Shown: in pieces, positions 1 through 30,115 of the stretch | Layout: each line of letters begins with the position of its first letter | Numbering within the stretch: position 1 is the first letter of the stretch | Sequence record: SRR20825010_6282 | Reading direction: 5' to 3' (one strand) | DNA: 30,115 bases | Translations under genes and position numbers: made by a program | Notes under the pieces: generated by a model | Database searches by the model: none | What the model was told of the DNA's origin: nothing | What the model saw: the letters and a program-made list of their open reading frames with translations, nothing else

Positions 1-155
1 CGACACGTTTGAAATCGGATGGTTCGAAATACTTGAGAGAACTTTGGTCTACACAAAGTAACTTTATCATGAAGGATTATTATTGTGCTGTAGGCAGTAT
101 GGCTGTTCAAAACATTTATGAAGACATACAACAAGAAATTAGAGATTACAATTAA
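1..155 (+). CDS. 3' end of an upstream gene of the locus (partial, unknown product; possibly a GT-B-fold protein)
   Basis: Frame 3 is open from the window edge to TAA at 153-155 (...TRLKSDGSKYLRELWSTQSNFIMKDYYCAVGSMAVQNIYEDIQQEIRDYN*). Same strand as the operon, ending 51 bp before pseB. Too short to assign. Confidence 0.55.
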   Translation, partial: TRLKSDGSKYLRELWSTQSNFIMKDYYCAVGSMAVQNIYEDIQQEIRDYN

Positions 156-206
156 AGCATGGCTTTGCTAAGCTTATAACTTTTGAAAGAAGATTAAGTC
201 GTTAAG

Positions 207-1214
207 ATGAAAAACAAAACAATCCTTATTACGGGTGGAACGGGCTCTTTGGGCAGGGCCTTAGCCTCACATATTCTTACGAACTTCCCTGATGTGAAAA
301 AGCTCATCATATTTAGTCGAGATGAACAGAAACAGTTTCAAATGGCCCAAGAGTTTCCTGAGTCTGAGTATCCACAAATTCGATTTTTCATAGGAGATGT
401 ACGTGACTATGAGCGTTTAAAAAGAGCATTTCAACAGGTTGATCTTGTCATACACGCGGCCGCTATGAAGCATGTACATATTGCAGAATACAACCCAGAA
501 GAATGTATTAAGACAAATATAGATGGGGCTCAGAATGTAATCAATGCCTGCTTAGCCACCAATGTACAAAGGGTAGTGGCCCTCTCTACGGATAAGGCCT
601 GTGCACCAATTAACTTATATGGAGCTACAAAGCTTACTTCGGATAAGCTGTTTATTGCTGCCAATAATATTAAGGGTACTAATCCTATAAGGTTCTCTGT
701 AGTACGCTACGGAAATGTAATGGGATCAAACGGGTCGGTTATTCCATTTTTTATTAATAAAAAGCCGACCGGTATTTTGCCGATTACAGACCTTCATATG
801 ACCCGCTTTAACATCAGTTTACAAGGAGGGGTAGACATGGTAATGCACGCATTGGAAAATGCCTTAGGAGGTGAATTATTTGTACCAAAAATACGATCTT
901 ATCGTATCCTAGATGTAGCCGAAGCTGTTGGTCCAGAGTGTGAGAAGCCGATCATTGGAATACGCCCAGGAGAAAAAGTACATGAAGAGATGATTACATC
1001 CTCAGATTCATATAACACCTATGACTTGGGTAAATACTACGTGATTGTACCGACTGTACCTGCTCGCCCTTTAAAAGAATTCTTAGAGCAAAATAACCAT
1101 AAGAAAGTTGAGGAAGGATTTAGTTATACTTCTGATAAGAATACTGACTGGGAAACGATTGAAAGTTTACGTGCTTTGATTATTGAACACGTGGATCCTG
1201 GTTTTAAGGTTTAA
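207..1214 (+). CDS. pseB: UDP-N-acetylglucosamine 4,6-dehydratase (inverting)
   Basis: TGGTGSLG Rossmann motif, FSRDEQKQ, HAAAMKHV, ALSTDKACAPINLYGATKL (YxxxK), VRYGNVMGSNGSV, GIRPGEKVHE; 335 aa soluble; followed by pseC. Confidence 0.95.
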   Translation: MKNKTILITGGTGSLGRALASHILTNFPDVKKLIIFSRDEQKQFQMAQEFPESEYPQIRFFIGDVRDYERLKRAFQQVDLVIHAAAMKHVHIAEYNPEECIKTNIDGAQNVINACLATNVQRVVALSTDKACAPINLYGATKLTSDKLFIAANNIKGTNPIRFSVVRYGNVMGSNGSVIPFFINKKPTGILPITDLHMTRFNISLQGGVDMVMHALENALGGELFVPKIRSYRILDVAEAVGPECEKPIIGIRPGEKVHEEMITSSDSYNTYDLGKYYVIVPTVPARPLKEFLEQNNHKKVEEGFSYTSDKNTDWETIESLRALIIEHVDPGFKV

Positions 1215-2419
1215 TGAGCGTTAACATTCCATATGGCCGACAAAACATCACCGATGAAGATATTCAAGCGGTAGTTGACGTATTAAAGTCTGATTACCTT
1301 ACCCAAGGGCCGGAGATATTTAAGTTTGAAAAGGCATTTGCCGATTATGTAGGAAGTAAATATGCAGTGGCTGTAGCCAATGGTACAGCAGCGCTGCACC
1401 TATGCACGTTAGCACTTGGTGTAAAAGAAGGGGACAAGGTGATCACAACTCCAATTACTTTTGCTGCATCGGCAAATTGCGTCCGTTATTGTGGAGGTGA
1501 AGTGATTTTTGCGGATATCAACCCTGATACTTACTTACTAGATATTAATAAGGTAAAGACCCTCTTGGGGTCTTCCCCTAAAGGAACATACCAAGGAATT
1601 ATCCCTGTAGATTTTGCTGGGAGGGCTAATGATTTGGAAGCATTTCGTTTTTTAGCCGATGAGTATGATTTATGGATCATAGAGGATGCCTGTCACGCTC
1701 CAGGAGGATACCTTACTGATTTAAAAGCAATAAGTCAAAATTGTGGAAATGGCAACTTTGCTGATTTAGCAATCTTTTCGTTCCATCCAGTGAAACATAT
1801 TGCAGCTGGTGAGGGAGGAATGATTACCACCAATGACAAAACCCTCTATGAAAAACTGTTGATGTTGCGCACCCATGGCATCACGAAAGATACTTCCCAA
1901 TTTCAGAACAGCATTGAGCTAGCGGTAGGTGCTACCCAATACCCAGTACCCAATACCCAGTACCCTGCATGGTACATGGAAATGCAAGCCTTAGGTTATA
2001 ACTACCGCTTGACCGACTTCCAGGCGGCTTTGGGTTTAAGCCAACTGAAAAGAGCAGAAGCTGGACTAGTAAGAAGAAAAGAGATTGCAAAAACCTATTT
2101 TGAAGCCTTTAAAGGAAAACCGTTTATTAAGGGGCAATCTGGAGTGGTTGAAGGTCATGCCTATCATCTCTACGTGATTGAGGTTGAAGATCGTTTGGGA
2201 CTGTATAATTTCTTAAGGTCAAAAAATATCTTTGCCCAAATTCACTATATCCCTTGTCATCTTATGCCCTATTATCGACAGTATGGTTGGAACGAAGGTG
2301 ATATGCCATTTGCTGAAAAGTATTATTCTCAATGTTTGAGTCTGCCCATGTACCCAACATTAGCGGATAGTGAATTAGAGTTCGTAATTGATACCATACT
2401 TAGTTTTTATGAAATCTAG
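1214..2419 (+). CDS. pseC: UDP-4-amino-4,6-dideoxy-N-acetyl-beta-L-altrosamine transaminase (DegT family)
   Basis: IPYGRQNI...LTQGP N-terminus, NGTAALHL, IEDACHA, SFHPVKHI (PLP Lys), GEGG, WYMEMQALGYNYRLTD; TAATG overlap with pseB. Confidence 0.93.
   Translation: MSVNIPYGRQNITDEDIQAVVDVLKSDYLTQGPEIFKFEKAFADYVGSKYAVAVANGTAALHLCTLALGVKEGDKVITTPITFAASANCVRYCGGEVIFADINPDTYLLDINKVKTLLGSSPKGTYQGIIPVDFAGRANDLEAFRFLADEYDLWIIEDACHAPGGYLTDLKAISQNCGNGNFADLAIFSFHPVKHIAAGEGGMITTNDKTLYEKLLMLRTHGITKDTSQFQNSIELAVGATQYPVPNTQYPAWYMEMQALGYNYRLTDFQAALGLSQLKRAEAGLVRRKEIAKTYFEAFKGKPFIKGQSGVVEGHAYHLYVIEVEDRLGLYNFLRSKNIFAQIHYIPCHLMPYYRQYGWNEGDMPFAEKYYSQCLSLPMYPTLADSELEFVIDTILSFYEI
1933..1965 (+). repeat. Heptamer tandem repeat (TACCCAR)x4.7 inside pseC
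   Basis: tacccaa tacccag tacccaa tacccag taccc read directly; encodes TQYPVPNTQYP. Confidence 0.9.
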
Positions 2420-3080
2420 TCAAAAAGAGGCCTTTTTGGCCTATGAAGCCAATGCTTGGTTCGAAAGAAACTTTAAAGTTATTTCTAATTATTCACCTGA
2501 TAATGATCGAGTAGTTGGTTTGATTGAAGAATATGGACTGAAACCAACAAGTGTATTGGAGATAGGCTGTTCTGCTGGGTATCGTTTAGAAGGAATTAGA
2601 TCTCGGATTTCAGGGTGCAATGTTCATGGTGTTGAGCCGTCTACACAAGCTATTGATTACGGCAGATCTCACTACCCGAAGGTCAATTTTTTAAATGGGA
2701 CAGCGGATGATTTGAGTGAGTATGGAGATGAATCAATGGACATTGTCATTGTAGGTTTTGTTTTTTATGTTGTGGATAGAGCAATACTTTTCAAAGTGAT
2801 TGCTGAGATAGATAGAGTTTTAAAGAATGGTGGAGTTTTGATTATTGTGGATTTCTTTTCAGAGAAAACACTTATGAATGCCTATCACCACATTCAAAAC
2901 TTTAGTGCCTTTTCTTTTAAGCAGAATTACGATGAGGTATTTACAGCCTCAAAATTGTATTACCTGCTGGATAAGTCGACCTGGAGTCATTCAGAAAAAG
3001 GGCGTGACGCTTCAGATGATTATCACAACAAGTACAGCATATCGTTATTGAAGAAGGACACTAGTGCAAGCTATAAGTAA
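2409..3080 (+). CDS. Class I SAM-dependent methyltransferase (Pse-cluster associated)
   Basis: VLEIGCSAG motif I, GVEPS, DIVIVGFVFY, RVLKNGG. ATG at 2409 (MKSSQK) preferred over the TTG at 2388. Confidence 0.85.
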   Translation: MKSSQKEAFLAYEANAWFERNFKVISNYSPDNDRVVGLIEEYGLKPTSVLEIGCSAGYRLEGIRSRISGCNVHGVEPSTQAIDYGRSHYPKVNFLNGTADDLSEYGDESMDIVIVGFVFYVVDRAILFKVIAEIDRVLKNGGVLIIVDFFSEKTLMNAYHHIQNFSAFSFKQNYDEVFTASKLYYLLDKSTWSHSEKGRDASDDYHNKYSISLLKKDTSASYK

Positions 3081-3936
3081 ACTTGTCTTAGGTACAGTTC
3101 AATTTGGGTTGAACTATGGTGTCAATAATAAATTGGGGCAAATGACTGTTCCTGACGCTCATAAAATCCTCGATTTAGCACTGAATGTTGGTATTAGGAC
3201 TTTGGATACAGCAGCAGCTTATGGTTCGTCAGAACAGGTGATTGGAGATTATATTAAGTCGAAGGATCAAAACCCGTTCAATATTATCACAAAGCTCGCT
3301 TTGAAGAATGGAAAAACTTGGGAAAGCTCACTTGAGAATAGCTTTAGGAATTTAGGTGTGGAAAGTATTGACACCCTAATGTTTCATTCTTACAGAGATT
3401 ATTTAGAAACTAGGGGAGAGATTCAAGAAATTTTAGTTGCTCAAAAAGGTATAAAATTTCAAAAGCTAGGAGTTTCAGTATATACAAATGAGGAATTGGA
3501 AGCTGTGGCTCCCGATAGAATCATTGACTTGGTTCAGTCACCCTTCAATCTTTTGGATAATCATCTCCACCGATCTGATGCATTAATGAAATGCAAGGAG
3601 CATAACAAACAAGTGCACACGAGGTCTGCATTTTTACAAGGTCTTTTCTTTATGAAAGCAAATTATATTCCTGAAAAACTAAAGCCGCTTAGCAAGGAAA
3701 TAGAAGCTGTAAAAGCCATTTCAGAAAAAGCAGGAGTGAGTATTGGTGCTTTGGCGCTGAACTATGCGCTTTCGAAACCTTATATTGATGGGGTATTAAT
3801 TGGGGTAGACAGCTTAAAGCAATTAGAGCAGAATCTGCAATGGGCACAAACTCAAAACCTAGAATCATATTTTGAAATGATTGACAACTTAATGGTTCAA
3901 GAAACGGCTTTGCTTAACCCCGTAAACTGGAGCTGA
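3064..3936 (+). CDS. Aldo/keto reductase
   Basis: LVLGTVQFGLNYG, LDTAAAYGSSE (Asp/Tyr), IITK (Lys), LMFH (His), GVSVY, QSPFNLLD, RSAFLQGL; GTG start. Confidence 0.88.
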   Translation: MQAISKLVLGTVQFGLNYGVNNKLGQMTVPDAHKILDLALNVGIRTLDTAAAYGSSEQVIGDYIKSKDQNPFNIITKLALKNGKTWESSLENSFRNLGVESIDTLMFHSYRDYLETRGEIQEILVAQKGIKFQKLGVSVYTNEELEAVAPDRIIDLVQSPFNLLDNHLHRSDALMKCKEHNKQVHTRSAFLQGLFFMKANYIPEKLKPLSKEIEAVKAISEKAGVSIGALALNYALSKPYIDGVLIGVDSLKQLEQNLQWAQTQNLESYFEMIDNLMVQETALLNPVNWS

Positions 3937-4694
3937 TGAATGTGACAATTGTAACTCAGGCTAGAATTGGGAGCTCTAGGTTGTCTGGTAAAATATTAAA
4001 AAGGATAAATGACCAGAGTTTACTTGAAATTCATCTTTCACGATTAAAGAAATCAAAACTTGCGACAAAGATTATTGTGGCTACTACTTTTGAGTCAGGT
4101 ATAGAAGAGGTTCTGGGAATAGGAAAGAAAATGGAGGTGGATGTATTCCAAGGCGCTACAGACGATGTGTTGGATAGGTTTTATCAAAGCGTCAAAGACT
4201 TTGCACCAGATTATATTGTTAGGGTAACTTCAGACTGCCCTTTAATTGATCCTGACTTAGTAGACAAGGTAATAGAAATGGTAAAGGTAGAAGATCTGGA
4301 CTATGCCTCTAATGGCCTCAAAGAGTTATATCCTGATGGACAAGACGTTGAAGTGTTTTCTTTTAAGGCGTTAAAAAAAGCTTGGGAGGAAGCTAAACTT
4401 CAATCTGACAGAGAGCATGTGACTCCCTATATTCGAAAGAATAGTGATTTTATGGGGGGCTACTTTTTTAAGGCGCAGAATCTGGGTTGCGAAAAAGATT
4501 ACAACCAAATTAGAATGACTGTCGATGAGCCAGACGATTTTGAAGCAATTGAAACGTTGATTAATGAGTTAGGAGCAAATGAGCCTTGGCAAACATATAC
4601 ACAGTATATACTAGAGCATTCTGATAAATTCAAGAATCAGTCTATTTATAGAAATGAAGGATATTTAAAGTCGTTGCAAAAAGATAATTTATAA
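3936..4694 (+). CDS. spsF: SpsF-type cytidylyltransferase (probable CMP-nonulosonate synthetase, PseF role)
   Basis: QARIGSSRLSGKIL, DVLDRF, RVTSDCPLIDP, REHVTPYI, RMTVDEPDD are typical SpsF-family motifs; TGATG overlap with the upstream gene. Confidence 0.85.
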   Translation: MNVTIVTQARIGSSRLSGKILKRINDQSLLEIHLSRLKKSKLATKIIVATTFESGIEEVLGIGKKMEVDVFQGATDDVLDRFYQSVKDFAPDYIVRVTSDCPLIDPDLVDKVIEMVKVEDLDYASNGLKELYPDGQDVEVFSFKALKKAWEEAKLQSDREHVTPYIRKNSDFMGGYFFKAQNLGCEKDYNQIRMTVDEPDDFEAIETLINELGANEPWQTYTQYILEHSDKFKNQSIYRNEGYLKSLQKDNL

Positions 4695-4698
4695 TACA

Positions 4699-6009
4699 AT
4701 GGGTAAAGGGCAAGCACTTTATAAAAAAGCAAAAACGTTGATCCCAGGAGGGACAATGCTATTATCGAAAAGACCAGAAATGTTCTTACCTGAAAAATGG
4801 CCTTCATACTTCAGCAAGGCCAAAGGCTGTCAAGTTTGGGACCTAGACGATAATCAGTATTTAGATATGTCCATCATGGGGATCGGTACGAATATTCTAG
4901 GCTATGGGAATGAAACGGTTGATGATGAAGTACGTAGGGTAGTGACACAAGGCAATATGTCAACTCTAAATTGCCCTGAAGAAGTTTATTTAGCCGAAAA
5001 ATTAGTCGAATTACATCCATGGGGTGATATGGTAAGGTTGGCACGAAGTGGTGGTGAAGCCAACGCAATAGCCATTCGCATCGCTAGAGCCGCATCAGGT
5101 AAAGATAAAGTGGCCATTTGTGGTTATCATGGTTGGCATGACTGGTATCTTTCTGCAAATCTAGGAGATGCTGCTGGTTTAGACGGACATTTATTACCAG
5201 GCCTGAATCCAGGTGGAGTCCCTCGGAACTTAAAGAATACCGTGCTTCCGTTTAATTACAATGATATTGAAGGCTTAAAGGCTTTGGTTCAGAATAACCC
5301 TGATTTAGGAGTTATTAAAATGGAAGTATCCAGAAATATGGGGCCTGAGAATAATTTTTTACATGAGGTTAGAAGTTTAGCGACTAAAAATGGGATAGTA
5401 TTAGTTTTTGATGAGTGTACTTCTGGTTTTAGACAGACTTTTGGTGGTTTACATAAGATGTATGGGGTGGAACCAGACATGTGTATGTTCGGTAAAGCTT
5501 TAGGTAACGGTTATGGTATTACTGCTGTTTTGGGCAGGCGTTCAGTGATGGAAGCCGCTCAGAAAACATTTATCAGCAGTACTTTTTGGACAGAAAGAAT
5601 AGGGCCAACAGCAGCATTGGCAACATTGGAAGTAATGGCGAAAACTAAGTCATGGGAAACCATTACTGAAATTGGCCTCGATATTACACAACGATGGGCT
5701 GATTTAGGTGTGAAATACAATCTCGATATCAATACGGCAGGCTTACCAGCCCTTACCTCTTTTTCGATAGCTTCTGAAGACTGGTTGAAATATAAAACCT
5801 TTATCACCCAAGAGATGCTTAAAAAGGGTATTCTGGCTTCAAATAGTGTATATGTTTGCACAGAACATAAGCCTGAATTTGTAAACCGCTATTTTGATGA
5901 GCTAGAATCCATTTTCAATACTATATCAGATTGCCAAAAGGGTGAAATCGATATAAATTCATTGTTAGAAAGCCCCGTTTGTCATGGTGGCTTTAAGAGG
6001 TTGAATTAG
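4699..6009 (+). CDS. Class III PLP-dependent aminotransferase (glutamate-1-semialdehyde aminomutase-like)
   Basis: KAKGCQVWDLD, SGGEANAIAIRIARA, CGYHGWHDW, VFDECTSGFR, FGKALGNG (PLP Lys). Context argues against a haem-pathway hemL role. Confidence 0.88.
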   Translation: MGKGQALYKKAKTLIPGGTMLLSKRPEMFLPEKWPSYFSKAKGCQVWDLDDNQYLDMSIMGIGTNILGYGNETVDDEVRRVVTQGNMSTLNCPEEVYLAEKLVELHPWGDMVRLARSGGEANAIAIRIARAASGKDKVAICGYHGWHDWYLSANLGDAAGLDGHLLPGLNPGGVPRNLKNTVLPFNYNDIEGLKALVQNNPDLGVIKMEVSRNMGPENNFLHEVRSLATKNGIVLVFDECTSGFRQTFGGLHKMYGVEPDMCMFGKALGNGYGITAVLGRRSVMEAAQKTFISSTFWTERIGPTAALATLEVMAKTKSWETITEIGLDITQRWADLGVKYNLDINTAGLPALTSFSIASEDWLKYKTFITQEMLKKGILASNSVYVCTEHKPEFVNRYFDELESIFNTISDCQKGEIDINSLLESPVCHGGFKRLN

Positions 6010-6012
6010 TCA

Positions 6013-6573
6013 ATGCACAGAGAATACAAAGTTTTAGATAATCAGGTTTTCACTGATGGGGAGTATTCGCTCGTTCCAATTCGAGAACAAGATCGGTACG
6101 ATATCATGCAGTGGCGAAACGAACAGATTTATCATTTACGTCAAGCCGAACCGTTGACTAAGGTGCAACAGGATGCCTATTTTGACAATGTAATAAGTAG
6201 TCTTTTTGAGCAACAGAAGCCACAACAAATTTTATTTTCCTTTCTAAAGAAGGATGAATGCATTGGATATGGAGGCCTAGTTCATATCAATTGGCTAGAC
6301 AAGAATGCTGAAATTTCTTTTATAATGAATACCGAACTTGAAGAAGACTTCTTTAAGTCGAATTGGAAAATGTTTCTGACTTTAATAGAATCAATTGCTT
6401 TCAGGGAATTGAATTTGCACAAAATAGTAACTTATGCTTTTGACTTGAGACCACAAATTTATATCATTTTTGAGCAAAGTGGCTTTAAAAAGGAAGCTAG
6501 GCTTAAAGAACATGTCTTCTATAATGGTGATTATATCGATGTTGTGATTCACGGAAAATTAAACAAAAATTGA
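6013..6573 (+). CDS. GNAT (RimJ/RimL-like, PseH-related) N-acyltransferase
   Basis: IMQWRNEQ, IGYGGLVHINW, AFRELNLHKI, GFKKEARLKEH. Confidence 0.8.
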   Translation: MHREYKVLDNQVFTDGEYSLVPIREQDRYDIMQWRNEQIYHLRQAEPLTKVQQDAYFDNVISSLFEQQKPQQILFSFLKKDECIGYGGLVHINWLDKNAEISFIMNTELEEDFFKSNWKMFLTLIESIAFRELNLHKIVTYAFDLRPQIYIIFEQSGFKKEARLKEHVFYNGDYIDVVIHGKLNKN

Positions 6574-6577
6574 TTTT

Positions 6578-7117
6578 ATGGATATTGAGTTAATAAAGCT
6601 TTCATTGGATGATATTGAGCAAGTTAGGGTCTGGAGGAATAGCCCAAATGTTGCCTCCTATATGTATAATGAGAGAGAGATTTCTCCTAGCGATCAACGT
6701 AATTGGTTTAACAGTATAAATGAAGAGAAATCACGCTATTGGCTCATTTCCTATGATGAAAAGAAAATAGGTCTAGCAAGTGTTACAGGTATTGATCATA
6801 CTTTGCAAAGTTGTTATTGGGCTTTTTATCTTGGAGAAAGCTCTGTGCGCGGTGCTGGTATTGGCGCTAAAGTAGAGTATAATGTTCTAGAGTATGTGTT
6901 CAATGAACTTAAGTTAAACAAGCTGAGGTGTGAAGTTTTTGTTGACAATGACAAGGTGATTAAAATGCACGAAAAGTTCGGTTTTAGAAGAGAGGCCTAT
7001 TACCGAGAGCATTGTGTAAAGGAGGGTAAGAAGTTGGATGTAGTTGGCCTAGCCATTCTGAAGTCAGAATGGGATCGTTTGAAGTCATTTCAAAAAAAGG
7101 CAATATATGGAGAATAA
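6578..7117 (+). CDS. pseH: UDP-4-amino-4,6-dideoxy-N-acetyl-beta-L-altrosamine N-acyltransferase (PseH, GNAT)
   Basis: VRVWRNSPNVASYMY, CYWAFYLG, GIGAKVEY, KLRCEVFVDNDKVIKMHEKFGF match the PseH pattern; lies in the pse cluster. Confidence 0.85.
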   Translation: MDIELIKLSLDDIEQVRVWRNSPNVASYMYNEREISPSDQRNWFNSINEEKSRYWLISYDEKKIGLASVTGIDHTLQSCYWAFYLGESSVRGAGIGAKVEYNVLEYVFNELKLNKLRCEVFVDNDKVIKMHEKFGFRREAYYREHCVKEGKKLDVVGLAILKSEWDRLKSFQKKAIYGE

Positions 7118-7517
7118 GGTTACAGTAAATTCCGTGTTTGAGTATGAATTTTCGTTCAATCAGACAGATGTTGAAAATTTCGCAAAGGCATCTGGAGACT
7201 TTAATCCCATTCACCTGGATGCAGAATACGCAAAAAAAACCATTTTTGGGCGTACAATTATACACGGCTTTCTAAGCGGAAGTATGTTCTCAAAGGTATT
7301 TGGTACTATCTTTCCAGGACATGGCACGATTTATTTAAATCAAAGTTTGAATTTTTTTAAGCCTATGTATACAGTAGAAGAGTACAAGGCGGTCTTTACA
7401 GTGAAGGAAGTTTATATTGAGAAACATAGAGCATTAATTACTACAGAAATATTTGATAGCCATAATCAAGTTACAATTTCTGGAGAAGCATTGATACAGC
7501 ACAATGATATTGCGTAA
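7107..7517 (+). CDS. MaoC/PhaJ-family (R)-specific enoyl-CoA hydratase
   Basis: FAKASGDFNPIHLDAEYAKKTIFGRTIIHG hydratase motif (D...H), FPGHGTIYLNQSLNFFKP; 136 aa hot-dog fold. Confidence 0.9.
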   Translation: MENKVTVNSVFEYEFSFNQTDVENFAKASGDFNPIHLDAEYAKKTIFGRTIIHGFLSGSMFSKVFGTIFPGHGTIYLNQSLNFFKPMYTVEEYKAVFTVKEVYIEKHRALITTEIFDSHNQVTISGEALIQHNDIA

Positions 7518-8550
7518 CCACATAATAGATAACCAATCACCTGTTTTTATAATAGCAGAGCTTTCTGCTAATCATAACGGAAGTTTAGAAACGGCTATTG
7601 AAACAATTCATGCTGCCAAAAGGGCTGGAGCGGACGCGATTAAACTCCAAACCTATACTGCGGATACAATTACCATTGATTGCGACAAAGATGACTTTGT
7701 TATAAAGGACACGATCTGGGGAGGGAGAAAGCTATATGATCTTTATAAAGAAGCCTATACCCCTTGGGAGTGGCACAAGCAGCTTTTCGAAGTAGCTGAA
7801 AAGGAAGGCTTGGTTTGTTTTTCATCACCATTTGATAAAACAGCAGTTGATTTTTTAGAGAGCTTGGATGTTCCTGCTTATAAAATAGCTTCTTTTGAGA
7901 TCACGGATATTCCATTAATTCAATATGTTGCTTCAAAGGGCAAACCGGTCATTATTTCTACTGGAATTGCAGAGCAGCCTGATATCGAATTGGCACTGGA
8001 TGCCTGTAGAAGAATGGGAAATAATGATATTGCGTTATTGAAGTGTACTTCTAGCTATCCTGCACCAATCAATGAAGCCAATATGATAATGGTAAAGGAT
8101 TTGGCAGAGCGTTATGGAGTGATTTCTGGTCTTTCGGATCATACCATGGGGGCAACAGTACCTATTGTAGCCACCTGTTTTGGTGCAAAAATTATTGAAA
8201 AACATTTCATACTCGATCGATCAATTGGTGGTCCAGATGCATCTTTTTCTATGAATGAAGAAGAATTTACGGCCATGGTAAAATCAGTTAGAGAGGCAGA
8301 AATGGCCATTGGTAAAGTAGATTATACTTTAACCGAAAAGCAGCATAAGGGAAAGGAGTTTTGTCGATCACTTTATGCGGTGAAGGACATTAAGTCCGGA
8401 GACATAATTACCGAAGAAAATGTAAGAAGCATCAGGCCGGGTTTTGGCTTGCACCCTAAATACTTAAATAAAATTTTAGGTACAAAAATTATGGCTGATG
8501 TTGATAGGGGCGAGGCCCTTAGTCCAGATCTGTTTGACTTTATCTCTTAA
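7504..8550 (+). CDS. pseI: Pseudaminic acid synthase (NeuB family)
   Basis: IIAELSANHNGS, KLQTYTADTIT, TPWEWH, YKIASFEITD, LKCTSSYP, GLSDHT, IEKHF, and a C-terminal SAF domain (RSLYAVKDIK...IRPGFGL). Confidence 0.95.
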   Translation: MILRNHIIDNQSPVFIIAELSANHNGSLETAIETIHAAKRAGADAIKLQTYTADTITIDCDKDDFVIKDTIWGGRKLYDLYKEAYTPWEWHKQLFEVAEKEGLVCFSSPFDKTAVDFLESLDVPAYKIASFEITDIPLIQYVASKGKPVIISTGIAEQPDIELALDACRRMGNNDIALLKCTSSYPAPINEANMIMVKDLAERYGVISGLSDHTMGATVPIVATCFGAKIIEKHFILDRSIGGPDASFSMNEEEFTAMVKSVREAEMAIGKVDYTLTEKQHKGKEFCRSLYAVKDIKSGDIITEENVRSIRPGFGLHPKYLNKILGTKIMADVDRGEALSPDLFDFIS

Positions 8551-8566
8551 TCATTCACTTGTTCAA

Positions 8567-9940
8567 ATGTCTATTGTTTTAATTCCGGGCGGTATACCTT
8601 TAACTACTAAAGTACATAACCTGCTCTCTGCGGATGATTTGGTATTTATAGATAATTGGTTCTATTCTGACTGGTCAAATAAAGGGCAATTCAAGTTGAT
8701 GATTAAAGATGTGCTTTATAATGAAATGAAGCTACCTAAGGTCAATCAAAGTGGGGTGACTGGTAGCTTAAATTATGAAGAGATGCTATCGTTTGTCTTT
8801 AACGATTACAACCTTTGGCATATCCTTGAGCGAAAGGATAATTTTGAAAGCCTATATGATTCAGATATTTTAGTGGAAAGATTAGCCGTTTTCGCCTTGT
8901 CTATTCTGAAGCAAAATGAAATTTGCAGGGTAATTATTTTTGAAACACCACATGCTCCATTCGATTATGTTTTTTGTAGAGTAGCAGAATATTTAAAAAT
9001 AGAAGTGAACGTAATTAAACAATCTGCAATTCCGTGGAGGAGTTTGATTACAAAAGGTATTCAAGGTAATGACCGCATTAAGTTGCCCTATGAAGGGGAT
9101 AGTTCCCACGATAGAAAATTATTGAACGATTATCTCCTCACCAAAACCACATCCTATGAAAGCGCGATACCAACCTATGAAAAGGAGAGGTATGATAAGT
9201 TCAAAGGGAAAATATGGAGTTGGAAAGTAGAACTGAATAAGGTGCTTATAAAAAGAGATAAAAACATCCCCATTTCTTTTCTAGAATCCAGATCAAAGTA
9301 TAAATCATATAGACGATATGTTGAATGTGAGGCAGCCTATGATTCTAACAAAAGAAACGTGGTATTCTTCCTTCATTATCAACCCGAAAGGACCACTTTA
9401 CCCGAAGGAGGTATTTTTAATCAGCAATTTCTTGCGATAAAGCAGCTGAGGCAGATTTTACCGAACGATGTTACTATATATGTGAAGGAGCACCCTTCCA
9501 CGTATAGAAATTTTTTCAAGTACAAGACACGGACTAAAAAGTTCTATGAGACGATTAGCGCTTTAACCAATGTTAAACTTGTTTCGATGGAGACAAATAC
9601 TTTTGAGTTAATAGATCATTCGTTATTTGTGGCCACCATTACAGGCACCGTTGCAATTGAAGCGGCATGCAGAGGAAGAGTATCGGTTTATTTTGGTAAT
9701 TCAGTGTACCAGAACCTTCCTGGTACTATTCGTTTTAATGAATTATTAGGAAGTGCTACATTAATGGAAGCGGTCGTAAATCAAAAGCACGATTTTGAGT
9801 TTTCTGATGTGGAAGAATACTTTTGCGAATTGCTTCATTATAGTGCTGGTAATTTAAGTAGTAATAAGGAATATTATTCGGGAAATGATTACTATAATTC
9901 AGCCGCCAGTTGTCTCGCGTATTTGTTGCTCAACAGATAA
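8567..9940 (+). CDS. KpsS/capsule-synthesis-family protein; candidate CMP-nonulosonate (pseudaminyl) transferase
   Basis: FFLHYQPE, YVKEHP, TITGTVAIEAACRG...VYFG motifs resemble the KpsS/KpsC-like family; directly after pseI. ATG 8567 preferred because 8498 overlaps pseI by 53 bp. Confidence 0.7.
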   Translation: MSIVLIPGGIPLTTKVHNLLSADDLVFIDNWFYSDWSNKGQFKLMIKDVLYNEMKLPKVNQSGVTGSLNYEEMLSFVFNDYNLWHILERKDNFESLYDSDILVERLAVFALSILKQNEICRVIIFETPHAPFDYVFCRVAEYLKIEVNVIKQSAIPWRSLITKGIQGNDRIKLPYEGDSSHDRKLLNDYLLTKTTSYESAIPTYEKERYDKFKGKIWSWKVELNKVLIKRDKNIPISFLESRSKYKSYRRYVECEAAYDSNKRNVVFFLHYQPERTTLPEGGIFNQQFLAIKQLRQILPNDVTIYVKEHPSTYRNFFKYKTRTKKFYETISALTNVKLVSMETNTFELIDHSLFVATITGTVAIEAACRGRVSVYFGNSVYQNLPGTIRFNELLGSATLMEAVVNQKHDFEFSDVEEYFCELLHYSAGNLSSNKEYYSGNDYYNSAASCLAYLLLNR

Positions 9941-9978
9941 AAATAATATTGATTAATGTCCATTCATATATTTCAAAT

Positions 9979-10788
9979 ATGACGGAAAACGAACCGTTTT
10001 TTTCAATTGTAACTTCCGTATATAATCGGTCACACAGTATAGTTCGAACTTTAGAATCGATTAGAATTCAGCAGAATATTGCCTATGAGGTGATTTTGGT
10101 TGACGATTGCTCAAGTGATGATAGTATTGATGTAATACGTAATTATATTTCGGAATATGACCTTCCGTGGCAGGTGGTAACTTCTGATATTAATCGTGGC
10201 TACCTTACGGCAGTCAATAAGGGCGTAAGTCTCTGTAAGGGAGGCTTTGTAATCCCGATGGATTCGGATGACTATTTCCCAGATGAAGATACTTGCCATG
10301 AGATGATGGAAATTATTTTATCCCATACAGGCCAAGAGCTATTCATGTTTAGGTGTATAACGGAAGACGGAGATAAGTTATCAAACAATCCAGAATTCAA
10401 TGGAGTGTTGTCATTTAAGGATTATTTTTCTAGAAAGGTGAGTGGCGAGTACTTGCCAGTTCCAAGCCTGAAATCCTTTAGGGAATCACCATTTAATGAA
10501 AAATTGAGACTAGGCTCGGGGTTGACATGGAGGAAAATAGCAGAAAGGACTGGTTCAGTATATATAAGCTCATTTGTAGCAAGGGTATATGATAATACCG
10601 GAGAAGATCGTTTGAGTCAGCCAGGTAAGGCCTATTTAGAGAATACACTCAAATACTGCTTGACAGATTTGAGGATGAACCTGCATAACTATCTGAAATA
10701 CGACATTAGGAGAGGATTTAAACTCTTAAAAAAGATTGTTAGCCTAAAAAAGCAACTGTTGAAGCTAAGCGCCAATAAGGGTAGTTAG
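9979..10788 (+). CDS. Glycosyltransferase family 2
   Basis: FSIVTSVYN, ILVDDCSSD, NRGYLTAVNKG, MDSDD (DxD). ATG 9979 preferred over TTG 9910. Confidence 0.88.
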   Translation: MTENEPFFSIVTSVYNRSHSIVRTLESIRIQQNIAYEVILVDDCSSDDSIDVIRNYISEYDLPWQVVTSDINRGYLTAVNKGVSLCKGGFVIPMDSDDYFPDEDTCHEMMEIILSHTGQELFMFRCITEDGDKLSNNPEFNGVLSFKDYFSRKVSGEYLPVPSLKSFRESPFNEKLRLGSGLTWRKIAERTGSVYISSFVARVYDNTGEDRLSQPGKAYLENTLKYCLTDLRMNLHNYLKYDIRRGFKLLKKIVSLKKQLLKLSANKGS

Positions 10789-10834
10789 GTTAGATTTCAT
10801 TGTCGTTTTGTGAAAAAAGTAAACAGTAGATTGA

Positions 10835-11665
10835 GTGAGTTTTAGCCAAGAAATAATACAAGGGAAGCGTTTTGAGTTTGGAAAGAACTGGAACTCATTT
10901 CTAAAGACATTGGATGATAAGCGAATAGAAGTAGCTATAGATTCATTGAAAGAAATGCTAGAGGTTGAAGATTTGGCTGGGAAGAAATTTCTTGACATTG
11001 GTAGCGGAAGTGGCCTTTTTTCTTTGGCAGCGAAAAAACTAGGAGCTGAAGTGTACTCTTTCGACTTTGATACGGATTCTGTAGGCTGTACAAAATATTT
11101 AAGGGATACTTATTTCCCTGAATCGAATTGGATAGTAGAAGAAGGTTCTGTTTTGGATGTTGACTATGTTAAATCTCTAGGACAGTTTGATGTTGTATAT
11201 TCTTGGGGAGTATTACACCATACTGGTCATATGTACAAGGCGCTTGATAATGCTGCACTTCCAGTTAAGAATGGAGGTAAACTTTTTATTGCCATTTATA
11301 ATGATGAGGGAGCTAAATCTAGGGTTTGGAAGAAGTTAAAAAGACTATATGTCAAATCTACAGCAGGAAAGTACCTCACTATTATGTTATATACGCCTTA
11401 CTATTTACTCAAGAACTTCCTCATGGATATTTTTTATTTAAGAAAGGCTCCATTGGTTAGGTACAGAGATTTTAAGAAGAAGAGAGGAATGTCTTGGAGA
11501 CATGATTTATTGGATTGGTTAGGTGGATACCCTTTTGAAGTAGCCCGTATTCCAGAAATTTTTAATTTTTATAAAAAGAGGGGCTTTGTAATGAATGTAG
11601 TCACTGCCAAGAAGGGCAAGGGCTGCAATCAATTTGTTTTCACAAAAGAAGAGCTTAATAAATAG
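10835..11665 (+). CDS. Class I SAM-dependent methyltransferase (UbiG-like, polysaccharide-locus type)
   Basis: FLDIGSGSG, FDVVYSWGVLHHTG, VKNGGKLFIAIYN, DWLGGYPFE; GTG start. Confidence 0.85.
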   Translation: MSFSQEIIQGKRFEFGKNWNSFLKTLDDKRIEVAIDSLKEMLEVEDLAGKKFLDIGSGSGLFSLAAKKLGAEVYSFDFDTDSVGCTKYLRDTYFPESNWIVEEGSVLDVDYVKSLGQFDVVYSWGVLHHTGHMYKALDNAALPVKNGGKLFIAIYNDEGAKSRVWKKLKRLYVKSTAGKYLTIMLYTPYYLLKNFLMDIFYLRKAPLVRYRDFKKKRGMSWRHDLLDWLGGYPFEVARIPEIFNFYKKRGFVMNVVTAKKGKGCNQFVFTKEELNK

Positions 11666-11682
11666 GTGTCGAAGCCATTTTC

Positions 11683-13575
11683 ATGTGTGGTATAGCCGGT
11701 TTTATAGATTTTTCTCATAACTCTTCAAAAGAGCAGCTCGTAGCGATGACAGATGTCTTGACGCATCGAGGACCCGATGCTAGTGGTTATGAGTATGCTC
11801 AGAACGAATTCTATCAATTGGGCTTTGGACACAGAAGACTATCAATTTTAGATTTGAGTGAAAATGGGCACCAACCGATGTACTCACCCGATGGCCAGTA
11901 TGCCATTGTGTTCAATGGAGAAGTGTACAATTTCCCTGAAATTCGGTCATGGCTACACGCTAAGGGCTACCGTTTTAAATCAAATTCGGATACAGAAGTA
12001 ATTCTCTATGCACTAATTGAAGAAGGCATTAAGGCCATCGATAGGTTTATAGGGATGTTTTCTATTGCTTTTGTGGATAAAGTAAAACAAGAGTTGTCCC
12101 TAATTAGGGATAGGGTAGGTGTTAAACCACTTTATTATTCTTGGGACAGTAAAACCCTACTTTTTGCGTCCGAAACTAGGGCTTTTCACAAGCATCCGAG
12201 CTTCAAAAAGAACCTGAATCCACGGTCAATCGCTAGTTACTTGGATTTTGATTATATCAAAGGTGGCGGATCTATCTTTGAATCTGTCAACTCGGTAAAA
12301 CCGGGACACTACGTTAAATTAGATTTGACTACGAAGGACATAACAGAATGTGAATATTGGTCTATTGATGACTCTTTTCAAAATGAAAATCAGACGGCTG
12401 ATCTAACAAAAACCATCGATGATTTGGATGATCTTTTAGTGGATGCATGCAAATTAAGAATGGTTTCAGATGTGCCTGTTGGTGTTTTTCTGAGTGGAGG
12501 GCTAGATAGTACAACTGTAGCAGCGATTCTTCAGAAACATCATTCCTCTACCATTTCTACCTTTACAATTGGCTTTGATGAGAAAGAGTTTAATGAGGCA
12601 GAAAAGGCGAAAGCCATAGCCAAATATTTAGGTACCGACCATCATGAGTTGTATTGTTCTGAAAATGAGTTGCTTGATATATTTCCTCGACTTCCAGAAA
12701 TATACGATGAGCCTTTTGCCGATAAATCGGCAATCCCAACTACTCTGGTGAGCGAATTTGCAAGGAAGCACGTTACAGTAGCCCTTTCTGCAGACGGGGG
12801 AGATGAGGTGTTTGCAGGCTATAATAAATATTCAAACGTTCTTGATCGTTACGCTCAAATTGCTGGACAAAGTGATTTTTTTAGGCGTGGAAAAAAGGAA
12901 ACCTATAAATTGCTCCATGAGTTGGCCTCATCTTTATCGGGGTCGCAATCAAAGGTGGCATTAAAGACCTTTTCCGAACTCAAGTACTTAGGGCAGTTTC
13001 CAGATGTTGTAGAAATGATGATTTCTAGCACTCAGAATTTCGGAAAGAGAGATTTGGAAAAACTGCTATCTACATACAAGGAAATCCATATAAGGAATAA
13101 TGTCATTCTGAATAGAGACCATTTGACTCAAATCCAAGCTTACGATTTCAAGGATTACCTACCCGATGATATTCTAATCAAGTTGGATAGAGCAGCGATG
13201 AGTGTGAGTCTTGAAGGACGTGAGCCTTTGTTGGACCATAGAATTGCGGAATTTGCAGCTAGGTTACCAAGTGATTTCAAAATAAGAGATGGGGTTAAAA
13301 AATACATATTAGCCGAAGTAAATGCCAAATATATTCCACGCAACCTTACTGAAGGGCCTAAGAAGGGTTTCGCTATTCCAAAGAAGAAATGGATGCATAT
13401 GCACTTAAAAGACCATGTAATGACCTATCTAAGTGATGTCAAGGTTAAAGATTCGGGAGTTTTTGATTTGAACTATGTTCGCGGATTAAGAAAGCAATAT
13501 GAAAGGGGTTATTCGAATAATAGAGTTTGGAACATAATGCTCTTTCAAATGTGGCACGAACGATGGATGAAGTGA
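11683..13575 (+). CDS. asnB: Asparagine synthase (glutamine-hydrolysing)-like amidotransferase, probably sugar-amidating
   Basis: MCGIAG (Ntn Cys), HRGPD, HRRLSILDL, FNGEVYN, RDRVGVKPLYY, LSGGLDS, SADGGDE, LEGREPLLD. Confidence 0.92.
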   Translation: MCGIAGFIDFSHNSSKEQLVAMTDVLTHRGPDASGYEYAQNEFYQLGFGHRRLSILDLSENGHQPMYSPDGQYAIVFNGEVYNFPEIRSWLHAKGYRFKSNSDTEVILYALIEEGIKAIDRFIGMFSIAFVDKVKQELSLIRDRVGVKPLYYSWDSKTLLFASETRAFHKHPSFKKNLNPRSIASYLDFDYIKGGGSIFESVNSVKPGHYVKLDLTTKDITECEYWSIDDSFQNENQTADLTKTIDDLDDLLVDACKLRMVSDVPVGVFLSGGLDSTTVAAILQKHHSSTISTFTIGFDEKEFNEAEKAKAIAKYLGTDHHELYCSENELLDIFPRLPEIYDEPFADKSAIPTTLVSEFARKHVTVALSADGGDEVFAGYNKYSNVLDRYAQIAGQSDFFRRGKKETYKLLHELASSLSGSQSKVALKTFSELKYLGQFPDVVEMMISSTQNFGKRDLEKLLSTYKEIHIRNNVILNRDHLTQIQAYDFKDYLPDDILIKLDRAAMSVSLEGREPLLDHRIAEFAARLPSDFKIRDGVKKYILAEVNAKYIPRNLTEGPKKGFAIPKKKWMHMHLKDHVMTYLSDVKVKDSGVFDLNYVRGLRKQYERGYSNNRVWNIMLFQMWHERWMK

Positions 13576-13589
13576 ACGGATTCAAATAA

Positions 13590-14660
13590 ATGAAAGTCGT
13601 AATTATCAATGCTCATTATACTCACACCTTGGGTGGCTCAGAAATCCAGTGTCATCAAATCGCTTATGGACTAACTGAATGGGGTATTGATTTAACCTAT
13701 TTGGCAGTAGGTGGATATGATCATTCTATAGATTTGCCCTATAAAGTTATTGCCATAGAAAAGAATTCAAAATCAATCGCTAAAGCTTGTAGGGAGCTCC
13801 AAACGGATGTTATTTATTGGCGATTCAATAAGAACTTACTTGCTCCTGTTATTAAAGAGGTCAAGCCATTTAATATGCAACTGATTTTCTCTGTAAGCCA
13901 TATTCATGATTTAAAACCTTTTGCCTACAAACCTATTCCCAACCTGAGTGTTTTTGGTCGGTTGAAAAGAAGAATAGGGCATTTAATTAAAGGGCTTAAG
14001 TTTCAAAGTGCCTTTAAGAAAATTGATGGGGTTGTTTGTAATAACGAAGAACATTTGAGCTATATCACCCACACGAATAAAATCTATATTCCTAACTCTC
14101 CTTTTTTGGAGTTTGAAGAATTTTCATGGCCCAAACCTTATGTTGTTTGGGTTGGGAATATCAAGGCCCATAAACACCCTGAGTTATTCATTGATTTAGC
14201 TAAATCGTTTAATGGGCAGGGAATTGATTTCTTAATGGTGGGAGATATCCAGCAACAGGCATATGAATACCTAAACACATCCAAAGAATTACCCGGTAAT
14301 TTTCATTATCTAGGGCCTAAGAGAATATTTGAGACCAATGGGGTAATCAAATCTTCATTGTTTTTGATACATACCTGTGAACCCGAGGGATTTCCCAATG
14401 TGTTTTTGCAAGCTTGGGGGTTTGAAAAGCCTGTGATTTCTGCTTTTTTCGATCCTGGGTCAATGATTGAAAAACATGATGTAGGTAGGATTTCTAACGG
14501 TCTTGGCAAACTCTACACCGATGTCGAAGACTTGATTGAAGATGAACAATTACGCAATGAAATAGGGTTAAGGGCACGTGATTTAATTGTTAGAGAATTT
14601 ATTAGAGCGAGCAACGTAAAGAAGCTTCTAGGATTTATAAAGCAAAGCCAGCACTCTTAG
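13590..14660 (+). CDS. Glycosyltransferase family 4
   Basis: GGSEIQ N-terminal motif, WVGNIKAHKHPE, EGFPNVFLQAW (ExF/G...E/Q). Confidence 0.85.
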   Translation: MKVVIINAHYTHTLGGSEIQCHQIAYGLTEWGIDLTYLAVGGYDHSIDLPYKVIAIEKNSKSIAKACRELQTDVIYWRFNKNLLAPVIKEVKPFNMQLIFSVSHIHDLKPFAYKPIPNLSVFGRLKRRIGHLIKGLKFQSAFKKIDGVVCNNEEHLSYITHTNKIYIPNSPFLEFEEFSWPKPYVVWVGNIKAHKHPELFIDLAKSFNGQGIDFLMVGDIQQQAYEYLNTSKELPGNFHYLGPKRIFETNGVIKSSLFLIHTCEPEGFPNVFLQAWGFEKPVISAFFDPGSMIEKHDVGRISNGLGKLYTDVEDLIEDEQLRNEIGLRARDLIVREFIRASNVKKLLGFIKQSQHS

Positions 14661-14664
14661 AATA

Positions 14665-15813
14665 ATGAAAATCACCTACCTATCAGATTCAGCAATACCT
14701 TCAAAAAGAGCAAATAGTGTTCATGTAATGCATATGTGCAATGCATTCAGGGAGTTGGGGCATGAAGTTACCCTTTTCGGGCTTAAAGGGGATAATGCCA
14801 CTTTTGAAGAAACAATGAGTTGGTATGGGGTGTCTGGTTTTGATATTGAGCTTACAGCGCTAAGAATTCCAAAGCTTACACTTTGGTTACACGCGAAAAA
14901 TATGCTGCGTGCGGTAAAGAAGATACAACCGAATCTGATTTTCGGAAGATCACTTTACGGTTGTTACTTATTGGCTAGGAAGGGTTATAAGGTGTGTTTT
15001 GAAACGCACGACCCAATAAATGCATTCACAAAACAACAAGTAAAAATCTTCAATGGGCTTTTAAAATCCCCTAACTTGATTGGGCTTGTGGTGATTAGTG
15101 AGGCTTTGAAGAAAATCATACTGAGTCAAACAAAACTTATAAGCGAGGATCGAATTTTTGTGGCGCATGATGGCGCCACATTACAAAAAAACAATAATGA
15201 AGAGTTAGAGTCTTACCCTTGGCCGACTCAAGTGAATGGAAGGTTACAGATTGGCTATGTTGGTACAATTTCTAAAGGCCGTGGAATTGAATTGATTATT
15301 TCTCTGGCTGTGAAATTTAATGATTTGGATTTCCACATCATTGGAGGAAGAAAGGAAGACCTCTTAGGGATAGGTTTACAAGAGGTTGGCGAATTGAACA
15401 ACGTCTTTTTTCATGGCTTTGTGTCTCCCAGAGAAGCGGCAATGACCCGGAAAAAATGTGATGTTCTGCTAGCGCCTTATCAAGAGAATGTCACAATAAG
15501 AAGCGGGAAGAATACCGCTAAGTATATGTCTCCACTAAAGGTTTTTGAATATATGGAATCAGGTAAAGCCATCATAGCCTCGGATTTGCCGGTATTGAGG
15601 GAAGTGTTAGTGAATATGGACAATAGCATTTTATGTAATCCATCAGAAATAGAAGCTTGGCAAAAAGCTATCTCCCTTTTGGCTAACAATGAAAAGATCA
15701 GATTAGAACTTGGTTCAAAGGCCCAAACCCAGTTGATTAACAACTATTCTTGGAAAAAAAGGGCCGAACGAGTTAATTTATTTATTAGCGGAAAAAGTAG
15801 TTCTCTTAGTTAA
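14665..15813 (+). CDS. Glycosyltransferase family 4
   Basis: ANSVHVMHMCNAF, GYVGTISKGRG, SPLKVFEYMESGKAIIASD. Confidence 0.88.
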   Translation: MKITYLSDSAIPSKRANSVHVMHMCNAFRELGHEVTLFGLKGDNATFEETMSWYGVSGFDIELTALRIPKLTLWLHAKNMLRAVKKIQPNLIFGRSLYGCYLLARKGYKVCFETHDPINAFTKQQVKIFNGLLKSPNLIGLVVISEALKKIILSQTKLISEDRIFVAHDGATLQKNNNEELESYPWPTQVNGRLQIGYVGTISKGRGIELIISLAVKFNDLDFHIIGGRKEDLLGIGLQEVGELNNVFFHGFVSPREAAMTRKKCDVLLAPYQENVTIRSGKNTAKYMSPLKVFEYMESGKAIIASDLPVLREVLVNMDNSILCNPSEIEAWQKAISLLANNEKIRLELGSKAQTQLINNYSWKKRAERVNLFISGKSSSLS

Positions 15814-15844
15814 AGTCACATTTTCGAATTAAAATTATTTCAGC

Positions 15845-16600
15845 ATGAAGTTGTTAATGAGTCTTTACAGGCATGTACTCATTTTCGGGAGATCTGGTTT
15901 TCTGGTCTTTTGGAAAGTTAAAAATAAGCGTACAGACGAGATTAAAATAACGAAGGTTCGAACTCCAGTAAGCCTGAGAAGTGGAACAAGTGATGTACCA
16001 TTATTTTACGAGATTTTCTGGAAAGATGAATATGACTTTAACTTACCTTTTGACCCAGTGAATATAATTGATGCAGGTGCGAATATAGGTCTAGCAGCAC
16101 TCTTTTTTGCTAATAAATACCCCAATACCAAAATAGTTTCAATTGAGCCTGAGAAATCGAATTTTGATTTGATGAGTATCAATATAAAGGATTATCCAAA
16201 TATTATTCCACTAAGAAAAGGCCTTTCAAACTTGAGCAATCAAAAGATTGAAGTTCATGAAAGTGATAAAGGCAAATGGGGATTTACTACGGGATTAGTT
16301 TCAGACTCTTTAGTAGGTGATGAGCGAGTTATGTCGACAATCTCAATTGACGATATAATGGAGATGTATGATTTCCCTTACCTAGATATTGTTAAGATAG
16401 ACATTGAAGGAGCCGAGAAAGAGGTATTTGAATCGAATTATGAAAATTGGTTGCCTAAGACTCGTTGTCTCGTGATAGAGTTACATGATAGGTTACAGCT
16501 GGGTTGTTCAAAGAATTTCTTCAACGCCATAGGCGGATACAATTTTAGTTTATCACAGAAGGGAGAGAATTTAATTTTAATAAATCAAGATTTACTTTAG
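15845..16600 (+). CDS. FkbM-family methyltransferase
   Basis: IIDAGANIG, SIEPEKSNF, IVKIDIEGAE, IELH. Confidence 0.9.
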   Translation: MKLLMSLYRHVLIFGRSGFLVFWKVKNKRTDEIKITKVRTPVSLRSGTSDVPLFYEIFWKDEYDFNLPFDPVNIIDAGANIGLAALFFANKYPNTKIVSIEPEKSNFDLMSINIKDYPNIIPLRKGLSNLSNQKIEVHESDKGKWGFTTGLVSDSLVGDERVMSTISIDDIMEMYDFPYLDIVKIDIEGAEKEVFESNYENWLPKTRCLVIELHDRLQLGCSKNFFNAIGGYNFSLSQKGENLILINQDLL

Positions 16601-16652
16601 TGTAGCTCAAATCGTACTTATTTAGAAATTAGATAGATTTAAATTTACCACA

Positions 16653-16670
16653 ATACAGTATATACTGTAT
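16653..16670. promoter_or_regulatory. Perfect 18-bp palindrome in a 110-bp intergenic gap; candidate operator
   Basis: ATACAGTATATACTGTAT equals its own reverse complement and ends 40 bp upstream of the ATG at 16711. Function is inferred only. Confidence 0.4.
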
Positions 16671-16710
16671 GAGGATATGATTTTGAATTTGAGTATAAAT
16701 AACTTCCACA

Positions 16711-17460
16711 ATGAATGTAGCCATAATCACTGCCCGTGCGGGCAGTAAATCCATCATCAATAAGAATATTTTAGAGGTAAAGGGTAAACCCCTGATCTAC
16801 TACCCAATTAAGGCATCGTTGGATGCGCTTAAAATTGACAAAGTTTTTGTATCAACCGATGGTGAGGGCATAGCTGAGGCCGCAGAGAAATATGGGGCTA
16901 CCGTTATTCCTCGTCCAGATGAATTGGGGGGCGACAGTATTAATCATGGCGAGGTCATCAAGCATGCAGTGGAATGGGTAGATCAACGTTATGAAAACCT
17001 TGAGAATGTGGTTTTACTGCTTGGGAATACGGTTTATATTGATGGTGGTATCATTGATAAATGCCTCCAGAAACTCGATGATGAGAAGAACCTCGATTCC
17101 TGCATGACCGTCTGGGAAGCACAGGATGATCACCCACTAAGGGCAATGGAAATTGCGGAAAATGGTCTTTTAAGGCCTTATGGCAACGTAGAGCGTAATG
17201 TGTCAACAGAAAGGCAGTCTTATCAAAAAGCCTATTATTACGATCAAGGAGTATGGGCTTTTAGGAAATATACAGTTCAAAGCCATGATGGACCGAATCC
17301 GTGGTGGTGGATGGGTAAAAATTCGGCTCCTATTATTCGTACCTGGGTTACGGGTCGTGATATCCATACCTATTTCGATGTAGGGATTAGTGAATGGTGG
17401 CTTGAAGGATTGGATAAAATAAAGGAAGTACTGAGTAAATCTTCCGAAGATGGCTTATAG
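16711..17460 (+). CDS. Acylneuraminate/Kdo-type cytidylyltransferase (divergent NeuA-like)
   Basis: IITARAGSKSIINKN, VSTD, RPDELGGD; the usual LQPTSPLR is replaced by LLGNTVYI. Confidence 0.8.
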   Translation: MNVAIITARAGSKSIINKNILEVKGKPLIYYPIKASLDALKIDKVFVSTDGEGIAEAAEKYGATVIPRPDELGGDSINHGEVIKHAVEWVDQRYENLENVVLLLGNTVYIDGGIIDKCLQKLDDEKNLDSCMTVWEAQDDHPLRAMEIAENGLLRPYGNVERNVSTERQSYQKAYYYDQGVWAFRKYTVQSHDGPNPWWWMGKNSAPIIRTWVTGRDIHTYFDVGISEWWLEGLDKIKEVLSKSSEDGL

Positions 17461-18376
17461 AATACTAACTACAACTTCTTCTTTCGGTAAAGTAGACCCA
17501 GCTCCTTTGGCCTTACTCAAAGCGAAGGGTTTTGAGGTAACAGTGAATCCTTATGGCAGAAAACTGTCTGAACAAGAATCAATAGAAATACTGAGTGACT
17601 ATGATGGTTTAATAGCTGGCACAGAATCGCTTAATGAAGAGGTGCTGAATGCCGCGAGAGACTTGAAATACCTGTGTAGGATGGGGGCAGGGATGGATAA
17701 TGTGGATTTCAATACAGCTAAAAGACTTAATATCACCGTTGAAAATACACCGAGTGCCCATGTAGATGGTGTCGCTGAGCTTACTCTTGGAGGTATTTTA
17801 TCTAGCCTGAGAAGTCTTGCTAACGCCCATACGAATATCACCAATGGTATTTGGGAAAAACCAATGGGCAGTTTGTTGAAGGGGAAAACGGTCGGTATTA
17901 TTGGCTTGGGGAGGGTCGGTTGCCGACTTGTTGAGTTACTTGCTCCTTTCAAAGTGAAGGTCTTGGCCTTTGATTTATATGAAAATCCTGAGTTTGCTGA
18001 AAAACAGAATGTAGCCTATGTAGCCATCGATGAATTGATCAGGGCATCAGATATTATCAGTATTCACACGCCTTTTTCACCGGAGGCCAAGCATATGGTC
18101 AGTACAGAGTTTTTCACCAAAGCTAAGAGGAACCTGTGTTTGGTGAACGCATCACGTGGCGGTTTGGTAAATGAGGATGCATTACTTGAGTTTTTGAATT
18201 CAAATCCCACGGCTTCTGCTTATCTTGATACTTTCGAAGTAGAGCCATACATAGGGCCTTTAAGTAAATTAAAGAACTGCACACTTACTCCTCATATTGG
18301 TTCTTACGCCAGTGAAGTAAGAATTAATATGGAAATGGAAGCTGCACAAAATGTGATTAAATTCTTTAAAAAATAA
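17450..18376 (+). CDS. D-isomer-specific 2-hydroxyacid dehydrogenase (phosphoglycerate dehydrogenase-like, no ACT domain)
   Basis: RMGAGMDNVD, VAELTLG, GIIGLGRVG, NASRGG (Arg), FEVEP (Glu), TPHIGS (His); only 308 aa. Confidence 0.88.
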   Translation: MAYRILTTTSSFGKVDPAPLALLKAKGFEVTVNPYGRKLSEQESIEILSDYDGLIAGTESLNEEVLNAARDLKYLCRMGAGMDNVDFNTAKRLNITVENTPSAHVDGVAELTLGGILSSLRSLANAHTNITNGIWEKPMGSLLKGKTVGIIGLGRVGCRLVELLAPFKVKVLAFDLYENPEFAEKQNVAYVAIDELIRASDIISIHTPFSPEAKHMVSTEFFTKAKRNLCLVNASRGGLVNEDALLEFLNSNPTASAYLDTFEVEPYIGPLSKLKNCTLTPHIGSYASEVRINMEMEAAQNVIKFFKK

Positions 18377-19251
18377 TGAGCAAAGTTTTAGTAACAGGAG
18401 GGTCAGGGTTTTTAGGTAGCCACATAGCCGATGCGCTTTCTGATATCGGGCATGAGGTTACTATTTTTGATCAGGTAGCATCACCCTTTTTGCGGAAGGA
18501 TCAAAGTTTCATTCATGGCGATATTCGTGAGGCTGAAAAACTTGTAAAGCAACTTTCAGGCTTTGAATATGTGTATCATTTAGCTGCCATGGCTGATTTG
18601 AATGCCGCCAAAAACCGTCCTGTAGATACAGTCTCAATAAATATTCAAGGCACAGTCAATATGCTTGAGGCTTGCAGAATCAATAAGGTTAAACGATTTG
18701 TTTTTGGCTCTACAGTATATGTATATAGTCGCGAAGGCAGCTTTTACCGGTGCAGTAAGCAAGCAAGCGAAAACTATGTTGAGGAATACTTCAATCAGTT
18801 TGGATTAGAATATACGATTCTCAGATACGGTAGCCTTTATGGACCCAGGGCCGATATGGCAAACGGAGTTTACCGTTTGCTGAAAAATTTCATGGATCAA
18901 GATGAAATGGAACATAGTGGTAAATCAAACGATAAGCGTGATTACATTCATGTCTTTGATGCTGCCAGATTAAGTGCTTCAATTCTAGATCCACAGTACG
19001 TCAATAAAAATTTAGTATTGACAGGAAATGATAAATTAGAGATTGCTGATTTGTATAAAATGTTCAGTGAAATTTTGGGCAAAGAAGTGAAAATTAGATT
19101 CTTGGGTGACGAAGGCACTACTAATGGACATTACAATATTACGCCTTACGCTTATACCCCGAAAATTGGTCACAAACTGGTTTCTAATGAATATGTAGAT
19201 ATGGGACAGGGGCTTATTCAAGTTATTGAAGAGATTGATTCGATTCACTGA
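18376..19251 (+). CDS. NAD-dependent epimerase/dehydratase (extended SDR)
   Basis: TGGSGFLG, YHLAA, NIQGTVN, YRCSK (YxxxK), LRYGSLYGP, RDYIHVFD; TAATG overlap with the upstream gene. Confidence 0.88.
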   Translation: MSKVLVTGGSGFLGSHIADALSDIGHEVTIFDQVASPFLRKDQSFIHGDIREAEKLVKQLSGFEYVYHLAAMADLNAAKNRPVDTVSINIQGTVNMLEACRINKVKRFVFGSTVYVYSREGSFYRCSKQASENYVEEYFNQFGLEYTILRYGSLYGPRADMANGVYRLLKNFMDQDEMEHSGKSNDKRDYIHVFDAARLSASILDPQYVNKNLVLTGNDKLEIADLYKMFSEILGKEVKIRFLGDEGTTNGHYNITPYAYTPKIGHKLVSNEYVDMGQGLIQVIEEIDSIH

Positions 19252-19308
19252 TTCTTTAAATAACAAAAGTTCTTTCGTTTCCCCACATTCAAACTCGTAT
19301 TCCTTTCA

Positions 19309-19971
19309 ATGACAATAAAACCAATTTCATATACAGAACTAAGAAATTACTCATGCATGTTCTTCGATTTTGACGGTGTGGTGTTAGAGTCAGCTAATAT
19401 AAAAACCGATGCTTTTGTAGAGCTATATGCAGGAACTGGTATTGAAGAGCAAGTAAGAGAACATCATTTGGCACATCAAGGCGTAGCGCGATATGAGAAG
19501 TTCAAGTGGATTTCTGAAAACCTGATAAAACAGGAGCATACTGAGGAAATCGGGCTTGAATTGGGAGATAAATTTTCAGGGCTAGTAAAGGCCAAAGTGT
19601 TAGCAGCACCGTTTGTTCCTGGTTTTCGTGAAATGATCACCTTTATCCGACAACAAAACATTTATTGTGTGGTAGCTTCTGGTACTCCCCAAGAAGAATT
19701 GAGAGATATTATTATAAATCGAAAACTAAGTCCATTCTTTGACGAAGTTTATGGCAGCCCGAGGAAAAAAGCTGAGATTACACTAGAAGTAATGCAAAGG
19801 AAACAGTTTAGAAAAGAAGATTGCCTCTTCTTTGGTGATGCAAGCACCGATCACCAAGCAGCGGAACAAACTAATATCGATTTCTTTGCCAGGTTAACCC
19901 CCGAACTTTTTGATTATTGGGAAAGTGCAACATATAAATATGGAGCACTTGACTTCTCAAAAATGCAATAG
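19309..19971 (+). CDS. HAD-superfamily hydrolase (phosphatase)
   Basis: FDFDGV (motif I), VASGT (II), GSPRKK (III), FGDASTD (IV). Confidence 0.88.
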   Translation: MTIKPISYTELRNYSCMFFDFDGVVLESANIKTDAFVELYAGTGIEEQVREHHLAHQGVARYEKFKWISENLIKQEHTEEIGLELGDKFSGLVKAKVLAAPFVPGFREMITFIRQQNIYCVVASGTPQEELRDIIINRKLSPFFDEVYGSPRKKAEITLEVMQRKQFRKEDCLFFGDASTDHQAAEQTNIDFFARLTPELFDYWESATYKYGALDFSKMQ

Positions 19972-19977
19972 TTAACA

Positions 19978-21087
19978 ATGTCGAAACGATTAAAAATTCT
20001 TTTTGTACGACCTTCTTTGGGCTATGGTGGTGCCGACAGAGTAACGGTGAATCTACTTCAGGCCTTTGACCGAGATAAATTTCAATGTGATTTAGCTTTA
20101 ATGCGTGCCGAAGGTGAGTTTTTAGACCAAAGCCCAAACGATGTTCAACTTTTTGATCTTAAGTCTAAATCACTCTGGTCGATGTGGAAACCTCTTAAGA
20201 AGTTGATTTCTGACGGTGATTATAATGTAGTGTACTCTACCTGTGGGGGGGCTTCAATGCCTATGATGCTGGCTGCCTGGCTTGGTCGGTTTAAAGGGAT
20301 TACTGTTGTTTCAGAAAGAAACATCCTTTTTCCTCCAAAAAAGAGCAAGGCTAAAAGACGATTAATGATTTTAATTAAGGCTTTCCTCTATAAAAAGGCA
20401 ACATGGGTAACCGCTGTTTCACAAGGTGTAGCCATGGAATGTAGAGATATACTTGGTGTGAAATCAGAACGGATTAAAGTAGTTTATAATCCCATTGTAA
20501 ACAAGACACTGTTGGAAGGGGCCAGAGAACAGGTTAACCATCCATTCTTTAGTCAATATGATCAAGTCATATTAGCTGTGGGGCGCTTTAAATGGCAGAA
20601 GGATTATGACACTTTATTGAGGGCCTTTAAAAAGGTGACCGAGTCCACTGAGCGTGTTGGCCTATTTCTTTTAGGAAAGGGACCCTTAGAAAGTCACTAT
20701 CGCACGAAAGTGGTTGGAATGGGATTGAAAGATAAAGTGTGTTTTGCTGGCTTTGATAAGAATCCGTTTAAATATATGGCGGCTTCAGATGTTTATGTAT
20801 TAAGTTCCAGACATGAAGGAATGCCTGGTACGCTTGTACAAGCTATGGCTTGTGGGGCAGCCTGTATTGCAACAGATTGCCCCACAGGTCCCAACGAGTT
20901 AATAATCGATGGTGAAAATGGGTACTTGGTGGAAGTCGCTGATGATTCGGTCATGGCCGAAAAAATATTCAACTTATTGATTCATAATGATTTAAAATCA
21001 AAATTCAGAAACTTGGCTCCGATTGCGGTAGAGCAATATTCTGAAAAGAATGGAGTAGTCTCCTATTTCAATTTTCTAGAAAAATGA
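19978..21087 (+). CDS. Glycosyltransferase family 4 (WabH/PglJ-like)
   Basis: GGADRV, YNPIV, AVGRFKWQKDY, GFDKNPFKYM, SSRHEGMPGTLVQAMACG, TDCPTGPNE. Confidence 0.9.
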   Translation: MSKRLKILFVRPSLGYGGADRVTVNLLQAFDRDKFQCDLALMRAEGEFLDQSPNDVQLFDLKSKSLWSMWKPLKKLISDGDYNVVYSTCGGASMPMMLAAWLGRFKGITVVSERNILFPPKKSKAKRRLMILIKAFLYKKATWVTAVSQGVAMECRDILGVKSERIKVVYNPIVNKTLLEGAREQVNHPFFSQYDQVILAVGRFKWQKDYDTLLRAFKKVTESTERVGLFLLGKGPLESHYRTKVVGMGLKDKVCFAGFDKNPFKYMAASDVYVLSSRHEGMPGTLVQAMACGAACIATDCPTGPNELIIDGENGYLVEVADDSVMAEKIFNLLIHNDLKSKFRNLAPIAVEQYSEKNGVVSYFNFLEK

Positions 21088-22202
21088 AGCTAGCCATTCT
21101 TATTACCAACCCTAACCACCATTTAGAGCTTACCATTGAAGCGGCTAAATTAATTAAGACAAAAGGGCATCATGTTACTTATGTGTCTCTTTGTGAACTT
21201 AGAAGAATGGCTAGCCCAGAAGATACCTTCAAAAGTCACGGACTTGACTATATTAAATTTCAAAATATTTCTCAAAATTTGAAGCCTAGTTCAGGTAAGC
21301 GTACTTTGGGTAAAAGCGATTCTTTAATAAGGTCCGTGGTAAGAAGGGCCTTTTGGCTTATTAAACTTAAACCTTTCATTAAAAAGGCATTTTCTGGTTT
21401 TGATAAAGTCTTGCTGATGAATGACGCAGCTTTTCCTGGAGATAAAATATGCGAATGGCTAAAGCTTAAATCAATACCCTTTTATCTTTTGCAAGAAGGA
21501 ATTAGGTTTCCGTTACCCAATGAGACAGAAATTAAATACGGAGCGAACGGAGCACAAAAGGTGATGGTTTGGGGAGAGCGTTCTGCTAAACATTTTAGGC
21601 CTATTGTTTCTACTATAACAGAAGTGGTGGTCACCGGCTCGCCAAGGTTTAATAAGTTTTTGGAGGATATCCATCCCCATCTGATGAACGAGGCTAAACA
21701 AAAGATTTTAGGCATATTTACCAACCCTATTGACGATCAAGGATTTTGCAGCCCCGAGGCTAAACTTGATTTGTTCGAGAGATTTGTGCAACGAGCTGCT
21801 TCACAGATAAAAAACATGAATATTCAGCTTGGCATTAAATGTCACCCCCGTGAAGATATTCAGGAATATTTAACCATTGCCAATAAGTATTTACCAATAA
21901 TTGAATTACCTAAATCGATTGTAGAAGCAATTTTAATGGTGGATGCCGGTGTAATTATGGCTTCTACCGTAGGTTTAGAGCTTATGGGGGCAAAGAGGGG
22001 GCTGGCTCAATTGGAAATAACAAATCATGGCTTCGTTTTCGATTACAACGAAAGCTCTGATTTACTCAAGATACCATTAGAGGGGGACTTCGATTTATCG
22101 GTTCTTTTCGGTGAGCCAACTGAAAATTCTTATTTTTATGAACACATTGCCATTGGGAATGCCGCCCAGAAGATTACTTCCGTTTTAACAGAAGCATGTT
22201 AG
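21084..22202 (+). CDS. Putative GT-B glycosyltransferase, sialyl/ulosonyl-transferase-like
   Basis: LLQEG, VWGE, VTGSPRF, IKCHPRE (HP motif), STVGLE resemble CMP-sugar/CDP-polyol transferases; weak motif-level evidence only. Confidence 0.5.
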   Translation: MKLAILITNPNHHLELTIEAAKLIKTKGHHVTYVSLCELRRMASPEDTFKSHGLDYIKFQNISQNLKPSSGKRTLGKSDSLIRSVVRRAFWLIKLKPFIKKAFSGFDKVLLMNDAAFPGDKICEWLKLKSIPFYLLQEGIRFPLPNETEIKYGANGAQKVMVWGERSAKHFRPIVSTITEVVVTGSPRFNKFLEDIHPHLMNEAKQKILGIFTNPIDDQGFCSPEAKLDLFERFVQRAASQIKNMNIQLGIKCHPREDIQEYLTIANKYLPIIELPKSIVEAILMVDAGVIMASTVGLELMGAKRGLAQLEITNHGFVFDYNESSDLLKIPLEGDFDLSVLFGEPTENSYFYEHIAIGNAAQKITSVLTEAC

Positions 22203-23446
22203 ATATTTTTAAGCATACATTAGGAGCAAAAGGATGGTTAAGAGCATGGGCTATTTATCTGATGGCCTTCCCGTTTTATTTTTTCCCAGCAGGTAGTGCC
22301 CAACCCTCTGATATATTCATTGTGGTCATAATTGGCTTGTATGTTTTAGCCCGTAAGTTTAACCTCAGTGGTTCACTTATGGAGTCTTTTTCTCGATTTA
22401 TGAGGTTCTGTGTGTACATCACCATCGTTAATTTAGGAGTGTTCATTTCTTTACTCGGAGAGGCGAATAAGGGCTTGCCATGGTTTGTTTTTAGCGCTTT
22501 TTATTTTTACAACTTGTTTGTCATGGGGTTTGCACTGTCTCTGTATCGACAATATGGTAAACGATTTCTATACACAACGGCATATAGCTGCTTAATAGCT
22601 GCGGCACTTCAGATTACATTGTCATTCATTTTGGAAACAGGAGGTGAGGGCGTAAGGGGAGCTTTGTTTTTCACCAATCCAAATCAATTGGGTTATTACT
22701 CTCTATGTGGTTTAGCCATAGTATTGGTATTGGAAACCATGATTAAACTACCAAAACTGATGGTCTACCTTGGGTTCTTTCTTTTTAGCTATCTGGCTTT
22801 GATAAGTGTTTCTAAGGCAGCAATGGGTGCTATGGTGATTCTTTTTGGGGTCTATTTGTTGGCCAATGGAATACTTTCTACAAGAAATATATTTGCATTA
22901 ATAGTAGTAGGAGGGCTGGGCGTGTTTGGATTAACAAAGACCGAATTCGGTGCTAATTTTCAGCGAAATCTTGAAGCAAGAAATCTTAACGAAGCCGATC
23001 GACCAGAGGAGATTACAGAGTGGCAATATCGAGGTTATGATAGAATCTCAAATCATCCAGAATATATGGTTTTTGGAGCAGGAGAAGGGGGCTATAATCG
23101 ATTCGATACATTTATTGAAGGGCACGAAATGCACTCATCATTTGGGACAATTGTTTTCTGCTATGGCATACCAGGTACTGTCTTGTTTGTAATGTTTATT
23201 TTCTCTTTACTGAAGAAGCTACCGTGGTACTACGTAGTATACTCCTTACCATTGTTTGCTTATGGTGTCACCCACATGGGCTTACGGTTTACAATTTTTT
23301 GGATCGCATTGATGATGTTTCCAATTATTCGAGTGGAAAGAAGTAAGCTGAAGTTTGTAAAAATGTATTTGATGAAAAAGAGAGAAAAGGAAAGGGCTGA
23401 GGCTCTTTTGAATAAGCCTAGTCTTTTGAACCATAACGTTTCATAA
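22196..23446 (+). CDS. O-antigen polymerase/ligase-family (Wzy_C-like) membrane protein
   Basis: Roughly ten or more hydrophobic segments, NPNQLGYY, a periplasmic loop, and HSSFGTIVFCYGIPG near the C-terminus. Confidence 0.75.
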   Translation: MLDIFKHTLGAKGWLRAWAIYLMAFPFYFFPAGSAQPSDIFIVVIIGLYVLARKFNLSGSLMESFSRFMRFCVYITIVNLGVFISLLGEANKGLPWFVFSAFYFYNLFVMGFALSLYRQYGKRFLYTTAYSCLIAAALQITLSFILETGGEGVRGALFFTNPNQLGYYSLCGLAIVLVLETMIKLPKLMVYLGFFLFSYLALISVSKAAMGAMVILFGVYLLANGILSTRNIFALIVVGGLGVFGLTKTEFGANFQRNLEARNLNEADRPEEITEWQYRGYDRISNHPEYMVFGAGEGGYNRFDTFIEGHEMHSSFGTIVFCYGIPGTVLFVMFIFSLLKKLPWYYVVYSLPLFAYGVTHMGLRFTIFWIALMMFPIIRVERSKLKFVKMYLMKKREKERAEALLNKPSLLNHNVS

Positions 23447-23454
23447 GTAGCAGG

Positions 23455-24627
23455 ATGATAAATGAGAATAAGCGACCTCTCAAGTTGTTAAGGCTTACTA
23501 CCGTTCCAATGTCACTATCTCTTCTATTGAATGGTCAATTCTCTTATTTTAAGAGTGTTGGATTCAGTGTAGAAGTTGGATCAGCAGCAGGTCCAGAAAT
23601 AGAAAGCATAATTGATAATGAAAATGTAGTTCACCATCAATTTCCATTTAGTCGAGAAATCTCTCCGCTAAGAGATTTGAAAGCGCTGTTTCTCGTCATT
23701 AGGTTTTTGAAGAACAACACTTTTGATATCGTTCATACGCATACCCCTAAAGCGGGTTTAATTGGGATGTTGGCTGCCTGGTTTTGTAAGGTTCCTGTGC
23801 GTATGCATACCGTAGCGGGACTTCCGCTGATGGAAACCAAGGGTTTTAAAAGAAGAGTCTTGATGTTGGTTGAGCGCATAACTTACCGTTGTGCGACAAA
23901 GGTTTACCCCAATTCTTTTGCTCAGAGGGAATATATTAGCAAGAATATATTCTCTAAAAGTGTAAAACTGAAGGTCATAGGCAATGGGAGTAGTAATGGT
24001 ATTAATTGTGATTACTTTCGACCTTCTTCAGTGTTAATTGAAAAGGCAGAGCAGATTAGATCAGAGCTCAAAATTCCCTTCGATAAACATGTAGCAATTT
24101 TTGTTGGCAGGGTGACAGGTGATAAAGGTATTAATGAGCTTGTTAATGCTTTCAAAACGATTGAAGACTTGGATTTGATTTTGGTAGGACCTTTAGAATC
24201 AGAACTGAGTCCATTGGAAGCTTCTGTAATGAATGAGATTGAGGTAAACCCAAAAATACATTTGGTTGGTTTTCAATCAGATGTTCGCCCCTATTTATTG
24301 GCTAGCAACTTTTTGGTCTTCCCCAGTTATCGTGAAGGATTCCCTAATGCACCTATGCAAGCAGGTGCCATGGGCATACCTTGCATAGTAAGTAACATCA
24401 ATGGTTGTAATGAAATTATAATTAACGAGAAAAATGGTTTGCTCATACCTCCAAAGAATGTAGAAGATATAAGACGGGCAATCTTGCTGTTGGTAGAAGA
24501 ACCAACATTAATGGATTACTTAACACATAACGCAAGGCGAATGATTGTTGAACGATATGATCAGAAATTCCTTTGGGAAGCATTGCATTTAGAGTATCAG
24601 GACCAAATACAGAGATATGTACATTAA
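23455..24627 (+). CDS. Glycosyltransferase family 4 (CapM-like; probable second-sugar transferase)
   Basis: [58 protein letters not shown]. Confidence 0.9.
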
Positions 24628-25222
24628 ATACTTTAAACGTATCTTCGATTTTTGCGGGGCATTTCTTTTGTTATTATTCGCAAGTCCTCTCTTGGTAGTG
24701 GTGACTTTGTGGTTGAGTATTGTGAATTCTGGTCGACCATTTTTTTTTCAGCTCAGACCAGGTAAACATGAGAAGGTATTCAAAATTATAAAGTTTAAAA
24801 CGATGACAGATAAAAAGGATTCAAAGGGTACTTTGCTTCCTGACGATCAACGGTTGACAACTGCTGGTAATTGGGTAAGGAAACTGTCGATCGATGAGTT
24901 TCCTCAAATGATAAATGTTTTAATAGGAGATATGTCCCTAATTGGCCCGAGACCACTTTTAGTCGAATATTTACCTCTTTATTCTGAGGAACAACAGAGA
25001 AGGCATAACGTTCGCCCTGGTATTACTGGTTGGGCACAAGTTAATGGTAGAAATGCTCTAAATTGGAAAAGAAAGTTTGAAATGGATGTATGGTATGTTG
25101 ATCATGGTTCTTTTTTATTAGACTTGAGAATCTTGTTTTTGACAGTGAAAAAGGTGCTCCTTTCCGAAGGAATTAGTGGAGAAGGAGTAATGACAATGGA
25201 GAAATTTAAAGGTAATTTATGA
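24617..25222 (+). CDS. pglC: Undecaprenyl-phosphate sugar phosphotransferase (PglC-like initiating transferase)
   Basis: [48 protein letters not shown]; 201 aa monotopic type. Confidence 0.88.
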
Positions 25223-25818
25223 TCCTTATTGGAGCTTCTGGGCATGCAAAAGTCATATTGGATATTCTTGAACAGAATGGAGTTAATGTAGAGTGTCTGG
25301 TAGACGCTAATCCTAGCCTTACTTCCCTATGTGGATATACTGTGGAGCATGACTCCACTTTTGATTTTGAAGGAAAGGAAGCTATTCTGAGTATTGGGTC
25401 AAATAAAATTAGAGAAAAGCTTAGTGATTTACTGCCATGTACGTTTACAACTGCGATTCATCCTAAAGCAATTCTAGATAAGACGGTGAAGATTGGAGAA
25501 GGTACCGTGGTTATGGCCGGAGCTGTGCTTAATCGAGATGCTGCAGTAGGCAAGCATGTAATAATTAATACATCTGCATCTGTAGATCATGATAATCTTC
25601 TAAAAGATTATGTTCATATTAGTCCTAATGCTACCCTTTGCGGAACAGTAGCTGTTGGTGAAGGAACACATATTGGGGCTGGCGCTACAATAATTCCTAA
25701 TGTAAGTATAGGTAAATGGGCTATAATTGGAGCTGGTGCAGTCGTAATTAACGATATCCCAGACTATGCAGTTGCGGTAGGTAATCCGGCTAGAATAATT
25801 AGGTATATCAATGAGTAA
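25219..25818 (+). CDS. pglD: PglD/NeuD-family hexapeptide-repeat sugar acetyltransferase
   Basis: [25 protein letters not shown], hexapeptide repeats, VGNPAR. Confidence 0.88.
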
Positions 25819-26947
25819 TGACAGGATATGGCTTTCATCTCCCCACATGGGAGGTAGCGAGCTTAAGTACGTAAAGGAAGCCTTTGACACCAACTGGATT
25901 GCTCCATTGGGGCCTAATGTCGATAATTTTGAAAAGGAATTAGGAGAGTATTTATCTGTAGATCACGTTGCCGCATTGTCCAGCGGTACAGCTGCCATTC
26001 ATTTGGCATTAATTATTTTAGGTGTTAAGCCAGGAGATGAAGTCATAGCCCAGAGCTTCACTTTCTGCGGGACAACGAACCCCATATTATATTTAGGAGC
26101 AACACCGGTTTTAGTTGATAGTGAAAAGGATACTTGGAATCTCGATCCTGTTTTACTCGAAGAAGCTATTCTTGATCGAGTCAAAAAAGGAAAAAAGCCA
26201 AAAGCAGTCATTATGGTTCACCTTTATGGTATGCCTGCTCGGATAAAAGAACTCTTAGAGGTATGTAATCGCTATGATGTTCCTTTAATAGAGGATGCAG
26301 CGGAAGCATTGGGCTCTGTCATTGACGGTAAGCAGGCAGGTAGTTTTGGCCATTTTGGTATTCTGTCTTTCAATGGAAATAAGATCATTACAACCTCTGG
26401 TGGAGGAGCATTAGTAAGTGATAATAAAGAATGGATTGAAAAATCTCGTTTTTTAGCCACTCAAGCTAGAGATGAATCACCTCACTATGAACACACCGAA
26501 CTAGGCTATAATTACCGGATGTCAAATATTTTGGCAGGTGTCGGTCGCGGACAATTAGAAGTACTGGGTAATCATATTTTAAAAAGGAGAGAGGTTAACG
26601 CATATTATCGCAAACATTTAAATCTTGAAAGGCTTTACTTTCAGTCCGAAATGAGTGGGGTAGATTTATCTAATTATTGGTTAACTTCAATCAAGATTGA
26701 ACCGGAGTTACTAGGGGTAAGCCGTGAAGATATTCGACTTGAATTGTGGAAAAGTAATATAGAAACTCGACCTCTTTGGAAGCCAATGCATTTACAACCT
26801 TTGTATAAGGATTGTCCATATTATGGTCATGGCATCAGTGATGAGCTGTTCTTGAAGGGATTGTGTTTGCCGTCTGGCTCTAATTTGACTTTAGTAGAAT
26901 TGGAAAGAGTGGTCATTGGGTTTAATAAAGCGATCAAAAAACTGTGA
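25811..26947 (+). CDS. pglE: DegT/DnrJ aminotransferase (PglE/EpsN-like UDP-4-keto-6-deoxy-GlcNAc transaminase)
   Basis: IWLSSPHMGG, NWIAPLGPNV, EDAAEALG, SFNGNKIITTSGGG, GYNYRMSN, RPLWKPMHLQP, CLPSGS. Confidence 0.88.
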   Translation: MSNDRIWLSSPHMGGSELKYVKEAFDTNWIAPLGPNVDNFEKELGEYLSVDHVAALSSGTAAIHLALIILGVKPGDEVIAQSFTFCGTTNPILYLGATPVLVDSEKDTWNLDPVLLEEAILDRVKKGKKPKAVIMVHLYGMPARIKELLEVCNRYDVPLIEDAAEALGSVIDGKQAGSFGHFGILSFNGNKIITTSGGGALVSDNKEWIEKSRFLATQARDESPHYEHTELGYNYRMSNILAGVGRGQLEVLGNHILKRREVNAYYRKHLNLERLYFQSEMSGVDLSNYWLTSIKIEPELLGVSREDIRLELWKSNIETRPLWKPMHLQPLYKDCPYYGHGISDELFLKGLCLPSGSNLTLVELERVVIGFNKAIKKL

Positions 26948-28848
26948 AAAGAAGTATTCGCACATTAAATATTTTGCCAAGGTGGATTATAGTACTAATC
27001 GACTTAGTGGTGTATTTATTATCAGCATTGGTTGGCTATTTACTTCGTTTAAATTTTAACCTTGACTCCCTTTATGAATATAATTTCCTACGAGGCATAG
27101 TTATTTTTACTCTCGCGGGGCTTATTAGCTCTCTAGCAACAAGGAGCTTTGCAGGGATCATTCGCTATACTGGCATTCAAGATACATTAAGGGTTCTCTA
27201 TGCCAGTATGATTACGCTGCTTATCGCTTTGGGAATTAATACAATCTCTGAAAATGCAATACCCTATTCCATTGCTGCCATTGCTTTTTTTGTATCCGTG
27301 GTTGTATTGACTAGCTATCGTTTGTTGGTGAAAGAACTTTTTGCGTTCTATAGAACCATCCCTCAAGTGAGTAAAAAAGTGATGATTTTTGGTGCTGGGC
27401 AATCAGGGATGACCACGAAAGAGCTATTGGATAATGATACTTCAACAAATGTTAAGGTAGTTGGCTTCTTAGAAGATAACCCTAGGAAAATAGGGAATGT
27501 ACTTGGTGGTGTTCGTATTTATTCCGCTCGAAATGACTTTCAGAAAGTGATGATTAAAAATAATCCTAGTGAATTAATCATTGCGACTACCAGTATGTCA
27601 TTAGATAGAAAAAATGAGCTTGTGGACCAATGTTTAGAGTTTGGAATTAAAGTGTCCACCGTTCCCTCTGCAGACCAGTGGATAGGAGGAGAGTTTGGTA
27701 TCGATCAAATTCATGAAGTTAGAATTGAAGACCTTCTAGGTCGAAATCCAATTAACCTAAAAAATAAATTTGTAAATCAAGAGCTGTCAGGTAAGAGTAT
27801 CCTTGTTACGGGTGCAGCAGGCTCAATAGGATCGGAATTAGCCAGGCAAATTATTAGATACAATCCATCTAAACTGATTTTATTGGATCAGTCTGAGTCT
27901 GGACTTTTTGAGATTGAAAATGAAATACGCGGTTTAAAATCACTCGGGGAAACACTGGTTTGTTATGTGGCGGATGTAACAAATTCGAAAAGGTTAAGGA
28001 GAATGTTCAGTCAGTATAGGCCCGAATTTGTCTTTCATGCTGCGGCCTATAAGCATGTACCTATGATGGAGATTAATGTTCCTGAAGCCGTTGAGTGTAA
28101 CCTTATGGGGACAAGGAATTTGGCCGATTTATCAGTAGAGTATGACGTCAAGAAATTTGTAATGATTTCGACTGATAAAGCCGTTAACCCTACAAGTGTA
28201 ATGGGTGCAACCAAGCGGGCGGCCGAAATTTATGTGCAGTCTCTTAATAGCCTATTATCAGAAATTGAGGCAGATAGGCCAACGCTTTTTATTACAACAA
28301 GATTTGGAAATGTATTAGGGTCAAATGGCTCTGTTATTCCGATTTTCCAAAAGCAAATTCAGCGAGGGGGACCCATTACAGTAACCCATCCAGAAATAAC
28401 TCGGTATTTTATGACAATATCTGAAGCTTGTAGTCTCGTATTGGAAGCAGGTGTAATGGGGAATGGGGGCGAGATTTTTGTTTTTGATATGGGTAGGTCT
28501 ATTAAAATAGTGGAGTTGGCCAAAAGAATGATTCAGCTCTCTGGGCTCAAAGAGGGTAAGGAAATTGATATTGTATTCACTGGTTTAAGGCCAGGAGAAA
28601 AGTTATATGAGGAGCTTTTGAATGATATGGAAAATACGATGAGCACTCATCATCCTAAGATAATGATTGTCAAGGTTGAACCATTAAATTTCACAAAGGT
28701 TAAATCTCACTATTCTGATTTAGAAGATTTAATCTATTCAACCTCGAGTATGGGGGATGACATGGATATGAAAATGGTGAAGGTACTAAAGTCGCTTATT
28801 CATGAGTACAGGAGTAAGGAGTCTAAGTTCTCTATGCTGGACAGGTGA
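26944..28848 (+). CDS. pglF: Membrane-anchored UDP-GlcNAc 4,6-dehydratase (PglF/CapD/WbpM family)
   Basis: Four N-terminal TM segments, FGAGQSG, IEDLLGR, TGAAGSIGSEL, HAAAYKHVP, STDKAVNPTSVMGATK, RFGNVLGSNGSV, GLRPGEKLYEEL; GTG start. Confidence 0.92.
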   Translation: MKRSIRTLNILPRWIIVLIDLVVYLLSALVGYLLRLNFNLDSLYEYNFLRGIVIFTLAGLISSLATRSFAGIIRYTGIQDTLRVLYASMITLLIALGINTISENAIPYSIAAIAFFVSVVVLTSYRLLVKELFAFYRTIPQVSKKVMIFGAGQSGMTTKELLDNDTSTNVKVVGFLEDNPRKIGNVLGGVRIYSARNDFQKVMIKNNPSELIIATTSMSLDRKNELVDQCLEFGIKVSTVPSADQWIGGEFGIDQIHEVRIEDLLGRNPINLKNKFVNQELSGKSILVTGAAGSIGSELARQIIRYNPSKLILLDQSESGLFEIENEIRGLKSLGETLVCYVADVTNSKRLRRMFSQYRPEFVFHAAAYKHVPMMEINVPEAVECNLMGTRNLADLSVEYDVKKFVMISTDKAVNPTSVMGATKRAAEIYVQSLNSLLSEIEADRPTLFITTRFGNVLGSNGSVIPIFQKQIQRGGPITVTHPEITRYFMTISEACSLVLEAGVMGNGGEIFVFDMGRSIKIVELAKRMIQLSGLKEGKEIDIVFTGLRPGEKLYEELLNDMENTMSTHHPKIMIVKVEPLNFTKVKSHYSDLEDLIYSTSSMGDDMDMKMVKVLKSLIHEYRSKESKFSMLDR

Positions 28849-28924
28849 CCTGCGTTAGGATATACAGTAAAGTCTACCTCAGGATCCTTAATCTCAATTG
28901 AATCGTTCATTCTAAAGAGATTAA

Positions 28925-28973
28925 TAAACAAAAATGGTCGGTTCATATTATATGAACCGACCATTTTTGTTTA
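28925..28973. terminator. Bidirectional intrinsic terminator between convergent genes
   Basis: Perfect 23-bp inverted repeat TAAACAAAAATGGTCGGTTCATA-tta-TATGAACCGACCATTTTTGTTTA with a T-tract on each strand. Confidence 0.88.
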
Positions 28974-28991
28974 ACAGACACTACATTCAAG

Positions 28992-29897
28992 TTACCTGAA
29001 CTTTGGTTGTTTTCTTGATGGGGAAAATAACTCTTGTAAGAAGTTACTCCCTAAGTACATTTCTAATCGCGCTTGAAATATGTAATATGAGTCATTTTTT
29101 AACGGATTGCCTCTATCATCTCCAGGTTTACTGGCTTCGAATCCGCCCTCTACACTTCTGTCGGTTAAAGCCTTAGCTAAGGCTGATTTTTCGGTGTTTT
29201 CACCAAAAAGAATATCAAACTGACTCTTATCAACGTGGTCAGTACTAACATCATCTAAATAATCAGTAAACGTACGTCTGTAACCGGCTTCCAACAAAAT
29301 ATCTATTGATTCAGTAGCTTTTAGTCTTACCCCAAAACCAATGGGTATAACCATAACCCTTCCTGGATAAGGTGTCAATTCAGTTTGTAAGGGTCTCAAT
29401 GGAACCCAATCTCCTTCATAGAATGTCTTTGGATTATTAGTGGTGAGCCCAAGACCAGCAAAGATGTATGGGTTGAGAATAGGCCTTGTGGTATAGGAGT
29501 TATTTATTGGAACCAAATTGAAAAGAAACATGCCAGATAACTCTAGGTTATTTGATTTAAAGGATAAGTTTCTTTTTTTTCGTGAATCCGCTCTACCCGC
29601 TATTTCTCGTGATCTAAGACTTTGATTTGCTGAATCTGTACCACTGATTTGATACCAGTTAAAATCTAGTCTAAAGCTTAACTGTGAACCTAGTTTTTTC
29701 CGAAGTCCTATGCCAGCATTTGGTGTTGCCGTCAAACCATCATAGATAACATCGTGTAAGTCACCATTATAGTTGGACAATCCCAAGCCAAATGAAAGCA
29801 TAGTAGTTCTGTCACGCCTACTGGAGTAGAAGCCTTGTGCATTGACAGTGTCAACTATAATAAAAATTAATAGAAAAATAAGTATTACTTTTTTCAT
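28992..29897 (-). CDS. DUF6089-family outer-membrane beta-barrel protein (PorG-related family)
   Basis: Signal peptide MKKVILIFLLIFIIVDTVNA-Q (ATG 29897 preferred over 29939); GLSNYNGDL, RNLSFKS, YRRTFTDYLDDVS, RGNPLKNDSY motifs. Confidence 0.75.
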   Translation of the reverse strand: MKKVILIFLLIFIIVDTVNAQGFYSSRRDRTTMLSFGLGLSNYNGDLHDVIYDGLTATPNAGIGLRKKLGSQLSFRLDFNWYQISGTDSANQSLRSREIAGRADSRKKRNLSFKSNNLELSGMFLFNLVPINNSYTTRPILNPYIFAGLGLTTNNPKTFYEGDWVPLRPLQTELTPYPGRVMVIPIGFGVRLKATESIDILLEAGYRRTFTDYLDDVSTDHVDKSQFDILFGENTEKSALAKALTDRSVEGGFEASKPGDDRGNPLKNDSYYIFQARLEMYLGSNFLQELFSPSRKQPKFR

Positions 29898-29936
29898 TCC
29901 GAATACACAGATGTGTAAAAATACAAGCTTAAAAAC

Positions 29937-29974
29937 CATTTATATATATGTGAAAAACATTTATATATATGTGA
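29937..29974. repeat. Tandem 17-bp direct repeat CATTTATATATATGTGA x2 (21-bp period)
   Basis: Identical copies at 29937-29953 and 29958-29974; each contains an imperfect palindrome CATTTATATATATG. Confidence 0.85.
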
Positions 29975-30007
29975 CGGTTATGTTAAACGTACTTCGGTGA
30001 GGCGGGG

Positions 30008-30015
30008 CAAAGGTA
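30008..30015 (-). promoter_or_regulatory. Bacteroidota housekeeping promoter -7 element for the DUF6089 gene
   Basis: Minus strand reads TACCTTTG, matching the TAnnTTTG consensus, about 110 bp upstream of the start codon. No clean -33 TTTG seen. Confidence 0.6.
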
Positions 30016-30035
30016 TGTATATTACTCTGAAATAG

Positions 30036-30066
30036 AAAATCCTTTGGTAAAATACCAAAGGATTTT
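30036..30066 (-). terminator. Intrinsic terminator downstream of the tRNA
   Basis: 14-bp inverted repeat AAAATCCTTTGGTA-aaa-TACCAAAGGATTTT immediately 3' of the tRNA; minus strand ends in TTTTCTATTT. Confidence 0.75.
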
Positions 30067-30070
30067 TAAG

Positions 30071-30115
30071 TGCACCCGGAAGGAGTCGAACCCTCAACCC
30101 CCAGAGCCGAAATCT
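30071..30115 (-). tRNA. tRNA-Arg (anticodon TCG), 3' half; 5' part lies beyond the window; CCA not encoded
   Basis: Minus strand: AGA-TTTCGGC-TCT anticodon arm (TCG at 30110-30108), GAGGG-TTCGACT-CCTTC T arm, CGGGTGC-A acceptor strand and discriminator. Confidence 0.88.

Follow-up and report, generated by a model that had tools for sequence, protein, structure and literature searches.

A pseudaminic acid locus with additional genes

A surface-polysaccharide locus of Roseivirga carries, head to tail on one strand, pseB, pseC, genes for a methyltransferase, an aldo-keto reductase (AKR), a cytidylyltransferase (CT), an aminotransferase (AT) and a GNAT-fold protein, then pseH, a MaoC gene and pseI. 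It raises the question of what the AKR, CT and AT contribute to a pathway for pseudaminic acid (Pse). The genes concerned, listed here with their profile matches, lie in a window of 30,115 nucleotides, the whole stretch of DNA that was analysed.

207-1214, + strand: PseB, inverting UDP-GlcNAc 4,6-dehydratase (TIGR03589, 498 bits; cut-off 408)
1214-2419, + strand: PseC, DegT-type aminotransferase (TIGR03588, 453 bits; cut-off 424)
2388-3080, + strand: SAM-dependent methyltransferase (PF08241 and PF13649; a weak 32 bits to the Pse-associated methylase TIGR03587)
3064-3936, + strand: AKR (PF00248, 122 bits)
3936-4694, + strand: SpsF-like CTP_transf_3 cytidylyltransferase (PF02348, 114 bits; no match to the PseF model)
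4699-6009, + strand: GSAM-like class III aminotransferase, the AT (PF00202, 125 bits; TIGR00713 (hemL), 190 bits)
6013-6573, + strand: degenerate GNAT-fold protein (PF13420, 69 bits; PseH model, 41 bits against a cut-off of 93)
6578-7117, + strand: PseH N-acetyltransferase (TIGR03585, 147 bits; cut-off 93; RGAGIG loop present)
7107-7517, + strand: MaoC-type (R)-hydratase or dehydratase (PF01575, 64 bits)
7504-8550, + strand: PseI, pseudaminic acid synthase (TIGR03586, 522 bits; cut-off 340)

By the ORF calls, successive genes from pseB to pseI either overlap by 1 to 32 nt or are separated by 3 to 4 nt, while promoter-like and terminator-like sites in positions 1-10000 show no excess over shuffled controls. 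ORF calls and profile matches bear out the original prediction that intact, co-operonic genes for the AKR, CT, AT and GNAT lie between pseC and pseH, although its gene list passed over the methyltransferase between pseC and the AKR; MaoC is also present, between pseH and pseI, and is a possible source of a 3-hydroxyacyl donor. The methyltransferase recurs in that position in related loci and was found by tblastn in 12 of 60 AT loci. In common with the canonical pathway to CMP-Pse5Ac7Ac (PseB, C, H, G, I and F), the window encodes PseB, PseC, PseH and PseI, all above cut-offs, but profile searches found no PseG and no above-cut-off PseF in it, and it adds the AKR, AT, methyltransferase, degenerate GNAT and MaoC. 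Elsewhere the window holds PglC/D/E/F-like genes, glycosyltransferases and a second cytidylyltransferase (16711-17460) whose PseF score of 110 bits falls below the cut-off of 206.

Catalytic features of the three enzymes

Alignment shows that the AKR retains its catalytic tetrad (D48/Y53/K77/H108); IolS, its closest relative in the PDB, reaches just 51 bits, and identity of the AKR to the AKR domains of CT-AKR fusions is 29-43%. It is our candidate for an enzyme that works on a secondary hydroxyl of a nonulosonate as a dehydrogenase, or on a keto group as a ketoreductase. The CT carries an N-terminal QARxGSSRLxGK motif and matches PDB 6oew, titled 'Cytidylyltransferase', at 128 bits. A PF02348 search of one complete genome (G005) hit three places: the cassette gene, a distant gene at 177 bits, presumably KdsB, and a marginal match at 25 bits. 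Since the SpsF-like gene is, that marginal match apart, the sole candidate there that is not KdsB-like, the prediction that it activates the product is credible, and we propose that it encodes a CMP-nonulosonate synthetase. A cytidylyltransferase described as lacking PseF homology, FlmC of Caulobacter, completes a six-enzyme pathway reconstituted in E. coli (PMC7591256).

In the AT, the PLP lysine K266 and D238 align to their GSAM counterparts, while the hemL model score of 190 bits is far under its cut-off of 527. GSAM leads its PDB relatives (143 bits), followed by the aminoglycoside C-6' aminotransferases 7lm0 and 7lld (112-114 bits). We propose a transaminase of a keto-nonulosonate. GSAM converts alpha-amino carbonyls to vicinal diamines and back, chemistry that would match the need at a 7-amido-8-keto centre. 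Identity of the AT to orthologs across phyla is 57-76%, and stays at 59-69% even in loci that keep PseB while their NeuB shares just 30-34% identity with PseI, a pattern consistent with action on a C8-C9 tail that derives from PseB.

A widespread cassette

The AKR, CT and AT form a conserved cassette that is found across many phyla and is not peculiar to the Roseivirga locus. Among 37 AT loci flanked by 5 kb or more on each side, the AKR and the CT are each present in 34, a NeuB-family synthase in 33, and PseB and PseC in 28 each; the two loci lacking AKR, CT, NeuB, PseB and PseC alike contain the most distant ATs (48-50% identity). The parts of the cassette also occur fused in every combination: the 120 best AT matches include 37 CTP_transf_3::AT fusions of 656-688 aa, and 40 long AKR homologs comprise 26 CT-AKR, nine AKR-CT, two AKR-CT-AT, two PseC-AKR and one GNAT-AKR-CT proteins.

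The same gene order, pseB-pseC-[aldo/keto reductase]-pseF-[class III aminotransferase]-pseG-pseI, is described for the group I polar-flagellin islands of Aeromonas, of which subgroups ID and IE lack pseG as the window does; those islands, however, serve flagellin glycosylation in Gammaproteobacteria and include a Maf transferase, whereas the present locus is a polysaccharide locus of Bacteroidota (PMC7874193). The passages of the Aeromonas and Vibrio literature that mention the cassette genes assign them no function. The view that no characterised pathway exists has to be tempered: the cassette itself had been described in Aeromonas (PMC7874193), and the EpaA/EpaB system is a partly characterised relative.

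EpaA/EpaB and a proposed amination at C8

In Acinetobacter baumannii, EpaA (CTP_transf_3 plus AKR) and EpaB (an adh_short_C2 SDR) convert Pse5Ac7Ac to its 8-epimer, as established by NMR (PMC12053666), which ties an AKR-cytidylyltransferase pair of this kind to C8 chemistry. The two systems share a CTP_transf_3 cytidylyltransferase, an AKR of the same subfamily, a directly adjoining second enzyme and action on pseudaminic acid, a comparison made with fusions of the same architecture (29-43% AKR identity) rather than with the EpaA and EpaB sequences themselves. Where EpaA has an SDR as partner, however, the cassette has a class III aminotransferase; its AKR and CT are encoded separately, the AKR gene coming first, and it lies inside a pse operon, replacing PseF, whereas epaA and epaB are a prophage add-on.

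The gene following CT-AKR fusions in metagenome loci encodes an SDR of 258-280 aa, with PF13561 in all seven tested. Across 130 loci with this AKR family, a count that merges two locus sets from different queries (AT and CT-AKR fusion) and is thus not an unbiased sample, the AT lies within 3 kb in 47, an EpaB-like SDR is present in 59, and none has both; eight of the other 24 have neither partner despite room, and 16 are ended by the contig end. The SDR and the AT share one slot and are mutually exclusive. This agrees with one common keto intermediate that meets two fates, and since the two enzymes never occur together, differing outcomes are suggested rather than the same one.

On these grounds we tentatively favour a reading in which the AKR, CT and AT are one tailoring-and-activation unit of a pseudaminic-acid-type pathway that aminates the sugar, though we put it at somewhat below an even chance. 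The CT would form the CMP-sugar in place of PseF. With NAD(P)+ as oxidant, the AKR would convert one secondary hydroxyl on the nine-carbon sugar into a ketone, most likely at C8, adjoining the C7 amide, its substrate being either the free sugar or the CMP form. The AT would then turn the ketone into an amine to give a 5,7,8-triamino nonulosonic acid, as in the O-antigen of Tenacibaculum maritimum, and the adjoining methyltransferase may modify the product. Oxidation followed by transamination, as originally predicted, is made more plausible by EpaA/EpaB and by the exclusivity of AT and SDR in the same slot; the amine product and its placing at C8, like the substrate and the direction of the AKR reaction, we infer rather than prove.

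Formation of 8-amino-Kdo (Kdo8N) in Shewanella is assigned to KdnB and KdnA: a metal-dependent alcohol dehydrogenase is paired with an aminotransferase of another kind. These likewise replace a hydroxyl in the tail of a 2-keto-3-deoxy acid sugar by an amine, by way of a ketone, but belong to other enzyme families and act on an eight-carbon sugar. In aminoglycoside 6'-dehydrogenase/C-6' aminotransferase pairs a class III aminotransferase aminates the carbonyl made by a partner oxidoreductase; there, unlike in the cassette, the oxidase is a flavoenzyme working on a primary alcohol, and those aminotransferases are no closer to the AT than GSAM is. The existence of Kdo8N is confirmed, as is that of the 8-amino nonulosonic acid which the original prediction named for Tenacibaculum (Flexibacter) maritimum (PMC3210612), the genes for which were still unknown in 2022 (PMC9796276).

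Several observations count against amination. AKRs normally reduce in vivo, and if the AKR acts as a reductase in EpaA/EpaB, the cassette would be left without an oxidase. For EpaA/EpaB no mechanism is given in PMC12053666, in which a word search found neither 'keto' nor 'oxidation'. AciE, a relative of EpaB, is reported to alter C8 as a single added gene (PMC5595891), which makes the proposed role of the AKR less certain. In many cassette loci, such as those of Aeromonas subgroup IA (PMC7874193), an additional enzyme for capping is not evident. If amination were correct, one would expect triamino sugars to be common, yet T. maritimum is the single example of a triamino nonulosonate that we found in print; for the sugar product of any cassette-bearing strain we found no verifiable example in the literature.

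Alternative roles for the cassette

The AT and AKR might instead leave the sugar backbone alone and modify an N-acyl substituent, either from an alpha-aminoacyl through an alpha-ketoacyl to an alpha-hydroxyacyl group (glyceroyl, lactyl or 2-hydroxyglutaryl) or from acetoacetyl to 3-hydroxybutyryl. In that case the AKR would reduce, as such enzymes usually do. GSAM-like active sites accommodate alpha-amino carbonyl compounds, and the GNATs of the window have a MaoC gene as a neighbour. Hydroxyacyl groups are common on such sugars, with 3-hydroxybutyryl and 2-hydroxyglutaryl in T. maritimum (PMC3210612) and glyceroyl in Tannerella forsythia, whose 'PseF' (Tanf_01200) matches Campylobacter jejuni PseF at just 37 bits and is reported as inactive on plain Pse5Ac7Ac; Tanf_01195 and Tanf_01205 are described in the T. 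forsythia paper as unrelated to carbohydrate metabolism. We nevertheless regard this role as unlikely: minimal loci lack an aminoacyl ligase, among them L009 and L025 (pseB-pseC-AKR-CT-AT-pseG::pseH-pseI) and Aeromonas subgroup IA (PMC7874193), and the repeated cytidylyltransferase fusions and the EpaA/EpaB parallel (PMC12053666) indicate the sugar itself.

Quite unlikely, too, is redox tailoring without net amination, which would alter C8 (or C7 or C4) in configuration or in oxidation state, with the AT acting only transiently or as a PLP enzyme of the epimerase type. The class III fold does include racemases and epimerases, but a PLP enzyme cannot oxidise an alcohol, and the AT retains the lysine and aspartate of a true transaminase and is closest to GSAM and sugar aminotransferases. 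The sole experimental relative, EpaA/EpaB, yields an epimer (PMC12053666); against this stands the absence of any locus with both SDR and AT among the 130.

We consider it very unlikely that the three enzymes produce a separate activated substituent, with reductase and cytidylyltransferase working by the logic of CDP-ribitol synthesis. Such a substituent, a small amino alcohol or a derivative of an amino acid joined to CMP or CDP, would be added to the glycan afterwards. The AT is far better conserved (57-76% identity) than the AKR (24-49%), the CT (34-58%) and the sugar synthases, as expected for a small universal substrate, and the second cytidylyltransferase of the window could activate Pse. 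In G005, however, the cassette CT is the only candidate for CMP-Pse synthesis; the cassette lies between pseC and pseG and adjoins a NeuB-family synthase in 33 of the 37 loci, and the EpaA architecture works on Pse (PMC12053666).

Most improbable is that the AT is an alternative hexose-stage aminotransferase on a UDP-4-keto sugar, backing up or replacing PseC while the AKR handles a by-product. Some loci do lack a DegT-type PseC: L042 runs PseB (516 bits), AKR, CT::AT, RmlD-like reductase, divergent NeuB, and its 10 scanned ORFs include no PseC, PseG or PseH, while tblastn found no PseC in L015 and L011. Of the 37 loci, however, 28 do have PseC, this window among them, and the AT would be redundant there; the 4-keto-hexose aminotransferases known so far are of the DegT family.

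The degenerate GNAT

The suggestion that the second GNAT caps the new amine was not upheld. The Q/RxxGxG acetyl-CoA loop is absent from the protein encoded at 6013-6573, and a GNAT of this type accompanies the AT in only seven of 60 loci, one of the seven being a weak 31% match upstream of the CT gene. Whole-genome searches of five genomes carrying it found PseG above cut-off in none, and the degenerate GNAT occupies the slot usual for PseG. In two loci (L013 and L028) it is fused N-terminally to a PseH-like GNAT.

Organization of the locus

The whole window is a surface-polysaccharide locus whose genes all lie on one strand. Positions 207-8550 hold, in order, pseB, pseC, a SAM methyltransferase, an aldo-keto reductase (AKR), an SpsF-like cytidylyltransferase (CT), an aminotransferase (AT) resembling glutamate-1-semialdehyde 2,1-aminomutase (GSAM, HemL), a GNAT protein, pseH, a MaoC dehydratase and pseI, and adjacent genes either overlap by 1-32 nt or are separated by 3-4 nt. 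PseB, PseC, PseH and PseI score 498, 453, 147 and 522 bits respectively, each above its curated equivalog cut-off.

Features of the window discussed in the text (all on one strand)
3064-3936, AKR
3936-4694, CT, SpsF-like (CTP_transf_3)
4699-6009, AT, GSAM-like, class III
6013-6573, GNAT
6578-7117, pseH
7107-7517, MaoC-type hydratase
7504-8550, pseI
8498-9940, 480-aa ORF directly after pseI, with a weak Capsule_synth (KpsS/KpsC-like) match
16711-19971, second module: PseF-like cytidylyltransferase, D-2-hydroxyacid dehydrogenase, SDR/epimerase, HAD phosphatase
24617-28848, PglC-, PglD-, PglE- and PglF-like genes, which close the locus

The AKR, SpsF-type CT, GSAM-like AT and GNAT had been described as tightly coupled between pseC and pseH, and the gene order and junctions bear this out; the catalytic residues of all three cassette enzymes (AKR, CT and AT) are intact, which confirms the reported arrangement. 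Promoter-like and terminator-like sites in a scan of window 1-10000 did not rise above shuffled controls. A Roseivirga sp. MAG carries an AT locus 100% identical to that of the window, while in Roseivirga echinicomitans KMM 6058 the AT is 95% identical and the neighbouring proteins 87-97%.

The CT had been described as of SpsF type and not a canonical PseF, and indeed it gives no match to the PseF model TIGR03584; the second cytidylyltransferase of the window (16711-17460) reaches 110 bits, below the cut-off of 206. In one complete 6.9-Mb genome, PF02348 finds the cassette gene, a distant 177-bit gene that is presumably KdsB, a marginal 25-bit match and nothing else, so that the cassette CT is the sole credible CMP-Pse synthetase there. 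The equivalent gene in Aeromonas islands was named pseF by its authors (PMC7874193), and the six-enzyme pathway reconstituted from Caulobacter is completed by FlmC, a cytidylyltransferase with no relation to PseF (PMC7591256).

Identity of the aminotransferase and spread of the cassette

The AT shares its fold and PLP lysine with HemL and falls well below the cut-offs of the hemL models (190 bits against 527 for TIGR00713; 233 against 486 for NF004856). Among PDB relatives GSAM comes first, followed by others that include aminoglycoside C-6' aminotransferases. All 8000 scored candidates in the family search had E < 1e-20; the best 120 of these are 71-92% identical, and 37 of the 120 are CTP_transf_3::AT fusions.

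Scanning one genome per species yielded 60 AT loci, whose hosts comprise Bacteroidota, Gamma-, Beta- and Alphaproteobacteria (including SAR11 and SAR116), Prochlorococcus, Leptospira, Verrucomicrobia, Marinimicrobia, Firmicutes and candidate phyla, the cassette being present also in Legionella-like and Aeromonas genomes. Where at least 5 kb were available on both sides (37 loci), the AT is accompanied by an AKR in 34, a cytidylyltransferase in 34, a NeuB-family synthase in 33, and PseB and PseC in 28 each; the two loci lacking all five contain the most distant ATs (48-50% identity). The commonest order is pseB-pseC-AKR-CT-AT-pseG(-pseH)-pseI, and the window keeps AKR-CT-AT between pseC and pseI; its locus is an ordinary member of this family. 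In some 40 loci of other phyla that share this gene order, the AT is 57-76% identical to that of the window, compared with 24-49% for the AKR and 34-58% for the CT, making the AT by far the best conserved of the three. Sampling of 401 Bacteroidota genomes found an AT ortholog in 16, PseI above cut-off in 50 and both in 10, and among Gammaproteobacteria 18 of 400 genomes gave cassette matches, a tally that includes one genome (G050) flagged unpublished. In a flagellin-glycosylation island of Marinobacterium (L042:7398-13302), PseB and the AKR are followed by a fusion of CT and AT, a reductase resembling RmlD and a synthase of the NeuB family that conforms to neither the PseI nor the NeuB model, with no DegT-type PseC, PseG or PseH in that interval.

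Gene fusions connect the same components. All 40 long AKR homologs are fusions (26 CT-AKR, 9 AKR-CT, 2 AKR-CT-AT, 2 PseC-AKR and 1 GNAT-AKR-CT), and with the CT::AT fusions every pairing of AKR, CT and AT is found in a single protein, which argues that in the nonulosonate pathway the three act as a single unit.

Alternative partners of the AKR and cytidylyltransferase

In Acinetobacter baumannii prophages, EpaA (CTP_transf_3 plus AKR) and EpaB (an adh_short_C2 SDR) convert Pse5Ac7Ac to its 8-epimer, as seen by capsule NMR (PMC12053666, which proposes no mechanism), and AciE, a relative of EpaB, is described in PMC5595891 as acting as a single added gene. The window likewise has CTP_transf_3 and Aldo_ket_red domains, PF02348 and PF00248 lying on adjoining genes as in the EpaA/EpaB-type pair, and its AKR tetrad is intact, D48, Y53, K77 and H108 aligning with the D, Y, K and H that do not vary among 17 fusions. 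However, it lacks an adjoining adh_short_C2 SDR, and the AT occupies that slot.

Using an alignment of CT-AKR fusions, we gathered 80 metagenome loci with the typical order pseB-pseC-[CT-AKR]-[258-280 aa ORF]-pseG-pseH-pseI, in which the 258-280 aa ORF belonged to PF13561 in seven of seven cases tested. All 140 loci were then searched with an HMM built from these seven SDR ORFs, and partners were counted within 3 kb of the AKR. Ten loci have no AKR of the cassette family; the remaining 130 have an AT in 47, an EpaB-like SDR in 59, both in none, and neither in 8 although there was room and in 16 where a contig end intervened, a count that is not an unbiased sample, since the AT and CT-AKR sets were picked by different queries. 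Three of the eight loci with neither partner do have an AT, beyond 3 kb, and neither the window nor any of the 47 loci with an AT has an EpaB-like SDR within 3 kb of its AKR. The pattern is clear: AT and SDR are alternative partners in one position.

Further searches for EpaA-like genes returned little. When 50,697 phage records were searched by tblastn with the AKR, two Staphylococcus matches of 23% identity were the only result, and the viral contigs searched with a CT-AKR fusion gave no match. A CT-AKR fusion matched 18 of the 400 Gammaproteobacteria genomes, all through separate AKR and CT::AT genes, so this set is not usable for comparing SDR with AT.

A degenerate GNAT in the position of PseG

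The product of 6013-6573 matches the GNAT fold (PF13420, 69 bits) and lacks the acetyl-CoA pyrophosphate loop Q/R-x-x-G-x-G/A, presenting EEDFFKSNW where PseH-type proteins have VRGAGIG. The loop is equally missing from four aligned orthologs, and comparison with SpeG also shows its absence from the window protein. Such a GNAT follows the AT in 6 of 60 AT loci; a seventh match (31%, L055) is weak and lies upstream of the CT gene. It occupies the usual position of PseG, next to or fused with the PseH-like GNAT, the fused form being N-terminal to the latter in L013:11312-12310 and L028:11308-12336. None of 20 window ORFs compared with the NCBIfam models matched PseG (TIGR03590; the other 10 were scanned with Pfam only), and in five of five genomes with the same GNAT arrangement, including the Roseivirga sp. 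MAG and R. echinicomitans, PseG had no match above cut-off genome-wide. The proposal that this second GNAT caps a newly introduced amine is thus unlikely, given the missing loop, its presence after the AT in so few loci and the absence of PseG from all five carrying genomes. A better candidate than this GNAT for modifying the product is the methyltransferase encoded between pseC and the AKR gene, which is found in 12 of the 60 AT loci.

The genomes carrying this GNAT are left with a UDP-removal step and no enzyme to account for it. Aeromonas subgroups ID and IE are likewise listed without pseG in PMC7874193. As possible PseG substitutes, the 480-aa ORF and the GNAT were compared with the PseG profile by hhalign and rejected at probabilities of 0.4% and 1.2%.

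Proposed chemistry

The simplest reading of the alternative partners would be one keto intermediate that can go either of two ways: the AKR and CT would be the part common to both, and the intermediate would become an epimer with an SDR partner and an amine with an AT partner. That the cassette aminates the nonulosonate is a tentative proposal, to which we give slightly less than even weight.

C8 is the favoured site. A ketone at C8 is the only one that would adjoin the C7 nitrogen, and the textbook reaction of GSAM, in which alpha-amino carbonyls and vicinal diamines are interconverted, would suit this position. AT identity is held at 59-69% in loci where PseI and the synthase share only 30-34% identity yet PseB, which sets the C8-C9 tail, is kept. 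EpaA and EpaB themselves act at C8, and an 8-amino nonulosonic acid does exist in Tenacibaculum maritimum (PMC3210612), with no genes assigned to it as of 2022 (PMC9796276). The literature searched gave no known product for any verified cassette-bearing strain. That the cassette is the genetic basis of 5,7,8-triamino nonulosonic acids and that, in the Roseivirga variant, the degenerate GNAT-fold protein takes over or bypasses the PseG step is a broader proposal, which we regard as possible, though less likely than not.

Two named organisms offer leads. The flagellin sugar of Aeromonas hydrophila AH-1 has a mass of 403 Da, and under the nitrogen rule this odd value would point to an odd nitrogen count; an amino substitution and an acetamidino group are isobaric and the cassette is unconfirmed there, so the mass is a lead and is not counted as evidence. 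The Tannerella forsythia 'PseF' is inactive on Pse5Ac7Ac and scores 37 bits against Campylobacter jejuni PseF. Its neighbours Tanf_01195 and Tanf_01205 carry no description in the text of the papers; should they prove to be an AKR and an AT, the known product Pse5Am7Gra would speak against 8-amination. For T. maritimum, the O-antigen paper names no NeuB-type gene for the locus of the type strain, and the bacillosamine-type genes, 2-hydroxyacid dehydrogenase and AsnB-like amidotransferase of the window are compatible with that polymer and too unspecific to count.

Relation to earlier work and significance

On flagella, capsules and O-antigens, pseudaminic-type sugars influence how phages attach, as well as immune recognition and serotype. 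The cassette is present in about a fifth of the Pse-bearing Bacteroidota genomes sampled and in abundant marine bacteria, and this spread (10 of 50 PseI-bearing Bacteroidota genomes, SAR11, Prochlorococcus, Leptospira and others) would, if the proposal is true, make its products a major class of surface sugars that has been overlooked, extra-aminated 'bacterial sialic acids' of lower acidity. Demonstration of an 8-amino product would link genes to a structure that has been known since 2003, account for the rejection of plain Pse5Ac7Ac by some 'PseF' enzymes, and provide a rule for reading such loci, an SDR partner denoting an epimer and an AT partner an amine. Cultured cassette-bearing strains exist in R. 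echinicomitans KMM 6058 and Aeromonas subgroup IA.

The cassette genes have already been noted in Aeromonas (PMC7874193) and Vibrio. Among the literature searched, the SpsF-AKR pair is mentioned only in PMC7371886 and the AT only in PMC7874193, neither assigning a function; no published function for the cassette was found there, and 'pentadeoxy' and 'triamino' do not occur in 15 papers returned by one of the searches. New here are the finding that AT and SDR exclude each other, the tandem-GNAT variant without PseG and the degenerate acetyl-CoA site.

Other genes of the locus

The MaoC-type hydratase gene (7107-7517) overlaps both pseH and pseI, and its product may be a source of (R)-3-hydroxyacyl-CoA for N-acylation; an 'acyl dehydratase' likewise stands beside a GNAT in Aeromonas group III islands. 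The 480-aa ORF that follows pseI matched no NCBIfam family and is a candidate pseudaminic-acid transferase. Further downstream are glycosyltransferases, methyltransferases and the AsnB-like amidotransferase. Single genes of the second module (16711-19971) have weak matches of 25-43% identity near the cassette in three other AT loci (L013, L019 and L055). The Pgl-like genes at 24617-28848 suggest that the glycan is probably started on a bacillosamine-type sugar, a class also found in the T. maritimum O-antigen. In the nearest genome (G001, contig C4:14570-15526), a NeuB-family synthase gene scoring 217 bits against the PseI model, below cut-off, sits just upstream of the locus, about 5-6 kb before the window start, so that a second nonulosonic acid may be among the organism's products.

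Follow-up and report, generated by a model that had tools for sequence, protein, structure and literature searches.

In a window of 30,115 nucleotides (the whole stretch of DNA analysed here, from sequence record SRR20825010_6282), four consecutive genes at positions 16711–19971 encode a cytidylyltransferase (CT2), a D-2-hydroxyacid dehydrogenase (2HADH), a short-chain dehydrogenase (SDR), and a phosphatase (HAD). In our best explanation, to which we give about an even chance as a whole, these genes form the core biosynthetic part of a conserved module of seven genes (16711–23446) and, together with their partners, would make a CMP-activated six-carbon 2-ulosonic acid for a surface glycan without a synthase or an aldolase. 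The sugar would most likely be 2-keto-D-gluconate (D-arabino-hex-2-ulosonate), possibly modified further, and its synthesis would probably start from glucose-6-phosphate and proceed by two oxidations, with no C–C bond-forming synthase of the kind found in the known sialic-acid-like and Kdo routes.

Organization and conservation of the module

CT2 (16711–17460, + strand, 249 aa) is a NeuA/PseF-like cytidylyltransferase (CTP_transf_3 family) whose sugar loop is remodelled and in which a WWW motif is invariant. It overlaps by 11 nt with 2HADH (17450–18376, + strand, 308 aa), a short, ACT-less, PGDH-like enzyme, which overlaps by 1 nt with SDR (18376–19251, + strand, 291 aa), an NAD-type extended short-chain dehydrogenase; HAD (19309–19971, + strand, 220 aa) is a HAD-IA phosphatase. 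The open reading frame coordinates and Pfam matches bear out the four families, the first three overlapping, that the initial annotation had described. Its four-gene unit was too small, however, and three further genes on the same strand usually follow: GT4c (19978–21087), a GT4 glycosyltransferase (Glyco_trans_1_4, 113.8 bits); unk1 (21084–22202), a protein of the GT-B fold that contains the motif K-x-H-P-R-E; and unk2 (22196–23446), a polytopic membrane protein, judging from its hydrophobic translation. Because these genes (19978–23446) travel along with the cassette, they are counted as part of the unit.

A relative of CT2 is encoded in 133 of 279 pattern-matched stretches from 185,579 species genomes. 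Among the 47 related loci flanked by at least 5 kb on each side (full loci), 2HADH was present in 43, SDR in 46, and HAD in 46, followed by GT4c (39), unk1 (35), and unk2 (30); the genomes are mostly MAGs of unestablished completeness, and the counts ignore phylogeny. The neighbourhood analysis proposed earlier makes 2HADH, SDR, and HAD near-constant partners of CT2, in at least six phyla, between which the gene order varies. Directly upstream of CT2 lies an FkbM-family methyltransferase gene (15845–16600, + strand; TIGR01444, 71.9 bits, cut-off 37.7), which was found in only 2/47 full loci and is a candidate for lineage-specific tailoring; in other lineages, a Methyltransf_23 or TylF methyltransferase is located inside the cassette.

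A proposed redox route to a 2-ulosonic acid

Could the cassette make its ulosonic acid by oxidizing a hexose phosphate? To become a free 2-keto-aldonate, a hexose-6-phosphate must be oxidized exactly twice, ring-opened once, and dephosphorylated once. The route, for which we infer every substrate and the order of the steps, would run from hexose-6-phosphate through 6-phosphogluconolactone, 6-phosphogluconate, 2-keto-6-phosphogluconate, and 2-ketogluconate to CMP-hex-2-ulosonate and the glycan. SDR would take over the reaction of Zwf, oxidizing the hexose-6-phosphate at C1 to the 6-phospho-1,5-lactone, and the ring would be opened by a 6-phosphogluconolactonase (Pgl), borne on the cassette in some lineages and unlinked in the window's lineage. 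The PGDH-like 2HADH would then oxidize C2 of 6-phosphogluconate, HAD would remove the 6-phosphate, and CT2 would couple the hemiketal hydroxyl to CMP. Finally, the KpsC-like GT-B protein unk1 would transfer the sugar, while GT4c and unk2 would build or polymerize the acceptor. The redox route to a 2-keto acid suggested earlier, with dephosphorylation before CMP transfer, is broadly supported in that it fits both the gene content and the pgl association described below.

2HADH contains both Pfam domains of its superfamily (2-Hacid_dh_C, 163.7 bits; 2-Hacid_dh, 91.4 bits) and no ACT domain was found by Pfam, as expected from the description of an ACT-less, SerA-like dehydrogenase. Its R236, E265, and H282 are invariant in 22/22 sequences, and its top PDB match is 1wwk (E 5.4e-50). 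Among the members of this family are 2-keto-6-phosphogluconate and 2-ketogluconate reductases; 2HADH is a predicted 6-phosphogluconate 2-dehydrogenase, with 2-keto-6-phosphogluconate as its product. Counting against the proposed route, the enzyme scored 135.8 bits with the 2-ketogluconate reductase (GhrB) model, below the 232 bits with the PGDH model TIGR01327, which is itself under the cut-off of 454. The absence of 2HADH from four of the 47 full loci also counts against the route; three of these four carry a Gfo/Idh/MocA oxidoreductase.

HAD matches Pfam HAD_2 (60.2 bits), and its translation contains the DFDG, SGT, and GDxxxD motifs. Of the NCBIfam models, the beta-PGM/YqaB subfamily came nearest (E 5.3e-10), along with 6-phosphogluconate phosphatase (E 1.8e-7); neither match was close to cut-off, and the profile search gave no KdsC-family match. 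We predict from these similarities that HAD is a 2-keto-6-phosphogluconate 6-phosphatase.

Association with 6-phosphogluconolactonase

The best clue to the substrate of the cassette is pgl. A pgl-type gene lies within the cassette in 14/80 loci, either between HAD and GT4c (Bacteroidota) or directly upstream of CT2 (two Myxococcota loci), and the cassette pgl passes the curated cut-off (136.1 vs. 124.45). In the 14 genomes concerned, it is the sole pgl-like gene of at least 100 bits (in G032, the best-scoring match, which is fragmentary), and 13 of these genomes lack zwf. More broadly, pgl is kept in 25 of the 32 zwf-less cassette genomes, in 20 of the 26 that lack both zwf and gnd, and in all 17 zwf-less cassette-bearing Bacteroidota. 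As a control, we sampled 151 Cytophagales genomes: pgl and zwf occurred together in 40, and pgl without zwf occurred only in G013, which bears the cassette. None of the 109 zwf-less, cassette-less Cytophagales had pgl, compared with 17/17 above, the counts being raw with respect to phylogeny.

The nearest relatives of the window (G012–G016) have lost zwf and gnd, and edd was not found in the four of them tested. These genomes keep pgl 1–1.5 kb from gluconokinase and, consequently, have two producers of 6-phosphogluconate without a canonical consumer. In their sister G006, pgl, zwf, gnd, and gntK lie within ~6 kb. On the other hand, no pgl scoring 100 bits or more was found in 7/57 cassette genomes, which counts against the proposed route, and the substrate of the pgl-like protein could be another lactone.

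Dehydrogenase or epimerase

SDR matches Pfam Epimerase (150.6 bits) and reached no NCBIfam cut-off. The short segment between the Ser and YxxxK that had been noted is real: S112 and Y124-x-x-x-K128 are 12 residues apart, and S112, Y124, and K128 are invariant in 26/26 sequences. We predict that SDR is a hexose-6-phosphate 1-dehydrogenase substituting for Zwf, with a CMP-sugar epimerase as the alternative. The initial annotation, which had SDR epimerizing or oxidizing, needs changing on this point: a Zwf-like dehydrogenase that takes the first step, at C1, is at least as likely as an epimerase.

The alternative, which we regard as possible though unlikely, keeps the CMP-hex-2-ulosonate but makes SDR a GalE-like epimerase/oxidoreductase acting on the CMP-sugar, giving, e.g., a D-lyxo or L-xylo epimer; 6-phosphogluconate would then come from an unlinked source, i.e., Zwf, gluconokinase, or another dehydrogenase. 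It is suggested by the best solved relatives of SDR, which are UDP-sugar 4-epimerases (4zrm, E 1e-25; 6dnt; 2p5u; 6wjb), by the top NCBIfam matches (LegB and GalE), and by the C-terminal domain, which is present and conserved. The match to the Azf model NF041293 (34.7 bits; cut-off 400) covers the Rossmann part only, so SDR is not a member of Azf. The retention of SDR in 22/25 zwf-positive cassette genomes and the proximity of gluconokinase to pgl in the window's relatives also fit an epimerase. However, if SDR were an epimerase, it would be unexplained where zwf-less genomes obtain the lactone, since where zwf is missing and pgl is kept, something must make the lactone. Gluconokinase yields 6-phosphogluconate without any lactonase, and it is present in only 18/57 cassette genomes, a count that speaks against the proposed route as well. 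SDR itself is found in 32/32 loci of zwf-less genomes, and the three SDR-less loci among the 57 genomes tested are all in zwf-positive genomes. Furthermore, locus L029 has in place of SDR a Gfo/Idh/MocA dehydrogenase, from a family of oxidoreductases, not epimerases, and a Gfo/Idh/MocA oxidoreductase is present in the single full locus (1/47) without SDR.

Activation and transfer of the sugar

CT2 scored 66 bits with Pfam PF02348 (CTP_transf_3; cut-off 22.6), 109.6 bits with the PseF model (under the cut-off of 205.7), and at most 43.5 bits with the KdsB models. Among solved structures, V. cholerae NeuA (6ifd) is closest, with E 3e-21 and, when the family profile is used, 4.2e-28, and the best 120 relatives in the database share 65–95% identity and come from several phyla. 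The description of a divergent NeuA-like enzyme holds in both the translation and the NeuA alignments: LLLGNTVYI aligns with LLQPTSPL of the V. cholerae and N. meningitidis NeuA, and, within GPNPWWWMG, P197-W-W-W-M-G202 is invariant in 13/13 aligned family members. CT2 is a predicted CMP-hex-2-ulosonate synthetase.

The predicted transferase for the CMP-sugar is unk1, which profile matches suggest to be KpsC/KpsS-like; unk2 is possibly a Wzy- or ligase-like polymerase, and neither had a Pfam match (unk1 at E up to 0.1). Searched against PDB sequences, the unk1 family profile found only KpsC, weakly (E 0.013–0.016), and, among the 120 relatives listed, precomputed matches were to PF05159 in nine, PF07388 in two, and PF02350 in two.

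In structural alignments of the AF2 model of unk1 (pLDDT 88.7), NeuC and UDP-GlcNAc 2-epimerases came out on top (Z 20–23.7), with glycosyltransferases at ~19. This greater nearness to NeuC and the 2-epimerases, with the weak KpsC match, counts against a transferase role.

Could CT2 instead make a CDP-linked phospho-acid or polyol (e.g., CDP-6-gluconate or CDP-glycerate), from which a TagF-like unk1 would add a phosphodiester substituent? We consider this improbable. A cytidylyltransferase and an SDR reductase do occur together in CDP-alditol pathways, some clusters among the language-model neighbours of unk1 are labelled CDP-glycerol glycerophosphotransferase or Glyphos_transf, and TarL aligns with unk1 at Z 19.0. 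However, the solved relatives of CT2, a CTP_transf_3 protein, are all CMP-Neu5Ac or CMP-Kdo synthetases, its H-P-L-[RK] and R-Q stretches are retained in alignment with NeuA, and the near-universal phosphatase (46/47) would destroy the phosphate needed for CDP activation. We likewise found no support for the glycerate or 2-hydroxyglutarate substituent once offered as an alternative.

Independence from synthases and aldolases

The window has a single NeuB-family gene, pseI (7504–8550; 521.9 bits, cut-off 340.25), and the Pse module has, as annotated, a CTP_transf_3 gene of its own (CT1, 3936–4694; 113.6 bits). Profile scores of the Pfam/NCBIfam type for the window's 30 open reading frames confirmed that it holds no second NeuB, and no KdsA or aldolase family was found among them. 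Of five cassette genomes searched, only the Roseivirga genome G006 has true NeuB (286 and 278 bits); the other four gave six weak matches (29–42 bits), all DAHP synthases. KdsA was above cut-off in three, not in the Chloroflexota G002 and G005. These results indicate that CT2 is not simply a Pse, Neu5Ac, or Kdo activator and support the earlier view of a separate CMP-activation unit without a synthase.

The ulosonate without PEP condensation envisaged in the initial annotation is matched by the lack of any cassette-linked aldolase. HpcH aldolase was never near the cassette and was above cut-off genome-wide in three of the five genomes, with no match in G003 and 20.8 bits, under cut-off, in G005. 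It is therefore quite improbable that the sugar is a 3-deoxy-ulosonic acid made by an aldolase or synthase encoded elsewhere, with the four genes only supplying precursors, tailoring, and activation, even if 2HADH and HAD could form hydroxypyruvate from 3-phosphoglycerate: G005 is also without NeuB and KdsA, no aldolase-like family occurs among the recurrent neighbour clusters, and the association with pgl would be left without explanation. That CT2 is a plain PseF, NeuA, or KdsB for the product of the window's PseI or the cell's KdsA, with the other three genes as passengers, is barely credible, for although CT2 beats CT1 on the PseF model (CT1 had no match at E up to 0.001) and profile models found no PseF or PseG equivalog in the Pse module, CT2 stays under the PseF cut-off, the cassette occurs in four of the five genomes without true NeuB and two without KdsA, and NeuB (at least 40% identity, within 8 kb) is found in only 3/47 full loci, compared with 43–46 for 2HADH, SDR, and HAD.

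Relation to known systems

The proposed redox route shares its later steps with the synthesis of CMP-Kdo (KdsD, KdsA, KdsC, KdsB) and the phosphorylated routes to CMP-Kdn and CMP-Neu5Ac, in which a HAD enzyme dephosphorylates the sugar, a CTP_transf_3 enzyme activates it, and a GT-B transferase bearing an HP-type motif receives the product. In contrast, the cassette has no PEP-condensing KdsA or NeuB, in some hosts genome-wide; its keto-acid function would arise by oxidizing a ready-made hexose twice; its phosphatase is of the capped HAD-IA/beta-PGM type, with no KdsC-family match; and its sugar would have six carbons and not be 3-deoxy.

KguD belongs to the D-2-hydroxyacid dehydrogenase superfamily. 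The kgu operon is outlined in the abstract of PMC11678583. Pseudomonas 2-ketogluconate utilization involves the kinase KguK and KguD, a 2-keto-6-phosphogluconate reductase. This pathway and E. coli GhrB/TkrA have the enzyme superfamily and the proposed intermediate 2-keto-6-phosphogluconate in common with the cassette. However, the kgu pathway is catabolic and turns the keto acid into the hydroxy acid, whereas the cassette would run in reverse, pulled by the phosphatase and CTP. For the first step, a precedent for an "epimerase/dehydratase" SDR superfamily member replacing Zwf is haloarchaeal Azf (NF041293), an NAD-dependent, SDR-type G6P dehydrogenase; the likeness of the cassette SDR to it is functional and hypothetical.

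The E. coli K3 capsule reportedly contains a hexulosonic acid, attributed to Dengler et al. in 1988. It is thus a bacterial surface polysaccharide with a six-carbon 2-ulosonic acid, as proposed for the cassette. A passage in bioRxiv 10.1101/2025.01.29.635457 gives this sugar as a 4-deoxy-2-hexulosonic acid side branch with a very labile ketosidic linkage, 4-deoxy unlike the cassette's proposed sugar, and, according to a passage in PMC10433991, the K3 gene cluster had not been determined. We found no description of a pathway like the one proposed here in the literature searched, in line with the earlier impression that the cassette matches no recognized pathway. Instead of an orphan peculiarity of this window, the cassette is a family that spans at least six phyla.

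The Four Genes and Their Setting

The window, with a GC content of ~38%, comes from a Roseivirga-like Bacteroidota and consists of a single long glycan locus whose genes are co-directional. It starts with a pseudaminic acid (Pse) module (207–8550), in which PseB (498.2 bits versus a cut-off of 407.75), PseC (452.9 versus 423.5), PseH (147.5 versus 93.1), and PseI (521.9 versus 340.25) all score above the cut-off and which has its own cytidylyltransferase, CT1, a CTP_transf_3 gene according to Pfam (3936–4694). At its end is a diNAcBac-type initiation module (24617–28848), where a Bac_transf gene is followed by PglD-, PglE-, and PglF-like genes. The cassette is placed between these two modules. 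Four of its genes lie close together on the + strand: CT2, a NeuA-like cytidylyltransferase (16711–17460), overlaps by 11 nt with 2HADH, an ACT-less 2-hydroxyacid dehydrogenase resembling phosphoglycerate dehydrogenase (PGDH) (17450–18376), which in turn overlaps by 1 nt with SDR, an extended short-chain dehydrogenase (18376–19251), and these are followed by HAD, a HAD-IA phosphatase (19309–19971). The initial annotation had assigned the four proteins to these families by eye; Pfam, NCBIfam, translation, and alignments confirmed all four assignments and every motif that it quoted, so that the four-gene set is real. The catalytic residues are intact in all four and do not vary between phyla. 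None of the four reached the cut-off of a named NCBIfam equivalog. A promoter/terminator scan of 15500–23600 gave chance-level results (21 found versus 22.1 expected, and 2 versus 5.0) with a consensus that is unsuited to Bacteroidota.

The neighboring genes have features of their own. The Pse module is without a recognizable PseG hydrolase or PseF equivalog, and CT1 gives no match to the PseF model. Other genes of the module encode an aldo-keto reductase, a class-III (GSA-like) aminotransferase, another GNAT, a MaoC dehydratase, and a methyltransferase, and they point to a Pse whose N-acyl group is unusual. The 480-aa protein encoded directly after PseI (8498–9940) matches Capsule_synth weakly (E 1.4e-7) and also gives a hit to a BFO_1060-family glycosyltransferase domain (E 1.2e-4); it is probably the Pse transferase. 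Further on, amid glycosyltransferases, a methyltransferase and a 630-aa AsnB-type glutamine amidotransferase are encoded (10835–13575). The latter suggests that a uronic or ulosonic acid of the repeat unit is amidated at its carboxyl group; several Roseivirga loci have AsnB homologues close to the cassette.

CT2 Retains the CTP-Binding Loop but Not the NeuA Sugar-Binding Loop

CT2 matches Pfam PF02348 with 66 bits (gathering threshold 22.6) over only profile positions 1–119 of 217, and the match to NeuA extends to residue 187 when a family profile is used. The N-terminal CTP-binding loop, A-R-x-G-S-K ... K-N, is present (ITARAGSKSIINKN in the translation); R9, G11, S12, K13, K18, and N19 are invariant in 13/13 family members and align with the same stretch in three NeuA structures. 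The NeuA sugar-binding loop L-Q-P-T-S-P, on the other hand, is absent. In its place is L-L-G-N-T-V, of which L104-G-N-T-V108 is invariant in the family, and the C-terminal 60 residues contain a WWW motif and a D217-x-H219 pair. CT2 is below the equivalog cut-offs for PseF (TIGR03584, 109.6 versus 205.7 bits) and KdsB (30.9–43.5 versus 155–281 bits). Conservation among its relatives is unusually high, with 65–95% identity for the best 120 of 817 database matches. The predicted activity of CT2 is the coupling of CTP with a 2-keto sugar acid, which would give a CMP-sugar.

The Dehydrogenases and the Phosphatase

2HADH contains the Pfam 2-Hacid_dh domains (163.7 and 91.4 bits), and R236, E265, and H282, corresponding to the catalytic Arg/Glu/His set of the 2-hydroxyacid dehydrogenases, are invariant in 22/22 sequences. 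It is an equivalog neither of the D-3-phosphoglycerate dehydrogenase SerA (TIGR01327, 232.1 versus 454 bits; PRK11790, 152.5 versus 404) nor of GhrB, a 2-ketogluconate/glyoxylate-hydroxypyruvate reductase (NF011938, 135.8 versus 492), and its gene sits in a glycan locus, not among serine-pathway genes.

SDR matches Pfam Epimerase with 150.6 bits and has the extended-SDR fold, the GxxGxxG motif, and the S/Y/K triad, with G8, G11, G14, S112, Y124, and K128 invariant. It falls below the cut-offs for GalE (82.4 versus 262.3 bits) and LegB (100.7 versus 475). Haloarchaeal Azf is a precedent for an SDR-type glucose-6-phosphate dehydrogenase. SDR is not a member of that family (NF041293, 34.7 versus 400 bits, residues 3–134 only), and the glucose-6-phosphate dehydrogenase function that we propose for it is based on genomic context, not on family membership.

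HAD matches the Pfam models HAD_2 (60.2 bits) and Hydrolase (53.4 bits). The four motifs that define HAD phosphatases, including the DxD nucleophile pair, can be read in the translation as F-D-F-D-G-V, S-G-T, the Lys in S-P-R-K-K, and G-D-A-S-T-D. The best NCBIfam families, beta-PGM/YqaB and 6-phosphogluconate phosphatase, have weak scores, and the KdsC/Kdn-9-P phosphatase subfamily is not among the 11 NCBIfam matches.

Conservation and Extent of the Cassette

Scanning one genome per prokaryote species for CT2 yielded 133 stretches that encode a relative. Of these loci, the best 80 were retained, and they represent Bacteroidota, Planctomycetota, Acidobacteriota (Thermoanaerobaculia), Chloroflexota, Myxococcota, and Gammaproteobacteria. 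Gene presence was determined by tblastn of the window's 30 proteins against the loci and counted in the 47 that extend at least 5 kb to either side of CT2 (full loci). SDR and HAD were each present in 46/47 full loci and 2HADH in 43/47, as compared with 3/47 for NeuB (at least 40% identity). Three downstream genes also co-occur with CT2, namely, GT4c, a GT4 glycosyltransferase (39/47), unk1, a GT-B fold protein (35/47), and unk2, a polytopic membrane protein (30/47), and these counts place the functional unit in the window at 16711–23446. The gene order is 2HADH-SDR-CT2-HAD in Chloroflexota and Acidobacteriota and CT2-2HADH-SDR-HAD elsewhere. This variation between phyla favors selection on the gene set over inheritance of one block.

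Recurrent neighbors were identified by clustering all ORFs of the best 80 of the 133 loci. A Gfo/Idh/MocA oxidoreductase recurs in 12 of these 80. A UDP-sugar 6-dehydrogenase (TIGR03026, 408 bits; UDP-ManNAc-dehydrogenase-like) is encoded shortly before the cassette in 15 loci from Chloroflexota, Acidobacteriota, and a 'Multivoradales' MAG, L035 (loci for this observation: L034–L043, L047, L060, L062, L071, L073, L076, and L078); in 6–7 Chloroflexota loci, two conserved proteins, one of them TPR-rich by eye, are encoded between it and 2HADH. Methyl- and sulfotransferases are variable among the loci. The methyltransferases in or adjoining the cassette belong to three families according to lineage, FkbM in the window (15845–16600) and Methyltransf_23 and TylF elsewhere, which suggests optional O-methylation. 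Four loci (L013, L017, L023, and L041) have several Sulfotransfer_1 and Sulfotransfer_3 genes in or beside the cassette, a hint that the glycans of these Bacteroidota and Acidobacteriota are sulfated; in L017, a sulfotransferase gene fills the slot of the absent 2HADH. In six Bacteroidota loci (L004, L009, L020, L022, L024, and L030), the cassette is preceded by a CBS-domain nucleotidyltransferase, which we take to be PtmE-like and thus typical of GDP-GlcNAc-dependent legionaminic acid (Leg) pathways. With this neighbor, the adjoining nonulosonate module appears to vary between Pse and Leg while the cassette stays constant.

A Link to 6-Phosphogluconolactonase

A 6-phosphogluconolactonase gene (pgl), absent from the window, is part of the cassette in 14 of the best 80 loci. 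In Bacteroidota its position is between HAD and GT4c, but two Myxococcota loci have it directly before CT2, and these two positions look like independent recruitment. The copy in the Bacteroidota locus L020 passes TIGR01198 (136.1 versus 124.45 bits). Scored genome-wise, the cassette copies span 103.6–153.2 bits: 9/14 pass, four are at 103.6–115.4 bits, and one, in G032, is fragmentary. In that genome, a Stagnimonas MAG, the cassette pgl (L032; G032:C167:83167-83694) matches the model in two fragments of 65.6 and 51.6 bits and is possibly frameshifted or degraded.

Why would a glycan cassette recruit a lactonase of the pentose phosphate pathway? We tallied the oxidative genes in 57 cassette genomes, scoring pgl as present at ≥100 bits; one genome (G058) is flagged as unpublished, and its removal shifts each tally by one with the same conclusions. 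The glucose-6-phosphate dehydrogenase gene zwf was found in 25/57, gnd in 31/57, and pgl in 50/57. Among the 32 genomes without zwf, 25 keep pgl, 13 of these copies being cassette-borne, and pgl is kept in 20 of the 26 genomes that have neither zwf nor gnd. The 7/57 cassette genomes without pgl count against the pathway proposed below. Strict complementarity, with a cassette-borne pgl only where zwf is missing, was perfect in a 5-versus-5 comparison but failed with more genomes; it was dropped, since in 19 genomes without zwf no pgl is cassette-borne, and an analysis of orphan pgl genes with a control sample took the place of that comparison.

In the control sample of 151 Cytophagales genomes, CT2 was present in 2, zwf in 41, and pgl in 41, with pgl and zwf together in 40. 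The sole genome with pgl and without zwf was a cassette-bearing one, that of R. echinicomitans (G013). Thus, pgl occurs in 0/109 zwf-less Cytophagales without the cassette, compared with 17/17 zwf-less Bacteroidota with it. The Fisher p-values for this association are tiny, but they are nominal and uncorrected for shared ancestry, a concern that is eased by the independent occurrences in Myxococcota and Gammaproteobacteria.

The closest relatives of the window illustrate this link. In Roseivirga G006, pgl, zwf, gnd, and gntK lie within ~6 kb, and sister species keep these genes together. In the five nearest relatives (G012–G016), whose CT2 is 95–98% identical to that of the window, zwf and gnd have been lost; the four of these genomes that were tested had no edd above the cut-off. 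All five relatives keep an intact pgl (191–201 bits) and a GntK-type gluconokinase (125–165 bits), 1–1.5 kb apart, with a mechanosensitive-channel gene between the two in G013 (L087, G013:C7:25000-38500). A further genome, G020, has also lost zwf and gnd and kept pgl; gntK was not found there. We infer that 6-phosphogluconate is still made and the lactonase still needed in G012–G016, which lack a canonical lactone source and a canonical acid sink, two roles that the cassette can fill.

A Proposed Oxidative Route to a CMP-Hex-2-ulosonate

Conversion of a hexose-6-phosphate into a free hex-2-ulosonic acid would take an oxidation at C1, hydrolysis of the lactone, an oxidation at C2, and dephosphorylation. 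The cassette would provide two NAD-type dehydrogenases and the phosphatase, pgl would be either cassette-borne or kept elsewhere in the genome, and NeuA-like activation would come last. We assign the first step, oxidation of the hexose-6-phosphate to the lactone, to SDR because 32 genomes need a lactone maker other than Zwf, SDR is present in 32/32 loci of zwf-less genomes, and the three loci without it (L028, L029, and L056, all Planctomycetota) are in zwf-positive genomes. SDR may instead act on the CMP-sugar as an epimerase, as its closest relatives are UDP-sugar 4-epimerases; the distribution relative to zwf leads us to prefer the C1 oxidation. The pgl-like enzyme, for its part, might open a lactone different from that of the oxidative route.

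In the oxidative route, 2HADH would carry out the third step, turning 6-phosphogluconate into 2-keto-6-phosphogluconate, since it is D-2-hydroxy-acid specific and resembles PGDH, which uses a phosphorylated D-2-hydroxy acid. The superfamily also includes 2-keto-6-phosphogluconate and 2-ketogluconate reductases. By score, 2HADH is closer to PGDH than to GhrB, which we count against the pathway, as we do its absence from 4/47 full loci. The Gfo/Idh/MocA oxidoreductase is in the cassette in 3/4 full loci without 2HADH and in the only one (1/1) without SDR, a substitution pattern that fits two required oxidations.

The initial annotation had suggested that an ulosonate is made by a redox route. 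Gene content and the link to pgl broadly support that idea, and the comparisons sharpen it to a route that would pass through hexose-6-phosphate and 6-phosphogluconate. For the full predicted pathway to a CMP-hex-2-ulosonate, we consider the chances to be about even. A more specific reading, which we put forward tentatively and hold to be somewhat less probable, is that bacteria of six or more phyla start from glucose-6-phosphate, produce CMP-2-keto-D-gluconate or a closely related derivative by a route that is purely oxidative, and then display a six-carbon ulosonic acid on the surface. The enzymes would be an SDR-type glucose-6-phosphate dehydrogenase, Pgl, a PGDH-like 6-phosphogluconate 2-dehydrogenase, a HAD phosphatase, and a NeuA-like synthetase. 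The first two reactions of such a route would be those of the oxidative pentose phosphate pathway, which would explain why pgl is kept where zwf and gnd are lost.

Independence from Known Synthases

Known synthases were searched for in five cassette genomes (G002–G006), which are MAGs, so that an absence in them is not proof. A true NeuB was found in 1/5, Roseivirga G006 (286 and 278 bits). The six weak NeuB matches in the other four (29–42 bits) were all DAHP synthases (DAHP_synth_1, 248–270 bits), five of these six with a ferredoxin-like domain. KdsA was above the cut-off in G003, G004, and G006 and below it in the Chloroflexota G002 and G005 (best 130 and 122 bits versus 314). Across the five genomes, an HpcH aldolase was never near the cassette, with no match in G003 and one of only 20.8 bits in G005. 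In the MAG G005, all three known families of enzymes that form ulosonates (NeuB, KdsA, and HpcH) are therefore missing.

That CT2 is a plain activator of Pse, Neu5Ac, or Kdo made by a synthase elsewhere is unlikely, as NeuB is missing from 4/5 and KdsA from 2/5 of these MAGs. For the other suggestion of the initial annotation, a glycerate or 2-hydroxyglutarate substituent, no gene was found that would support it, for example an acyl or ester transferase linked to the cassette. We consider it probable that the genes constitute a conserved and undescribed cassette that provides a CMP-activated acidic sugar independently of a synthase.

A Candidate Transferase

The protein unk1 (21084–22202, + strand) has no Pfam match; its predicted model (pLDDT 88.7) has a GT-B fold. 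In the PDB, the unk1 family profile matches only the beta-Kdo transferase KpsC, with a weak E of 0.013–0.016 and in an alignment that spans the K-x-H-P and S-x-x-G-x-E stretch, and, far more weakly (E 1.6), the 5fa0/8cs* group, presumably WbbB. H254 and E257 of unk1 are invariant, whereas P255 is not. Among the 120 relatives listed, precomputed matches are to Capsule_synth (PF05159) in nine, polysialyltransferase in two, and Epimerase_2 in two, and language-model neighbors show the same family mix together with TagF-like labels. Structural alignment of the predicted model ranks NeuC and UDP-GlcNAc 2-epimerases at the top (Z 20–23.7) and glycosyltransferases at ~19, and Foldseek returned generic GT-B matches. 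Profile comparison of unk1 with the Capsule_synth-like gene of the window (8498–9940) gave a probability of only 11%. We provisionally read unk1 as a transferase that would use a cytidine-nucleotide donor; its fold would also fit an epimerase or hydrolase.

Relation to Known Systems and Significance

To our knowledge, every characterized route to a CMP-ulosonic acid (Kdo, Kdn, Neu5Ac, Leg, Pse, and relatives) condenses PEP with a sugar. The Kdo and Kdn pathways share with the cassette the logic of a phosphatase followed by a CTP_transf_3 enzyme. The Pseudomonas kgu pathway has the same keto-acid intermediate as the one proposed here; the cassette would run in the reverse direction. The full-text literature searched contained no description of the cassette, the pathway, or a CMP-hex-2-ulosonate. 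The capsule of E. coli K3 contains 4-deoxy-2-hexulosonic acid according to bioRxiv 10.1101/2025.01.29.635457, and PMC10433991 gives its genes as undetermined. No other six-carbon 2-ulosonic acid of bacterial glycans was found in the literature searched. The SugarBase preprint describes new CMP-ulosonic acids, none of them six-carbon in the text passages searched.

If the proposal is correct, hexose-phosphate oxidation would be a second, independent way to the same chemical handle, and the product would be a new nucleotide sugar leading to acid-labile surface residues of a new class, easily missed by standard glycan analysis. The cassette would also offer candidates for the genes behind six-carbon ulosonic acids, for example that reported for the E. 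coli K3 capsule. There would be a testable reason for the orphan pgl genes. Finally, a very conserved family now annotated as 'acylneuraminate cytidylyltransferase' would gain a function, and its presence would then not be read as sialic acid synthesis.
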